A stretch of DNA of 64,000 nt. Source: Candidatus Altimarinota bacterium. GTDB lineage: Bacteria; Patescibacteriota; Gracilibacteria; UBA4473. Position 1 is the stretch's first letter, and each line of letters begins with the position of its first letter. A program made the translations under genes and the position numbers. The notes beneath the pieces are model-generated. The model was given only the letters and a program-made list of their open reading frames with translations, ran no database searches and was not told the DNA's origin. This document shows, piece after piece, positions 1-64,000 of this stretch. Where the stretch lies: assembly GCA_965231215.1 (NCBI GenBank), contig OZ246423.1, positions 928,001 through 992,000 of the forward strand, in the 5' to 3' direction.

Positions 1-1407
1 GAGGGATATGATCCTTTGGTAGCCAACTATCAAGAAACCGAAACCTCGGTGGAAGGATCTGAACCCACTAAGGTGAAACGGACACGCCCAGCTAAAACCA
101 AAAAAATTCTTTGGTGGGAAGAGTTTAAAGCCTCCCCTAAATTGTGGATGGCAGCAGTTGGAGGGGTTATGGTGTTATTGGCGTTAGTGATACTGATTAA
201 ATCTAAGGGGCTAGGGTTAATGCTCTTTTTTGTAGGGATGTGTTTGTTTATGTTTGGGATAAGTCAAAAATTGTTAGCGGCCAATTCGCAAACGCGCGTA
301 TTTCCAGTAATTGAATGGACGGACCCTAGCAGTAATCCCATTTGGGCCTTTAACCCTGAAAATGTGAGAGGCTTCCAAATCCTTCCCATAAAAGGACGAG
401 TGTATAATTTTTTAAGTGGCAATAGCCTCTTTAAACAAAACCGTATAGATTCAATGCGATTTAATCTCTATAGTCCCAGTGGTAAATCTTATCAGTTCCC
501 CATAAACTCTAAGGTATTAGTGCCAGAATCAGAAATATCGATTGATCAATCTAACGGAGCATATTCGTTTTTATTAGATTTAGGGAAACTTAATAATCTA
601 TTTCCTATTGCCCAAGAGTCTCAATTGCTATGGGAAGATGGTGAATGGCAGATACAGTTACTTTTTCACTACAAAGACAAAGTGGAAAATATTGACTTCT
701 GGTTTGCGACAGATCAGCGTAAATTTGGAAGCTTTATAGTAGATACAAAAGCTCCAGAATTAGAAGTGGCCTTTTTTAGCGCCAGTAACAAACCTTTGCA
801 AAAAGGAAGATTCACCAATAAACCCGTTAGAGCTAAAATTAAATGTACTGATGAATTTGCTGGCTGTGCCGAAGATGAATTGGAGCTACTTATTAAAGGA
901 AATTTCTGCTCAGATGAATCTAAATGTAATACCGAGGCCTCAAGATATATCCAGGTTTGTGATACGGTTGAAAATTGTACCCAAAAAGAAATTATCGTAG
1001 ATTTTTATGATCCAGTCCCCCCCAAACTCTTTGACTTTAACTTTGATAATAAGCTCTCGATACCTGTAAAAAGTATTTTTGATATTTATGTGCGATACGT
1101 AGATCCGGCTACAGTAGAGGATGAACAAGAGTTGGAGCAATGGTTTGAAGATTCACTGTGTACCGACAATCGATTTTTTGTAGAAGATCAAGCTACTGGA
1201 TTCTGTAAAGAAAAAAACCAGACCTGTATTACAAAAGACACCTCTACTCTCTTCAGAGGGAAGGTTGATTCACAGGCAAATTGTAGTGTGGAATGTCCCG
1301 CGGGATATGAATTTAGAGAGGGACTTTGTCTTAGAGAGTGTGGATATAATCAGTTTAAAGACGGGCAAGTGTGTTTTCCCTGGAATTTAGCCCCTCCTGC
1401 GTCATGA
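1..1407 (+). CDS. Membrane-anchored Cys-rich extracellular protein, probably 5'-truncated by the window edge
   Basis: Frame is open from base 1. Two TM segments near the start, then Ig-like DTKAP/DPVPP motifs and a Cys-rich C-terminus. Stop overlaps the next ATG (ATGA). Confidence 0.75.
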   Translation, partial: EGYDPLVANYQETETSVEGSEPTKVKRTRPAKTKKILWWEEFKASPKLWMAAVGGVMVLLALVILIKSKGLGLMLFFVGMCLFMFGISQKLLAANSQTRVFPVIEWTDPSSNPIWAFNPENVRGFQILPIKGRVYNFLSGNSLFKQNRIDSMRFNLYSPSGKSYQFPINSKVLVPESEISIDQSNGAYSFLLDLGKLNNLFPIAQESQLLWEDGEWQIQLLFHYKDKVENIDFWFATDQRKFGSFIVDTKAPELEVAFFSASNKPLQKGRFTNKPVRAKIKCTDEFAGCAEDELELLIKGNFCSDESKCNTEASRYIQVCDTVENCTQKEIIVDFYDPVPPKLFDFNFDNKLSIPVKSIFDIYVRYVDPATVEDEQELEQWFEDSLCTDNRFFVEDQATGFCKEKNQTCITKDTSTLFRGKVDSQANCSVECPAGYEFREGLCLRECGYNQFKDGQVCFPWNLAPPAS

Positions 1408-3620
1408 AAATATTTTTAATGCTAGCGTTGATGTTTTTCCCCTGGGCAACCTGGGCGAAACTTTCGGTGCCAAATTCGGGGATTGATTGGAAAAGGTCTA
1501 CCCTGACTATTGAAAATTTTGAGACTGAACATGAAAGCCACTTTGATCTCTTTAAATGTTTTCGCCAAGACGCTAAAAAACTACCGATAAAACTCACCTT
1601 TGAGAACCTAGGGTTCTCTGGAACCGATAGTGGACCTATCACCATAGTACAGGAATTTGAGACCAATCAGTGTTTTCAAACCGCTGGAAAATATGATCTT
1701 AAAATCCGTCTTTTTGATCTGGCGGGGAATGTGACAGAAACCTTGGTAAGTTTAGTGGTTTTACCTGGGCAGTTAAACCTGGATAAAAGTGAAATAGTTC
1801 CCTTGAGCACGAATCGTTATATTAAGCCTGGCTCCTTTGTAGAAAATATTTCTGATGACTGTAATAAAGCGCTTTTGGTAGCAAATAATCAGGACACTTG
1901 CCGTTTAAAGTTATTGGTAAAAGATGACTTTGGAAACATCATTAATGGGGATACAGTTACCAAAGATATTGGAGTAAATATAAAAAATAATAAGTGGAAC
2001 AATACCGTTATTGAAGTAGCGAGAAATCCAGAACAAGCCTTTTTGGCTGGGTTAAGGTTTGAGAACGATCAGACTGAGACTTTGCTTAAACTAAATGAAG
2101 CAGGGGATCTAAATTTTGACATCAAAGCGGCCATTCCTTCTCTCAATGTACACCCCAAAAAATTGGGAGAAATCCGGTACGGTCAAGCGGACACTTTTAG
2201 TTTGCCAGCGGTATTTGAGTTCTTTTCTCAGGACAAAATTGATGAAGATACATCTGAAAAAGAGCCGCCGCTGAAGAGTAAAGGGGTTGAAAAAAAAGTT
2301 CAGCTCACCTTCGAACCCTGGGTGAAAACTATGGTAGATATGGATAAAGAGACTCCACAACTACAGTATATACCTTTCAGGACTTGGACTTCTTTCCCTG
2401 TTCGGTTTACTACTTTTACCTCAAGTGTGTTACCAGCGCTATTTAATGTGAAATTTAAATCGATTATAAAAGAACCACTTAGTATTCAGTTCTTTAAAGA
2501 GGTAGCAGATGAAGAGCGACCAGAAGTGGAAGAAAAAGTGCTGAGCGTCCAAAACAATGAAAGTAATAACTACTCGACAGAGCTCAATATGAGGGTACAG
2601 GGGCCAGAACATTTATCGGTTAACAAACCTTTTGTATTACTCCCTTCAGTAATATATCCACTGCTTCATGAAGGCGAAAAGAAATTAGTAGAATATCCTA
2701 CCAACATTGTCTGGGGAGAATCAGGTAAAGATATGACCTTTACTATCTTGGGTATCAGAGCTGATATCGAAGGAAAAACTTCAAGTGCCAAAGATACCAG
2801 TGGGATCTTACTTTCTAGTAGTGGAGTTTATAGAGATGCACGTGAAGAAATTACTCGTAATGCGTTTACCATGGTTCGTGGGCGAACTCCAAAAGCGGTA
2901 ACGGAATTTAATGTAAACAAAGATTTTGAGGAAGACTATGATGTGATCTTTATTAAGGATCAAACAGTAAAACTTACGGGCGATGGAGAAGATGATTCTC
3001 CGATTGTATTTGATCAAGGCACTAAAACTATATTGATAGAAGATGGAAATTTATTGATCGATAGAGACATGGTTTATGGAGGGAATGAGGACTCACTTGG
3101 CATTATTATGGTCAATAAAAATACAAATAATCGAGTCGATGGAAATGTATTTGTAAATGCTAGAGTTCAAGAATTTGTAGGAACCTACTTTTTAGATGGA
3201 AGTTTGATGAGTACCGAAAAATTTCAAACCCCGAGTGTTTCTGACGATATAGAAAACAGAACCATTAGTAATAATGAAAATCCTAATGCGCCTTTAGGAT
3301 TGCAACTAGTTTTAAACGGAACCATCATTTCCCAAAACACTATTGGTGGAGCAGATCAAAGTCCCTCTATGGGCCCATGGGGGAAACCTTTAGATCGTGT
3401 TTTGGCTCTGCGGTATGATCTAAATTATATAAGGCGTTATGAACCAACACGAGATTTAAACAACGGAAGAATTGTGGATGACAGCTTTAATAGCTATTGC
3501 CGAAAAGTCGATGATAAATGTGATCCAAATCCATATGCGTTTGTTATACGTCCAGACGGGCGGATAAACGTGCTTCCGCCACCAGGGTTTTTAAGCGTTC
3601 CAGGTCTCAGCCTGAATTAG
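1404..3620 (+). CDS. Large secreted Ig-like protein with CPR-type C-terminal domain (NTIGG...YDLNYIRRY...PPPGF)
   Basis: ATG at 1404 gives signal peptide MKIFLMLALMFFPWATWA. DLAGN and DDFGN Ig-like motifs. The C-terminus resembles large secreted proteins of Gracilibacteria/Peregrinibacteria. Confidence 0.7.
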   Translation: MKIFLMLALMFFPWATWAKLSVPNSGIDWKRSTLTIENFETEHESHFDLFKCFRQDAKKLPIKLTFENLGFSGTDSGPITIVQEFETNQCFQTAGKYDLKIRLFDLAGNVTETLVSLVVLPGQLNLDKSEIVPLSTNRYIKPGSFVENISDDCNKALLVANNQDTCRLKLLVKDDFGNIINGDTVTKDIGVNIKNNKWNNTVIEVARNPEQAFLAGLRFENDQTETLLKLNEAGDLNFDIKAAIPSLNVHPKKLGEIRYGQADTFSLPAVFEFFSQDKIDEDTSEKEPPLKSKGVEKKVQLTFEPWVKTMVDMDKETPQLQYIPFRTWTSFPVRFTTFTSSVLPALFNVKFKSIIKEPLSIQFFKEVADEERPEVEEKVLSVQNNESNNYSTELNMRVQGPEHLSVNKPFVLLPSVIYPLLHEGEKKLVEYPTNIVWGESGKDMTFTILGIRADIEGKTSSAKDTSGILLSSSGVYRDAREEITRNAFTMVRGRTPKAVTEFNVNKDFEEDYDVIFIKDQTVKLTGDGEDDSPIVFDQGTKTILIEDGNLLIDRDMVYGGNEDSLGIIMVNKNTNNRVDGNVFVNARVQEFVGTYFLDGSLMSTEKFQTPSVSDDIENRTISNNENPNAPLGLQLVLNGTIISQNTIGGADQSPSMGPWGKPLDRVLALRYDLNYIRRYEPTRDLNNGRIVDDSFNSYCRKVDDKCDPNPYAFVIRPDGRINVLPPPGFLSVPGLSLN

Positions 3621-3664
3621 GCTTTGCAGATGTTATAAGGGCTCAGTATACTAAAAATTGTTAT

Positions 3665-4663
3665 ATGGAACTCAGTTTCTGGCATTGGGGAATTTTGGGA
3701 GGCATATTGTCTTGGTTTTTAACCTGGTGGAGTGTGAAGTTTTTTCCGCTTTTGGGCCTTTTGGACTTCCCTGAACGCTATGGCCTTAAAAGAGCTCGAA
3801 AGCCTTACCCCGGAGGTATAATGATTGTTTTTTTGAGTTTAGGTTTAATCTCTATTGACCTTCATTTTTGGCCTTTAATTTTGCCATTGATGATATTGGG
3901 AGGAATTTCTTTTATTGACGATAGGCAAGGGGTTTCTCCTTGGGTTCGGTTAGCGGTGCATTTGTGGTTGGCGACCTTTTTGTGGATGGTCGGAGTCAAG
4001 ATTTACTATGTGACGAATCCTTTTGCGGCTACCAACTTTGAAATTACACAAATATTCCCACATGTGGCCTTCTTTCTGACCATCTTTTGGATTGTAATGA
4101 TCCAAAATGCTATCAATTGGATGGACGGACTTCCCGGTTTGAGCGTCGGGGTTTCAGGTATAGGTTTTTTGACGCTTGGAGGCTTAGGGCTCTTTAAACC
4201 AGAACTGGCCTTTGATCCAGCGCACCAAACGCTCACTTTTGCCAATCTTTATTTAGCGGGTATTTGTGTAGGTGCTTTTTGGTTTTACTGGAAGGGAAAA
4301 ATTATCCTAGGCGATACGGGCTCCCAAATTTTAGGATTTTTGTTGGCGGTTATGGCTATTTTTTCTGGAGCCAAAATTGCGACAACACTGATGGTGCTTT
4401 GCATCCCTATTCTAGACTTTTTCTGGGTAATCTTTAGACGCTTAATTTTAGAAAAACGTTCTCCATTAAAGGGAGATACCAAACACCTGCATCATAATCT
4501 AGCCAAACATTTTAGTGCTGAAAACACGAGCCTCTTTTTAGTAGGAACCTCCGCACTGTTTGGAGCCATCGCTATTTTCCTTTCGGGAGCAGAAAAAATG
4601 TGGGCGTTTGGAGTCACCGCTTTATTGGTCTTGAGCCTAAATCTCTACTTATTTAAGAAGTAG
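3665..4663 (+). CDS. MraY/WecA-family (GT4) undecaprenyl-phosphate sugar-phosphate transferase
   Basis: Polytopic membrane protein with motifs PYPGG, FIDD, NAINWMDGLPGL, LGDTGS, HLHH. Confidence 0.9.
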   Translation: MELSFWHWGILGGILSWFLTWWSVKFFPLLGLLDFPERYGLKRARKPYPGGIMIVFLSLGLISIDLHFWPLILPLMILGGISFIDDRQGVSPWVRLAVHLWLATFLWMVGVKIYYVTNPFAATNFEITQIFPHVAFFLTIFWIVMIQNAINWMDGLPGLSVGVSGIGFLTLGGLGLFKPELAFDPAHQTLTFANLYLAGICVGAFWFYWKGKIILGDTGSQILGFLLAVMAIFSGAKIATTLMVLCIPILDFFWVIFRRLILEKRSPLKGDTKHLHHNLAKHFSAENTSLFLVGTSALFGAIAIFLSGAEKMWAFGVTALLVLSLNLYLFKK

Positions 4664-4665
4664 TT

Positions 4666-5559
4666 TTAGCTAGCAGAAGCGTCGTAAATACTCTGAATGG
4701 AGTTGTTGAGTGTGTCTGAGAATTCAGCATCACTTTGTTGGGCCGACAACCCTTCACTCAGGGCTCGAGAGAAACTGGCTACCATGCCGTTGTTTTCACT
4801 AAGGCGTCGATTCGCTTCGTCTCGAGAGTATCCGCCAGAGAGAGCGACTACCTTCACCACATTTGGATGTGCTTGGCAGTCAGCGTAGTGATTTGGTTTT
4901 TCTGGAAGCGTAAGTTTAAACATTACCAATTGGTCTTCATCAAGCCGACTAAGTTCGTCGAGCAAGGCCTCTCGAAGTAGTACTTCACAATCAGCTTTAT
5001 CAGGGGCATGAATGTCTACTTCAGGTTCAATAATAGGAACCAATCCATGAGCAATAATCTGTGCCCCCACCTCAAACTGTTGCGCCACAATGGCGGCAAT
5101 TCCGTCTGGGTCAGCTGACTTAATCACAGAACGCATTTTAGTGCCGAAGATTCCGGCGGCTTTGGCTCGTGTCAGCAGAGCGTCTAGCTCTGGCATAGGT
5201 TTCATCATTTGTACTCCATGGGCTTGTTCAGCGAGTCCTTTATCTACTTTGAGGAATGGAACCACATTCTTTTGTTCCCAAAGGTAAGTGGCAGTAGGGA
5301 TTCCTTCAACCTTCCTATCCATGGTCATTTCAAAGAGAATCGCTCCGAAAATTCGATCCCCCTCAAAGCTTTGGTCAGTCATGATCCTGGTTCTCATTTG
5401 ATGAATCCTATCAAACATTTCATCTTCTCCCGAATATTGATCGGCATCAACGCCATAGAGCTTTAAAGCCTTCGGCGTACTACCACCACTTTGGTCTAAA
5501 GCGGCAATAAAACCATGAGAATTACGAATTTTTTGGAGTTGATCGTCAAAGGTAGACAT
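4666..5559 (-). CDS. fda: Class I fructose-bisphosphate aldolase (bacterial/staphylococcal type)
   Basis: [60 protein letters not shown]. Confidence 0.95.
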
Positions 5560-5657
5560 GTTTGTGGAGGATAAATTTCGTTTAAATTTTGTTCAATTTA
5601 GATGAAAAAGTCGAGCAATTTTTATAAAATTTGTTACACTTGCTTTTGAAATTAAAA

Positions 5658-5990
5658 ATGCCCGATTGTCAAAAATGCGATTGTAGTGGAAATTCTCCAC
5701 TTTTTAAAGCCTTAGACACCATTGCAAAACGGTGGTCTTTGTTGATTCTGATGACCATTCATAACGGAGAAGAAAACTACAATGCGATACAAAGAGCTAT
5801 CCCAGAGATAAATACTCGCATTCTCTCCCAAAGGCTTAAAGAACTAGAGACTGAAGGGTATATAGAAAAATTTACTGATAAAAAAAATATCCGAAAAACC
5901 AGCTATAAACTCAGCCAAAAAAGCTTAGATCTCAAGCCTATAATGATGGATATGTCCAAGTGGGCTGGCAAATGGGATTCCAAGGCCTAG
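5658..5990 (+). CDS. HxlR-family winged-helix transcriptional regulator
   Basis: ALDTIAKRWSLLIL...IPEINTRILSQRLKELETEGYI...YKLS pattern. ATG at 5658 preferred to the upstream TTG. Confidence 0.85.
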   Translation: MPDCQKCDCSGNSPLFKALDTIAKRWSLLILMTIHNGEENYNAIQRAIPEINTRILSQRLKELETEGYIEKFTDKKNIRKTSYKLSQKSLDLKPIMMDMSKWAGKWDSKA

Positions 5991-6093
5991 AAAACACTGT
6001 ATTTTTTGTTGCTTTAAACTACTCGCTTTTTAAAACTTAGAGTGAGAACACATTGATTCCAGAAATTTTTCATTTATATTTGTGTTTCGAAGT

Positions 6094-7341
6094 ATGCAGT
6101 TTGAAAAATTTAAGAACGCTCAAAATATTTGTATCTATGGATATGGAGTTGAGGGAAAATCCTCAGAACATTTTTTATCACAACATTTTCCACATCTAAA
6201 TATTCAGATATTTGAGGATAGTGATGGCCAAACTTTAGATTGGGAGGCTTTTGATATAGTCATTAAGAGCCCTGGGATTCCGCCCAGTCATGTGCCTCCT
6301 GAGCACGTAAATAAAGTCACTTCTAATATTCGTATTTTTCTCGCTAACCTGCCGGAAGAAAGGCGGATGAAAGTCATTGGGATCACAGGATCAAAGGGGA
6401 AATCAACCACGACCAAATTCTGTCATGAATTGCTTAATCAATGTGGGAGAAAAGCCGTTATTGGAGGGAACTTTGGGACGCCATTTTTGGATATATTTAA
6501 TGATTTTATAAAAGGGGAGTACGAATTTGTGGTAGCAGAGTGTTCAAGCTTTCAGCTCTATGACTTGGATATTTCACCTGGGATAGCCATTTTTCTTTCT
6601 TTCTTCCCAGACCATCTAGACTGGCATGGAACTCAAAAAAAATACTTAGAAGCCAAAAAAAATCTCTGGGCTCACCAAAAATTAGGGAATGTGTTTCTCA
6701 TTACTCCAGCAGTGCAAGATATAACTCAAGGAGGACATGTATGTGAAAAGCCCGCTACTAGATTATTCCCTGAAAAGGCTATTTTGCAGGCGGATCACTT
6801 TCGGCAAAATTTAGGAACGATCTGGACTTTAGGAGAAATTTTGGAACTCCCCAATTTAGAACGAAACTGGCAAAAAGTAGCCGAAAATTTTGAAATGATT
6901 GAACACCGTTTAGAACGTTTTGCTCAAAAAAAAGGGATTACATTTTATAATGACTCGATTGCTACAAGTCCAGAGGCAGTAGAGGTAGCGATTAAATTTT
7001 TTGGGTCCCAGTTGGGCACCCTTATTTTGTGTGGTCAAGATACCGGAATTGGAGGGTTTGGAGGCGTTGTAGAAAATCTAAAGCGATACGCCCCTCAAGC
7101 CAAAGTTTTACTTATAGACTCAGGGGTCTCTGAAAAATTTATAAACGTGGCTCAGGATCAAAATTTTGAGGCTTTCCAGGTCTGTGAAGATATACAGACG
7201 GTGGTTTCTCAAAGTTTCGAAATTACACCTCAAAATTCAGTCTGTTTATTCAGTCCAGGAGGCAAAAGTTTTGATCAGTTTGAAAATTACAGAATACGCG
7301 GTCGAGTTTTTAAAGAATCTGTGAATAATTATGGAATATGA
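6094..7341 (+). CDS. murD: UDP-N-acetylmuramoyl-L-alanine--D-glutamate ligase
   Basis: SPGIP, GITGSKGKSTT, GGNFG, ECSSFQL, DHLDWH, HRLE, NDSIAT, SPGGKSFDQF. Confidence 0.92.
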   Translation: MQFEKFKNAQNICIYGYGVEGKSSEHFLSQHFPHLNIQIFEDSDGQTLDWEAFDIVIKSPGIPPSHVPPEHVNKVTSNIRIFLANLPEERRMKVIGITGSKGKSTTTKFCHELLNQCGRKAVIGGNFGTPFLDIFNDFIKGEYEFVVAECSSFQLYDLDISPGIAIFLSFFPDHLDWHGTQKKYLEAKKNLWAHQKLGNVFLITPAVQDITQGGHVCEKPATRLFPEKAILQADHFRQNLGTIWTLGEILELPNLERNWQKVAENFEMIEHRLERFAQKKGITFYNDSIATSPEAVEVAIKFFGSQLGTLILCGQDTGIGGFGGVVENLKRYAPQAKVLLIDSGVSEKFINVAQDQNFEAFQVCEDIQTVVSQSFEITPQNSVCLFSPGGKSFDQFENYRIRGRVFKESVNNYGI

Positions 7342-7619
7342 AACTAGTAAAGAAAATTCAGTCTAAACTTTTAGATCACTACAAACAGGTATTGGTTTTT
7401 GATGAAAGAGGGGATGGGCACTTTGTCCAAATAATCTGTGTTGATGTTGGATTTGAAGGGAAATCTTTACTGGTAAAATCACGAGAGATTTTTACTCATT
7501 TAGGGAATGAAAAGTCAAAAGTTCACGCCCTTTCGGTAAAAGGATTTACCCCGGCAGAGTGGGAGGTAAAGTCCAAAGATTTCGAACTTATTAAATATCA
7601 GCACTACCCAAAATCATAA
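7338..7619 (+). CDS. bolA: BolA/IbaG-family protein
   Basis: GDGHF...FEGKSLL...VHALSVKGFTPAEW. Translationally coupled to murD and grxD. Confidence 0.8.
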   Translation: MKLVKKIQSKLLDHYKQVLVFDERGDGHFVQIICVDVGFEGKSLLVKSREIFTHLGNEKSKVHALSVKGFTPAEWEVKSKDFELIKYQHYPKS

Positions 7620-7933
7620 TGAACCAACTCTATCCGCATTCAGAAATTCAAACACTCATAGAGTCACACAAAGTAATTATCTTTGGGAAAGGCGATAAAA
7701 CCCAGCCTATGTGTGGTTTCACCGCCCGGGTGCAGGAAGTGTTTGAAACCCTCCCATACGATTATCACATGGTGAATGTATTAGAGGAACCAGCACTGCG
7801 ACAAGAACTCAAAACTTTTTCAGACTGGCCCACCTTTCCTCAAGTCTATATCCACCAAGAATTTGTGGGGGGATGTGATATTATTTTAGAAATGCATGCA
7901 GAAAAACAACTCCAAGAGTTATTAAAAGCTTGA
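7619..7933 (+). CDS. grxD: Monothiol glutaredoxin (Grx4/GrxD family, CGFT variant)
   Basis: KG...PMCGFT, WPTFPQVY, FVGGCDI. Confidence 0.9.
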   Translation: MNQLYPHSEIQTLIESHKVIIFGKGDKTQPMCGFTARVQEVFETLPYDYHMVNVLEEPALRQELKTFSDWPTFPQVYIHQEFVGGCDIILEMHAEKQLQELLKA

Positions 7934-7946
7934 ATTTTTTTAAGCA

Positions 7947-8126
7947 CTAGAAGTCGTCGTCTTCTGAGAACAATTTAATCCGAATAGGGTCTTGTTGGGT
8001 GACCAAAATTTCAGCTCCACAAAGAGGACACTCCAATACTTCATCTTCATGAATATCAGAGGTTTCTACCTCAAATCGTCCGCGACAATCGGGGCAATAA
8101 AGTGAAACGAGGGTTTCAAAGTCCAT
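7947..8126 (-). CDS. LysW-like Zn-ribbon microprotein (59 aa, not in the ORF track)
   Basis: Own translation: MDFETLVSLYCPDCRGRFEVETSDIHEDEVLECPLCGAEILVTQQDPIRIKLFSEDDDF*. Two CxxC pairs and an acidic tail. Confidence 0.8.
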   Translation of the reverse strand: MDFETLVSLYCPDCRGRFEVETSDIHEDEVLECPLCGAEILVTQQDPIRIKLFSEDDDF

Positions 8127-8239
8127 ATGTGTGGGAAAAAGACTTGTCTGGATTTTTTTACCGTTTTTTGGGGCAATTGCAAATTTTTGGCAGCAATGAG
8201 CCGGAATGTGGTTGAGGGTTTTTTAGGATATGGTTTTGA

Positions 8240-8812
8240 TTACTTTTCTATATTTTTATTTTTTGTAATCACCATAATTCCATCATCCAAGTCTAGAGGA
8301 TGTATTTCGTAGTGCCACTCGGTTTGCGATTCTAAAAAATTCCAAAAAGCCTCCATCTTGTACCGAAATTTTAGCACATCATCTACCACAATTATTCCAC
8401 CAGAATTAAGTTTGGGGGTACAAATCTCAAAAAATTCTAAGGTGCTTTTTTTAATGCCATCAATAAAGATGAAATCAAACATCTGATCCATATTTTGAAT
8501 AATTTCTTGAGCTCTTCCAAAGTGCATAGTGACATTTGTAAGTCCTGTGGTAGCAATATTTTCTTGAGCTATTTTAAAGCTAGGGGTGGAGTGATCTATG
8601 GTATGGATATGGCCTTTGGTAGTTTCTAAAGCATCAGCAATCCAGATAGTGGAATAGGCATGAGCACATCCAATCTCTAAAACCGATTGGCATTTTTTTT
8701 CCAGAATAAGCGTATGCAAAAATTTAGCTACTTCAATAGAGATGCTCGGTACATCTCCAGCGAGATCTTTAACTTTTAGTTTTTCTAAAAACGTGGTGCG
8801 TTTTTCCTCCAT
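8240..8812 (-). CDS. Class I SAM-dependent O-methyltransferase (CCoAOMT/YrrM-like)
   Basis: VLEIGCAHAYSTIW, FDFIFIDG, GGIIVVDDVL. Confidence 0.85.
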   Translation of the reverse strand: MEEKRTTFLEKLKVKDLAGDVPSISIEVAKFLHTLILEKKCQSVLEIGCAHAYSTIWIADALETTKGHIHTIDHSTPSFKIAQENIATTGLTNVTMHFGRAQEIIQNMDQMFDFIFIDGIKKSTLEFFEICTPKLNSGGIIVVDDVLKFRYKMEAFWNFLESQTEWHYEIHPLDLDDGIMVITKNKNIEK

Positions 8813-8898
8813 ATGCAGAAGTATTGTACCCTCTATCCAAAATTTGTAATAGTCTAGGATTTATTTCTAATTTATTACTAAGCACTCATAAAACTTAA

Positions 8899-11445
8899 CT
8901 ATTTTTTGTCAATTTTCTTTAGTTCATACCACTTTTCTAAAGCTTCTTTTGGGGACAATTCATCCGGGTTCACTGACTGAACGAAGTTTTCAACTTCAGA
9001 TACTTTTTCAACGACTGGTTCTCGAGGTACTTGAGCAAAGAGATTTGGTTTTCCAGAAAGCAGATTTTCAGATTCTAATCTGGCTAAAACCTCTTTAGCG
9101 TTCTTAATCACTTCCGTTGGAATGCCCGAAAGTTTCGCTACTTCAATCCCAAAACTGTCGGCGATACCTCCTGGTTTTATCTGCCGCAGAAAAACAATCC
9201 CGTTTTTATTTTGGGTGACCGATACCTGAAAGTTTTCTGCTGCACTCAAATCATGAGCCAAATCAATCAGCTCATGATAGTGGGTGGCAAAGAGAGTTTT
9301 TGCCTTAGTTTTATCATGTAAAAATTCCGTGATAGCCCAGGCCAAGGAAATTCCATCAAAAGTAGAAGTTCCTCGGCCAATTTCATCCAAGATAATAAAA
9401 CTTTTGTCAGTTGCAGCATGCAAAATAGTAGCGGTTTCGGTCATTTCTACAAAGAAGGTAGATTTACCAGCTGCTAAGTTATCACTTGCTCCTACACGGG
9501 TAAAAATCCGATCAAAAGTAGACCAGCTCGCTTCACTGGCGGGGACATAACTTCCCATTTGTCCTAGCCAAATAATCAGCGCATTTTGTCTGAGGAAGGT
9601 GGATTTTCCAGCCATGTTGGGACCAGAGATCAAGTGGAAACGTGACCTTTCCCCACACATTCTGAGATCATTGGGAATAAACCTTTCGGTACTCAGATTT
9701 TCTACCACTGGATGTCGACCATCTTTAATCACAAATTTGGTATCAGTCTCGCTAATATTGGGTTTGTGCCATCTTTGAACTTTTGCGGTTCTACTCAAAG
9801 ACTGAATTGCATCTAGAACCCCAATCTGTCGAGCCGCATTTTGGAGCTTGGTGATTTCATTTAAACATGATTCTCGTAGCTCTAAAAAGATTTTATGCTC
9901 AAGAGCAAAGCTTTCACTTTCGGCACTTAACACCTTTTTTTCATAGGTTTCTAGTTCGGGGGTGGTGAATCTTTCGGCATTTACCAATGTTTGGCGACGA
10001 ATCCAAGAATCTGGTGCATTTTCAGCTTGAGCTTTGGATACTTCTAGGCAGAATCCAAAATTTTTGGAATACTTAACCCGTACATTTTGGATACCCGTTT
10101 CGGCCTTTTCGCGATCCAAAAAATCCTGGAGCCAGGCATCAGAGTCCTGACTGAGTTGTTTGAGTTCGTCGAGTCTTTCATTAAAGCCCGTAGCAATCAT
10201 GCCGCCTTCAGTAATTTCTAGAGGAGGATGATCTACTAAGGCGTGGGAAAGTATTTCATGCAAGACTTCAAATCCTTGTAGCGATTGGGCAATATTAAGT
10301 AGGGGGCTGTTAGCGGATTTAACCAGTTCTTTTAGCGGAGAGAAAACCGCTAAACTGTTTCGAACAAAGCTTAAATCCCTAGCGTTCCCTCGACCACTCG
10401 CGAGTCGGGCTAGGATTCTTTCGATATCGCCAATGTTTTTAAGGAAGCTCGGAAGGTCTTGCTGGAATGCTCGGTCATTCAGACATTCTTCCACGGCTTT
10501 AAGGCGGTTGTTTATGCCTTCAGTATTTTTGAGTGGGTAAGCGATTATTTCTCTTAGTTTTCGGCTTCCCATTGGCGTGTAAGGTTTTTCAAAAACCTGA
10601 TAGAGCGAGACTTTTTCAGTAGGGTCAATGGAATCAAAAATTTCTAAATGCCGGAAGGTCTGTCCGTCTAAAGACATTCTATGGCCTGGGGTGTAGTGAT
10701 CAATTTTTTGGATGTGATCTAAATCTGATTTTTGAGTTTCATTCAGATAATTCAAAATCACTGAACTCACTACAATTAAACTAGATAAATGTGCTATTCC
10801 AGAAACCGATAAATGATTTTTTGGGAAGTGATCATTAAGGGTTTTAGTGGCGTCTTTGATGGTTGGAAAAGTCTTTGGAACTATCAAACTTTTGGGGAGT
10901 TTTTTACTAAATTCATCATCCTGAAATTGAAGGATGTCACATAAAATTTCTTTCGGATTTAGACGATAGAGTTCATCAAAAAACGAAATTTCATTTTCAA
11001 ACTGAGCGGTTTTAAAAACCCCTGTAGAGCAATCCGTATAGGCTAAACTGTAAATTCCTTTGTCGAGTAATATCGCCGCCAAAAAATTGTTTTGATCACT
11101 TGGTAAATTCCCACTTTCGAGGGTTGTTCCTGGAGTGATAACACGATCAATGATACGCGAAATTTTACCGTCACGGTCTTCTTTTTGCTCTGCTACAGCG
11201 ACTTTATAGCCCAATTCTACAAGTTTTTCTAAAGGTTGTTTATGCGCATGATGAGGAAATCCTGCCATCGGCATTTCGTTTTCGGTATTTTTATGTCTGG
11301 CAGTCAGCGTCAATCCCAGTAATTTTGAGCACAACACGGCATCTTCAAAAAACAGTTCATAAAAATCTCCCAGACGGAAAAATAAAATCGCGTCTGGATT
11401 TTGAGATTTCAAATCCCAATACTGGCGTTGAACCGGTGTAGACAT
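8899..11445 (-). CDS. mutS: DNA mismatch repair protein MutS
   Basis: FRLGDFYELF, GPNMAGKST, STFFVEM, DEIGRGTST, FATHYHEL. Confidence 0.97.
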   Translation of the reverse strand: MSTPVQRQYWDLKSQNPDAILFFRLGDFYELFFEDAVLCSKLLGLTLTARHKNTENEMPMAGFPHHAHKQPLEKLVELGYKVAVAEQKEDRDGKISRIIDRVITPGTTLESGNLPSDQNNFLAAILLDKGIYSLAYTDCSTGVFKTAQFENEISFFDELYRLNPKEILCDILQFQDDEFSKKLPKSLIVPKTFPTIKDATKTLNDHFPKNHLSVSGIAHLSSLIVVSSVILNYLNETQKSDLDHIQKIDHYTPGHRMSLDGQTFRHLEIFDSIDPTEKVSLYQVFEKPYTPMGSRKLREIIAYPLKNTEGINNRLKAVEECLNDRAFQQDLPSFLKNIGDIERILARLASGRGNARDLSFVRNSLAVFSPLKELVKSANSPLLNIAQSLQGFEVLHEILSHALVDHPPLEITEGGMIATGFNERLDELKQLSQDSDAWLQDFLDREKAETGIQNVRVKYSKNFGFCLEVSKAQAENAPDSWIRRQTLVNAERFTTPELETYEKKVLSAESESFALEHKIFLELRESCLNEITKLQNAARQIGVLDAIQSLSRTAKVQRWHKPNISETDTKFVIKDGRHPVVENLSTERFIPNDLRMCGERSRFHLISGPNMAGKSTFLRQNALIIWLGQMGSYVPASEASWSTFDRIFTRVGASDNLAAGKSTFFVEMTETATILHAATDKSFIILDEIGRGTSTFDGISLAWAITEFLHDKTKAKTLFATHYHELIDLAHDLSAAENFQVSVTQNKNGIVFLRQIKPGGIADSFGIEVAKLSGIPTEVIKNAKEVLARLESENLLSGKPNLFAQVPREPVVEKVSEVENFVQSVNPDELSPKEALEKWYELKKIDKK

Positions 11446-11523
11446 GTGGGTTTAGTGAAAAGATTCTGTAGAAAACCGATTTTTTTTGCAACTGTTTGTT
11501 TGGTTTTGTACATTGGGTTCCGC

Positions 11524-12759
11524 ATGCGTTACTTTTTTTGGCTGTGTCTGCTGTGTATGATTCCTGGACTTTTGATCCGAATTCCGTTTGGTGGAGGAGG
11601 GATTTTGCTCTCCGATATTGTCATACCCGCCTTTGCGGGAATGTGGGTATTTAAAAAATTGTTTTTGGACCAGTTTGTGAAGTTTTCAAAATTTTTGCTT
11701 CCAGGATTTATGTTTGGAGTGGTGGCTTTGCTTAGTTGGATTTGGGGGGCTTGGGATTTAGAATTTAAGGCTCAAGTTTTGTCTTTTTCTTATATTGTGC
11801 GATTTATTTCGATTCTGGTTCTGGCTTGGGCGGCTTCAGAAATGGTGCAAAAAAAAGCAGAAATAGAACCTTTCTTCTACAAGATTTTTGCGATTGTTGG
11901 GATTATTATTTTGACGGGATATATACAGTTTTTTGTATACCCAGATATTTCTAAATTCTCCACGGTGGGAGGATTTGACCCACATACGGGGAGGCTTCTT
12001 GGTACGTGGATGGATCCCAATTTTGTAGCGGGGTTGTTAGGCTTTTTCCTCCCCTTGATGTGCGCTGTGTGGTATGAAACTAAGTCTCAAAAGAATAAAA
12101 TTATCCTCGGGGGATTCATTGTATGCTGTCTGTATGCGCTCTTTTTAACCTTTTCACGAAGTGGATATTTAGCCGCGATGGGAGGCCTTGGGTTATTCTT
12201 TTTATTCCGAGATCCTAAGATTATTTTAGTGGGCATTATTGTGGCAACCCTGGGACTGGCGAGCAATGAGCGAGCGCAAAAACGAGTGGGTCAGCTGGCT
12301 GGGACACTCGCGGCGGTACTCTTCCAGGAAACCGATGAAGTGGATGCTACCGCTAAACTGCGGGTAGAGAGTTGGAGCAAAAGCCTCACGCTTTTTGAAA
12401 AATACCCAGTGCTCGGAATTGGATACAACACCTACCGGTATCGGGCAGCCGAAGAGGGAATTGTGGATGAAACCTATTTTTCTGCGGGAGGATCTGATTC
12501 TACTTTACTCACAGTGTTGGTCACGACTGGTATTATAGGATTTTTAGTTTTCATGTGGTTTTATTGGTCTCTCTGGATTCGTCATTTTTTGATATATTGG
12601 TCTACAAAGCACAGTTTGCATTTAGGATTTGTAGCCGGCTGGTCGGCAATATTAGTGCACAGTGTATTTGTAAATTCACTACTATTTCCGCTGATTTTTA
12701 TGCCCATTTTAGTTGTATTGGCGGTACTGGAATCTACCAGTAGCCTAAAAGAGGAGTAA
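11524..12759 (+). CDS. O-antigen ligase/polymerase-family membrane protein
   Basis: Multi-TM protein with RLLGTWMDPN, LTFSRSGY, R..SW, PVLGIGYN. ATG at 11524 avoids the overlap with mutS. Confidence 0.85.
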   Translation: MRYFFWLCLLCMIPGLLIRIPFGGGGILLSDIVIPAFAGMWVFKKLFLDQFVKFSKFLLPGFMFGVVALLSWIWGAWDLEFKAQVLSFSYIVRFISILVLAWAASEMVQKKAEIEPFFYKIFAIVGIIILTGYIQFFVYPDISKFSTVGGFDPHTGRLLGTWMDPNFVAGLLGFFLPLMCAVWYETKSQKNKIILGGFIVCCLYALFLTFSRSGYLAAMGGLGLFFLFRDPKIILVGIIVATLGLASNERAQKRVGQLAGTLAAVLFQETDEVDATAKLRVESWSKSLTLFEKYPVLGIGYNTYRYRAAEEGIVDETYFSAGGSDSTLLTVLVTTGIIGFLVFMWFYWSLWIRHFLIYWSTKHSLHLGFVAGWSAILVHSVFVNSLLFPLIFMPILVVLAVLESTSSLKEE

Positions 12760-12915
12760 GGCTTTATTAACTTCCCCCAAATGCATTCCTCATAGAAGGC
12801 TAGACTATGGTTCCTTAAAATTTTTGCTGATGCCGTATTTTGACTCTTTTTTAAGGAGGCCCCTGAGCCTGAAAATATGGGTGACAAGTTTTTTGGTTCA
12901 AAGAGCGTTAAGGGA

Positions 12916-12944
12916 TTGAAAATATACCCACTACGATTTACAAT
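12916..12944 (+). promoter_or_regulatory. Sigma70-type promoter, leaderless configuration
   Basis: TTGAAA-N17-TACAAT, then 6 nt to ATG 12951. Confidence 0.6.
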
Positions 12945-12950
12945 CGAATT

Positions 12951-14738
12951 ATGTGGCGGATAATAGGGTTTTTGCTCGTGGTTGGAGGCATATTTGGTCT
13001 AAGCCAAGAAGTTCTCAATAACCAAATCCCAAAGTGGAAATCTACCACTATTTCTTTGGTGCAAGAAGCCCAGAATGCGCAACTGGACAGAGACGCCTGG
13101 AAAGAATTAAACGTTCGAGTACGCGAGGAACTCCCTTGGTTTTATCCGTTTTCACGGATGCGTTCACTGTTCGCAGAAGGGGAGTATATGGTGCATTTGG
13201 TACATGAAGCGCAGCATAATTTTTCAATTAATTTTTCATTCGAGGATCGCACTATGAGCACAAGAGATCTAGAAAAGGTCTTTTGGTTTTTGGCGCAAAC
13301 AGAAGTTTCGATTGATAATATTTTGTATGACTTGAGGGCTTTGCCTACCTGGCTTTTAGAGCCCGAAGAACTAAAAATTTTTCAGTCTCAAGTAGCGTGG
13401 CTGGAGTACCTGCAAGATCAGTTGCAAGATGCTCAGCGCTTTGAAAAAATTTTTCAACGGTTCGTAAAAGACAAAGAAAGAGTTTTAATTTTGCTGCAAA
13501 ACCAAAATGAACCCAGATCTACCGGTGGGTTTGCTGGAAGTTTAGTATTGCTCGACTTTGACAAAGATAAAATTACCTGGGAGTTTTTGGATATATATGC
13601 GTTAGACCGTTTGGTGCCTGGAGAAGTTCAGCCAGCCGCTCCAGCATTTTTTCACGACCTTTCCAAAACCATTTCGCTCAGAGATGCTAACTTTTGGCCT
13701 GACTTCAGGCAAAGTGCTCAGAGCTATCGGTTTTTCTTTGATGCTATAGGTGAGCGTCCTCCTAAAACCGTTGTAGGAATAAACCTCAATAGCATTGAAG
13801 AAGTACTTAAACTCACCGGCCCTGTAACCCTTGATAAATGGGGATTAGAACTCAATCAGCATAATTTTGATACGATGCTTCAGTTTTTAGTGGAGTCTAA
13901 AATTACAGGACGTTATAACGTAAAAGCCCCGGTAGAAATTTTTGGCTCTCAGTTGTTTTCGCCTGAAAGTATGGCCAGGATTTCCTGGCAAGACTGGCAG
14001 CGTTTTAATCTCAAAGCATTTTTACAGGCAAAAAATATACTGGCACATTCTCAAAATATCCAACTCCAAAAACTATTTGAAAAGTGGGGAATCGATGGCC
14101 AAATTCGCCCAAAAGGTGACGCTGACAACTTTATTCACTTTGATTTTATTTCTATCGGTGCTAACAAATCTGAAAAATTTATGTGGACTAAACTGCATCA
14201 TGACAGCGAGATTTTGTCTGATGGAAGAGTCTTGAACACGCTTGATATCAAAAGAACTCATGCCCTTCGAGCAGGAGAACTCAATGACTTACTAGGAACC
14301 AATACGATGCCCCCAAATGTAAAAGATCTCATTACAGAAGACCTTTGGTGGAAACTGGGAGCGGGCCAAAATAGAACCATTATGCGTGTCTGGGTTCCAG
14401 CAGGCAGTCAGCTTGTAGATCAGGTAAATCCAAGTGGAGGGATAAACGTAAATACAGATTTTGAGGGCTTTACGGTCTTTGAAATACCTCTGTTTGTGGT
14501 GCCCAGCGAAACGGTAAACGTAACACTGAAGTATCAGACTCAGATTGATCGTGGAGCGAGTAATTGGCGTCCGTATTTCTTGGAGCTTTTAGGGACTCCA
14601 GGGAAAGATAAAACAGCATTTATAGCGAGTATTTCTACAGGCTCAAAAGGGGCTTTTAGTGCAGAAACTCAAAACATAGGCAAACCTCAAGATTTGGTCG
14701 ACTCAGACTTTAGAGCCGTTGTGGAATTTGAAAATTGA
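12951..14738 (+). CDS. DUF4012-domain protein
   Basis: LILLQNQNEPRSTGGFAGS, LRDANFWPDF, GANKSE. N-terminal anchor. Confidence 0.85.
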   Translation: MWRIIGFLLVVGGIFGLSQEVLNNQIPKWKSTTISLVQEAQNAQLDRDAWKELNVRVREELPWFYPFSRMRSLFAEGEYMVHLVHEAQHNFSINFSFEDRTMSTRDLEKVFWFLAQTEVSIDNILYDLRALPTWLLEPEELKIFQSQVAWLEYLQDQLQDAQRFEKIFQRFVKDKERVLILLQNQNEPRSTGGFAGSLVLLDFDKDKITWEFLDIYALDRLVPGEVQPAAPAFFHDLSKTISLRDANFWPDFRQSAQSYRFFFDAIGERPPKTVVGINLNSIEEVLKLTGPVTLDKWGLELNQHNFDTMLQFLVESKITGRYNVKAPVEIFGSQLFSPESMARISWQDWQRFNLKAFLQAKNILAHSQNIQLQKLFEKWGIDGQIRPKGDADNFIHFDFISIGANKSEKFMWTKLHHDSEILSDGRVLNTLDIKRTHALRAGELNDLLGTNTMPPNVKDLITEDLWWKLGAGQNRTIMRVWVPAGSQLVDQVNPSGGINVNTDFEGFTVFEIPLFVVPSETVNVTLKYQTQIDRGASNWRPYFLELLGTPGKDKTAFIASISTGSKGAFSAETQNIGKPQDLVDSDFRAVVEFEN

Positions 14739-14741
14739 TAG

Positions 14742-14852
14742 TGCCATAGCGAGGCTTGTTTATTTTTAACTCAATGACCAGGAAATCTACTTCCTAAAAG
14801 GAGATTGCCGCCCTTTTTTTAACTTAGATTTTTACTTCGTTACACAATCACA
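14742..14852. repeat. Degenerate ~110-bp palindromic element (RPE/MITE-like), copy 1
   Basis: TGCCATAGCGAGG...GACCAGGAAATCT-acTTCCTAAAag-GAGATTGCCGC...CACAATCACA. Same layout and length as 18074-18182. Confidence 0.45.
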
Positions 14853-14894
14853 GAGAGTTGTGTTTTTTATGTTTCTCCCTACATTACTCATCGT

Positions 14895-15848
14895 ATGTTA
14901 GAGTTATTGATTCTCGCTTTTATGTCGCCAGAGGCCCAAGAATTCTTTGGACAACTTCCGTCAGGGAGTCGCGCAGGGATTGAAGTTTTAGAACCAGCAG
15001 AGCTCCCCCAAAAAAAAGAAAACAAGCTCGCTCCAGAACTCTTAAATGATCCCTATCTGGCTATTTTTGCTAAAGATATAAATTCAGGAAAAACTTTATT
15101 TGCTCATAACGTAGATAAAGCTCAGCCCATTGCGAGTCTAACCAAAATTATGACCTATTTAGTCATTCGTGAAAATTTTGACCTAGATGAGGTTGTCTCA
15201 ATCCCTCTAGAAGCTACCCGTATAGAAGGTGCTAAAGCCGGACTTTATGCCTACGAAAAAATGACAATCAGAACTCTTTTAGAAGCTATTTTGATTCCTT
15301 CTGGAAATGATGCAGCGGTGGCTTTGGCCATTGCCGACAGCGGAACAGAAGAAGTCTTTGCACAAAAAATGAACCAAAAGGCCCGTGATCTAGGTCTGGA
15401 TTCAGCCCAGTTTTATAACGCTACCGGATTGGATATCCTAGAAGCCCCAAGAGAATGCGTGATTTCAGAGAATATTGAAGACTGTGATGCCTCTGAAGTT
15501 GAGGTATACGGCAACAAAATGTCGGTCCGTGAAGCGCTGATGATGGCTCAGATAGCCCTGCAGGATGACTTTTTTAGGGAAACGGTTCAAAAAGATACGT
15601 TTTATGGAGAATCGGCAGACCAAAAATTCGTTCATGAAAAGAAATCTACCAACCAACTGCTTGGAGCTTTTATAAATTCTAAAGGCGTTAAAACAGGGTA
15701 CACAAATCTAGCAGGGCAGTGTTTTATTAACCTATCGGTAGATGAAGAGGGAAGAGAAATTTTAACCGCAGTACTGGGTTCTTCCGATAGATTCGGGGAG
15801 ACCAAAAAATTGATGCACTGGATTTGGGAAAGTTTTACCTGGAGATAA
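14895..15848 (+). CDS. D-Ala-D-Ala carboxypeptidase (peptidase S11)
   Basis: Catalytic motifs SxxK (ASLTK), SGN, KTG. Confidence 0.92.
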   Translation: MLELLILAFMSPEAQEFFGQLPSGSRAGIEVLEPAELPQKKENKLAPELLNDPYLAIFAKDINSGKTLFAHNVDKAQPIASLTKIMTYLVIRENFDLDEVVSIPLEATRIEGAKAGLYAYEKMTIRTLLEAILIPSGNDAAVALAIADSGTEEVFAQKMNQKARDLGLDSAQFYNATGLDILEAPRECVISENIEDCDASEVEVYGNKMSVREALMMAQIALQDDFFRETVQKDTFYGESADQKFVHEKKSTNQLLGAFINSKGVKTGYTNLAGQCFINLSVDEEGREILTAVLGSSDRFGETKKLMHWIWESFTWR

Positions 15849-15997
15849 AAAATTTCAAATGCGTATAAATAAAAATACGCTTATTTTAAAAATCACTTTG
15901 TTCCTCGAACTTTTCGTTTTTTATTCTCCAGACTCTGCTAGTTTTTATTTAGATATGGCAAATCATCTTTTTTTCTCTTCCAAAAACGCATTTTTTC

Positions 15998-16006
15998 TGC
16001 TATAAT
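15998..16006 (+). promoter_or_regulatory. Extended -10 promoter of the pilin pair
   Basis: TGCTATAAT 20 nt upstream of ATG 16027. Confidence 0.55.
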
Positions 16007-16026
16007 AATGTGATTTAAATAGTTTC

Positions 16027-16455
16027 ATGAAACATTTATTCGCCCTTTGTGCCTTCTTTCTGACTTCAATTGCAGCACTGCAAGTAAGTCCTCCTGTAGT
16101 GCATGAAGCTGAAGCTTTTCATGTGAAAATGTCTGTAGCCGCTTACGTTAGGGGGAGCGATAGATTCCAAATTGGTCTACTCTCTGTAGGGAGTGAAGCT
16201 GGACTAGAATTTGGAACCGCTAGTCCACGAGATATTGTGTGGAGAGCGATTCGAATTATGGCTAGTATTGCCGGTACTCTGGCTATTTTGCTCTATATTG
16301 TGGGAGCGTATTTTATTATTATTTCACAGGGGAATGAGACCCAATTTCAAAAGGGAAGAGATGTTATACTCTATACCTCGTTAGGGGTAATACTGGTCTT
16401 TACCGCCTACATTATTGTACAGTTTACTCTTGGTATTATTTTCTTCGCAGGCTAA
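16027..16455 (+). CDS. CPR-type VirB2/TrbC-like pilin
   Basis: Signal peptide, then TM-(GNETQFQKGRDVI)-TM hairpin. Confidence 0.75.
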   Translation: MKHLFALCAFFLTSIAALQVSPPVVHEAEAFHVKMSVAAYVRGSDRFQIGLLSVGSEAGLEFGTASPRDIVWRAIRIMASIAGTLAILLYIVGAYFIIISQGNETQFQKGRDVILYTSLGVILVFTAYIIVQFTLGIIFFAG

Positions 16456-16823
16456 TGAAAAACTATGGCATGATTTCCGCTTTCCTACTGATGTTCATTG
16501 TGGCAATGATGCCCGAACTAGTAGCCGCTTATACGGTAAAACTTCAAGAACCAATTGCGGGGGTAAGTTCGGTGAGTGGAGGAAATGGTTTTGATCTCAT
16601 CAAAAAATATATTTCTCTGATCTACCGATTCTTTGCTTCTCTTATAGGGATTACCGCAGTACTTATGATTGTATTTGCAGGAACTCAGATTATCTTTGGA
16701 GGAGCGGAACAAGGGTTAGTTCAAGATGCGAAAGAAAGGATTAGAAATGCTATTCTGAGTTTGATTCTGCTTTTTGGTACCGCGTTACTGCTTAAAACGG
16801 TTAATCCTCAATTCTTCAACTAA
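16455..16823 (+). CDS. CPR-type VirB2/TrbC-like pilin
   Basis: AVLMIVFAG...AKERIRNAILSLILL...LLKTVNP signature. Confidence 0.8.
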   Translation: MKNYGMISAFLLMFIVAMMPELVAAYTVKLQEPIAGVSSVSGGNGFDLIKKYISLIYRFFASLIGITAVLMIVFAGTQIIFGGAEQGLVQDAKERIRNAILSLILLFGTALLLKTVNPQFFN

Positions 16824-16850
16824 AAGTCCCTAGTTTTGAGTATTTTTTCG

Positions 16851-18059
16851 TTAAAACTTTAAAGCTTCCCCTGAAGCACCACCCTGGATACTACCGTCAA
16901 AAACCACCTGTCCTTTTAGCCAGGTTTTTTCAGTGAGCCCTTTAATGGGCCATCCTTCAAAAGGTGTCCATCGACATTTAGAAAATAATTTTTCAGCTTC
17001 AACGCTCCGTTCTACCTTCGGATCAAGCAAGAAACAATCAGCATCATATCCTGATTTAATGAGTCCTTTTTTGTCTTTCACATTAAAAGTCTGGAAAGTT
17101 TTGAGTGAGGTCATCGCTGATAGTTGTTTCAGATCGTATCCACGATTTACAAATTCGGTATAGAGCAACGGGAAAAAGGTTTCTACTCCAGGAATTCCAT
17201 AAAAGATTTGGTCCGATAACTTTTCTTCTCGAGTATGAGGGGCGTGATCGGTTGCAAAGAAATCCATCGTTCCGTCCTCTACGGCTTCCCACATAGCTTC
17301 AAGGTCATCGTGAGTCGCTAGCTCAGGTTTCATACAGCAAAAAGCGCCGTGTTTCATTCGGTCTTCATGCGTCATAAATAGATGATGTGGGCACACTTCA
17401 ATAGAAATTTTATCTTTGAGTTCTGGATCTTTTTTAATTTTTCGGACTAGTTCTACTTCATTCCTTAGACTGGCATGACAGAGGTGTAGTTGGCATGGAG
17501 CTTTTTCTTCTAACCAAATTTCGACAGCTCTGTGAAACACTGGCCCTTCTGCATGTAAAGCCACTTTTTTACCCACGTTAAATATCTCTCTCCATCTAGA
17601 TTCATCATCCATTTTGAGGTTTCCGGTTGTGGTATTGAGATAGAGTTTGGTCCCTGGGACTTGTTCTACAGCTTCAATTTCAGTTTGGTTGTCTGGCCCA
17701 GCTCCAAAATAAAATCCATAGTGCGCATGAGATTTTTTAGCTCCCAGGGCTTTTTTATCCGCGAGTAATTCACGGGTAAAGGTGGGAGGGTCGGTGTTGG
17801 GCATATCAAAAAAAGCAGTTACGCCCGCAGAAATGGCAGCCTGCGAGCCACTCTTTAAGTCTTCTTTGTATTCAAATCCTGGGTCTCGAAAGTGGACGTG
17901 AGGATCAATACATCCTGGGAATAGTATTTTTCCACTTCCATCAAGGGTTGCATACGCACCGTCTAGGGAGTCTACAAATATACCATCAGCTATATAAATA
18001 TCTTTTACTTCATCGGTGTGAGCATCGATGACACGGACGTTTTGGATTAGATAATTCAT
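16851..18059 (-). CDS. pyrC: Dihydroorotase
   Basis: DPHVHFRDPG, DMPNT, HAE, EVCPHHL, TDHAPH. Adjacent to pyrB. Confidence 0.92.
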   Translation of the reverse strand: MNYLIQNVRVIDAHTDEVKDIYIADGIFVDSLDGAYATLDGSGKILFPGCIDPHVHFRDPGFEYKEDLKSGSQAAISAGVTAFFDMPNTDPPTFTRELLADKKALGAKKSHAHYGFYFGAGPDNQTEIEAVEQVPGTKLYLNTTTGNLKMDDESRWREIFNVGKKVALHAEGPVFHRAVEIWLEEKAPCQLHLCHASLRNEVELVRKIKKDPELKDKISIEVCPHHLFMTHEDRMKHGAFCCMKPELATHDDLEAMWEAVEDGTMDFFATDHAPHTREEKLSDQIFYGIPGVETFFPLLYTEFVNRGYDLKQLSAMTSLKTFQTFNVKDKKGLIKSGYDADCFLLDPKVERSVEAEKLFSKCRWTPFEGWPIKGLTEKTWLKGQVVFDGSIQGGASGEALKF

Positions 18060-18073
18060 TAGTTACATTTTTA

Positions 18074-18182
18074 TGTCATTGAGAGCGAATGTAAAAATTA
18101 AATTCAGAAAAAGCCTGGCAAGCTTTCCTAAATGAGATAGCTTCGTCATTTTGCAGTACATTAAACAAGCTTCGTAATGACA
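18074..18182. repeat. Degenerate ~110-bp palindromic element (RPE/MITE-like), copy 2
   Basis: TGTCATTGAGAGC...CCTGGCAAGCT-TTCCTAAAT-GAGATAGCTTCGTC...TTCGTAATGACA. Terminal inverted repeat TGTCATT/AATGACA. Confidence 0.5.
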
Positions 18183-18206
18183 GTTAAGGGCCAATTTCTA
18201 AGGGGT

Positions 18207-19109
18207 TTAAATTAACTCCAATCCTCGAGCAATCAAGGCCATTCTGATGGGGACTCCATTTCGGGCTTGTTCAAAGTATTTGGCTTGAGGAAGTGAGTCT
18301 ACCTCAAATTTTATTTCATCTACTCTTGGTAGTGGATGCATCAAAATAGCATTTGATTTCATTTTGCTTACTTTTTCTTTGTCAAAACAAAAGGCATTTT
18401 TATGACGCTCGTATACTGCAGGATCTAATCTTTCTTTTTGGATTCTGGTATCATAAATTATATCCGAAGTTTCTAAGATATTGTCAGTAAGTTCAAAATA
18501 TTTAGTGTCAGTTTTTGGGTCAAAATATTTATCTGGAATTTGAATTTCTTCTGGAGCCACAAAATTGACGGTAATACCTGGGAATTTTTTTATTAGCTGA
18601 GAACTAGAGTGAACAGTTCGCCCGGTTATAAGCTCTCCAACATAAGTGACCGTAAGGGGATCTTCTCCGAGGCGGAAGTGTTTAAATATGGTATATAAAT
18701 CCAAAAGACCTTGTGTAGGATGTTCGGCAGGACCATCTCCAGCGTTAATTACTGGTACCCCAGAGTGATCAGCTATAACTTTTGCGTCTCCGGCATTTTT
18801 AGATCTAACGGCTATAATATCTGCGTATCCACCAACCATGGTGGCCGTATCCTGTAAAGCCTCCCCTTTGGCTTGAGAAGAAAATGTTACGTCAGTTTCA
18901 GAAATAACCCCTCCGCCAAGTCTGTGCATAGCCGCTTCAAAACTCAGTCTAGTTCGAGTAGAGGGTTCATAAAAAAGAGCCGCTAAGATTTTTCCTTTAG
19001 CCATCTCAGAACCTCCTTTTAGGAGTATTTCATCCATCTCTGTGGCTTGGGCCAAAATTTGCTTGAGTTCAGTATGGTCAAATTGTCCGGCAGCAAGTAC
19101 ATGTTGCAT
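18207..19109 (-). CDS. pyrB: Aspartate carbamoyltransferase catalytic subunit
   Basis: FYEPSTRTRLSF, NAGDG, HPTQ, RTVHS, RIQKER, MHPLPR. Confidence 0.96.
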   Translation of the reverse strand: MQHVLAAGQFDHTELKQILAQATEMDEILLKGGSEMAKGKILAALFYEPSTRTRLSFEAAMHRLGGGVISETDVTFSSQAKGEALQDTATMVGGYADIIAVRSKNAGDAKVIADHSGVPVINAGDGPAEHPTQGLLDLYTIFKHFRLGEDPLTVTYVGELITGRTVHSSSQLIKKFPGITVNFVAPEEIQIPDKYFDPKTDTKYFELTDNILETSDIIYDTRIQKERLDPAVYERHKNAFCFDKEKVSKMKSNAILMHPLPRVDEIKFEVDSLPQAKYFEQARNGVPIRMALIARGLELI

Positions 19110-19249
19110 TTGTAGGAAGTGAAATTTTATCTGAATAATCCTACTCTATTTTTAAAACCCTTCAACCCTCTTCTTTTTGACTTTTAAACTGTATCACTTT
19201 CACATTGACAATTATGCACATAAAAGTACTTTTCGGCCACATATTTACT

Positions 19250-19291
19250 ATTTGTTCGGGATATAAGCGCCATCTCTGGCCTCCGACGAAT
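19250..19291 (+). promoter_or_regulatory. Structured 5' leader of rplU (possible L21-leader-like RNA)
   Basis: Outer stem ATTTGTTCGGG/TCCGACGAAT encloses TATAAGC plus a GCCA-TCTC-TGGC hairpin. TTGACA at 19205 upstream. Confidence 0.35.
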
Positions 19292-19312
19292 GTTTCTTAA
19301 CCTCATTACATA

Positions 19313-19738
19313 ATGATTGCTGTTGCAAAGATAGGCGGTCACCAAGCCCTCATAAAAAAAGGTGACAAAATCCAAGTAGACAAACTTGATGTTGAAGTAG
19401 GGAAAAAAGTGAACTTTGATGTACTGCTTGTCTCTGAAGAAGATGGGACTGGCTTCAAAGTGGGGAAACCATTTATTGATGGTATGAATGTGGAAGCGAA
19501 AGTGCTTTCCCATGGGAAAGGCGAAAAAATCCGAGTATTCAAAATGCAACCTCGGAAACGATACCGAAGAACCCAAGGACATCGTCAAGATTTTACTGAA
19601 ATTGAAATTACAGATATCAAAACAGGCAGTGCTAAAAAAGCCGCTCCCAAAAAAGAGGAAAAAGCACCAGCCAAAAAAGCCGCTCCAAAAGCTAAATCTG
19701 CAGAAAAAAAAGTTGCTAAAAGCGCCAAAGAGAAGTAA
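19313..19738 (+). CDS. rplU: 50S ribosomal protein L21 with Lys/Ala-rich tail
   Basis: MIAVAKIGGHQ, GKP, KIRVFK...GHRQDFT. Confidence 0.95.
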   Translation: MIAVAKIGGHQALIKKGDKIQVDKLDVEVGKKVNFDVLLVSEEDGTGFKVGKPFIDGMNVEAKVLSHGKGEKIRVFKMQPRKRYRRTQGHRQDFTEIEITDIKTGSAKKAAPKKEEKAPAKKAAPKAKSAEKKVAKSAKEK

Positions 19739-19798
19739 AAATATAAAGCTTTCTTTATTTTTAGAAGAAGGCTTAGTACGTGAACGAGACTTATAATC

Positions 19799-20386
19799 AT
19801 GAACGATCAACAACCCGTACCCCCGCAACCACCACAAAGTGGTCAACCTGGAGACACTCCGCAAGGACAAAATTCTGGGGCTCAACAGCCCGTACCTCCA
19901 GTACAAAATCCTCAACAACCGACACCACCTGCAGCTCAGCCGTCACCGGCGCCTCAACCGGCTGCACCACAAGTACCAGCCGATCCAAATAACCGAGTTG
20001 GACAACTTAGTCAGCGTGACGGGAATATTTTTATAATTCCACCGCACCCAAATACGCAGTTTGATGAAAATTATTTTTTGGCACTTCTAGAGGGATCAAT
20101 TTCGCTCACCATGGAAGAAAAGCAAAGAGTTATTGATGCTATTCCTCGCCTTTCAATTGAGCAGATTAACGAACTCATCTCTATCTTTGAAGAAGAGAAA
20201 CAAAAATTTTCAGAACTAGAAAAAGAGTTCGCTGATGATGTAGCTAAACTCAAAGCAGAACGAGAAAAAGAAATTGAAATGACGGAAACCAAAAAAGAAG
20301 AAGAAAGTGAAGCAGATGCGGATGCTGCCGCAGCGGAAGCCCTTAAACGTCAGATGATGGGAGGGGACGATCAGCCACAGCAATAA
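19799..20386 (+). CDS. Hypothetical protein: Pro/Gln-rich N-terminus, helical core, acidic tail
   Basis: Clean ORF followed by a terminator. Core SISLTMEEKQRVIDAIPRLSIEQINELISIFEEEK. Confidence 0.75.
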   Translation: MNDQQPVPPQPPQSGQPGDTPQGQNSGAQQPVPPVQNPQQPTPPAAQPSPAPQPAAPQVPADPNNRVGQLSQRDGNIFIIPPHPNTQFDENYFLALLEGSISLTMEEKQRVIDAIPRLSIEQINELISIFEEEKQKFSELEKEFADDVAKLKAEREKEIEMTETKKEEESEADADAAAAEALKRQMMGGDDQPQQ

Positions 20387-20404
20387 ACTTTTAACACATA
20401 ACAG

Positions 20405-20431
20405 AAAAAGCGGCCTAAAGCCGCTTTTTTT
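20405..20431. terminator. Bidirectional intrinsic terminator
   Basis: AAAAAGCGGC-CTAAA-GCCGCTTTTTTT between convergent genes. Confidence 0.85.
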
Positions 20432-20506
20432 GTGCCAATGGGATTTGCTTTTTGGTTCAGCTTAGCGCTTCATTCAACAAATCCTTCAGGCTTTGCGAAG
20501 TAGTAG

Positions 20507-21193
20507 TTATTTGCCAATTTTATCTAAGAGTTTTCCCGCTCTGTCTTTGCCCCCGAGTCCAAACGCAATACCTCCTGCAATGGCGAACATTGCTACGACT
20601 CCCGTGAAGAAGGTTTCAATTAAACTCTGCGCGATTCCCAGTTGTACGAGAGCCGCCATAAGTGAGAAAATAATGATAGCGGCATTAGCAATTTGTCCGA
20701 GAGTTCCGGCTTGTTTTTTGCTGAGATTCAGACTGCTGGTTCCATGTACAGACACGTCTTGAACGATTTTCCCAATAGCCATTCCAAAGGCCAGGATAAC
20801 AATAGCGACAAATACATTTGGTATATAAGCCAAGATTTGGTTGATAAAGTCATTGAGCTGTTGAATTCCCAGAATATCAATCACTACAACCAGCAGCACT
20901 AACACCAAGAAAATCTGCACTATCTTGGTAAGTAATTTAGTAAGTGAGATAGTAATTCCTAGCTTTTTAAGTTCATCAGTAACCCCTATGCTTTTAAGCA
21001 TATGGTCTACTTTGAGCAGAGATAAAACTTGCTCAGTGACAGTGGTAAGGGCTCGAATAATAATCATGCCTACCATCAGTACGATAAGGGCGGTAATGAC
21101 TAAAGGCAAAAAGCCCATGATTTGGAGGCCGAGCTCCTTGAGAGGGGTAAGAACTAAGCTTCCCCAGGTAACCAGTAAGTTCGTTGGATCCAT
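20507..21193 (-). CDS. CmpX/MscS-associated conserved TM-helix repeat protein
   Basis: Two 'xLPxxIxALIVLxxG' / 'YIPNVFVAIVILAFG' repeats, ALVQLGIA, IAFGLGGKD. Confidence 0.8.
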   Translation of the reverse strand: MDPTNLLVTWGSLVLTPLKELGLQIMGFLPLVITALIVLMVGMIIIRALTTVTEQVLSLLKVDHMLKSIGVTDELKKLGITISLTKLLTKIVQIFLVLVLLVVVIDILGIQQLNDFINQILAYIPNVFVAIVILAFGMAIGKIVQDVSVHGTSSLNLSKKQAGTLGQIANAAIIIFSLMAALVQLGIAQSLIETFFTGVVAMFAIAGGIAFGLGGKDRAGKLLDKIGK

Positions 21194-21288
21194 GATGTAG
21201 AGGGTTAAAAACTAGATCATCCTCCATTTTATGGTAATAATCCCTAAATCCAAAAACATTTTTGCTTCTTGCTTCATATTTAACTCAC

Positions 21289-21318
21289 AAAAAAAACGGC
21301 CCAAAGGCCGTTTTTTTT
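21289..21318 (-). terminator. Intrinsic terminator of rplJL
   Basis: AAAAAAAACGGCC-CAAA-GGCCGTTTTTTTT. Confidence 0.85.
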
Positions 21319-21340
21319 AGTAAAAATGTAAAAGAAAAAA

Positions 21341-21751
21341 CTATTCAAGTTCAATAGTAGCTCCAGCTTCTTCAAATTGTTTTTTGATTTCTTCAGCTTC
21401 TTCAGCTTTAACATTTTCTTTAATAGTTCCTCCGTTATCAGCCAATCCTTTAGCGTCTCCCAAGCCTAGGCCTGTAACTTCTCGGATTACTTTAATAACA
21501 GCGATTTTTTGTCCTCCAGCATCTTTAAGAACGATGTTGTAGGCAGATTTTCCTTCATCAGCAGCGTCGTCGCCTCCAGCAGCTCCAGGAGCGACAGCAA
21601 CGGCAACAGGGGCACTCGCTGTGATTCCGTATTTTTCTTCAAAGTATTTAGCAACGTTGTTGGCTTCAAGAACACTGAGTTTCTCAATAGCGTCTACAAC
21701 GGCTTGTTCGCTCTTAGAGAGCTCAACGGTAGCAGTAGTTTCTTCTGACAT
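21341..21751 (-). CDS. rplL: 50S ribosomal protein L7/L12
   Basis: KIAVIKVIREVTGLGLGDAK, EEAGATIEL. Confidence 0.96.
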   Translation of the reverse strand: MSEETTATVELSKSEQAVVDAIEKLSVLEANNVAKYFEEKYGITASAPVAVAVAPGAAGGDDAADEGKSAYNIVLKDAGGQKIAVIKVIREVTGLGLGDAKGLADNGGTIKENVKAEEAEEIKKQFEEAGATIELE

Positions 21752-21781
21752 GATAGTTAGAATTAAAAGTTAATTTAAAAA

Positions 21782-22333
21782 TTAAGAGGCCGTAGAAAAT
21801 TTTTCGGCGTCTTTGAGGGCCATAGTGATTCCGCGAAGACCATGCGTAAGACCCGCATGAATGCCTCGAGGACCATGGCGAAGGGCACCAACGATTTTTG
21901 AAAGAGATTCTTCTCGAGTAGGAGTGTTGGCAAGTGTAGCAGTAGCACTCTCGTCTAGAAGTTTCCCTTCATAAATAGCACCCGCAAAATCGAATTTTGA
22001 GTGACCAGATTCTTTATTAGTATGCTCTTTTTTTAGATTTTTGATAGCGGTAGCTGGAGCAATTTCATCTTCAGGAGATACAATTACAGCAACAGGGCCA
22101 TCTAGATCATCAGAACTGAATTCAGCTAAACCAGTTTCTTTAGCCGCCAGGGCGATCAAAGTTTTTTTGATCACCGTGTAGCTCATCCCTTGTTCTCGGA
22201 GGCCTCTTCTGGCAGCTTGCACTTCCATCACAGTAGCTCCATCAAATTTGAGGAATGCCACACCTTTTGCGTCTTTGAATTTTGCTTCCAAAGCTTTGAG
22301 CTGATCGGTCTTTTTGGCTTTTGAGGTGGCCAT
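21782..22333 (-). CDS. rplJ: 50S ribosomal protein L10
   Basis: VIKKTLI, LDGPVAV, PTREE. Upstream of rplL. Confidence 0.93.
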   Translation of the reverse strand: MATSKAKKTDQLKALEAKFKDAKGVAFLKFDGATVMEVQAARRGLREQGMSYTVIKKTLIALAAKETGLAEFSSDDLDGPVAVIVSPEDEIAPATAIKNLKKEHTNKESGHSKFDFAGAIYEGKLLDESATATLANTPTREESLSKIVGALRHGPRGIHAGLTHGLRGITMALKDAEKFSTAS

Positions 22334-22525
22334 GATTTTAATTTGGTTAGTTTAGGGCGAAAATAAAATCGCCTTGGTGCTTGGCACAAAGACGTACGAT
22401 TTGAAACGACCTAAAGGGGTTAATTTCAGGCTCTAGAGCACAGGCTCCGAGCGCTAAAGATTGAAATCACACTTTCCTTTTTTCATCTCGGCCAGGCTCA
22501 CTTGCATGCTGGCGGTCTTTGATAA
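22334..22525 (-). ncRNA. Ribosomal protein L10 leader (autoregulatory cis RNA)
   Basis: Minus strand reads ATCAAAGACCGCCAG...CCTGGCCGAGAT, matching the AAGAC..CAG/CCU..CGAG core of L10 leaders, directly upstream of rplJ. Confidence 0.7.
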
Positions 22526-22544
22526 AGCGAGGTGAATATAGGGA

Positions 22545-23093
22545 TCAGGCAGTACTTGTCAAAAAATTTTCGAGGATAAAAATGCCCGCCACACTTCCCG
22601 CCGTGGTTTTTGTTTCAGAGTTTAGAAGTAATTTTTTGGCCGCTTCTATATTGGGCACGGTAAAAATTTCTATTTGTTCGGCCTCTTCTAGTTGCGGTTC
22701 AGCGAACTTTTTAGCTTCAAGAGCTACTACATAGTGATACTGCATTTTTGATCCGGTAGGGTTACTAAAGAGGGCTCGGACCTCCTCAAATTTGGACGCG
22801 GTAAATCCAGTTTCTTCTTTGAGTTCTCTAATGGCGGCTTTAAGCGGAGTCTCCCCTTTGTCTATCATGCCGGCACAAAACTCAGTAACCACTTCACCAC
22901 TGCCGTGCTTATAATTTCTCTGCAGTAATATTTCCCCTTTTTTTAAAATTGGCATAACCAGAACCGCGCCTTCATTTAAGTTGATATACCATTCGGTAGT
23001 TTTGCCGCTAGGCAGTTCTACGATTTGTTTTTCTATAGGACAGAAGGGACTGTCTATGAGTTGTTTTCGACTGAGTACTTTGAAGGGTTTCAT
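22545..23093 (-). CDS. NUDIX hydrolase (ADP-ribose pyrophosphatase-like)
   Basis: Nudix box GMIDKGETPLKAAIRELKEETG. Confidence 0.9.
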   Translation of the reverse strand: MKPFKVLSRKQLIDSPFCPIEKQIVELPSGKTTEWYINLNEGAVLVMPILKKGEILLQRNYKHGSGEVVTEFCAGMIDKGETPLKAAIRELKEETGFTASKFEEVRALFSNPTGSKMQYHYVVALEAKKFAEPQLEEAEQIEIFTVPNIEAAKKLLLNSETKTTAGSVAGIFILENFLTSTA

Positions 23094-23096
23094 GTG

Positions 23097-23645
23097 TTAA
23101 AAATTTCCAATAACCGTGATATTCTGACCCTTTTTAAAATTTTTGTCACGTCGCCAACTGGCTAAATTTTGATCATCAAAAGTAGAGCGGTCATCCAATT
23201 GAGCTTGGGGTAAAAGGGCTTTTAGGCAGGCTTTATATTCAAACATAATGAGGCCATTATCTTCCGTAAAAAATTGATTCCCAAATTTTGTAAAAATCAC
23301 GTCGTAACAATCATCTTTTTGGATTTCAAAACGAGGATAGAGAGGACCAATCCAGATGTGAGGGTCAGCAAATATCTCCAAGAGGTTCTCAATAATACCA
23401 TTCACACAGCCTCGCCATCCGGCATGAATAATGCCGTGTTTTTCATTATCCCAGAAACAAATAGGCGCACAGTCTGCGGTTTGTACTCCGAGGAGAAATT
23501 CAGCATTCTGAGTCCACAATCCATCACAGTTATTTAAATCTTCATTACCGGTGATCACTTCTTGGATATTAGAACTATGGGTTTGTTTTGGGAGTATAGT
23601 CCCATTGGGGAGAGTGTGTCCGGGTAAAAATGTGTGAATGTTCAT
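23097..23645 (-). CDS. YfiH/PgeF-family (laccase-domain) protein, short form
   Basis: QTHS, DGLWT, TADCAPI, HAGWRG. Confidence 0.88.
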   Translation of the reverse strand: MNIHTFLPGHTLPNGTILPKQTHSSNIQEVITGNEDLNNCDGLWTQNAEFLLGVQTADCAPICFWDNEKHGIIHAGWRGCVNGIIENLLEIFADPHIWIGPLYPRFEIQKDDCYDVIFTKFGNQFFTEDNGLIMFEYKACLKALLPQAQLDDRSTFDDQNLASWRRDKNFKKGQNITVIGNF

Positions 23646-23772
23646 TGGATAGAGTCTCGTACTAAAATCTCATTAGAGTGAGGTGCAGCCTTTCAGTTTC
23701 TAGAACAAGATTTTTGGGTTTGGGATCCATTATGATAATCTTAGCGTGCTTATTTTAGAACCTCCAAATTTT

Positions 23773-24429
23773 ATGAAGTTTTACCACTATTCTCACTGTC
23801 CCTTTTGCCAAAGAGTTAGATTGTTTTTAGGCGCCAAAAGGCTGCCTTTTGAATCTATAGTGCTCAGTTATGCAGACTTTGAAACTCCCGAATCACTTAT
23901 CGGCAAAAAAATGCTGCCTATCATACAATTTGATGATGGAACCATTATGGCGGAGAGTCTAGATTTAATTTATGAAATTGAAAACAGATTCCCAGAACAT
24001 AAGCTCATTATTGATGATACTTATGCTAACATCCAATGGGCGGCGACCAAAATGCTAAATATCCCGAGATATTTTGACCTGCTATTGTCCTGGATGCTAG
24101 ACGGCTACAAAGACGCTCCAGAAATGGATGAAGCCGGCGCAAAATATTTTCGTGAATCAAAAGAGCAAAAACGAGGGGTGAGTTTTGAGGATCTTAAATC
24201 CGAAAGTATTTCGATTTTTGAAAACAATGTGGCTCCAGTACTCCAGGAAGTAGAAGAGCGCATTGCCGATACGGGATTTGTGGGAGCGTCTTTTGGCGCT
24301 GCTGATTGTGTACTGGTTTCGGATATGAGTAGTCTGCGTTTGGTTCCAGAAATAGCCCTTTCAGAAGAAATTATGGACTATTTTGAAAGAGTCGAGAGTT
24401 TCTGTGGAGATCAGTTGTTGAAGTACTAA
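23773..24429 (+). CDS. grxB: Glutaredoxin 2 (GrxB, GST-fold)
   Basis: HCPFCQRVR, IGKKMLPI, MAESLDLI, YFRESKE. Confidence 0.85.
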   Translation: MKFYHYSHCPFCQRVRLFLGAKRLPFESIVLSYADFETPESLIGKKMLPIIQFDDGTIMAESLDLIYEIENRFPEHKLIIDDTYANIQWAATKMLNIPRYFDLLLSWMLDGYKDAPEMDEAGAKYFRESKEQKRGVSFEDLKSESISIFENNVAPVLQEVEERIADTGFVGASFGAADCVLVSDMSSLRLVPEIALSEEIMDYFERVESFCGDQLLKY

Positions 24430-26505
24430 TCAATTTTCGTGACCTAACTGATTAAGCGGGTTAATCCCTCGTTCTGGGTTGCCCCAAACAAATTGGTTCA
24501 GGCGAGCATAACTTGGGGGAGTGTAATCGAGGGTAGCCCATTCACCATGAATTTGCTGTAGGGGTTCTGGAGCTTTAAATTCGCTCGCATGATGGGGATA
24601 ATTTTCGAGGAAAATGTTAGCCAAATCTCGCCACACAGATCCAAGAGCATAAATCGCCACGCTCCCAGGCTTCAGAGCCTGACCATTAGTGTTTCCCCCC
24701 CACAGCATCACCGTGGCTTCGGGGGTATAACCAATTACAATATCATCTACTGGCAGGATCAAATTATTGACTCTTTTAGAAGAAGTTCCGGTTTTCACCG
24801 CCATAGGTTTATTGGTATTGATGTGTTGATTCCATTCGGGCGGTCGAGCTTCTTTATTAGCTAAAATATCAGAGATAAAAAATTGGGTTTTAGGTGAAAT
24901 TTTTCGAGCAATTTTGATACCACAAGGGTTACTCAGTTTTTGGCCTTTCAGGTCTCTAATTTCTATGATGGGACAAAGGGGTAAATGTTCCCCGCTCCCA
25001 AGAGTGGCATAGGCATTAGCTAGATCGGTCAGCTTTACGTCGGCGGTTCCCAGTGAAAGGGTCCACCCAAAAGCATGATTTTTAAAGTTTTTCCAAATAT
25101 CAAATCCAAACCGCTGATCTAGATATTTTTTCATACGGGCTTCCCCTCCAGCCAAAAGGAGCGCTTTGGCGGCTGGGATATTTCGTGATTGAGCCAGAGC
25201 CTGAGTCATCCGAATGCCCCCTTGAAAGTGGCCATCAGAATTTCTGAGCCTGAAGTTATCGCCTCGGAAATTTACTACCGAATCGTAAAAGATGGTGGGG
25301 GGTTGGTAGCCTTGCTCAATAGCGGCCGCGTAAATGAAGGGCTTAATAGTAGAACCTGTTTGACGCCTGGATCGTAATAGGTCTACTTGTCCAGAAATAT
25401 CAGAATTCCAAAAAGATTTTGACCCAATCCAAACCAATGGCCCGCGAGTTTCGTGATCAAGAATTAATACGGCTAAATTGGTCATCCAGTGGTCGGCAAA
25501 AAGTTGTCCGCTTTGGATTCGTATTTGATTATAGATTTTATCTTGGAGATCAGCATCTAATGTGGTCTTTACGACTAGACCTTTGGCTTCGCTTTTGAGG
25601 TCTAGTCCTTTAGATTTCAAAAAATCTTGAATATAAAACCGAAAATGCTGGTAATCATCATGAACCCATCTTCGGTGGTTTGGAATTTCGATTTTTCTTA
25701 GATCTTCCCAGACGCTTTGAGCATATTCTGGTGACCAATTAAGGTTTTTAGCGACGGCAAAAAGAAGGGATTCTACCCGTGAAAAATCATAATTAAGATC
25801 CCGAAAAGGAGAACACGTATCATCTACAAAATCTATCGGACAATTTCCAAGCCAAGCGGCGACTTCGCCCTGTTTGGTCAGCCTTACTGGATCTTTTGGG
25901 AGCACGGCTAAGACCAAAGCTTCACTATCGGTAAGTGCAATTGGATCTTTATCAAAATACATTTTTGACGCTACAGCTACTCCATTAACCCTTGGGCCGT
26001 AGGGAACAGTATTGAGATACATCTCTAAAATTTCTTTTTTGCTATAGTTTGATTCAACCCCTAAGGAAATAAAAACTTCTCGCAGCTTTCTTTCATAGCT
26101 TTTCTCGTCATTTAAAAAGACTTTTCGAGCTAACTGTTGGGTGATAGTTGACCCTCCTTGGGCCGTTCTGCCAGACTGCCAATTTACAAAAGCGGCTCGC
26201 AAAATCCCTTTAGGATCAATCCCTTTGTGGGAGTAAAATCGCTTGTCTTCGGCCATAACCGTAGCAATCTTTAGTGTTTGGGGAATGACTTCAATGCCAG
26301 CCCATTCTCGGTTTTCTTGGGTGAAGTTTCGGTATATTTCACGGTCGTTTCTATCAGTTACAATAAGCGAAAATTCCAGATCGTCTAGCGTTAGGTTTTT
26401 CCCTCTTATGAAATCGGGTTGCCCCCATTCTATGAGACTATCCAAACAAATAAACCCGCTTACGAGAAAGGCTGTAAAAAAAGTAAAAAATAGGTGCTTT
26501 ATCAT
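24430..26505 (-). CDS. Class A penicillin-binding protein (transglycosylase + transpeptidase)
   Basis: EDKRFYSHKGID, GGSTITQQL, ILEMYLN; STIK, SRN, KTG. ATG at 26505 preferred. Confidence 0.93.
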   Translation of the reverse strand: MIKHLFFTFFTAFLVSGFICLDSLIEWGQPDFIRGKNLTLDDLEFSLIVTDRNDREIYRNFTQENREWAGIEVIPQTLKIATVMAEDKRFYSHKGIDPKGILRAAFVNWQSGRTAQGGSTITQQLARKVFLNDEKSYERKLREVFISLGVESNYSKKEILEMYLNTVPYGPRVNGVAVASKMYFDKDPIALTDSEALVLAVLPKDPVRLTKQGEVAAWLGNCPIDFVDDTCSPFRDLNYDFSRVESLLFAVAKNLNWSPEYAQSVWEDLRKIEIPNHRRWVHDDYQHFRFYIQDFLKSKGLDLKSEAKGLVVKTTLDADLQDKIYNQIRIQSGQLFADHWMTNLAVLILDHETRGPLVWIGSKSFWNSDISGQVDLLRSRRQTGSTIKPFIYAAAIEQGYQPPTIFYDSVVNFRGDNFRLRNSDGHFQGGIRMTQALAQSRNIPAAKALLLAGGEARMKKYLDQRFGFDIWKNFKNHAFGWTLSLGTADVKLTDLANAYATLGSGEHLPLCPIIEIRDLKGQKLSNPCGIKIARKISPKTQFFISDILANKEARPPEWNQHINTNKPMAVKTGTSSKRVNNLILPVDDIVIGYTPEATVMLWGGNTNGQALKPGSVAIYALGSVWRDLANIFLENYPHHASEFKAPEPLQQIHGEWATLDYTPPSYARLNQFVWGNPERGINPLNQLGHEN

Positions 26506-26580
26506 TTCTTTGTTTCTTTTTATAATATTTAATAAAAAAGTCAAATAAAAGTAAGACAATCTTTTTACCTGTGACCTTTT

Positions 26581-26610
26581 TTGACAAGGAGCAAAAGGGG
26601 TTTGTAGAAT
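26581..26610 (+). promoter_or_regulatory. Near-consensus sigma70 promoter upstream of the mscL relic and fibre gene 1
   Basis: TTGACA-N18-TAGAAT. Confidence 0.6.
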
Positions 26611-26643
26611 TGCGCCAAAGGCTCATCTCTAATTCACAAAAAC

Positions 26644-26793
26644 AGGCGGGAAGAATTTAAAGCTTTTTTGATCAAAGGGAATGCGGTTGATATTGATTTC
26701 ATCCAATCAGAATACGTCCTTAAACCCGCTCCCCCTGCCGCGGATGTGGTGCTGCTTACCAAAATTCGAGATCTTCTAAAAAAGCAAAAATAA
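26644..26793 (+). pseudogene. mscL: Internally deleted mscL relic lacking both TM helices and the start codon
   Basis: Own translation: RREEFKAFLIKGNAVD-IDFIQSEYVLKPA-PPAADVVLLTKIRDLLKKQK*. This is the MscL N-terminal helix, a loop piece and the C-terminal bundle. Confidence 0.8.
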
Positions 26794-26927
26794 AACGATA
26801 AAAGTAATTGGTTAATAAGCTTATCCCAAAACTATTCCAGGCGCTAAAACCTCCCAGTGTTTAGCTAGGTTTTTGTTTTCCAACATTAAGATTTTATTTA
26901 AAATAAAGTTTGAAAAATAAAAACCCA

Positions 26928-28478
26928 ATGTACATTCACTTTAAGCTTATTGTGTCAATATGGCTTTTAACCTTCCTTTTGGGAGGCGTCCCAATAGTTT
27001 TAGCTGCAGAATTTGAAGTAAATAATATTCCCCAAAAAAGCACAGGAGACGCTATATCGGCTGTAGAATTCAACACTATTGTTGATACGCTCAAAGGGAT
27101 TAAGCGGAATGATTACGAGACGGTTACGTTAGATGATGATCTTTTTGGGATTGGACTTGCGCTGAGTTCCCCCTCGGAAAAGTTAGAGGTAGGCGGAAAT
27201 ATAAAAGCGGATAAATTTATTGGAGATGGATCAGAGTTAACAAACCTTCCAGACAGCCATTGGATCAAAACCGGAAGCAGTATTAACTATCAAGAAGGTA
27301 AAGTAGGTATTGGAATAGCCACTCCCTCCGCCAGGTTTCAGGTAGAAGGAGGGGTGATAGTGGACTTGCCAAGCACAGGAAGTTATTCAGATTTTTTGGT
27401 AAACCTCTTTGATGGAAGTGCGGCTCTTAAAGTGCAGCCAAATGGAGCAGTAGGAGTGGGAACTTCAACGCCTACACCAGGATTACTTATGGACATAGAA
27501 GGGGCTTTAGGAGTAGGGCAACTCTGTGATGAGAGTGGCGCTCACTGTCTGGAGGTTTCTGATATTGTGACGGGCGGGGGAATCGCGAATCTTTGGACGG
27601 ATAACAGTGGTAAAATTTACTATAATTCAGGCAATGTAGGTATTGGAGCTACAGATCCTGAAATGTGTGTAGGATGTACTAATAAAACTTTAGAAATCAA
27701 AGGTGAAAATCCAGGGATAGCCCTGAATGACCAAACAGGTTCCACCCAGAAGAAATTCAGAATTTTTAGTGATGATGGGTTTTTGCGTTTTGCTTCAACC
27801 GAGAGTGCTTCGAATCTTTCAAAATACGTCCAAATAGACACGGAGGGGAATATGAGTATTGGGAGTCCTACCGCTGCCAGCAAATTAGAGGTGAATGGCG
27901 GATTGAAACTGGGAACCGATACCAGTGCCTGTAGCGGTATTAAAGAAGGAACACTGCGTTACAGTGGAGGTCATGTGGAAGTATGTAATGGAACTTCTTG
28001 GATCGCTCTTGGATCTGGCGGAGGTGGGGGGAGCCTCTCTGTAGGCCCTGGATTTTATGCCCATAGAACAGCTTCTCAAAGTATTTCAAGCGGCAGCTGG
28101 ATACGGATAGATTATACGGCTGAAGAATTTGATAAAACCAATGACTTTGATCTGTCAAATGATCGTTTTGAGCCAAGTGTAGCTGGACGCTATATCCTGA
28201 CCGCTCAAACTCGGTATGAGGGAATGAGTTCGCAAGATATCGTCTTTATTCAGATCAAAAAGAATGGACAGGTTATTGCACGTGATCGAGTACGAGTTAT
28301 TGAATCGGGCTACACCAACCGGTATCCAGTTACAAAAGTTTCGGTGGTAGCTGAAGCCAATGGAACTTCAGATTACTTTGAGGTAGAGACCTACCATGAT
28401 TTTGGAGAAAACCGTAATCTGAATGCGAATAAATATTATACCAATTTTACTGGCTCTTTGGTGAATGCTGGTGCTTGA
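26928..28478 (+). CDS. Secreted tail-fibre-like protein 1 with C-terminal C1q/TNF-like domain
   Basis: Signal peptide ending VLA-AEF; KSTGDAISAVEFN; repeated GNVGIG..P...LEV.G shaft motifs; GTLRY...EVCNGTSW; C1q-like FYAHR...FDLSNDRF..P..GRY...FTG. Confidence 0.8.
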   Translation: MYIHFKLIVSIWLLTFLLGGVPIVLAAEFEVNNIPQKSTGDAISAVEFNTIVDTLKGIKRNDYETVTLDDDLFGIGLALSSPSEKLEVGGNIKADKFIGDGSELTNLPDSHWIKTGSSINYQEGKVGIGIATPSARFQVEGGVIVDLPSTGSYSDFLVNLFDGSAALKVQPNGAVGVGTSTPTPGLLMDIEGALGVGQLCDESGAHCLEVSDIVTGGGIANLWTDNSGKIYYNSGNVGIGATDPEMCVGCTNKTLEIKGENPGIALNDQTGSTQKKFRIFSDDGFLRFASTESASNLSKYVQIDTEGNMSIGSPTAASKLEVNGGLKLGTDTSACSGIKEGTLRYSGGHVEVCNGTSWIALGSGGGGGSLSVGPGFYAHRTASQSISSGSWIRIDYTAEEFDKTNDFDLSNDRFEPSVAGRYILTAQTRYEGMSSQDIVFIQIKKNGQVIARDRVRVIESGYTNRYPVTKVSVVAEANGTSDYFEVETYHDFGENRNLNANKYYTNFTGSLVNAGA

Positions 28479-28577
28479 GCTTTAGAAATGCCTTAGATTT
28501 CTTTCCTGATTTTTGAGTATTGAAGTTGTTCAAAAAATATTTGTTTTTCCTCTATTTATGATACAATTTTTTTCGAC

Positions 28578-30866
28578 ATGTCTTTGAATCGAATTTTTAC
28601 ACGTTATTTCTGTGCTGTTTTGGCTTTATTATGGGCCTTTTCTGCGGAAGCGTTGTTTTTTCAAGTAGATGACACTGTAGCCGCTGACAATGCGGCTTTT
28701 AGAGTTTCAGGATTACAGTCTAATGAAACGGTTGGCTTTTGGCTCGATAGACCCGAAGGTGAAGGTTTAACTTTTTCAGCTAAGGCCGATGAGTTCGGAG
28801 TGATTAATGAAGAGGTGTATGGACTGCACCTGAAAAAATCAGGCAAATATACCCTAAGCCTAACGCGGCCGTTGCTGCCGTATGATCCGGAAAGCGTAAG
28901 TTTTACCGTGAAACCCGGAGCGCCTTCGGCCTACCGGTCAGAACTAGTGGCTCATATAAAATCTCTGCCGGCCAATGGTGAGGCGGAGGGACCGTTTAAA
29001 GTAGTGGTGCGCGATGCTTATGGAAACCCTGTCTCAGATCAGAGCGTAAAAGTCTTCTCTTCACGAAAAGAAGACTGGATCGTAGCCTCTGGACGAACCG
29101 ATAGCGAAGGGATTATAAGAGGAAAAGTGACTTCACAAACACCTGGAGTTTCAGTGCTTTCAGCGCTTGTGGGAGAGGTTACTATTTTTGAGCGCACAGA
29201 GCTTATCTTTCACCTTCCCGCTAATCAACTTGGAAACGTGGGGCAATCAGACAATATTGGCCAGTTTCTTAAAGCGCAGTTATTTCAAGAAGAAGGGTTT
29301 GATGAGGTCGCTTATTTCACGCTAGAAGAAATAGAAAACGAGGTGATAACCGATCGAAACTATACCGTAAAAATAGTGGCTAAAGACGCTGACGGAAACA
29401 TCGTAAAAAACTATAAAGGAAAGATTAGATTTTCTTCAAGTGATAGCGAGGCTCAGCTCCCAGCCGATTATGAATTTGAAGACGAAGATCAAGGAGAACA
29501 TACCTTTGCCTTGGCCGTTACCTTTGGAACTCCAGGACAGCATACACTCAGTGTCGCCGACTTTAATAACTCGGTGATTCGAGGGCAAAAAACCTTAGAA
29601 GTATTTGATGAAGATCAATTTGGCCCAGAAGGAGAAGATGGACCTCTGACAATTATTACTCCGCTTGAAGGTACCTACAGTTCGCCAAGAATGACCATTA
29701 CGGGGAAAGGGCCATCAGGTTCTACTATTAAACTCAGCGATGGGCCAACACTGCTTATTGAAGACCTTATTATTGATACTAACGGGGACTTTGTATACCA
29801 AACTCCAGCACTAGCCGATGGACTGCATAAGTTTTTCGCATCCACACTGGATGAATCTCAGTTTTCAAACGAAGTAACGATTCGTATTGATCAGACTCCA
29901 CCGAGAGTATTGGCGGTAGAAGTAGACCCGCCAGAGGGCGTAGATCCAGGATCCATATTCCAGGTAAAAGTATCTTCAAATGAACCGCTCTCAAGTGCTC
30001 GGTGTGTGTTTAATGAAATTGCTCAAGTGCTGACTCAGTCTGGAGAAATCTTTGTCGGAAACTATCAGGCTCCACAAAGTTGTGGTGAATACCCAGTAGG
30101 ATGTACCGTCGCTGATGTGCTAGGGAATGAGTTGCAAGAAGACAACGCCGCCGTCGTAAAAGTCTGTAAAGAAGGGCAAGAAGAAGCTGATAAAGATACG
30201 GATCAAGATGGACTTAGCGATATTTCTGAAGGGTATGAACTCGATGATGACGGAGATTGCGTGCCAAACTGGCTGGAATCTATTGTTGCTGATAGTGATG
30301 GGGATGGCATAGTAGACCAAAAAGACCCAGATAATGACACCGATAATGGAGGGATTGATAATACCCGAGAATGTAGAGAACTTGGAACTGATCCACTCAA
30401 TCCAGATGATGATCAACAAGGAGGGATTCGCCCAACAGCGGTGCCTAATTTGTCAGCGGAACCTGGAGATAAAAGAGTTACGCTTTTCTGGTCCCCCGCT
30501 AAAGACGATAAAGAAGTAGTAGCCTACAGTATTAGCTACGGGCTCTCTTCAGACGCCCTAACCCTGACCAACAAGACGCCAGATGCGCGTACACAGTGGT
30601 ATATTGATGGACTCGAACCAGCGACAAAGTACTTCTTTCAGATTAGAGCTATAGATGATGGAGGGGCTCAGGGAGTGCCGAGTAATGTGGTGGAAGCCGC
30701 AACCTTCGATGCTAATGGGAACCCCGTAGAAGGAAGCTCCGTAAAGGGAGAACGCAATTTTCACTCTTCAGCAGTACCAAGGACTGGAGCTCGTAATTGG
30801 CTTCCGTATGGATTAGCTATTTTGGGAGGTATTTTCTTTTTATACGTCAGCCGGAAAAGGAGCTAA
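28578..30866 (+). CDS. Ig-like (Big/invasin) + acidic TSP3-like + FN3 surface protein with VPRTG sortase-type sorting signal
   Basis: Signal peptide; DAYGNPV, DADGN, DVLGN; DTDQDGLSD and DSDGDG repeats; FN3 (LFWSP...GLEPATKYFFQIRA); C-terminal VPRTG-TM-RKRS. Confidence 0.82.
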   Translation: MSLNRIFTRYFCAVLALLWAFSAEALFFQVDDTVAADNAAFRVSGLQSNETVGFWLDRPEGEGLTFSAKADEFGVINEEVYGLHLKKSGKYTLSLTRPLLPYDPESVSFTVKPGAPSAYRSELVAHIKSLPANGEAEGPFKVVVRDAYGNPVSDQSVKVFSSRKEDWIVASGRTDSEGIIRGKVTSQTPGVSVLSALVGEVTIFERTELIFHLPANQLGNVGQSDNIGQFLKAQLFQEEGFDEVAYFTLEEIENEVITDRNYTVKIVAKDADGNIVKNYKGKIRFSSSDSEAQLPADYEFEDEDQGEHTFALAVTFGTPGQHTLSVADFNNSVIRGQKTLEVFDEDQFGPEGEDGPLTIITPLEGTYSSPRMTITGKGPSGSTIKLSDGPTLLIEDLIIDTNGDFVYQTPALADGLHKFFASTLDESQFSNEVTIRIDQTPPRVLAVEVDPPEGVDPGSIFQVKVSSNEPLSSARCVFNEIAQVLTQSGEIFVGNYQAPQSCGEYPVGCTVADVLGNELQEDNAAVVKVCKEGQEEADKDTDQDGLSDISEGYELDDDGDCVPNWLESIVADSDGDGIVDQKDPDNDTDNGGIDNTRECRELGTDPLNPDDDQQGGIRPTAVPNLSAEPGDKRVTLFWSPAKDDKEVVAYSISYGLSSDALTLTNKTPDARTQWYIDGLEPATKYFFQIRAIDDGGAQGVPSNVVEAATFDANGNPVEGSSVKGERNFHSSAVPRTGARNWLPYGLAILGGIFFLYVSRKRS

Positions 30867-30943
30867 ATAGAAAAGTCATTTAAAATGAAGGCTTTGTTTT
30901 GCAAGGTTCTTTTGTCTATAAGCTATTCAGGGCCTTTTTTTTA

Positions 30944-30952
30944 TGCTAGAAT
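30944..30952 (+). promoter_or_regulatory. Extended -10 promoter of fibre gene 2
   Basis: TGCTAGAAT 39 nt upstream of ATG 30992. Confidence 0.45.
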
Positions 30953-30991
30953 ACAGGAGGATTTTCAGAATTTAAGTAAAAATAAAATCAA

Positions 30992-33598
30992 ATGCACTTT
31001 TTCTCTTTCCCCTTAATTTTATGCGGAGTCTTTTTGTTTTCTGTTGTTTCTGCTACAGAATATGATCCAAGCATTATACCATCAAAAGTAACCGGTGATG
31101 CTTTCACCGCCACAGAGCTAAATACTTTAGTAAATGTAGTGAAGGGTCTTAAACGAGATGATCAAAATACCAGCACTTTAAGTGATGATCGATTTGGAAT
31201 TGGTCTAGAATCAGCTTCCCCAACCCAAAAATTAGAGGTAAATGGGGGCATAAAAGCCACTAGATTTATAGGAGATGGATCACAATTGACGAGCCTTCCA
31301 GAAAAATACTGGATCCAAATTGGAGGAGATATTAATTACCCTTTAGGGAATGTAGGCATTGGTACCTCGAGTATAAGTCCAGGGCTAAAACTAGACATAG
31401 CGGGGAAAGTGGGAGCCGTAGAATACTGTGATGCTTTGGGGACTAATTGTGTAATGCCCTCAGATATAGCCTCCAGTATTGGAAGTGGCGGTGGCGCGAG
31501 TTCTATCCAGCGTGGGGGGAGTAATCCAGGGAGTGGCAGTGAAGGAGATATCTTTTACAATACCTCAAATAATCAAATCTATTTTCATGATGGAAGTAGC
31601 TGGGTAGAGATTAGTAACTCCGTGACCGTTACAACTCCGCCAGGGAGCCCAGATGCAGGAGATACGTATTACAATACTTCAAGTAATGAATATTTTTATT
31701 ATGATGGAGACAGTTGGGAAGTTTTAGGAGGCGGAAAGTGGGAAGAGGGAACAACGCTAGGAACCATTTATTATACTGGTGGAAATGTAGGGATTGGCAC
31801 CTCAAACCCTAGTTTTAAACTTACTATAGTTGGTGATGCAACTGCTTCATGGGTAAGTGCAGCAGCCCTATTGGCTGATACTAGTGCTGGTGGTAGAGCT
31901 TATTCAATTGGGAGTCGGAATGGAGTAGGATTTCATATAGGAGATGAAACAGCTGGAGTTTCATTATTGGTAATTGACGCTGCTGGAAACGCCGGAATTG
32001 GGACAAACAGCCCCTCCTCAGGGTTAAAACTAGACATAGAAGGAAAAATAGGCGCTACAGAATACTGTGATCAAAACGGAGGTAACTGTGTTCCCGCTGG
32101 CAGCTTGAGCAGTGGCGGCAGTGATAATTTAGGGGACCATACGGCCACCCAAACCCTTGATACGCAAGGGATAGATTTTTCAAGGGATAGTGCTCAAGGG
32201 CATATAGATGTAGATGGGGCTCTCTATCGTACAAATGGACAGGCTTACATAACGGTTGATGATAACCTTTATATAAGAGATGCCAATGGGGATTCATCCT
32301 TTAGATTTATAACGGGAAACAATCCCGAAATTAGAATGGGAACCTCAACCAACAATGGTTGGAATACCATTGCTATGGATTCAGCCAATTCCACAAAAAC
32401 CCTGAAAATTCATGGAATGGGAGATAGTAATCATCAATTGAGGTTTGGAAGATATGGAGATAACTATCAAGGCTGGGAAGCCAATCCTGTTGTTTTTGAT
32501 ATGGATGCGGATCACAACACCTTTTTTGTAGCCGGCAATAGTAGAGTCGGAATAGGGACCTCAAGTCCAGCCCAAAAGTTGCACGTAAACGGGAACATTC
32601 GTGCTGATGGGAGACATCTATATCTTGGTTCAGCTCAAGATATATATGGAGACAATAGTTCAGCGGTATATTATGACAGCAATCATGATACGGTCACGCA
32701 GTTAATCATGAGAGACAAACAAAACACGGTATATGGACGACTTTATGGAGATGGTGATGGAGTTGGTTTTGGTCTACTTGATGGAGATGGGAATTGGGCG
32801 ATTCGACACAGCAAAGACAATTATACAGAGTTTAGAGACAATAATGAGGCTCAGTTTAGAGTAGGAGCTGGAGGAGTTTCTGGAAGTTATGGAACGGTAG
32901 AGACTCAAGGAGGAGGAAAAGCAGGATGGGAAGGATTTAATATAAATGGACGATACGTATTTATGTCTTCCGATAACAATACAGTAGGTATTTATGATGA
33001 CATCAATAATCGTTGGCGTGAGTATTGGGATGCCGATGATTATGATCTTCGTCATCAAAACAATGAACTTATTATGCACGCAGATGAAGATGCCTATACT
33101 TACCTCTACCACAATGGAGGCTGGAAACTCAGGACTGAAAGTACAGGGGTAAGAATTAATAATGATCTCTGGGTAAATCGGATTTGTAATACTTCTGGAG
33201 GAGACTGTAAGAACCAATCTTCACTTGGCAGTGGCAGTGGAGGTGGTGGCGGCGGCGGGGCGACTGGGTGTATTTATCAGGGAACCTACCGAGCTGAAGG
33301 ATATGTTTTTTATGATAATTACGGTTCGTGTAATGTAGGGTGTACTAATTATGGGAATGGAAGTACTTGTAGTAACTATACGAGAAATGGTTCAAGATCC
33401 TGCCGTAGAAATACCTGTCAGAGTAATGGTACTTGGGCACAAACAAACACAAGTTGTGGATGTAGTTGTACGGGGAGAAGCTGTAGTGACGATGATGATG
33501 ATAACGATGAGGCTTTAGATGATCTTATTTTGTCAAAAGGAGCTGAAGGTATAAAAACCCTTATTGAAGAACAAAAAGCCAAAGGAAAACTCTACTAG
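30992..33598 (+). CDS. Secreted tail-fibre-like protein 2 with Cys-rich C-terminal tip
   Basis: Signal peptide; [13 protein letters not shown]; GNVGIGT shaft repeats; GDxYYNT...YDGxSW modules; phage-fibre-like [10 protein letters not shown] / [16 protein letters not shown]; Cys-rich tail with DDDDDND. Confidence 0.82.
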   Translation: MHFFSFPLILCGVFLFSVVSATEYDPSIIPSKVTGDAFTATELNTLVNVVKGLKRDDQNTSTLSDDRFGIGLESASPTQKLEVNGGIKATRFIGDGSQLTSLPEKYWIQIGGDINYPLGNVGIGTSSISPGLKLDIAGKVGAVEYCDALGTNCVMPSDIASSIGSGGGASSIQRGGSNPGSGSEGDIFYNTSNNQIYFHDGSSWVEISNSVTVTTPPGSPDAGDTYYNTSSNEYFYYDGDSWEVLGGGKWEEGTTLGTIYYTGGNVGIGTSNPSFKLTIVGDATASWVSAAALLADTSAGGRAYSIGSRNGVGFHIGDETAGVSLLVIDAAGNAGIGTNSPSSGLKLDIEGKIGATEYCDQNGGNCVPAGSLSSGGSDNLGDHTATQTLDTQGIDFSRDSAQGHIDVDGALYRTNGQAYITVDDNLYIRDANGDSSFRFITGNNPEIRMGTSTNNGWNTIAMDSANSTKTLKIHGMGDSNHQLRFGRYGDNYQGWEANPVVFDMDADHNTFFVAGNSRVGIGTSSPAQKLHVNGNIRADGRHLYLGSAQDIYGDNSSAVYYDSNHDTVTQLIMRDKQNTVYGRLYGDGDGVGFGLLDGDGNWAIRHSKDNYTEFRDNNEAQFRVGAGGVSGSYGTVETQGGGKAGWEGFNINGRYVFMSSDNNTVGIYDDINNRWREYWDADDYDLRHQNNELIMHADEDAYTYLYHNGGWKLRTESTGVRINNDLWVNRICNTSGGDCKNQSSLGSGSGGGGGGGATGCIYQGTYRAEGYVFYDNYGSCNVGCTNYGNGSTCSNYTRNGSRSCRRNTCQSNGTWAQTNTSCGCSCTGRSCSDDDDDNDEALDDLILSKGAEGIKTLIEEQKAKGKLY
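32546..33240 (+). repeat. ~695-bp coding module present three times (also 34695-35389 and 39422-40116)
   Basis: Near-identical DNA from GTCGGAATAGGGACC to CAGTGGCAGTGG. Offsets 2149 and 4727; the antisense shadow ORFs are also identical. Confidence 0.92.
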
Positions 33599-33622
33599 AA
33601 CAGATAAAGAAAGATTAAAAAT

Positions 33623-33657
33623 AAAGGCCTTCAGAAATTATTTGGAGGTCTTTTTTT
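33623..33657 (+). terminator. Intrinsic terminator after fibre gene 2
   Basis: AAAGGCCTTCA-loop-TGGAGGTCTTT with U-tract. Confidence 0.65.
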
Positions 33658-33720
33658 CTATTATGAAAATAAAATGAAGAATAAAGCAATATATTTTTTG
33701 AGATAAGCTTACGTTATTAA

Positions 33721-33729
33721 TGCTATAAT
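33721..33729 (+). promoter_or_regulatory. Extended -10 promoter of fibre gene 3
   Basis: TGCTATAAT. Implies the start is ATG 33756 rather than TTG 33729. Confidence 0.6.
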
Positions 33730-33755
33730 TGCGCGAACTTAAAAAAAGAAGGCCA

Positions 33756-36700
33756 ATGCGTCACCCCTCTCTTAGCGTTTGCATGATGGTGCTTATGGTC
33801 GTTTTGACTGTGTTTGAGCCAGTTAAAGCCGCAGAATATGATCCCTCGTCCATCCCCAAAAAAGAAACGGGAGATGCTTTTACCGCTACAGAGCTAAATA
33901 CTTTAGTAAATGTAGTGAAGGGTCTTAAACGAGATGACCAAGGCACCAGCGCTTTAGGTGATGATCGATTTGGAATTGGTCTAGAATCAGCTTCACCAAC
34001 CCAAAAACTAGAGGTAAACGGAAACGTAAAAGCCACTAGATTTATAGGAGATGGATCACAATTGACCAATCTTCCAGAACAGTATTGGATAAAATCCTCT
34101 GGTAATATTAATTACCCTTTAGGTAATGTAGGTATTGGTACCTCGAGTATAAGTCCAGGGCTAAAACTAGACATAGCAGGAAAAGTGGGAGCCGTAGAAT
34201 ACTGTGATGCTTTGGGGACTAATTGTGTAGTGCCCTCGGATGTAGCCTCCAGCATTGCAAGTGGAGGCGGCGCAAGTGCTATTCAGCGTGGGGGGAGTAA
34301 TCCAGGCAGTGGAAGTGAAGGAGATGTTTTTTATAATACAACAGATAATCAAATCTATTTTTATAATGGGAGTAGCTGGGAAGCAATTGGAGGCGGAAAG
34401 TGGGGAGAAGGCACAACGCTAGGAACCATTTATTATACTGGTGGAAATGTGGGGATTGGGACGGCGAGTCCGAAAGTGCCGTTGCATGTGAATGGTGATG
34501 CCTATATTCAGGGGCAGGATTTAATTATGTCTTACCCCACTGATGCTAATAATATTGATAGTATCAGTTACAACGATGGTAATGCTGTTGGCTCTACGGG
34601 GGTTTATACGTTCTTGTCCGATACGACTTTGCGTCCAGCCTGGTACGCACCGACAGCAGCGATTTCCGCGAAGGGCGGTTATTTTGCAGGTAATGTCGGA
34701 ATAGGGACCTCAAGTCCAGCCCAAAAGTTGCACGTAAACGGGAACATTCGTGCTGATGGGAGACATCTATATCTTGGTTCAGCTCAAGATATATATGGAG
34801 ACAATAGTTCAGCGGTATATTATGACAGCAATCATGATACGGTCACGCAGTTAATCATGAGAGACAAACAAAACACGGTATATGGACGACTTTATGGAGA
34901 TGGTGATGGAGTTGGTTTTGGTCTACTTGATGGAGATGGGAATTGGGCGATTCGACACAGCAAAGACAATTATACAGAGTTTAGAGACAATAATGAGGCT
35001 CAGTTTAGAGTAGGAGCTGGAGGAGTTTCTGGAAGTTATGGAACGGTAGAGACTCAAGGAGGAGGAAAAGCAGGATGGGAAGGATTTAATATAAATGGAC
35101 GATACGTATTTATGTCTTCCGATAACAATACAGTAGGTATTTATGATGACATCAATAATCGTTGGCGTGAGTATTGGGATGCCGATGATTATGATCTTCG
35201 TCATCAAAACAATGAACTTATTATGCACGCAGATGAAGATGCCTATACTTACCTCTACCACAATGGAGGCTGGAAACTCAGGACTGAAAGTACAGGGGTA
35301 AGAATTAATAATGATCTCTGGGTAAATCGGATTTGTAATACTTCTGGAGGAGACTGTAAGAACCAATCTTCACTTGACAGTGGCAGTGGCGCGAGTGCTA
35401 TCCAGCGTGGGGGGAGCACTCCAGGGAGTGGAAGTGAAGGAGATGTTTTTTATAACACAACAGATAATCAAATCTATTTTTATAATGGAAGTAGCTGGGA
35501 AGCAATTGGAGGCGGAAAGTGGGGAGAGGGAACAACGCTAGGAACCATTTATTACACTGGTGGAAATGTGGGGATAGGAACCGCTACTCCGGCAGCGTTG
35601 TTAGATATAGCTGGGGGAGTCAAGATTGGAGATGATACAGCTGTCTGTGACAACACGAAAGCCGGAACAATCCGATACCAAGGAGGTGCAGTCCAAGTCT
35701 GTGATGGGTCAACTTGGGGATCCCTCGTGAGTGGGGGGAGTGGAGAGTTTGGGGTGCTAGATTGTGAGCTGGGGACTTTGGCAATCTCTAGCGATAATAG
35801 TGAAGTTTGTACGATCTATAATGATGATATGAAATTGCTGGCCAGTGATGCGGCGGTGGATGATCGCTTTGGCGTGAGCGTGTCCGTGTCTGGTGATATT
35901 GCGGTGATTGGGGCTTATTTCGATGATGATGCTGGTTCGAATAGTGGTTCGGCCTATGTGTTTAGGCGCTCTGGGACGAACTGGGTTCAGGAGGCGAAGC
36001 TGACGGCCAGTGATGCGGCGGCGAATAATCATTTTGGCCATAGGGTGTCCGTGTCTGGTGATACGGCTATGATTGCGGCTAATAACGGTGGTTTTGGTTC
36101 TGCTTTTGGTGTGGTCTATGTGTTTAAGCGCTCTGGGACGAACTGGGTTCAGGAGGCGAAGCTGACGGCCAGTGATACGGGTAGGTTCAATGGCTTTGGC
36201 TCGAGCATATCCATGTCTGGAGATAGGGCCGTGATTGGGGCTAGTGGGGCTAATGATACTGGTGCGGTCTATGTGTTTAAGCGCTCTGGGACGAACTGGG
36301 TTCAGGAGGCGAAGCTGAGGGCCTCTGATGCGGGGGCGAGGGATCAGTTTGGCTATAGGGTCTCCGTGTCTGGTGATACGGCCGTGATTGGGGCGTTTGC
36401 CGATGATGATGGTGGTAGGGATAGTGGTGCGGCCTATGTATTTACACGCTCTGGCACAACATGGAGGCAGGAGGCGAAGCTGACGGCCAGTGATGCGGCG
36501 GAGGTTGATCGCTTTGGCATGAGCGTCTCCGTGTCTGGTGATATTGCGGTGATTGGGGCTTATTTGGATGATGATGCTGGTTCGAATAGTGGTTCGGCCT
36601 ATGTGTTTACGCGCTCTGGCACAACCTGGACGCAGGAGGCGAAGCTGACAGCCAGTGATGCGGCGTCGGGTGATTATTTTGGCGTGAGCGTGTCTGTGTC

Positions 36701-37454
36701 TGGAGATAGGGCGATGATTGGGGCTTATGGCGATGATGCGTTTACTGGTTCGGCCTATGTGTTTACGCGCTCTGGCACAACATGGACGCAGGAGGCGAAG
36801 CTGACGACCAGTAATGCGGCGAGGTATAGTTATTTTGGCTATAGCGTGTCAATGTCTGATAATAGGGCGGTGATTGGGGCGTATGGCGGTGATGATGGTG
36901 GTCGTTGGTTTCGTGGTGTGGCCTATGTTGTAAATGTTGGGACTCAGACGTCTGATACGCTTTCTCAATTGAGTTGTACGGATGGACAGGTTGCGGCTTG
37001 GGATAGTGCGAGCAGTGCTTGGAAATGTGCGGATGGGTCGGGCGGCAGCTCCGCCTTCACCGTCGTCAAAACCGCACATCAGTCCGCGGCTAACGGCGCT
37101 ATCGTGACCTGGGATCTGGCGCTGAACAATGTCGGTGATGATTTCGACCTCACCAATAACCGCTATGTTGCTCCGTCCGACGGGGTCTATCATTTCTCCT
37201 ATGAGATTCTGGGACAAAATAATACGAATACATCAAACTACCGGGTGTATAAAAATGGCGTCAACACGGGGATCGCATCCTACGGAGGCGCTGGCGGCAG
37301 TGTTGTACATCGGCAAAGCGATGCCTCCTTCATTCTGAAACTGACAGCCGGCGATCAGATCGACATTCGGGCTGCAGGCACTCAACAGCCGTATGGAAAC
37401 GCAGGGGCCTATCACACCCATTTCTCCGGCTTCAAAATCTCCGGCGGCGGGTAA
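33756..37454 (+). CDS. Secreted tail-fibre-like adhesin 3: shaft + 7-bladed FG-GAP propeller + C1q domain
   Basis: Signal peptide ending VKA-AEY; shared shaft modules; seven KLxASD...FG.SVS.SGD.A.IGA...G.AYVF repeats; C1q (AFTV...[19 protein letters not shown]...FSGF). Confidence 0.88.
35832..36941 (+). repeat. Seven ~150-170-bp FG-GAP tandem repeats (array A)
   Basis: Recurrent CAGGAGGCGAAGCTGA, GTGTCCGTGTCTGG and GCCTATGTGTTTA scaffold with variable loop codons. Confidence 0.93.
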
Positions 37455-38325
37455 AGGCACTACCGTTGATTCAGTCACCATCGCCGTAACCACCACCCAA
37501 AGGACCGTACCGGTAAATGTTTCCGGGGTCAATAACGCGGTTGGCGTGAACGGAAGTTGTGCGGTTCTCTCTAACGGACAAGTCCAGTGCTGGGACGGAT
37601 ACGGACTGAATACTATTTCTGGAATTGATAATGCGGTTTCATTGGGAAACGCTAGTAAATCTGATGGCTGTGCGCTTTTGGATACCGGAAGAGTTAAGTG
37701 TTGGGAGCGAAATCGCCTCGATGAGGATCTAAGATCTCCGACGAGAAACATCTATGGAGCGACTCGCCTGGTGATGCATCGTCGCAATGGTTGTGTAGTG
37801 CTGGAAACCGGTAAACTACAGTGTTGGAGTGATGGTTATAGTGATTGGCCCAAGTACCCGGCTATTGTTAGCGGCATTGATAATGTGGTAGATGTTTCTG
37901 TTGAAAATGAAGCTCTCTGTGTGCTTCAGAGCGATGGAGTGGTAAAGTGTTTCGGAGACGCTTCACATGATATTTTCGGTGGAGCGGGGCAGTATCCTTA
38001 TGAGACACCACCGGCAGTAACGGTGGCGACAGGGGCGGTAGCGCTGGCGATGACTGGCCATAATAACTGTATTACCTTTGGGAATGGAAGTACTTGTAGT
38101 AACTATACGAGAAATGGTTCAAGATCCTGCCGTAGAAATACCTGTCAAAGTAATGGTACTTGGGCACAAACAAACGCAAGTTGTGGATGTAGTTGTACGG
38201 GGAGAAGCTGTAGTGACGATGATGATGATAACGATGAGGCTTTAGATGATCTTATTTTGTCAAAAGGAGCTGAAGGTATAAAAACCCTTATTGAAGAACA
38301 AAAAGCCAAAGGAAAACTCTACTAG
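37453..38325 (+). pseudogene. RCC1/BLIP-II-like repeat segment in the +1 frame after gene 3, fused in frame to a copy of the gene-2 Cys-rich tail
   Basis: Four C-xx-L-xx-G-x-V/L-x-C-W/F repeats plus a partial fifth, then GNGSTCSNY...KGKLY as in gene 2. No signal peptide of its own. Confidence 0.65.
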
Positions 38326-38349
38326 AACAGATAAAGAAAGATTAAAAAT

Positions 38350-38384
38350 AAAGGCCTTCAGAAATTATTTGGAGGTCTTTTTTT
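38350..38384 (+). terminator. Duplicated intrinsic terminator
   Basis: Same sequence as 33623-33657. Confidence 0.65.
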
Positions 38385-38447
38385 CTATTATGAAAATAAA
38401 ATGAAGAATAAAGCAATATATTTTTTGAGATAAGCTTACGTTATTAA

Positions 38448-38456
38448 TGCTATAAT
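38448..38456 (+). promoter_or_regulatory. Extended -10 promoter of fibre gene 4 (duplicated)
   Basis: TGCTATAAT. Confidence 0.6.
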
Positions 38457-38482
38457 TGCGCGAACTTAAAAAAAGAAGGCCA

Positions 38483-41400
38483 ATGCGTCACCCCTCTCTT
38501 AGCGTTTGCATGATGGTGCTTATGGTCGTTTTGACTGTGTTTGAGCCAGTTAAAGCCGCAGAATATGATCCCTCGTCCATCCCCAAAAAAGAAACGGGAG
38601 ATGCTTTTACCGCTACAGAGCTAAATACTTTAGTAAATGTAGTGAAGGGTCTTAAACGAGATGACCAAGGCACCAGCGCTTTAGGTGATGATCGATTTGG
38701 AATTGGTCTAGAATCAGCTTCACCAACCCAAAAACTAGAGGTAAACGGAAACGTAAAAGCCACTAGATTTATAGGAGATGGATCACAATTGACCAATCTT
38801 CCAGAACAGTATTGGATAAAATCCTCTGGTAATATTAATTACCCTTTAGGTAATGTAGGTATTGGTACCTCGAGTATAAGTCCAGGGCTAAAACTAGACA
38901 TAGCAGGAAAAGTGGGAGCCGTAGAATACTGTGATGCTTTGGGGACTAATTGTGTAGTGCCCTCGGATGTAGCCTCCAGCATTGCAAGTGGAGGCGGCGC
39001 AAGTGCTATTCAGCGTGGGGGGAGTAATCCAGGCAGTGGAAGTGAAGGAGATGTTTTTTATAATACAACAGATAATCAAATCTATTTTTATAATGGGAGT
39101 AGCTGGGAAGCAATTGGAGGCGGAAAGTGGGGAGAAGGCACAACGCTAGGAACCATTTATTATACTGGTGGAAATGTGGGGATTGGGACGGCGAGTCCGA
39201 AAGTGCCGTTGCATGTGAATGGTGATGCCTATATTCAGGGGCAGGATTTAATTATGTCTTACCCCACTGATGCTAATAATATTGATAGTATCAGTTACAA
39301 CGATGGTAATGCTGTTGGCTCTACGGGGGTTTATACGTTCTTGTCCGATACGACTTTGCGTCCAGCCTGGTACGCACCGACAGCAGCGATTTCCGCGAAG
39401 GGCGGTTATTTTGCAGGTAATGTCGGAATAGGGACCTCAAGTCCAGCCCAAAAGTTGCACGTAAACGGGAACATTCGTGCTGATGGGAGACATCTATATC
39501 TTGGTTCAGCTCAAGATATATATGGAGACAATAGTTCAGCGGTATATTATGACAGCAATCATGATACGGTCACGCAGTTAATCATGAGAGACAAACAAAA
39601 CACGGTATATGGACGACTTTATGGAGATGGTGATGGAGTTGGTTTTGGTCTACTTGATGGAGATGGGAATTGGGCGATTCGACACAGCAAAGACAATTAT
39701 ACAGAGTTTAGAGACAATAATGAGGCTCAGTTTAGAGTAGGAGCTGGAGGAGTTTCTGGAAGTTATGGAACGGTAGAGACTCAAGGAGGAGGAAAAGCAG
39801 GATGGGAAGGATTTAATATAAATGGACGATACGTATTTATGTCTTCCGATAACAATACAGTAGGTATTTATGATGACATCAATAATCGTTGGCGTGAGTA
39901 TTGGGATGCCGATGATTATGATCTTCGTCATCAAAACAATGAACTTATTATGCACGCAGATGAAGATGCCTATACTTACCTCTACCACAATGGAGGCTGG
40001 AAACTCAGGACTGAAAGTACAGGGGTAAGAATTAATAATGATCTCTGGGTAAATCGGATTTGTAATACTTCTGGAGGAGACTGTAAGAACCAATCTTCAC
40101 TTGACAGTGGCAGTGGCGCGAGTGCTATCCAGCGTGGGGGGAGCACTCCAGGGAGTGGAAGTGAAGGAGATGTTTTTTATAACACAACAGATAATCAAAT
40201 CTATTTTTATAATGGAAGTAGCTGGGAAGCAATTGGAGGCGGAAAGTGGGGAGAGGGAACAACGCTAGGAACCATTTATTACACTGGTGGAAATGTGGGG
40301 ATAGGAACCGCTACTCCAGCAGCGTTGTTAGATATAGCTGGGGGAGTCAAGATTGGAGATGATACAGCTGTCTGTGACAACACGAAAGCCGGAACAATCC
40401 GATACCAAGGAGGCGCAGTCCAAGTCTGTGATGGATCGACTTGGGGATCTCTCGTGAATGGGGGGAGTGGGGAGTTTGGGGTGCTGGATTGTGAGCTGGG
40501 GACTTTGGTAATCTCTAGCGATAATAGTGAAGTTTGTACGATCTATAATGATGATATGAAATTGCTGGCCAGTGATGCGGCGGCGGGGGATTGGTTTGGC
40601 TTTAGCGTGTCCGTGTCTGGTGATACGGCCGTGATTGGGGCTTATTTGGATGATGATGGAGGTAGGGATAGTGGTTCGGCCTATGTGTTTAGGCGCTCTG
40701 GGACGAGCTGGGTTCAGGAGGCGAAGCTGACGGCCAGTGATGCGGCGGCGGGGGATTATTTTGGCTGGAGCGTGTCCGTGTCTGGTGATACGGCCGTGAT
40801 TGGGGCTTATCGCGATAATCATGGTGTTGGTTTGTATAGTGGCGCGGCCTATGTGTTTAAGCGCTCTGGGACGAGCTGGGTTCAGGAGGCGAAGCTGACG
40901 GCCAGTGATGCGGCGGAGGGGGATTGGTTTGGCTTTAGTGTGTCCGTGTCTGGTGATACGGCGGTGATTGGGGCTCTTGTCGATGATGATGGAGGTAGGG
41001 ATAGTGGTTCGGCTTATGTGTTTAAGCGCTCTGGGACGAGCTGGGTTCAGGAGGCGAAGCTGAGGGCCTCTGATGCGGGGGCGAATGATCAGTTTGGCTT
41101 TAGCGTGTCCGTGGATGGTGATAGGGTCGTGATTGGGGCTTATGGCTATGATGATGGTGGGGGATGGGCCTATGTGTTTAAGCGCTCTGGGACGAACTGG
41201 GTTCAGGAGGCGAAGCTGACGGCCAGTGATGCGGGGGCGCATGATCGCTTTGGCGTGAGCGTGTCCTTGTCTGGTGATACGGCCGTGATTGGGGCTTATA
41301 AGGATGATACTGCTGGTTGGAAAGCTGGTGCGGCCTATGTGTTTACGCGTTCTGGCACAACATGGACACAGGAGGCGAAGCTGACGGCCAGTGATGCGGG

Positions 41401-42193
41401 GGCGAATTATTTTGGCTTTAGTGTGTCCGTGTCTGGAGATAGGGCGATGATGGGGGCCATTGGCGATAATAATGCTGGTTCGTGGTCTGGCGCGGCCTAT
41501 GTGTTTAAGCGCTCTGGCACAACCTGGACGCAGGAGGCGAAGCTGACGGCCAGTGATGCGGCGAGGGGTGATTCTTTTGGCAGGAGCGTGTCCGTGTCTG
41601 GAGATAGGGCGATGATTGGGGCTCCTTACAATGATGATGGTGGGTCGGGGAGTGGTTCGGCGTATGTTGTAAATATTGGGACTCAGACGTCTGATACGCT
41701 TTCTCAGTTGAGTTGTACGGATGGACAGGTTGCGGCTTGGGATAGTGCGAGCAGTGCTTGGAAATGTGCGGATGGGTCGGGCGGCAGCTCCGCCTTCACC
41801 GTCGTCAAAACCGCATATCAGTCCGTGGCTAACGGCGCTATCGTGACTTGGGATCTGGCGCTGACCAATGTCGGTGATGATTTCGACCTCACCAACAACC
41901 GCTATGTCGCCCCGTCCGACGGGGTCTATCATTTCTCCTATGAGATTCTGGGACAAAATAATACGAATACATCAAACTACCGGGTCTATAAAAATGGCGT
42001 CAACACGGGGATCTCATCCTACGGAGGCGCTGGCGGTAGTGTTGTACATCGACAAAGCGACGCCTCCTTCATTCTGAAACTGACAGCCGGCGATCAGATC
42101 GACATTCGGGCTGCAGGCACTCAACAGCCGTATGGAAACGCAGGGGCCTATCACACCCATTTCTCCGGCTTCAAAACCTCCGGCGGCGGGTAA
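38483..42193 (+). CDS. Secreted tail-fibre-like adhesin 4: paralog of gene 3 with different propeller loops
   Basis: Protein identical by eye to gene 3 up to ...GSTWGSLV, then seven FG-GAP blades with different loops and a near-identical C1q domain. Confidence 0.88.
40559..41680 (+). repeat. Seven FG-GAP tandem repeats (array B)
   Basis: Same scaffold as array A, 12 nt longer overall. Confidence 0.93.
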
Positions 42194-42398
42194 AGGCACT
42201 ACCGTTGATTCAGTCACCATCGCCGCAACCACCCCCCAAAGAACCGTACCGGTAAATGTTTCCGGGGTCAATAACGCGGTTGGCGTGAACGGAAGTTGTG
42301 CGGTTCTTTCTGACGGACAAGTCCAGTGCTGGGACAGATACGGACTGCATACTATTTCCGGAATTGATAATGTGGTTTCATTGGGAAACGCTTATTGA
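42192..42398 (+). pseudogene. Truncated RCC1-like segment in the +1 frame after gene 4
   Basis: Paralogous to 37453-37653; ends SLGNAY* at the duplication boundary. Confidence 0.7.
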
Positions 42399-42882
42399 AC
42401 AACAAAAGGCAGTTCACTTGGAAAACCGAGATATTTTTTCACTTTGTAAACGGATTCCTAAAGATCAGGCCGAAGACCGAGCTTTGTGTTTTCAGGAGGC
42501 TGCCGCGTTGGCACTGAGAGAGTCCAGTGATGAAACATTGTGTGAATATTTTGTAGAAGAAATGTCTCGTGAATCCTGTCGGGCTGATGTGCTTACCCGA
42601 CAAGCCGAATCCAGTGGTAATGTGGAACTTTGTAATAAAATAAGGGATCCTTTCCGGTCAAGTTGTTACGGTCTTTTACTCAATCGTTTGAGTTCTACCG
42701 ATCATGATTACACGATAGAGGTTTGTGAATTGCTAGAAGATGGCTTTTTCAGGAGAGAATGTTACTACTTATTCTTAGACCGCCGTGAGAATGCCGAGAT
42801 TTGTCATAATACCCAAGACCTGCCGGCAATGCTGGGAGACCTCTGTGAAGAGAGACTCAGTGCAGATGATGAGAGAACATAA
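42385..42882 (+). pseudogene. N-terminally truncated Cys-repeat protein, paralog of the middle domain of 45757-49320
   Basis: CRADVLTRQAESSGNVELCNKI aligns with CRALIMTQRAVAEGNLDFCNGL. No native start; the frame begins at the duplication junction. Confidence 0.7.
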
Positions 42883-42979
42883 AAAACACTTCGATTCTCT
42901 CTGGAAGGGGCAGACCAATAATATTTTAAAAATCTTCGGATAGACTTCCCCAGGCTGCCGGGTAGAATGGGGGCTGACA

Positions 42980-44272
42980 ATGAAAAATAAACACTCAAAT
43001 TTAATATTATTGGTGACGATTTTTACTTTGATAGCCTGTAGTCAAAAGCCTTTATCCAAAAAAACTACCCCAACACCTTTAGAGAACACTCTCAAATTGT
43101 CTCAGGAATGGATGCTGAACTTTCAGGCAGATTCAGGGTTACTTCATTATGTATATCGCCCAGTGGAAAATAGTTTTGATGATGACAACAATTTGGTACG
43201 TCAGGTGGGGTCACTCTGGGGCTTTGCTCAAACTCTAGAAGGAGATATTGATACTGAAAAAGCGCGGTTTATAGACACATTCTTAGACGCCATTGAAGAA
43301 AATATGGAATACCATTTCCTAGGCAACCAAGAAATTGGATATCTGACCTGGGGTAATATAGCTAAAACGAACACCACAGCCCTCTACATTTTAGCTCTAT
43401 TAGAACTTGAGTCTCAAGGCTATGTCTTGTCGCCAGAAAGAGAAAAAGCGCTTCATAAGGTGGCTCTAGGATTAGAGCTTATGGCTAGCAGTGGTGGGGG
43501 ATTTTGGTATATTTATTTTTTCCCTCGAGCGCATAACAAAGTTTCAGCCTACGCTACTGGGGAAGCCTTATTTGCTTTGACCAAGTACCATAAAGCCTAT
43601 CCAAACGCACGCCCTGATTTGAAAGACTTTTTAGAAGTTCAATACAAAACTTATTTTGAAGAAAATATTCTTCCAGCCAAAAACTTCCAGGATCCGATTA
43701 TTCGTGGATTTTTTGCTTGGGGGATGTATTTCCTGAATGAAATGGATGACCTAGCTCCAGTGGATTATGAGAAATATGTAAAACCAATGCTCGTCTGGGC
43801 ATTAGAAGAGAGGGTTTCTACCTTTTGTGCGATAAAAGGCGAAGGCTGTATTTCTGGAGTCAGTGCCGGTGAGGCTTCCTTTATGGAAGGGTTTTTAGCC
43901 GCCTATCCTTTGGTAAAAAAATATGACCCTCCGTTTGTGCTTGAAATAGAAAAATATCTCCATCCGGCTGCCCAAATGTTTATGGATCTGCAGGTTACTT
44001 CTGTTGAAAATTTTGAAACTAAGGTGCAGCAAAATTTCACAGGAGAGGATCACTATCTTATTGGAGGATTCTGCCAAAACCCTGAGTGTGCTCTCTTTAG
44101 GAATGACTATAACCAGCATGCTATGACAGCACTATTTTGGTACAAATCATGGCTACCAGAATTTGAGTTCCTCCCAAAGCTGACAGAGAATAAATCGGTA
44201 GATCAAAACCATGAGTACGCCCAAAAAAATACTCCACCAAAAGAGGTGAATAACATCGAGGTAAGGAACTAA
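42980..44272 (+). CDS. Lipoprotein, putative (alpha/alpha)-barrel (six-hairpin-like); paralog of 50048-51136
   Basis: Lipobox LIAC; NLVRQVGSLW, AKTNTTALYILAL, YATGEALFAL, GGFC...FRNDYNQHAMTAL. Confidence 0.75.
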   Translation: MKNKHSNLILLVTIFTLIACSQKPLSKKTTPTPLENTLKLSQEWMLNFQADSGLLHYVYRPVENSFDDDNNLVRQVGSLWGFAQTLEGDIDTEKARFIDTFLDAIEENMEYHFLGNQEIGYLTWGNIAKTNTTALYILALLELESQGYVLSPEREKALHKVALGLELMASSGGGFWYIYFFPRAHNKVSAYATGEALFALTKYHKAYPNARPDLKDFLEVQYKTYFEENILPAKNFQDPIIRGFFAWGMYFLNEMDDLAPVDYEKYVKPMLVWALEERVSTFCAIKGEGCISGVSAGEASFMEGFLAAYPLVKKYDPPFVLEIEKYLHPAAQMFMDLQVTSVENFETKVQQNFTGEDHYLIGGFCQNPECALFRNDYNQHAMTALFWYKSWLPEFEFLPKLTENKSVDQNHEYAQKNTPPKEVNNIEVRN

Positions 44273-44368
44273 TATTTTTTGTACCCAATTGAGTTCTGTC
44301 AGAGGGTTGTCTTGAATCTGAGGAGAGGCTAGAGGCGGAAGACGTTCAAATAAAGCTTGATTATACAT
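44153..44368 (-). CDS. Possible small single-TM protein downstream of the HTTM gene
   Basis: ATG 5 nt after the HTTM stop; TM IHLFWWSIFLGVLMVLIY. Overlaps only the non-conserved tail of 42980-44272. Confidence 0.35.
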   Translation of the reverse strand: MYNQALFERLPPLASPQIQDNPLTELNWVQKILVPYLDVIHLFWWSIFLGVLMVLIYRFILCQLWEELKFW

Positions 44369-44373
44369 AGTGT

Positions 44374-45648
44374 TTACCAGTAAATATTTTGATGAGGACG
44401 AGCAATAATAGGCGCCTCTTCAGTGGTTTTGATCCAGGAGTTATGTCTGAAAGGGGTATAGGTGAGATTACAGATATCAGGCTCGTCTATAATTCTGTGA
44501 AAAGGGCCACCATTAATACTGTGGTCAAGCACCATACCGACAGCTTCATCTTCAAAGGTAGTACAAAATTTGTTTCGTTTTCTAAACCAAATGCCGTAAG
44601 GATCACAACGTCTTCTAGCAGAGAGTCTAACTTCAGAAGCAATAGAATCTCCATTTTCTCTAAAAAATTGAATCCTACACTGATGGTTTGCCTCAAACAT
44701 GTAGAGTCCATAAAAATTTCCCTCTAGCGTCAATTTTTCGTCCCCAGCAATGAAGTGAGAAAGAGACTGAATTACAAATATTAAGGTGATCAATACCCAT
44801 CCAGTGATAGATTTTAGATCCAGAGGGATTTTTTTCCAGGGCGTAAACCAAGGGCCAAACAGAATAATCAAACTGGGCAATACGATAGTCGGGTAGTGAT
44901 AGTATACCAGTAACCCCGAATAGAGATGAAACGTAATAAAGAAAAGCAGTACGAGTCTTTGCAGTACCCAGTTTTTGCTAAACAAAAACCAAGCCGCTAC
45001 CATTTCCATAAAGATAACGAGGTTTGTCCAGAAAGTGGTGGTGATATCGGGGAAAATAGGGAGGCCAGTCTTGAGGGAAGTAAAATAGGTTCCAAGCGTC
45101 CAACCAGGGTGGATTTTGGTAGCGGTAGAAAGGAAATAAAAGGACACAAAAGCCAGTTGCGCAAAGAACTTTTTATGCGGTAAAAACAGTAATACCAGAC
45201 AGAATATAGTGTGGTAGTAGTTATAGTTTTGTTTGTGCTCAAAGGTCAGAAATAAAAAATAAAATTTCCAGATAAATAAAAACAAAATAGCAAGATGTGC
45301 ATAATGCCATTTTTGACGGTACATCGCATATACACAGGCAATCATTACGCCGAACAACACCATGAACACAAATGGCTGCGAGTATCCATCGGGGAGAGTA
45401 GATAAAAACCTAAAATTTTCACAGGCTGTTTGGGCAAAAGGCCAGCAGGTATAGGATTTATTTTCGAGCGCTTCGAGCGTAGTGCTAGGATTCCCGATCC
45501 AAGTTTTATAGGTAGCATGGAACCCCAAAAGTACCGCGCCTAAAAACCATTTAAGGGTTATGTCATTTTCAATTTCATGTACCGAGAATATTTTTTTATA
45601 GATCCGCCAGAAACGGGTGTCTGGAGGACTTTGTGTTTGTGTTTTCAT
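44374..45648 (-). CDS. HTTM / vitamin K-dependent gamma-carboxylase-like membrane protein
   Basis: QNYNYYH, FYFLSTATKIHPGWTLG (cf. GGCX VYFIAGVKKLDADWVEG), FH, SHFIAGDEKLTLEGNFYGLYMF. Confidence 0.72.
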   Translation of the reverse strand: MKTQTQSPPDTRFWRIYKKIFSVHEIENDITLKWFLGAVLLGFHATYKTWIGNPSTTLEALENKSYTCWPFAQTACENFRFLSTLPDGYSQPFVFMVLFGVMIACVYAMYRQKWHYAHLAILFLFIWKFYFLFLTFEHKQNYNYYHTIFCLVLLFLPHKKFFAQLAFVSFYFLSTATKIHPGWTLGTYFTSLKTGLPIFPDITTTFWTNLVIFMEMVAAWFLFSKNWVLQRLVLLFFITFHLYSGLLVYYHYPTIVLPSLIILFGPWFTPWKKIPLDLKSITGWVLITLIFVIQSLSHFIAGDEKLTLEGNFYGLYMFEANHQCRIQFFRENGDSIASEVRLSARRRCDPYGIWFRKRNKFCTTFEDEAVGMVLDHSINGGPFHRIIDEPDICNLTYTPFRHNSWIKTTEEAPIIARPHQNIYW

Positions 45649-45756
45649 GTATGATTTATTTTTATTGGTTTTGGGGCTGAATGCAACGGATTTTTAGACT
45701 GGGAATTCATGTTTTTTTTTCTATAATTTAAGGGAAGCTTACCTCTTTATTTTTCA

Positions 45757-48700
45757 ATGCGATTTATCCATTTTTGGACTTATATTTTGATGCTTGTTTT
45801 TGGAACTTTTTATTTCTGGACCCAGTCTAGATATCCAAAACTGCTTGAAAAATCTGTGGCTGGAGAACTCATAGAAACGGATGGTGGGATTGCCTTTCAT
45901 CCAAAATTTTTTCTAGAACCCACAGATTTATGGTTTGAGGCCATCGGAAAAATATTTTTTAACTGGGGGTATGACAACATCCAGGGAATGACTTTTGGGT
46001 TTTTTCTCGGAGCGGTTATTCTGTCACTCGTAAAGGTATCTCCTTGGTTTCAAAAAACTTACAAATCCCATTGGGCCAATATCCTTCAGGGGTTTACGTT
46101 AGGGGTGCCTATTGGCGTTTGTGCTAATTGTATTGTTCCCGTAGGGCAAGGACTTATTAGGGCCGGTAAATCCTGGTCTTTAGTGCTGACTACGATGGTG
46201 AGTTCTCCTACGTTTAACGTCATTGTGATACTCATTTTGATGTTGCTGTTTCCCTGGTATTTGGTGCTGCTTAAAATCTTAGGAACGCTGCTAATCATTG
46301 CCTGCATTCCTCTCATTACGGCAGGACTTGAAAACAAAAAAAATGCCAAATCTATAGCGGCTGAATCCTGCGAAGTAAAATCCTACAAAAATGGTGTTGA
46401 AGCTTTTCTAGACGCTATTAAAGATTTTTTGAAACACCTAGTTTTTATCCTCCAAAAGACTTTGGGCTGGATGATATTAGCCGGACTTTTAGGAGCTATA
46501 TTTATCTATTTTATGCCGTTTGATGTGCTTTCAGAGCTACCAGTAACTTGGTGGAGTCTGATTTTTATTGCGATGGTAGGAACTTTTGTTCCAGTGCCGA
46601 TAACTTTTGATCTCTTTTTGGCTTCTATTTTATTTCAGGGTGGAGCGCCAGCAGGAATTGTAATGGTGCTCTTATTTACTTTAGGGATTCACAGTATCTA
46701 TCCAGCAATGATTATTTATCGTGAAGCCAACCCAAAAGTCGCGTTAAAACTCTTTAGTCTGGTAGTGGCGATGGGGGTTTTGCTGGGAATGCTGGCACAC
46801 CAGTTGGATACACGTTTTGTGAACCAGACAAAGTCGGTTTTAAGCCAACAAGCCGTGCAAAATTTTCAAAAAGAGAAAGCCATTTTAAAACAATCTTGCC
46901 GTCAGTTGCCAGATATAAAAGCTCAAGAAGCCTGTTTCAAAAAAGGAATTAAAGAACGGCTTGGAAAAAACCAAAAGGCTGACTTGTGTAAATTAGAATC
47001 TGATTGGCTTTCGGTTTCCCAGTGTAGAGCCTTGATTATGACTCAGCGAGCTGTGGCAGAAGGAAACTTGGATTTTTGTAATGGATTGTATAAAGAGCTC
47101 AAACTTAACTGCCAAAGGGCGGTAGTGCAGTCAGTAGTAGAAGAGCGCCGTAAACATAAAGCTATCTGCAAAGTACTCCCTCAAGCTGAGCAATTGAAAT
47201 GTGAAGATGAAGTCGAAAAAAGACGAGTTTCACAAATCTATCCAGAATTTTATAGTGTGCTTTGTTCTGGATTTGAGCGCCCAAGGAACCTCGATTTCTG
47301 TTTTGCTAAAAGAGTCATCTATCAGCCAGAACTCTGTGATGAATTGAAATCTTCAGAAGATCAGCTTTGGTGTCATGAAAAGAGAATCCTTACACAAGCT
47401 ACGATCACTATTGAAGATATGTACCTAGAAGATCCGGCAGGAAGTAGAGCCATTTTAGACATTAAATCTGATGTCTCTGAAAAACCTTTGTCCGAGATTA
47501 AAACCCCTCAAATTATACCGGAAGTGCTGTCAGATCAAGATGACATTAAAATCGAAACTATTAAAGGTTTGCCTAAATCTACTTGGGACGGGGCAACTGT
47601 TTTTGAGCGAATAGAATTGCCTCATATGGGGAACCGGTTTGGGATACTTGATTTTTTTACGCCTTTCTCATTGGGGAGAGGTATTGCGGTGGGAGATGTA
47701 AATAAAGATCATTGGCCAGACTTGGTTTTTGCTACAAAAAGTGGGGTTGAGCTTTATGTTGGAAATGGAACTGAGAATTTTTCGAAAGTAAAATTGGACG
47801 AGAACCTATCATCTAAAAGCGTGTTTTTAGTCAGTCTAATTGATATAAATAACGATACTTGGGTAGACATATTTTTATCTACTTATTCTGGTAAGAACTT
47901 TTTTATCATTAATGATGAAGGGGTATTTTCAGAGGTTATAGAGCTTGATAAAAATTCAGAGAGAGCTATTAGTTTTGGAGCCACATTTAGTGATTTAGAT
48001 CAAAATGGATTCTTGGATATAGGTCTGGGCAATGTCACTTCCTATAACCGAGATTTTATTCGTAAAACTTCCTCAAAAAATGAAGTCTATCTCAATAATA
48101 GCTTAGATTTTAAAAAATATGATTTCCCAGAAATCACAGGGGAAACCCTTTCAATTTTGTTTTCAGACGTAGATCAAAATGGGGTTACAGACCTTCTTGT
48201 GGGCAATGATTATAAAGAGCCAGATATGTATTATTTTGATTTTTTTGAGCACAAAACGCCGGATAAAAGATCCAAAATAAAACACACCGCTGCCAGTACT
48301 ATGAGTATTGATACTGGAGATATAAATAATGATCTTCATTTGGATCTGTTTTTGGCGGATATGAGCTTTAAAAAAAATAGCGTTAACTACTGTGATAGTA
48401 TCAAAGATGCCGAGGCTTATAAAAAGTGTAGTTACTATCGTGATGTACTCCATCCAATTATTAGGAGTCGCTCAGTGAGTCAGTGCCAAAGTTTGGAAGC
48501 GAGTGGTGCTTGTATGGTGGCCGTGGCTTTAGCTTTGGCCATTCAGTATGAAGATAAAAGTTTTTGTGAAGCCATACCTACCGTCTATCCCAAAGTTCAG
48601 GCACGATGTTTTCGGGCTCTAGAACAAAGAACCGATAAAATTGAAACCATGGATCTAAACGATTTTGGCTGGCAAAAAACAGAGAACGTATTGCTCTTGG

Positions 48701-49320
48701 GCAATAATAAACAGACCTTTGATCCAGCGCCTAAAAATTGGAATTTTCAAGAAAGTTTTTGGGCCTGGAATAGTAAGTTTGCCGATCTAGATAATGACAC
48801 CTGGTTGGATATATATGTTGGCAATGGACGGATGCGACAAAAAGAAACCCACTCGAATGTGTTTTATCATAATCAAAAAGGCAAAGGGTTTGTGAAAGCC
48901 CAAGAGGCTTTTGGGCTCGAAGATTATCTACATACCCCGGCTTATGTTTATACAGATTTTGATAATGACTTAGATTTAGACATGGTGACCATAGGCATTA
49001 ATGGGCCTACCCGGATTTTCAAAAACCATATTCAGAGCAATGGAATTATTTTTGATCTCAAAGACGAAAAGGGCAATAGTGAAGCTATTGGAGCTAAAAT
49101 CTATATTTATTATGGCGATGGATTGTCACAAATCAGAGAAGTAAAATCTGGAGGAGGATTTATATCTTTTGAAGATACAAGTGTTCATTTTGGACTACAC
49201 AATTTTGATTGGGTGGATCAAGTAGAAATTTATTGGCCTGATGGTGAAAAAACTAAAATAACCCAACCACTTAAAACAAATCAAAAATATATTATTCATC
49301 GAAAAGCGCGACAAAGTTGA
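45757..49320 (+). CDS. Fusion: ArsP/DUF318-like permease + Cys-rich repeats + CRTAC1-like VCBS/FG-GAP propeller + ASPIC/UnbV domain
   Basis: About 9 TM segments with GVCANC and SSPTFN; DVNKDHWPDL, DINNDTWVDI, DLDQNGFLDI, DFDNDLDLD; GNSEAIGAK...GGGFISF...VHFGL...IYWPDG. Confidence 0.82.
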   Translation: MRFIHFWTYILMLVFGTFYFWTQSRYPKLLEKSVAGELIETDGGIAFHPKFFLEPTDLWFEAIGKIFFNWGYDNIQGMTFGFFLGAVILSLVKVSPWFQKTYKSHWANILQGFTLGVPIGVCANCIVPVGQGLIRAGKSWSLVLTTMVSSPTFNVIVILILMLLFPWYLVLLKILGTLLIIACIPLITAGLENKKNAKSIAAESCEVKSYKNGVEAFLDAIKDFLKHLVFILQKTLGWMILAGLLGAIFIYFMPFDVLSELPVTWWSLIFIAMVGTFVPVPITFDLFLASILFQGGAPAGIVMVLLFTLGIHSIYPAMIIYREANPKVALKLFSLVVAMGVLLGMLAHQLDTRFVNQTKSVLSQQAVQNFQKEKAILKQSCRQLPDIKAQEACFKKGIKERLGKNQKADLCKLESDWLSVSQCRALIMTQRAVAEGNLDFCNGLYKELKLNCQRAVVQSVVEERRKHKAICKVLPQAEQLKCEDEVEKRRVSQIYPEFYSVLCSGFERPRNLDFCFAKRVIYQPELCDELKSSEDQLWCHEKRILTQATITIEDMYLEDPAGSRAILDIKSDVSEKPLSEIKTPQIIPEVLSDQDDIKIETIKGLPKSTWDGATVFERIELPHMGNRFGILDFFTPFSLGRGIAVGDVNKDHWPDLVFATKSGVELYVGNGTENFSKVKLDENLSSKSVFLVSLIDINNDTWVDIFLSTYSGKNFFIINDEGVFSEVIELDKNSERAISFGATFSDLDQNGFLDIGLGNVTSYNRDFIRKTSSKNEVYLNNSLDFKKYDFPEITGETLSILFSDVDQNGVTDLLVGNDYKEPDMYYFDFFEHKTPDKRSKIKHTAASTMSIDTGDINNDLHLDLFLADMSFKKNSVNYCDSIKDAEAYKKCSYYRDVLHPIIRSRSVSQCQSLEASGACMVAVALALAIQYEDKSFCEAIPTVYPKVQARCFRALEQRTDKIETMDLNDFGWQKTENVLLLGNNKQTFDPAPKNWNFQESFWAWNSKFADLDNDTWLDIYVGNGRMRQKETHSNVFYHNQKGKGFVKAQEAFGLEDYLHTPAYVYTDFDNDLDLDMVTIGINGPTRIFKNHIQSNGIIFDLKDEKGNSEAIGAKIYIYYGDGLSQIREVKSGGGFISFEDTSVHFGLHNFDWVDQVEIYWPDGEKTKITQPLKTNQKYIIHRKARQS

Positions 49321-49371
49321 TGAGAAACATCTTGCAAAAAATCAAGGGCTGATTTAGCATTAAAAAAACAC

Positions 49372-50013
49372 ATGAAATACTCATTATTAGCGGTTGGATT
49401 TTCGATTTTATTAGTGGGTTGTGTTCCCTCTGATTCAGGAGATGATACAGCCTTATTAATGAAGGAAATACAGAGTTTAAAAGCTCAAAATCAATCTCTA
49501 AATGAAAGAATTGATTCATTAGCCACAACAGCTCAGCCAGGGCCGGTAGAACTTGAGCCAGCGCCTGTAGAACTTACGAATAACCCAGAAGTACTAGGAG
49601 AAGATATTATAATTGAAGAAATCCCAGACCCGTCCACCATCCCAAGTCCAATTATCGCAGATAAGCAAGCGGCCATGCCTCCGAGTATTAGTTTTGCAGC
49701 CTTTACTTCAGCGCTTACCGTTGAAGCTCCAGAAGCCTTACCTAAAGTTCTTGAAATTCGTAGAGCTTATGATGAAGCCAACAGAGAGGCTTGGAATAAT
49801 TTAAAACAAGTTCAAGACTCTGGATTAGAGCATCATTCAAACCAAATAGCCCTTCGTGAAGAACTCTATAATGATATTGATGGGGTGGTTAATGGGGCAG
49901 CTCCTGAAGCTATGGCTATTTTACGACAAGGAATAGAATTTCGTAATGACTACAACCGTCAAAAAATTGCCAATTGGGAAGCCCCTCAAGAATCTCAAGA
50001 ACCTCCACAATAG
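49372..50013 (+). CDS. Acidic lipoprotein with short coiled coil and Pro/Glu-rich linker
   Basis: Lipobox LVGC; EIQSLKAQNQSLNERID; PVELEPAPVEL. Confidence 0.75.
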   Translation: MKYSLLAVGFSILLVGCVPSDSGDDTALLMKEIQSLKAQNQSLNERIDSLATTAQPGPVELEPAPVELTNNPEVLGEDIIIEEIPDPSTIPSPIIADKQAAMPPSISFAAFTSALTVEAPEALPKVLEIRRAYDEANREAWNNLKQVQDSGLEHHSNQIALREELYNDIDGVVNGAAPEAMAILRQGIEFRNDYNRQKIANWEAPQESQEPPQ

Positions 50014-50047
50014 TCTTTCGTGCAGAAGAGTGATATAGTACTCAATA

Positions 50048-51136
50048 ATGAGGTATTTTTTAGTTTTTTTATTGGTACTGATTTTTACCGGATGTACTAA
50101 ACAGATGGCCCTGCCCGATCAATCAGTAGTTAAAGAAGCTATACTAAAGGCTCAAGACTGGATTGTTGCTTCGCAAAAGGAAGATGGATTATTTGTTTAC
50201 CTTTATGATCGAAAATCAAAGCAAGAGGTAGAGGCAAACAATATAGTGAGGCAAATAGGGACTTTTTGGAGTTTATGTGCAACCTATTCATATAATTACC
50301 GACCCCAAATCCTCAAAAGTATTAATGACTTTAGAGCCGGTATTGAGCCGTATATACAAGCAGGAGAAGTAGCCGAAGATAATATCGCTTATATTGAGTT
50401 TGATGGTCTGGCTAAAGTTAATAGCGCTTCACTTTATATTTTGGCTTTAGCCTCACTTCAAGAGCAAGGCATAATACTTACAAACAAAGAAAAAACTTGG
50501 CTTCCCCAACTGGTTCGAGGTATACAAAAAATGGCCTTAGAAAACGGTGGATTTTATTATCTATATTTTGTGCCTGCTGAAAAAAATAGAGTCTCTATTT
50601 ATGGAAGTGGACAAGCTTTGTATGCATTACAGCGTTACAATCAGGTGTTTTTAAATCACAATCAAGACCTCCAAGAGTTTATAAACTTTCATTTTGAAAT
50701 TTTATTTAATCAAGCTCTAGAAGGCACACTAGAAGAAGAGCCTACTCGGGCCTTTGTTTTATGGGGATTATATATTTTAAATGAAGGACAGATACCACAA
50801 GCAGAGCAAAAAATAAGGCAGCTCCTGCAAAAACTAAACCAGTATCGCAAATTTAATCAAGAGTGTACTCACCATGGATGCATTTTAGCGCCAGAAGGAA
50901 AGGACCCAGCACTACTAGAGGGGCTCACAAAGGTTTTAAAAACATATCCAGTAGAAGGGTTATTTGAATATCAAGCCAAGGCTGTAGATGAATTACTAGA
51001 CCGTCAAATACAACCCTCAGAAGGTTTTGGGGCCGGAGCTTTTTGCAAGGAAGAAGCCTGCGAAACACTACGCATTGACAGAACTCAGCATGGGATAATG
51101 GCCTTGAATAATTTGTGGCTTCAACTAACTCAGTAG
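50048..51136 (+). CDS. Lipoprotein, putative (alpha/alpha)-barrel; paralog of 42980-44272
   Basis: Lipobox FTGC; NIVRQIGTFW, AKVNSASLYILAL, YGSGQALYAL, GAFC...LRIDRTQHGIMAL. Confidence 0.78.
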   Translation: MRYFLVFLLVLIFTGCTKQMALPDQSVVKEAILKAQDWIVASQKEDGLFVYLYDRKSKQEVEANNIVRQIGTFWSLCATYSYNYRPQILKSINDFRAGIEPYIQAGEVAEDNIAYIEFDGLAKVNSASLYILALASLQEQGIILTNKEKTWLPQLVRGIQKMALENGGFYYLYFVPAEKNRVSIYGSGQALYALQRYNQVFLNHNQDLQEFINFHFEILFNQALEGTLEEEPTRAFVLWGLYILNEGQIPQAEQKIRQLLQKLNQYRKFNQECTHHGCILAPEGKDPALLEGLTKVLKTYPVEGLFEYQAKAVDELLDRQIQPSEGFGAGAFCKEEACETLRIDRTQHGIMALNNLWLQLTQ

Positions 51137-51148
51137 ATTTTTATTGTT

Positions 51149-52597
51149 TTATCTATTTCTTCCCTTTATCACCACGAGTATACTTTTGTATCCGATGATA
51201 AGATCCATCCATAGAGACCAGTTTTTAAGGTAGAACATTTCGTACTTCATCTCCTCTTCAAAACTCAGGTCTGATTGCCCATTAACCTGAGAAAATCCAG
51301 TGATTCCTGGCCGGATAGAAAGGAGTTGTAGGTTTTCTTTGGGGTATTTTTTCACCTCATTGGCTAGGTGTGGACGAGGCCCAATAAGGCTCATATCTCT
51401 GATCAAAACATTCCAGAGTTGAGGTAGTTCATCAAGCGAGTATTTTCGTAGAAAAGCCCCAAAGGGGGTAATTCGCGGATCATCTTTGATTTTAAAAAAC
51501 ACATCCCCTTTACGCTCATTCTTTTTCATAAGATCTTTTTTCTGGTCTTCAGCCTCTTTGATCATGGTTCGAAACTTATAGCACCAAAATTCTTTCCCCC
51601 CAAAACCGACTCGTTTAGAAGCATAAAATACTGGAGCGGTTCGATCTGAAATCCAGGTTCGGATGATAATAAACACCATCAAAGGACTCAGCAGAATTAA
51701 GGCGATAGTTGCTACAAAAATATCAATACTGGTCTTTACCAGAAGGCCCCAGCCATGCAGAGCTGAGTTTTGTAGTGTAATGAGCGGAAGGTCTTTATAA
51801 GTTGAGGTATGAACTGCGGCTAGATCCAAAGTCAGTTCATCCGGGAAGATGCGGAATTTAGTATGCTGAGTTTGGGCAATGCGTACCAGTTGTGCTGTGA
51901 GATTTTCTTTTACATTATCCGAAGCCAGCCAGATTTCATCGATGTGTTGAGCCTTTAGTACCTTTTCCAAGTTACGAAAGTTCCCCAAAACTTTATAAGA
52001 CTCTAGAGTGGTTTTGGATGATTTTTTTTCGGAGAGGAGACCTACCACTTGGATACTATTATCTACTTTTACTTTAGATAAAACTCTGAACGCGAGATGG
52101 CCAGTCCCCAAAATCAAAAGGCGTTGTTGCCCAATCCCTTGCGTGTGCAGGTAGTGTTGAACCATCCGAATCAAGATTCTTCCTATAAGGATAAAGACAA
52201 AAGACAAGACCCAAGAAAGGGCAAAAACGAGTCTCGAGAAGAACTGAAATTGGGCAAAGAAAAAGAAGATTGCCAGCAACGCAAGCCCGGAAGCCAAGCT
52301 CCAAAAAATACCACTAAACTCATCGAGTATTTTTTGATCTGCCTCAAATTTATATCGCCCCTGAATAGCAAAAATAGTCAAAATAATCACTGTAAATTGA
52401 ACCGCAAAATTTATAAATAGATCAAACGGGAAAAGGGTTATGGGAGGCGTGAAGATTTCAACCGTGTACAGTCCATCAAAGAAGCTTAATGCAAAAAACT
52501 TCATACGAATCATATACGCGGCAATCAGCGCCAAAAAGAGAGAACTGGCATCCAGTAAAATTCTTGATAAGGCTACTATGTGGGCGGTTTTATGCAT
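51149..52597 (-). CDS. Polyprenyl-phosphate glycosylphosphotransferase (WcaJ/WbaP-like sugar transferase)
   Basis: YKFRTM, DDPRITPFGAFLRKYSLDELPQLWNV, MSLIGPRP, PGITG. Confidence 0.93.
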   Translation of the reverse strand: MHKTAHIVALSRILLDASSLFLALIAAYMIRMKFFALSFFDGLYTVEIFTPPITLFPFDLFINFAVQFTVIILTIFAIQGRYKFEADQKILDEFSGIFWSLASGLALLAIFFFFAQFQFFSRLVFALSWVLSFVFILIGRILIRMVQHYLHTQGIGQQRLLILGTGHLAFRVLSKVKVDNSIQVVGLLSEKKSSKTTLESYKVLGNFRNLEKVLKAQHIDEIWLASDNVKENLTAQLVRIAQTQHTKFRIFPDELTLDLAAVHTSTYKDLPLITLQNSALHGWGLLVKTSIDIFVATIALILLSPLMVFIIIRTWISDRTAPVFYASKRVGFGGKEFWCYKFRTMIKEAEDQKKDLMKKNERKGDVFFKIKDDPRITPFGAFLRKYSLDELPQLWNVLIRDMSLIGPRPHLANEVKKYPKENLQLLSIRPGITGFSQVNGQSDLSFEEEMKYEMFYLKNWSLWMDLIIGYKSILVVIKGRNR

Positions 52598-52678
52598 GAG
52601 AGTACCTCTTAATTCTAGTGATTGATAAAAAATCTGAAAATAAAAATTCAGCTATCGATTTGAAAGGAGTAAAGGGGA

Positions 52679-54784
52679 CTAACTTTTCTTGGGAACAAAG
52701 AGTTCAATTCGGTCTTTTTCCATAAACTCAACCCCTCCATGTTCTACTCTCATTCCGCACTCTAGACCTTCTTCAGAAATTTCATTTACGGCGTCACTTC
52801 CTCTTTGAACGGTATCAATTTTGGCATACCCAACCAATACTTCTCCGTGTTCATTTACTTCGTCTTCTTCGTTATCGGACTTTCTAAAGACTCGGATTTG
52901 GCAGAGTTTTCGAACCTTTCCATTAACTAGCTCTCCTCCTAAAACTGCCATTTTTTTGTTTGAGGCAAATACTTTTTTTACTTTAAATGCTCCAACAATG
53001 GTTTCAGTTTCACTGTCTGATTCGCGTCCTTCAATGATTTCCTGAAGTTTTTCACTGAGGTGATAGATCACATCGTAGCTGAGTATTTCTATGCCTTCTT
53101 TTTCGGCAACTTTTTTGATTCTTCCCGGAACCGCTACATTAAATCCAACCAGCACGGTTTCTCCGGCAGAAGCCAGCATGACATCTGACTCACTAATTTC
53201 TCCTACTCCAGAGTGGACTACTTTGGTAATGGTAGCTTCGGTTTTTACTTTTTCGCATTCAGCGGTTACAGCCTCAAGCGAACCTTTGCTACCGGCTTTT
53301 ATAATAACTTTGAGTTGTCCCAATTTTCCTTCGGCAATTTTAGCTTTGAGACTAGCGAGAGAAAATTTTTGACGGTTTTGTAGCTCATCTTCATGATGGA
53401 TATCAGCTACTTCTTCCGCTCTTTTTCGGGCTAGCTTTTCACTTTCTACCACTTGTAGTAGATCTCCAGCCCGCGGTAAACTGCTAAATCCAGAAATCTG
53501 AACTGGGGTTGATGGGGGCGCGATTTTAATAGTTTCGCCTGCATGGTTTTTCATTACTCGGATTTTTCCAGCCTGGTCATAGATAACGAATGGATCTCCC
53601 TGATTAAGGGTTCCTGTATTGACCAAAATAGTCGCAGAGATACCAGATTTTTTGTCCATTGTTGATTCAATGACGGTACCAATCGCGCTACGGTCTGGAT
53701 TGGCTTTGAGTTCTTGCATTTCAGCAACTATCAAAATAGTTTCTACTAATTTCTCTATCCCCAGCCCGGTTTTGGCAGAGACCGGAATGCACGGAGTATC
53801 ACCTCCCCAGTCTTCCGGATTCAGTTCGTGTTCTGCGAGTTGTCCTTTCACTAGATCTGGATTGGCTCCATCAAGATCCATTTTATTGATGGCCACAATA
53901 ATAGGAATTTCAGCTTCTTTAGCATGATTAATGGCTTCAATAGATTGAGGCATAAGCCCTTCGGTTGAAGCTACTACCAAGATAGCAATGTCTGTGGCTC
54001 GAGCTCCTCGGGCTCGCATAGTGGTAAAGGCTTCATGGCCTGGGGTGTCCAGAAAGGTGATAGTATTGCCATCTTGAGTGATCTGGTAGGCTCCAATACT
54101 TTGGGTAATACCTCCGGCTTCACCTTCAGCTACTTTAGATTTTCTGATATGATCTAGAATTGAGGTTTTACCGTGGTCTACGTGTCCCATAATTGAGACT
54201 ACTGGAGGACGCGGTTTCAAGTACTCTACTTCTTCGTCAGCCAGCAATTCGGTAATGTTACCTCGGAAAAGGTCTTCACCAGAAAGTTCTGCGGCTTCTT
54301 TTTTTACTTTTACCCCAAGTTCCTCCGCGATAATAGCCGCCGTTTCGTAATCAATTTCCTCTTTAAGGTTGGCGACAATTCCGTTCTGTTTGAGTTTTAC
54401 CAAAACAATAGGGATCGGTTTACTGATCTTTATGGCTAACTGCCGAACAGTTAAAGCTTCTGGGAGGATAATAGCCCCACTTTCGTCTTTTTTAATCTCT
54501 ATGACTTCTTCTTCCTCTTTTTTCCTCACTTTATGTGTTATTTTTTTGTTTCCAGCGGTTTTTTGTTGCTGTGAATCAATAATTTCTCGATCCATTTGTC
54601 CTTCAAATTCATGGTCGATTTGAGCGATTTCATCTCCAATTTCTAATTTCTCAATTTCCTTAGCGATCTCATCCTCAATCATTTCATCCTCAGGGATGTC
54701 ATAATCCAAATCCATCGCATGAAGCGTTACTGCTTCTGGTGCAATTTCTAATTTTTTAGCGAGATCGGCAAGAGATATAGGCAT
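52679..54784 (-). CDS. infB: Translation initiation factor IF-2
   Basis: [37 protein letters not shown]. Confidence 0.97.
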
Positions 54785-54863
54785 AAAGCCGCCAGATACT
54801 AATAAAAAAGAATGTTTTGTCTAATCAATTAGGCAGTAGTTTAGAGATGTTGAGTTTAGGTTA

Positions 54864-55871
54864 TCAATACCCTCTTTTTTTGCGTCGGTGTTTTTCTATA
54901 ACAGTATTGAGATGGTATTTCCAAGTAATGGGGAAGTCCTGAACATGAAGATAGTTTGTTTCACGGCCTCCAAAACCGCGTTTGAATTTTGACAATCCAA
55001 ACCACGGATGTTTGGTTTCTGCTTCGCCACATACGCCCCAGAAATTAAATTCCGTGCATTTTCTGCGTTTAGCCTCCAGTATAGCTTGCCAAATATAGGC
55101 ATGAGCCGCTGGCAATTTGGAAAAAACAGAGGCCCCTTGATGGTAATATCCAGCGTTATCATCAAAAATGAAAATGCCACTCGCCAAGGCTTTGCCTTCA
55201 TGTGAAATCGAGATAATCTGGCATTTATCACCAAAGGTTTGGAGCTCTTTTTCGGTCTGACTTCGAGGGAAAGGCGTAAATCCCTGGCGTTTGACCGTTT
55301 CACTATGAAGTGCCCAAAAAATATCTAAATCCTCTTTGCTATTTCCTTTTTTAATCTCAAATCCAGTTTCTGGTTTTCGTCCTTTATTGACCTCATATCT
55401 GGTAGACTTCTTCATCTGTGCTAAGAGTTCATCTTCAGTTTTAGTAATATCTAATACCCAAGTCTTTTCAGGATTAACCAGGTGGATGGCGGCGGGTTTA
55501 TATTTTTGAGCCTTGAATAGGGATTCTTGTTCTGGGGAAAGGAGCGGAGAAATACGCACGAAGTCGCATTTTTCCCTTTCTCCAAGGGCTTTATAGGCAT
55601 TTAAAAAATGTTCCCAAACGGCCGGTTCACTGATGAGTGGGCCATGAGGGGTGTGTAGGAAAGTTTTAAACCGCGTTTTAATTTTTTGAATGATACAGCT
55701 CCCCACTAATTTTTCACCTTTATACAATCCTAGATAAAAAACCTCTTCGCCCACCAAGGCTCTAAACTGTCCGTATGTGGCGCTTTGTAAAAAAGTTTTA
55801 GGTCCTGAAAAATTGTCATAAAAAAGGTCTAATTCTAACGGAGGTAGATCGCGTATTTCCAGCGTTGGCAT
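54864..55871 (-). CDS. FemABX-family lipid II aminoacyltransferase
   Basis: FLQSATYG, PHGP, MKKSTRYEV, FNFWG, GLSKFKRGFGG. Confidence 0.9.
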   Translation of the reverse strand: MPTLEIRDLPPLELDLFYDNFSGPKTFLQSATYGQFRALVGEEVFYLGLYKGEKLVGSCIIQKIKTRFKTFLHTPHGPLISEPAVWEHFLNAYKALGEREKCDFVRISPLLSPEQESLFKAQKYKPAAIHLVNPEKTWVLDITKTEDELLAQMKKSTRYEVNKGRKPETGFEIKKGNSKEDLDIFWALHSETVKRQGFTPFPRSQTEKELQTFGDKCQIISISHEGKALASGIFIFDDNAGYYHQGASVFSKLPAAHAYIWQAILEAKRRKCTEFNFWGVCGEAETKHPWFGLSKFKRGFGGRETNYLHVQDFPITWKYHLNTVIEKHRRKKRGY

Positions 55872-55873
55872 TA

Positions 55874-57148
55874 CTAAATCTGTTGGAAATTAAAGTATAG
55901 TTTTTCTCTTCTTATTTTGGCTGAGTTCCATTCGTCTAAGCGAGTATCGCCTTCTGCATATTCCCCAAAAAAGGATTGAAATTGGTCTCGGCTGATAAAA
56001 CATAATTCCCATTCCTTAGTACCAAAGAATTGTTCTGGAGTAAGGTGTTTTATTTTTTGGACGTCGGTTCGGAGTTTCGAATTTTTCAGGTTAGCCTTTT
56101 CCATATCTACCTCTATAAAACGAGCTCTCCAAAAGGAAGATCCCTCTAAATCAGCTCCCTGAAAAGTAATTCTATCAATCGTACATTCCGAAAAAGTACT
56201 CTGCCATAAAACCGTATCTTCAAACACCACACTGCCCGCAGGGATGCTAAGTGATCCTAAAGAAAGTGTTGGGATGACTTTTCCAGTAAGATCCAAAGCT
56301 TCAGTGGCTTTTCCTTCATGAAAATCTACTAAATGTTTTTTTACAATCGCTTCTAAAATATTAATCGCTTTTACACTTAGATCTTGGGTAGAAGTGTCTA
56401 CCTGGAATCTATCAGAAATTTCAAATAAATCTCCTTTAAGCCGCCATTTTACCAGGCTTTGGATAGCCATAAAAGGTTTGTTTTCGGGGATCCATTTATT
56501 GAGGTCATTGAGGAGGTCTACCACTTTTTGTCTAAGAGAAGGGGATTCTAAGCCCACGGTTAAAATCTTGGTGAGGGCCATACTTTTAGACTCATAAGTC
56601 TGAGCACTTTGAAAATCGGCAATAATTTTGAGGAAGGTTTTCTTTTTCTTTTCTTCTTCAAGTCGCGCTTTAGCCGCTTTAGCGGCTTTGGCTTCAGCTT
56701 CGCGCTGTTCTATCATAGTGCGGTAAACCGTAGATTTTCTGTATATTTTGAAATAAGCCAAAACACACCATGAAATTAAAAAAACAGTAGTAAGGACTTC
56801 ATGAAACCAGTTTTCATTTTCCCCAGCTTTACTTAACTGCCAAGAGTTCGCATACATCCAAATGTTGATATAGAGCGAAAGGCCGCAAATAACATAAAAT
56901 AGCAAATGTCGGCGCATAACCGTGGGCAGCTTTAGTTTTTCTAGTCTTTGGTTTAGGGTAAGGATTTCTTTTGGAGGCTTTGTTTTTGCCTCTTTTGATT
57001 TCGCTTTAGGCGTTGGGGGAGTAGATTTTTTTTCAGCAGAAGCTGATTTTTGAGGTGTTTTTTTAGACGTAGCTGAAGGGGCTGCCACTTTTGCTTGAGC
57101 GGGCTTTGTTTCAGGTTTGGGGGTTGGTTTTGTATTACTTTCGGCCAT
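55874..57148 (-). CDS. Membrane protein with Lys/Pro-rich N-terminus, 2 TM segments and pentapeptide repeats
   Basis: FQGADLEGSSFWRARF...ANLKNSKL. Confidence 0.72.
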   Translation of the reverse strand: MAESNTKPTPKPETKPAQAKVAAPSATSKKTPQKSASAEKKSTPPTPKAKSKEAKTKPPKEILTLNQRLEKLKLPTVMRRHLLFYVICGLSLYINIWMYANSWQLSKAGENENWFHEVLTTVFLISWCVLAYFKIYRKSTVYRTMIEQREAEAKAAKAAKARLEEEKKKKTFLKIIADFQSAQTYESKSMALTKILTVGLESPSLRQKVVDLLNDLNKWIPENKPFMAIQSLVKWRLKGDLFEISDRFQVDTSTQDLSVKAINILEAIVKKHLVDFHEGKATEALDLTGKVIPTLSLGSLSIPAGSVVFEDTVLWQSTFSECTIDRITFQGADLEGSSFWRARFIEVDMEKANLKNSKLRTDVQKIKHLTPEQFFGTKEWELCFISRDQFQSFFGEYAEGDTRLDEWNSAKIRREKLYFNFQQI

Positions 57149-57159
57149 TCGGCATTATG

Positions 57160-58332
57160 CTACTCAGATGTAAAGAATTTTGCAAAGGCGGTTAAGTCTT
57201 TCTTTGAGGTTCTTTTGTTAGTGGGGAAAGTAACGTAAATTTGAGCTAATTTTTCAGCGTTGGGACACTGTCCTTTTGTGTATCCGAATTTTTTTAAATT
57301 AACCCCGTTAGGGCTTATGGGAACCCCATCCCAGTCTCGGAGATTGAATGATGTTAGCGCTGAAATTTTAGTTTTGGCCTCCTGGGGAAGGTTTTTGGTG
57401 ATAACTCTAAAAGCATTAGGAGGTCTGATAATTTCGGCTTCTGGGAACAAATCTTCTAAAGTCTCTTGCCATTTAAGAGCTAAAGCCTGTGCGTGGATAT
57501 TTTGATGTTCAAAAATTTTTAGCTGATGGGCTAGCAGTTTTTTTTGAAAATTGCCTAGTTGCAATTCTGGCAGGTCTTCTTGCCCCTCTTTTTCTGCAGG
57601 GGTTACCGCTAAAGGTAAAAAATTAATGGTACGAAAAATCCAGGGAATAATTTTCCCACCCAAATGCCACCAGGGAAGACTCAAACCAAAGATCAGTGGC
57701 TGACAGGCAAGCCTGAATTGCTGACCAAACGAAGGTTTGAGTAAACCATAATCAGCAAACCCTGAGGCATAAGGAGAACCCTCGGGCCAAATCAAAGCCC
57801 CACCACTGACGCAGCTAACGACCTTTTCTCTGCCAAAGCTGAGGATTTGGGCATCAGTGATAAACTCAAAATGAGGTTCAGATAGTTGTCGGATTAGGTG
57901 AGCGCCATCTTCTATTACAAAAATTTGCTTCGATTTTGCAATTTGCATAATGGCTTTGAGCGGAGCTGGTTGCCCAAAAATATGAGGTACCACCAACAGA
58001 GAAATGTTATTAGATTTTTTTTCAAAATCTTTGAGATCAATAAGGCCATTTTCATCGGTATCAATCCATTCAATTGCGTATCCTCGGGATAAAAATGGCG
58101 TCGCTACTACCGCACAAATAAAAGCGGGAAGACCAATTTTCTTTTTTTTATTTGGGTTTACTACGTCAGCGATGATTCCCAGAGAGGTGCGAGCGGCGTT
58201 GGTGAGGATGTAATTTTTTGTATAAAAATTTTGTTCGAAAATAGTATCTAAATTTTTACCACTCATAAACCAAGCGCTGAAAATATCTTTTACGCCTAAG
58301 TTTGGGCTGATCTGGTTTGAAACAAGTTTCAC
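57160..58332 (-). CDS. DegT/DnrJ/EryC1/StrS-family PLP aminotransferase
   Basis: NAARTSL, HIFG, IEDGAH, SFGREK...GGAL, CPNAE, FPT. GTG 58332 lies 7 nt after TATACT. Confidence 0.85.
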   Translation of the reverse strand: MKLVSNQISPNLGVKDIFSAWFMSGKNLDTIFEQNFYTKNYILTNAARTSLGIIADVVNPNKKKKIGLPAFICAVVATPFLSRGYAIEWIDTDENGLIDLKDFEKKSNNISLLVVPHIFGQPAPLKAIMQIAKSKQIFVIEDGAHLIRQLSEPHFEFITDAQILSFGREKVVSCVSGGALIWPEGSPYASGFADYGLLKPSFGQQFRLACQPLIFGLSLPWWHLGGKIIPWIFRTINFLPLAVTPAEKEGQEDLPELQLGNFQKKLLAHQLKIFEHQNIHAQALALKWQETLEDLFPEAEIIRPPNAFRVITKNLPQEAKTKISALTSFNLRDWDGVPISPNGVNLKKFGYTKGQCPNAEKLAQIYVTFPTNKRTSKKDLTAFAKFFTSE

Positions 58333-58426
58333 AGAGAACAGTATAGAAAATTTATTATTCGACACAATTAACCGATAAATTATAGGATTTCCCTTACCGC
58401 TGACTTTTCTCAAAAAAATTTCAAAA

Positions 58427-59935
58427 TCAGAACAGTCTCAACACTTTTGCCGGAAGCTTAGATTCTAACAACACCACATCGTTTTTATCTTTACACTTTT
58501 TGAGAGCGGTCTGGAGTGGTTTAGTGTTTTTGTTAATTAAGTGGAAATCACTTCCTAGAATTTGGGTTCCAAGGTCGGCAAAATCAGTTTTACACCAAAA
58601 AACCTTAATTCTGTCCTTTTTACATTTTTTGAAGATTTGTTCGTGTACAGAAGTGGCTTCATTTCCGAGTTCCCTGAGAGGAATGCTGACCATGATTTTT
58701 TGTCCTTTAAATTGAGATACATGATCTAGCGCTTTTAGCACGCCATCGGCATTGGCCGAATAGGTATCTCGCATAACCGAGAATCCTTTTTTGTGAATAT
58801 CCAAAGTAAGGGCTCTTCTGAGTGCTGGAAGCGTCTTGAGATGTTTAGCGAGGTTAGCAGGGCTGATTCCTAATTCCCGAGCACACTCTAGAGTCAAAAG
58901 GGCGTTACTCACAAAGAAAGCGCCTGGCCAAGGCAAAATAAAGTTTTTGCCATAGACTTTAAAGGTTGTTTTTTCTGGAGTAGGTTTGATATCTTTAGCT
59001 ACCTTGGCAGAGATAGGAATGCGAGTGGCGTGAATATCACGATCGTCAAAAATTTCTTTCAAAAGGGGACTATCGGCATTAAAAAATACGCTGTGGGCGG
59101 TGGCTTCTGCGAGTTCAAATTTTCCCATTTGAATATTTTTTTGTGAACCAAAAAGTTCAATGTGTTGCTGGTTTACGCCGGTGAGGATTCCCATATGAGG
59201 TTGGGCAAATCGGCAGGTTTCAGCAATTTCACCACGTCTGTAAGCACCGGTTTCAAATACAAAGTATTTCGGCGTTTTGGCCTGGAAGAATTTTTTATGT
59301 CGGACAATCAGCCGAGCAATGGCGACTTCGTTGTTTTCATTAGCCGGGTTATAGAGAACGGCCTTTTTTCCAAACTCAGATTGGAGTAAGTGCACCAGAA
59401 TTTCTTTAGTACTAGATTTACCATAACTTCCAGTAATACCTATTCGGACTATATTGGCTGGATGATCATGGATGATTTTTTGAGCTTGGGCAAAAAGGCG
59501 TTGCCGTCCAAACCAGGCTGGCAATTTAGACCCCCAAACACCAATTAATACTTGAAGCCATAAAGTGCGTTCCCATATTAACACAAGCAAGATATTGCCT
59601 AGACTGTAATGACATTGTGGTAGTTCTGGGAAGAAATAGGCTCGTATACTACACGGAAAATCCCACAGAAAAAACCAGAGCACCAGCACCAATAAACTGA
59701 ATAAAAAGACAAGACTAAGAATGATTAAAATTCTCCCCGAAAATTTTGGTCGAGGGAGTAACCCTTTAAAAACCCAAGGGACAAAATATTGATATCCATC
59801 ATGAGTATTAATCCAAGCACGCATTCGATCAAATCGGTATTCACGTAACTGCCAACACTGTAGGTGCCAGCATAAGGTTCTGGCTCCCATTAAGGCTATG
59901 AGTGTGGCAAAAATAAGGGGTACATATTCATTCAT
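58427..59935 (-). CDS. murF: UDP-MurNAc-tripeptide--D-Ala-D-Ala ligase with N-terminal TM extension
   Basis: GITGSYGKSSTKE, FETGAY..GEI, QHIELFGS, DTYSAN, ELG. Confidence 0.85.
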   Translation of the reverse strand: MNEYVPLIFATLIALMGARTLCWHLQCWQLREYRFDRMRAWINTHDGYQYFVPWVFKGLLPRPKFSGRILIILSLVFLFSLLVLVLWFFLWDFPCSIRAYFFPELPQCHYSLGNILLVLIWERTLWLQVLIGVWGSKLPAWFGRQRLFAQAQKIIHDHPANIVRIGITGSYGKSSTKEILVHLLQSEFGKKAVLYNPANENNEVAIARLIVRHKKFFQAKTPKYFVFETGAYRRGEIAETCRFAQPHMGILTGVNQQHIELFGSQKNIQMGKFELAEATAHSVFFNADSPLLKEIFDDRDIHATRIPISAKVAKDIKPTPEKTTFKVYGKNFILPWPGAFFVSNALLTLECARELGISPANLAKHLKTLPALRRALTLDIHKKGFSVMRDTYSANADGVLKALDHVSQFKGQKIMVSIPLRELGNEATSVHEQIFKKCKKDRIKVFWCKTDFADLGTQILGSDFHLINKNTKPLQTALKKCKDKNDVVLLESKLPAKVLRLF

Positions 59936-60721
59936 CTAGCGTAGGAATTTAGTAACTAGTTTCACAATTTCTTTGCGATGGGTGTGGTGTATACCGTGCC
60001 TTCCGTCAGGGAAAACTTTTAGGGTTGAATTTGGCATTTTGGTGTCCCACACCAGAGCTGATTTTAACGGTGACATGCCATCATGAGCGCCCCACATAAG
60101 CAGCGATTCGTTTTTTATCTGAGTCAGATCTTCCCGGAAATCTGGTTCCTTTAAGATTTTGGTCAGAGTGGTTTTGAGTTTTGGATCTACTTGCCCCCAA
60201 TCTCGAGCCCCAAAAACTTTGGTAGTAAAAAATTTGTGCACCTTTTGCCCTAGGCCTTTTTTAGGTTTAGGGATTATTTTACTCAATCCGACGGATATAC
60301 GCTGCCTAAGAGAGAGCGGCCATTTGATTCCAGCCGCTCCAGTAAAGATACATTTTTCGGCAATTTTTGGGTTTTTCTGCAGCATTCGTACCAAAATCCT
60401 TCCTCCATTTGAATGCACATAAAAATGAGCCTTTTTTACCTTTATATCTTTCATAAAGTCCAAAACCCAATGACCGTAATCAAAGGTAGAAAACCCTTTT
60501 TTGGGAGGAAAATCAGTCTGGCCAAACCCTGGATAATCTAGCAAAATAATTTCGGTATCCTTGAGTGTCTCGCACAAGGCCAATCCTAGAAGCCAAAAAC
60601 TATCGGTTGAACCGCCCCATCCATGCAGGAAAATAAGTTTTGTGGGACCTTCTCCCATACGAATATAGTGCGTTTTAAGGCCCTGGATTGTCGTAAAAAA
60701 ATGTTGAGCGCTGGGTTTCAT
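59936..60721 (-). CDS. Alpha/beta-fold hydrolase
   Basis: FLHGWG, DYPGFG, HSNGG nucleophile elbow, WGAHD, GRHGIH. Confidence 0.9.
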   Translation of the reverse strand: MKPSAQHFFTTIQGLKTHYIRMGEGPTKLIFLHGWGGSTDSFWLLGLALCETLKDTEIILLDYPGFGQTDFPPKKGFSTFDYGHWVLDFMKDIKVKKAHFYVHSNGGRILVRMLQKNPKIAEKCIFTGAAGIKWPLSLRQRISVGLSKIIPKPKKGLGQKVHKFFTTKVFGARDWGQVDPKLKTTLTKILKEPDFREDLTQIKNESLLMWGAHDGMSPLKSALVWDTKMPNSTLKVFPDGRHGIHHTHRKEIVKLVTKFLR

Positions 60722-60817
60722 ACGCTTCAGATTCTACTGTAAAGCTCGCTCAAGTCACAAAAAAATTGTCTGTAGATAATCTTGAGGTAAAATGATTCCA
60801 GTTTTATTACTGGAAAT

Positions 60818-61540
60818 ATGAAAATAAAAATGAAATCAGTTTCGCTTGTATTAATGTTTTCCTTTATGTTGGCAGGGTGTTCTTGGTGGCCATTTGGAAA
60901 AAGCGAGGAGTCACAACCTATAGCTGAAGTAGTTGCCCCAATCCCCCCAGAAGCACCAAAAGAAATCCCTGAAGAATTCACCTTAGACATTGATAATGAC
61001 GAGGATTTCCAACGAGCGATAAAAGAAATTCCAGCTGATCAGATTAACCGATTTGAAGAAATTATTGACCCCGGAGATGGAGATGAAATGCTAGAAGAAA
61101 CAGTAGAAGCGATAGTCTCTAAAGAAACCGAAATGGACAAAGTGGCTCGTAGACGAGCTAAACAAGTCCTAGACAATGACTACCGAGAAAGTGTTGGAGT
61201 TAATAATACCGGGCTTGAGTATCGAAACTATTCTGAAAAACTGGTTCGGGAAGTTATGGGCATCAGACCAAATATTCTTTTCTTTTATGATGAAGGGGAT
61301 GCCGTTTCTCGAGAGTGGGAAGAAAATCTAAAACAAAACTCAGAGCAACTGGAAGAGGTAAATGCGCTGATAATTAAAGTAGATTATACAGAACATACAG
61401 ATCTGAGAGCCCGTTTTGAGATTACTAAACCAGGGACAGCATTGTACTTTGACCCAGTAGGAGTGACTCGAGGCACTTATTACAACCCTAGCATGAGTGA
61501 TCTCTTAGACTTTTTTGAACGGTTCGCCATTAGAAGTTAA
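60818..61540 (+). CDS. Lipoprotein with C-terminal thioredoxin-like fold lacking CxxC
   Basis: Lipobox LAGC; ILFFYDEGDAVSR...IIKVDY...LRARFEIT..GT. Confidence 0.65.
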   Translation: MKIKMKSVSLVLMFSFMLAGCSWWPFGKSEESQPIAEVVAPIPPEAPKEIPEEFTLDIDNDEDFQRAIKEIPADQINRFEEIIDPGDGDEMLEETVEAIVSKETEMDKVARRRAKQVLDNDYRESVGVNNTGLEYRNYSEKLVREVMGIRPNILFFYDEGDAVSREWEENLKQNSEQLEEVNALIIKVDYTEHTDLRARFEITKPGTALYFDPVGVTRGTYYNPSMSDLLDFFERFAIRS

Positions 61541-61612
61541 AATATTATTTTTCTGGTTCAGATTGTTTTGTGTCAACAATACTGGTCTCGTAACCCTGGC
61601 TACAATCGACCC

Positions 61613-61641
61613 TTGAGGTATACAGAGGAGGGGGGTATGAT
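61613..61641 (+). promoter_or_regulatory. Sigma70-type promoter, leaderless configuration
   Basis: TTGAGG-N17-TATGAT, then 6 nt to ATG 61648. Confidence 0.45.
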
Positions 61642-61647
61642 AAAGGT

Positions 61648-62391
61648 ATGGAATATTTGTGGTTATCGTTTTTGGCCGGAGTTCTGACTATTCTAGCTCC
61701 ATGTGTGTTACCGTTACTTCCAGTTATCATTGGAGGAAGTCTGACTGATAAAAATCCTTATAGACCTTTGATAATAACCCTTTCATTGGCCGCTTCAATC
61801 GTGCTTTTCACGCTGGTATTGAAGGCGAGCACGGTATTTATTGATATTCCACAGTCTTTTTGGAAATGGTTTTCTGGGGGGATTGTTTTATTTTTTGGGT
61901 GTACACTTTTGTTCCCAGCCTCGTGGGAAAAGTTATCGGTTAAAGCCAATTTAGGAGGTCGATCTCAAAGTCTTTTAGGAAAAAGCTCACAAAAAAAAGG
62001 AGTATTGGGAATGATCCTTATGGGAGCAGCTTTAGGGCCGGTCTTTGCCTCCTGTAGCCCCACCTACTTTTTGATCCTGGGAACGGTATTGCCACAGAGT
62101 TTTTTTTGGGGATTTATAAATCTCATTGTGTATGCTTTGGGACTGGCTTTGGTCATGTTTTTTATCGCTATTACTGGCCAAAGATTTATGGGTAACCTCA
62201 AAGCCGCCGCCAATCCACACGGAGGGTTCAAAAAAGGGTTGGGAATTCTATTCTGTATTATTGGTGTAGGAATTATCTTTGGATATGACAAAAAATTAGA
62301 AGCCTGGATTATTGATCAAGGATACTTTGGAATTACCGAATTTGAGGAACGGCTTGTGGATGAAAAAGCCCCTAAATTAGGAGAAAACTAA
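61648..62391 (+). CDS. ccdA: CcdA/DsbD-family transmembrane electron transporter
   Basis: AGVLTILAPCVLPLLP, LGPVFASCSP, YALG. Confidence 0.88.
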   Translation: MEYLWLSFLAGVLTILAPCVLPLLPVIIGGSLTDKNPYRPLIITLSLAASIVLFTLVLKASTVFIDIPQSFWKWFSGGIVLFFGCTLLFPASWEKLSVKANLGGRSQSLLGKSSQKKGVLGMILMGAALGPVFASCSPTYFLILGTVLPQSFFWGFINLIVYALGLALVMFFIAITGQRFMGNLKAAANPHGGFKKGLGILFCIIGVGIIFGYDKKLEAWIIDQGYFGITEFEERLVDEKAPKLGEN

Positions 62392-62510
62392 AAAATGACT
62401 TTTTCAAAACATCAAAATTTTCAACGTTGTACGAATCCAGTACGCCTTACAAAAAGATTTTATGTTGTTCCTCGCACTTGCCTATGTGTAAGTTTTCTTG
62501 ATTTATAAAG

Positions 62511-63158
62511 ATGAAACACGCTCTATTTTGGCCTCCAATAGTCCTTATAGGACTAGCGATTACCGCTTATGCTGGGAAACTTTACTTTGAGCTGGACGGC
62601 ACTCCACAAAAACTTATTGAAGCTGAAAACACTTTAGAGTTTCCTCACATAACTTTGCAGCAAGAGAGAATAGCTCAGGAACGCTTAAAAACACCTGAAC
62701 CTACATTTGATTTCCCTTACAAAATTAAGGCGCCAGATCTAGTAGGTCTAGAAAATTGGGTGAATTCAGAACCCATAGAATCATTAGAAGAGTTAAAAGG
62801 GAGGGTCGTTTTACTAAAATTCTGGACTTATAGTTGTATTAATTGTGTAAGGACTTTGCCTTCAGTTCAGAGCTGGCAGAATAAATATGCTGATCAAGGA
62901 TTGGTTATTTTGGGCATCCATGCTCCAGAATTTCAGTATGAGCGTAAGATTGAAAACGTCAGAGCCGCTCTTAAAAAGCATGGTTTAACCTTTCCTGTAG
63001 TGCAAGATAATGAGTTTCAGACCTGGAGAGCCTACAACAATCGTTACTGGCCAGCGCAGTATCTGATTGATAAAGATGGTTTTGTGCGGTACACCCATTT
63101 TGGAGAAGGCGCCTATGAAGAAACTGAAAAAGCAATTCAGGTACTTTTGAAAAGTTGA
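62511..63158 (+). CDS. Membrane-anchored DipZ-like thioredoxin/redoxin
   Basis: FWTYSCINCVRTLP, GIHAPEFQYE, YNNRYWPAQYLID, HFGEGAY. Confidence 0.92.
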   Translation: MKHALFWPPIVLIGLAITAYAGKLYFELDGTPQKLIEAENTLEFPHITLQQERIAQERLKTPEPTFDFPYKIKAPDLVGLENWVNSEPIESLEELKGRVVLLKFWTYSCINCVRTLPSVQSWQNKYADQGLVILGIHAPEFQYERKIENVRAALKKHGLTFPVVQDNEFQTWRAYNNRYWPAQYLIDKDGFVRYTHFGEGAYEETEKAIQVLLKS

Positions 63159-63299
63159 TTTTTTGCAATTGAATTTAGCCGAGTCCAAACAGTGGGTTCA
63201 GGAACGATGATGAGACAGTGATATTAAGGGTTAATTAAATGTTGTTTTCCCTACATCTCTTGCTTGGAAAAACCTGTTTAAATAAACACAAGTGAAACT

Positions 63300-63902
63300 T
63301 TATATCGAATTAAGAACCCTTCTTGAAAACTCGATTGAAGCGGTGGAAGGATTTTTGAGAGTGTCTAACAAATATGGAGAATAAAGATGAACATTGGATG
63401 TTTCTGAGTTGGTTAAAGGGTATTTAAGGGCCGCTTCTTCATCAACAAATAAAAAGAATTTTCCATCTTCACTTTTTAAAGAACAAGCAGCCTTTGTAAG
63501 CGGGGTAATTTGAGGGAGTTTATTTCGGTTAATTTCTGATGTTGGTAAAATTTCAACTCTTCGACTTTCATCTATCGCTTTTGCACCCATTGTTTCCAAA
63601 ACCTTGGCGATTATAGGTTTTCTGATAACCGAAGTTTGAGCCAATCGAGCCTTCATTTGTTCGGTTAAATCTATAAATATTTGGAGAAAATCAGCCGAAA
63701 GGCCAAGGCCTCTCAAGCTTGGGTCTATAAGCATTCCAGAGAAACCAAAATACCCATTCCTCGCATAAAAGGAAAGCCTTTCTCTTCGTTTTCTATCGTC
63801 CCCAAGAGGTTGAAAACAAAGATTACTCCTCTCGCGAAGTCCTCCAGTAAGATGTATTTCAAAATTTTGCCCTTGGCTTGAGGAAAACTCTCCAATTTTC
63901 AT
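63300..63902 (-). CDS. Hypothetical GNAT-like protein
   Basis: IDPSLRGLGLS resembles acetyl-CoA-binding motif A. Confidence 0.5.
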   Translation of the reverse strand: MKIGEFSSSQGQNFEIHLTGGLRERSNLCFQPLGDDRKRRERLSFYARNGYFGFSGMLIDPSLRGLGLSADFLQIFIDLTEQMKARLAQTSVIRKPIIAKVLETMGAKAIDESRRVEILPTSEINRNKLPQITPLTKAACSLKSEDGKFFLFVDEEAALKYPLTNSETSNVHLYSPYLLDTLKNPSTASIEFSRRVLNSI

Positions 63903-64000
63903 TGTACACGCTTTTTAATATTTTTTTAATATTAGTCAATTTGTAATGACTCTTATATAGAAGATTAAGAAAAAATAATCTGTTAACATTCTCCAGCACA

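Follow-up and report, generated by a model that had tools for sequence, protein, structure and literature searches.

The FG-GAP/alpha-integrin lineage is listed among the highly repetitive beta-propeller families of bacteria and archaea (PMC9218822). The words 'positive selection', 'hypervariable' and 'gene conversion' are absent from that article's main text. In fungi, the WD40, ANK and TPR repeats of HET-E, HET-D and the NWD family are near-identical and evolve in concert, with sequence passing both among the repeats of one family member and from one member to another (Dyrka et al. 2014, PMC4986451). According to the same work, positive selection acts on these repeats at a few positions each, which map to the interaction surface.

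We describe here two tandem fibre genes of a bacterium whose propellers compare closely with both cases. Their mean pairwise blade identity, 0.69 over all 14 blades and 0.72 within the second gene, lies above the >60% criterion for highly repetitive propellers as given in PMC9218822, and the blades likewise come in multiples of seven. Relative to that account, what is added here is the pattern at nucleotide level, omega>1 at a fixed set of loop columns, and the divergence of two tandem paralogues. The likeness to the fungal repeats lies in a homogenised scaffold (pS 0.20), in mosaic blades (PHI p = 0.0005) and in selected positions on a predicted surface, placed there by topology and not by coordinates. 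The setting differs: an extracellular FG-GAP_2 fibre in a prokaryote here, cytoplasmic WD40, ANK or TPR repeats in a fungus there. Internal identity is 69% here and about 85% there, and the number of repeats here is fixed at seven in both copies.

CPR bacteria rely on attachment to host cells, and few of their adhesins are known. A preliminary description, made from the DNA alone, had taken the present organism for a CPR bacterium. In agreement with this assignment, the proteins closest to its IF-2 carry the names Candidatus Gracilibacteria or Peregrinibacteria, as given by depositors. The window that we analysed is a stretch of 64,000 nucleotides at 928-992 kb of the genome. All features mapped within it lie on its forward strand and are numbered from its first nucleotide.

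Gene 3 (33729-37454) is an ORF of 1241 residues when read from a TTG start, and its tandem paralogue, gene 4 (38456-42193), one of 1245 residues with the same architecture. Translation probably begins at ATG codons, at 38483 in gene 4 and at 33756 in gene 3, the latter placed there because the stored form of the gene 4 protein has 1236 residues. From its N-terminus, the gene 3 fibre consists of a signal-like segment, a tail-fibre-like stalk, a neck, a seven-bladed FG-GAP_2 propeller and a C1q tip. The first copy of the duplicated unit (33352-37653) runs from the 3' tail of gene 2 through the intergenic region and gene 3 to 200 nt beyond that gene, and its second copy spans 38079-42392; a blastn self-comparison aligns the two with 94.6% identity over 4334 columns. 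The first 1862 nt of the genes are without differences, the first mismatch falling at gene position 1863 (window 35591). This stalk tract (33729-35590 against 38456-40317) shows neither synonymous nor nonsynonymous changes over 600 codons, and may be read as a recent gene-conversion or duplication tract. Numbered from the TTG start, the first amino-acid changes fall at residues 668 and 685, which confirms the earlier figure of about 660 identical residues. After the propeller, only 6 of 172 residues differ. The contrast first noted between near-identical C1q tips and propellers that differ in all seven blades is real.

Two upstream genes belong to the same fibre family. Gene 1 (26910-28478) has the stalk and neck and no propeller; the C-terminal domain that comes directly after the neck, at the position of the C1q tip, received no Pfam call for C1q (0 families), and the gene's codon composition is host-like (GC3 0.35). 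Gene 2 (30992-33598) ends in a Cys-rich, acidic tail, unlike genes 3 and 4, and its middle part (32546-33240) is 99.9% identical to both. Between the paralogues, and overlapping the last part of gene 3, lies an ORF with RCC1_2-like repeats (37393-38325). It lacks both a stalk and a signal peptide, and shares its C-terminal tail with gene 2 (98% between 33341-33640 and 38068-38367); it may be an orphan tip fragment.

Short stretches of the stalk match phrog_9942, annotated as a tail fiber protein (E 4e-10). Phage tail fibres and C1q-tipped fibres such as BclA of Bacillus combine a modular stalk with exchangeable distal domains. Genes 3 and 4 resemble them in their stalk and tip, but form part of a chromosomal paralogous family, with no phage context and no collagen-like repeats seen. 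The stalk is present in 4 of 4 genomes of the same genus and 11 of 15 of the same family; a query of propeller plus C1q is present in 0 of 4 and 2 of 24, respectively. With GC3 of 0.54-0.57 and A3 of 0.03-0.04, set against 0.30-0.36 and 0.28-0.32 in the stalks and neighbouring genes, the propeller module is compositionally foreign. It was presumably acquired by horizontal transfer.

Seven FG-GAP_2 repeats (PF14312) are recognized in each protein, with E-values of 1.9e-119 for gene 3 and 2.2e-134 for gene 4 and whole-protein scores of 390 and 438 bits (cut-off 23); all 14 matches in the genome exceed the cut-off. From Pfam and alignment, blades A1-A7 of gene 3 occupy 35832-36935, starting at 35832, 35997, 36159, 36312, 36477, 36642 and 36798. 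Blades B1-B7 of gene 4 occupy 40559-41674, starting at 40559, 40724, 40892, 41057, 41213, 41378 and 41540. Together they match the range of 35832-41680 originally assigned to the variable propellers. The C1q domain (PF00386) lies at 37053-37433 in gene 3 (residues 1109-1235; genome position 965053-965433) and at 41792-42172 in gene 4, with scores of 47.3 and 46.8 bits (cut-off 23.7) over profile positions 1-125 of 127. FG-GAP_2 and C1q are the only Pfam domains in the two proteins, with no NACHT or NB-ARC. The C-terminal C1q fold is usually trimeric, and by this family analogy the fibre would be a trimer.

An AF2 model of propeller B (pLDDT 92.8, pTM 0.92) has four strands per blade. Its top 50 PDB matches in Foldseek are all chains of integrin alpha (TM about 0.7, E as low as 1.9e-17), so that the integrin-alpha-like propeller expected from the FG-GAP repeats is supported by the model. 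The ligand face of integrins is built from the 4-1 and 2-3 loops. The likeness is one of the seven-bladed FG-GAP fold: sequence identity is 16-19%, the repeats here are short and regular, with an acidic strand2-to-3 loop, there is no beta-subunit partner, and the propeller sits on a fibre with a C1q tip.

Aligned with one another, the 14 blades separate into a near-constant scaffold and a few variable columns. The three DNA motifs quoted in the preliminary description have 10, 7 and 8 occurrences, all of them within the two propellers, with 0 expected from 100 shuffles. Conservation of the scaffold down to synonymous sites proves strong but not perfect: mean pairwise pS among the blades is about 0.20, and their scaffold pS of 0.20 is the lowest among the 44 arrays that we examined. 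Columns 10, 12, 15, 30 and 40 each carry 7-8 residue types, and the loop after IGA varies in length. The seven loop sites hold Tyr 17, Gly 12, Arg 10, Phe 9, Ser 8 and Trp 5 times out of 90, a binding-site-like composition. The alignment also recovers the recurrences pointed out before, namely the shared cores of A1/A5 and of B1/B3, the DDDGGRDSG loop of A4 and KLRASDAGA in blade 4 of both genes.

With hypervariable columns defined independently, from 119 other proteins, dN(hv)/dS(scaffold) over the 14 blades is 3.75. We fitted codon models with our own GY94 code, using F3x4 frequencies, FastTree topologies and naive posteriors. M0 gave an omega of 0.75; lnL was -1241.37 for M1a and -1214.28 for M2a (2dlnL = 54.2), with omega2 = 4.8 for 20% of codons. 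P(omega>1) exceeds 0.95 at columns 10, 12, 15, 29, 30, 38, 40 and 53. Six simulations under the fitted M1a returned LRTs of 0-3.5, and three segments with separate trees LRTs of 21.6, 18.0 and 0.1. Recombination is known to inflate codon-model tests, a caveat that applies to omega values from our own code.

The comparison between paralogues points in the same direction. The neck has pS 0.093 and pN 0.009 and the tip 0.072 and 0.015, while the blades reach pS 0.10-0.24 and pN 0.10-0.28; Nd/Sd is 136/43 in the propeller and 8/16 in the flanks (Fisher p = 5e-5). Of the 66 codons compared at the 11 family-defined columns, 47 differ, and in 31 of these the change involves two or more nucleotides. 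Scaffold pS between positional orthologues is 0.14, which yields a ratio of about 4.6. In the youngest blade pairs, the A1/A5 and B1/B3 cores, pS is 0.077, pN(hv) 0.151 and pN(scaffold) 0.014. The prediction of dN/dS above 1 at loop codons is borne out by M2a, the family-defined columns, the paralogue Nd/Sd and the segment trees alike. Seven of the eight codons with P(omega>1)>0.95 fall in the strand4-to-1 and strand2-to-3 loops. These loops should share one face by beta-meander topology, as had been proposed; the face was assigned from the DSSP string of the AF2 model, not from coordinates.

Blades have also recombined. The PHI test, with a window of 5, gives p = 0.0005 for all informative sites and p = 0.0035 for scaffold sites only. 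A1 and A5 show no difference in columns 31-47 and then 7 nucleotide differences in columns 48-55, two of which are synonymous markers that track array position in both genes. This mosaicism among non-equivalent blades supports the blade-to-blade conversion suggested at the outset.

The pattern extends beyond this locus. Among the other arrays, all 7 whose scaffold pS does not exceed 0.35, from several phyla, reject M1a (p from 6e-4 to 1e-13), and their selected columns coincide: 10, 12, 15, 29, 30 and 36/37. Estimates are unstable for some high-GC arrays (omega2 = 44 and tree length 35 in one, L034). The scaffold consensus and the variable columns are common to FG-GAP_2 arrays of unrelated phyla. 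Because consensus, variable columns and omega>1 columns all recur in this way, genes 3 and 4 would be one instance of a general evolutionary mode of FG-GAP_2 repeats. The idea of a distinct diversification system is not supported, given this recurrence and the lack of dedicated machinery. In short contigs from three runs of one study, every traceable 'variant' is the other paralogue or another blade, and the metagenome contigs searched contain no close alleles of the locus.

On balance, we lean towards concerted evolution combined with positive selection on the putative ligand face of a highly repetitive propeller, with no dedicated machinery. A fibre family native to the lineage, in which an N-terminal signal or anchor is followed by a tail-fibre-like stalk and a neck and, at the end, by a C1q tip, would have received an integrin-alpha-like seven-bladed FG-GAP_2 propeller between neck and tip. 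The blades would derive from one unit or have been homogenised repeatedly towards one, whence their near-identical scaffold codons. Homologous exchange would operate between the genes (stalk with zero differences, neck and tip with pS 0.07-0.09) and between non-equivalent blades (A1/A5 and B1/B3 cores). Selection would favour amino-acid change at about seven positions per blade, in the strand4-to-1 and strand2-to-3 loops of one face, leaving two near-identical fibres with different Tyr/Gly/Arg/Phe/Ser-rich surfaces. General recombination and selection would be enough, with no mutator or recombinase, and the same mode would act in FG-GAP_2 arrays of other phyla. The variable face presumably binds a ligand, probably on a host cell, and the two fibres most likely bind different ones.

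It could instead be that a blade was amplified to seven and its loops reshaped once for an asymmetric site, the duplicates then specialising on two fixed ligands with no continuing diversification. We regard this as unlikely. It fits the 'amplification and differentiation' cycle that PMC9218822 describes for highly repetitive propellers, and omega>1 among paralogous repeats is alone no proof of ongoing change; both arrays have exactly seven blades with positional markers retained, as seen in the pairing of blades 4 and 7 between the genes and in tail haplotypes that track array position. However, replacements in the youngest pairs have again gathered almost wholly in loop columns or beside them: of 8.5 nonsynonymous changes, hypervariable columns account for 6.5 and column 9 for the remaining 2. 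The loop codons of positional orthologues differ as extensively as described between barely diverged flanks, and the signal is repeated in all 7 other low-dS arrays tested. Rather improbable, in our view, is that the loops are old or imported, perhaps from a high-GC donor, and that short-tract gene conversion homogenised the scaffold alone, so that erased synonymous divergence and not fast adaptive substitution produces the apparent dN/dS>1. Conversion is evident from the PHI test and the mosaics. Hypervariable pN is saturated, at 0.40-0.68, in all 44 arrays regardless of pS, no array among them has young, still-similar loops, and old loops on homogenised scaffolds fit this as well as rapid adaptive change does. 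Loop codons shun third-position A, against host habit, no less than scaffold codons do: 1 of the 30 distinct codon states that are eligible ends in A, where host usage would predict 11.8. This is odd if ordinary point mutation in an AT-rich genome was their source. Third positions here (C 0.15, G 0.40, T 0.42, A 0.03) resemble, after C->T change, those of a GC-rich member of the family (C about 0.55, G 0.33, T 0.07, A 0.03). But the conversion tracts observed include loop codons as well as scaffold: A1 and A5 have most of their loops in common, as do B1 and B3. Loop differences therefore still call for selection for diversity. Single-nucleotide replacements have reappeared in loop codons after the A1/A5 and B1/B3 events, and even the scaffold divergence between positional orthologues leaves the ratio far above 1.

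Two further readings have very little to recommend them. A dedicated mechanism, whether DGR-like templated mutagenesis, a site-specific shufflon or programmed cassette conversion, is highly improbable, its DGR version being already largely refuted. DGR variable regions do show third-position A depletion of a comparable kind, and the locus shares with DGRs hypervariable codons set in an otherwise conserved scaffold for ligand binding on a surface protein, as well as adenine scarcity at silent sites; the tip-like ORF between the genes also speaks for such a mechanism. Against it, a six-frame search of the complete genome (one contig, 99.3% complete) finds no blade copy and no template repeat outside genes 3 and 4, which hold all 14 blades. 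The two RVT_1 matches genome-wide are Drt3a (E 1.4e-107) and Drt3b (E 1.2e-210), a defence pair about 600 kb from the locus, leaving no DGR reverse transcriptase. Variable codons are not NNY derivatives of AAY (7 of 14 end in G at column 15), and substitution is not confined to adenine, as the scaffold also differs at non-A sites. No tyrosine or serine recombinase (Phage_integrase, Resolvase) occurs in the window; the genome profile search places Phage_integrase at 818 and 883 kb and Resolvase at 345 and 813 kb. The preliminary description had likewise seen neither DGR nor invertase in the window. We give just as little credence to an assembly artefact, in which alleles of two co-existing strains were mis-laid in tandem. 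A 2.2 kb identical stretch is difficult to assemble, and both versions have similar depth in run X1 (223.6 and 267.9 at 35657-35812), but equal depth is also the expectation for two copies in one genome. Moreover, the downstream contexts of the copies differ and contigs from public runs extend into both: a 570-nt contig runs beyond 37653 without a single difference, and a loose end at that position leads into sequence 3' of gene 4. The genome itself consists of one contig that looks closed.

Omega>1 was obtained at six or seven loop positions per blade, the same ones each time, in all 8 of the FG-GAP_2 arrays with low divergence, which come from several phyla; we found no report of this pattern for the family in the literature searched. 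It suggests that FG-GAP_2 is a natural binder of the 'consensus scaffold plus variable face' kind, comparable to fungal NLR repeats, and it marks the residues to vary or graft when this scaffold is studied or borrowed. More tentatively, and with doubt prevailing, FG-GAP_2 propellers could be a widespread prokaryotic hypervariable-receptor scaffold, the extracellular analogue of fungal NLR repeats with high internal conservation. The 14 blades of the two genes would then serve as a mutual donor pool, and continuing conversion between blades and between genes, with selection on about seven loop positions per blade, would generate a population repertoire of binding faces that sets or shifts the hosts to which this CPR episymbiont can attach. 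In this organism, a fibre with an integrin-like propeller below its C1q tip exists in two versions whose differences are almost confined to one face, and it is a candidate determinant of host or ligand specificity.

Aligned, the 14 FG-GAP_2 blades of the two tandem fibre paralogues (A1-A7 in gene 3, 33729-37454, B1-B7 in gene 4, 38456-42193) span 58 codon columns. Many of these hold a single codon in all or nearly all blades; columns 10, 12, 15, 30 and 40 hold 7-8 residue types each. The three DNA motifs quoted in the preliminary description occur 10, 7 and 8 times, versus 0 expected, KLRASDAGA is present in both fourth blades, and the alignment contains every segment reported to recur between non-equivalent blades, namely the cores shared by A1/A5 and by B1/B3 and the A4 loop. 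Its overall picture of a conserved scaffold, varied loops and twin genes is confirmed.

Both genes belong to one fibre family, encoded by four consecutive genes on the + strand together with gene 1 (26910-28478) and gene 2 (30992-33598). Each protein starts with a signal-like hydrophobic segment, followed by a stalk with abundant GNVGIGT-type motifs that gives short matches to phrog_9942, a PHROG annotated as tail fiber protein (E = 4e-10). NCBIfam assigns no family to any of the four, and Pfam leaves genes 1 and 2 and several neighbouring proteins unassigned. As a family, the stalk is native to this lineage, with members in all four same-genus genomes and in 11 of the 15 same-family genomes examined; the window's genome has several further ORFs with it. 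Genes 3 and 4 continue with a neck, seven FG-GAP_2 repeats and a C-terminal C1q tip. Because gene 1 carries the same neck motif joined directly to its C-terminal domain, without a propeller, the propeller of genes 3 and 4 appears to have been inserted between them.

Other ORFs accompany the family. One between genes 3 and 4 (37393-38325) has a 62-nt overlap with the 3' end of gene 3 and lacks both stalk and signal peptide. It encodes weak RCC1_2-like repeats and a C-terminal tail that matches the gene 2 terminus at 98% DNA identity, and might be a tip fragment, orphaned or silent, that the duplication left behind. About 5 kb upstream of the window (G000:C1:~918400-922840 in genome coordinates, - strand) lies a 1912-aa ORF of the fibre family, 94% identical at its N-terminus to residues 1-212 of gene 4 and bearing four tandem C1q domains, one of them 79% identical to the gene 4 tip. 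Within the cluster, a 762-aa protein (28578-30866) has Big_1/invasin-like and fn3 domains; its C-terminus, a VPRTG motif followed by a hydrophobic segment and then a basic tail, resembles a sortase-type cell-wall anchor. A second, unrelated FG-GAP-type protein of 1187 aa (45757-49320), 3.5 kb downstream of gene 4, combines an ArsP_1 permease domain, FG-GAP_3/VCBS-type repeats and a C-terminal UnbV_ASPIC domain.

The genome that contains the window (G000:C1:928001-992000) measures 1.326 Mb in one contig, with a completeness score of 99.3%. Compared with deposited sequences, its IF-2 is 58-81% identical to many proteins; the named matches are Candidatus Gracilibacteria (71%, 67% and 66%), Peregrinibacteria (66%) and Peribacteria (58%), which makes it reasonable to speak of a CPR cell, as had been done. 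TGA ends 7 of the 26 long ORFs in the window, which is therefore read with the standard bacterial code. In contrast, FG-GAP_2 propeller matches in a same-class relative (G036:C15:1504-3594, loci L015 and L021) are broken solely by TGA codons, which suggests that TGA is read as sense there.

We modelled propeller B with AlphaFold2 from a 28-sequence alignment (pLDDT 92.8, pTM 0.92). Integrin alpha propellers are its closest PDB hits (TM about 0.7, E down to 1.9e-17), and the integrin-alpha-like fold proposed earlier holds. Setting the DSSP string of the model on the blade alignment gave four strands per blade, from strand 1 to strand 4: SVSVS, TAVIGA, GSAYVFxR and WxQEAKL. Columns 10 and 12 lie within the loop from strand 4 to strand 1 and column 15 at its end; columns 29, 30, 38 and 40 lie within the loop from strand 2 to strand 3. 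By the topology of an antiparallel four-stranded blade, these two loops would share one face of the propeller, with the short 1-2 and 3-4 hairpins opposite. The proposed single variable face is thereby borne out, as the selected columns fall in the two same-face loops by strand topology rather than by coordinates. Integrins bind their ligand with the face that carries the 4-1 and 2-3 loops. Of the 90 residues found at the seven loop sites, 61 are Tyr, Gly, Arg, Phe, Ser or Trp.

As the columns tested for selection must not come from the tested data, the hypervariable ones were defined on 119 other FG-GAP_2 proteins (about 2100 blades) with a 55-column blade model, taking a family entropy of at least 3 bits: columns 10, 12, 15, 29, 30, 33, 34, 36, 37, 45 and 50. 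Across the 14 blades of the window, dN at hypervariable columns over dS in the scaffold is 3.75, with a scaffold pS (proportion of synonymous differences) of 0.20. We then fitted Goldman-Yang codon likelihoods with our own code (F3x4 frequencies, FastTree topology, every branch length optimised). The M0 omega is 0.75; M2a (lnL -1214.28) improves on M1a (lnL -1241.37) by 2dlnL = 54.2, with omega2 = 4.8 covering 20% of codons, and simulation of six data sets from the fitted M1a yielded ratios of 0 to 3.5. Naive posteriors exceed 0.95 at columns 10, 12, 15, 29, 30, 38, 40 and 53 in this single-tree fit. Since recombination inflates such tests, we refitted three segments, each with its own tree, and obtained likelihood ratios of 21.6 (columns 1-20), 18.0 (columns 21-44) and 0.1 (columns 45-58). 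Column 53, having lost its support with segment-specific trees, was dropped. In columns 4-47 of the youngest blade pairs, A1/A5 and B1/B3, pS is 0.077 and pN (proportion of nonsynonymous differences) is 0.151 at hypervariable columns and 0.014 elsewhere; the two replacements outside the hypervariable set are both at column 9, which adjoins the loop. Selection on the loops, as previously proposed, is supported.

The tandem duplication (33352-37653 versus 38079-42392) is 94.6% identical, and the divergence between genes 3 and 4 is sharply region-dependent. The first 1862 nt of the stalk carry no difference at all (600 codons, 0 synonymous, 0 nonsynonymous), and the 377 nt upstream carry two mismatches. 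In the neck, pS is 0.093 and pN 0.009; in the tip, 0.072 and 0.015; in the seven positional blade pairs, 0.10-0.24 and 0.10-0.28. Replacement and silent changes stand at 136:43 in the propeller versus 8:16 in the flanks (Fisher p = 5e-5). Of the 66 family-defined hypervariable codons compared between positional orthologues, 47 are different, 31 by two or three nucleotides; pN at these codons is 0.46, versus a scaffold pS of 0.14.

The blades have also exchanged sequence with one another. With a window of 5, the pairwise homoplasy index is lower than under permutation, both over the full set of 63 informative sites (p = 0.0005) and over the 32 scaffold sites alone (p = 0.0035). A1 and A5 are identical in columns 31-47 and differ by seven nucleotides in columns 48-55, including the synonymous pairs GGG/GGC and ACG/ACA. 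These markers depend on the place in the array in both genes: one form is found in blades 1-3 and in B4, the other in A4-A6, B5 and B6. A core therefore moved between non-equivalent blades, while the tails retained the form of their position. The blade tree joins the two fourth blades and the two seventh blades across the genes, and also groups B1/B3, A2/A3 and A1/A5. A Sawyer-type longest-run test, confounded by the clustering of fast sites, gave p < 0.05 in 25 of 91 pairs and a global p of 0.13, and is not counted as evidence. With the homoplasy index and the A1/A5 mosaic, the blade-to-blade conversion suggested earlier proved right.

We found no dedicated machinery behind this variation. 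A six-frame search of the genome returned exactly 14 blades, all within genes 3 and 4, and there is therefore no template repeat. The variable codons are not AAY derivatives. The only two RVT_1 matches, about 600 kb away, are adjacent genes identified as Drt3a (442 aa, E = 1.4e-107) and Drt3b (666 aa, E = 1.2e-210), which in this CPR genome form a DRT type 3 defence pair against phages (G000:C1:~326960-330300, loci L011 and L012). With no template copy, no other reverse transcriptase and a codon pattern that is not adenine-specific, a DGR is rejected, in agreement with the preliminary description. An invertase or shufflon is rejected likewise: no tyrosine or serine recombinase (Phage_integrase, Resolvase) lies within the window, the nearest being outside.

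The composition of propeller and tip is foreign. GC3 is 0.54-0.57 in the propellers and 0.58-0.59 in the tips, versus 0.30-0.36 in the stalks and neighbouring genes. The two together have no match in any of the four same-genus genomes, and only distant propellers were found in 2 of 24 same-family genomes and across 40 relatives. Third positions of the propeller are C 0.15, G 0.40, T 0.42 and A 0.03 (A 0.03-0.04, T 0.40-0.43 and G 0.38-0.41 in the individual propellers, 35832-36935 and 40559-41674); A3 is about 0.29 in neighbouring genes, and high-GC family members show roughly C 0.55, G 0.33, T 0.07 and A 0.03. Our guess is that the propeller is a high-GC array in which coding-strand C changed to T without the complementary G-to-A. 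Among 30 eligible distinct states of loop codons, one ends in A, versus 11.8 expected from host usage (p ~6e-6); this avoidance, the chief anomaly of the locus, would not be expected of codons recently formed here by ordinary mutation. A 542-aa antisense ORF across propeller B (40328-41956, - strand) is most simply a by-product of the few A-ending codons: without TTA, CTA and TCA, that frame has no antisense stops.

The pattern extends well beyond the window. A propeller-plus-tip query matched more than 7900 proteins, the best of them 37-65% identical and found in Planctomycetota, Verrucomicrobiota, Acidobacteriota, Bacteroidota, Campylobacterota, archaea and others, with blade counts in multiples of seven. 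The blade consensus of the window is nearly that of the FG-GAP_2 family, its per-column entropy tracks the within-protein entropy averaged over the other proteins (Spearman 0.74), and 22 of the listed proteins exceed gene 4 in blade-to-blade identity. DNA from 55 loci provided 44 arrays with at least 6 usable blades; scaffold pS runs from 0.20 (the window, lowest) to about 0.8, and hypervariable-column pN is 0.40-0.68 in all 44. M1a was rejected (p from 6e-4 to 1e-13) in each of the seven other arrays with scaffold pS up to 0.35, which come from SAR202, Planctomycetota, Phycisphaerae, Acidobacteriota and Anaerolineales; the selected columns are likewise 10, 12, 15, 29, 30 and 36/37, and estimates are unstable in some of these arrays (omega2 = 44 in locus L034). 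The window is thus an especially clean case of a general mode and not a private system; to call it a diversification system, as was first done, is an overreach.

In sequencing data, the locus was found in three runs of one study, as short Logan contigs. The variants traced in these contigs correspond to the paralogue (35857-35876 matches the A1-to-B1 differences, for example) or to another blade (36566-36632 is A1 placed on A5), and contig joints fit paralogous blades or other fibre genes. The reads contain both gene copies and both downstream contexts, and are silent on allele diversity. Searched against metagenome contigs, the C1q tip gave three weak partial matches and no close alleles.

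The main text of Pereira & Lupas 2022 (PMC9218822) catalogues highly repetitive propellers, including bacterial and archaeal FG-GAP/alpha-integrin types, and proposes that they are continuously amplified and differentiated; nowhere in that main text do the terms "positive selection", "hypervariable" and "gene conversion" appear. Passages of Dyrka et al. 2014 (PMC4986451) describe fungal NLRs whose WD40, ANK and TPR repeats are highly conserved internally, evolve in concert and are under positive selection at a few binding-surface positions; they are a fungal analogue of the blade pattern in the window. In the main texts of openly available papers, we found no report of hypervariable or positively selected FG-GAP repeats in prokaryotes, nor of CPR FG-GAP proteins. 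The locus is best read as a horizontally acquired, highly repetitive FG-GAP_2 propeller borne by two tandem fibre paralogues, on whose ligand face concerted evolution and positive selection would act together. The selection on FG-GAP_2 loops is a pointer to a family-wide property of which we found no description, and the propeller itself is a candidate specificity determinant for a CPR bacterium.
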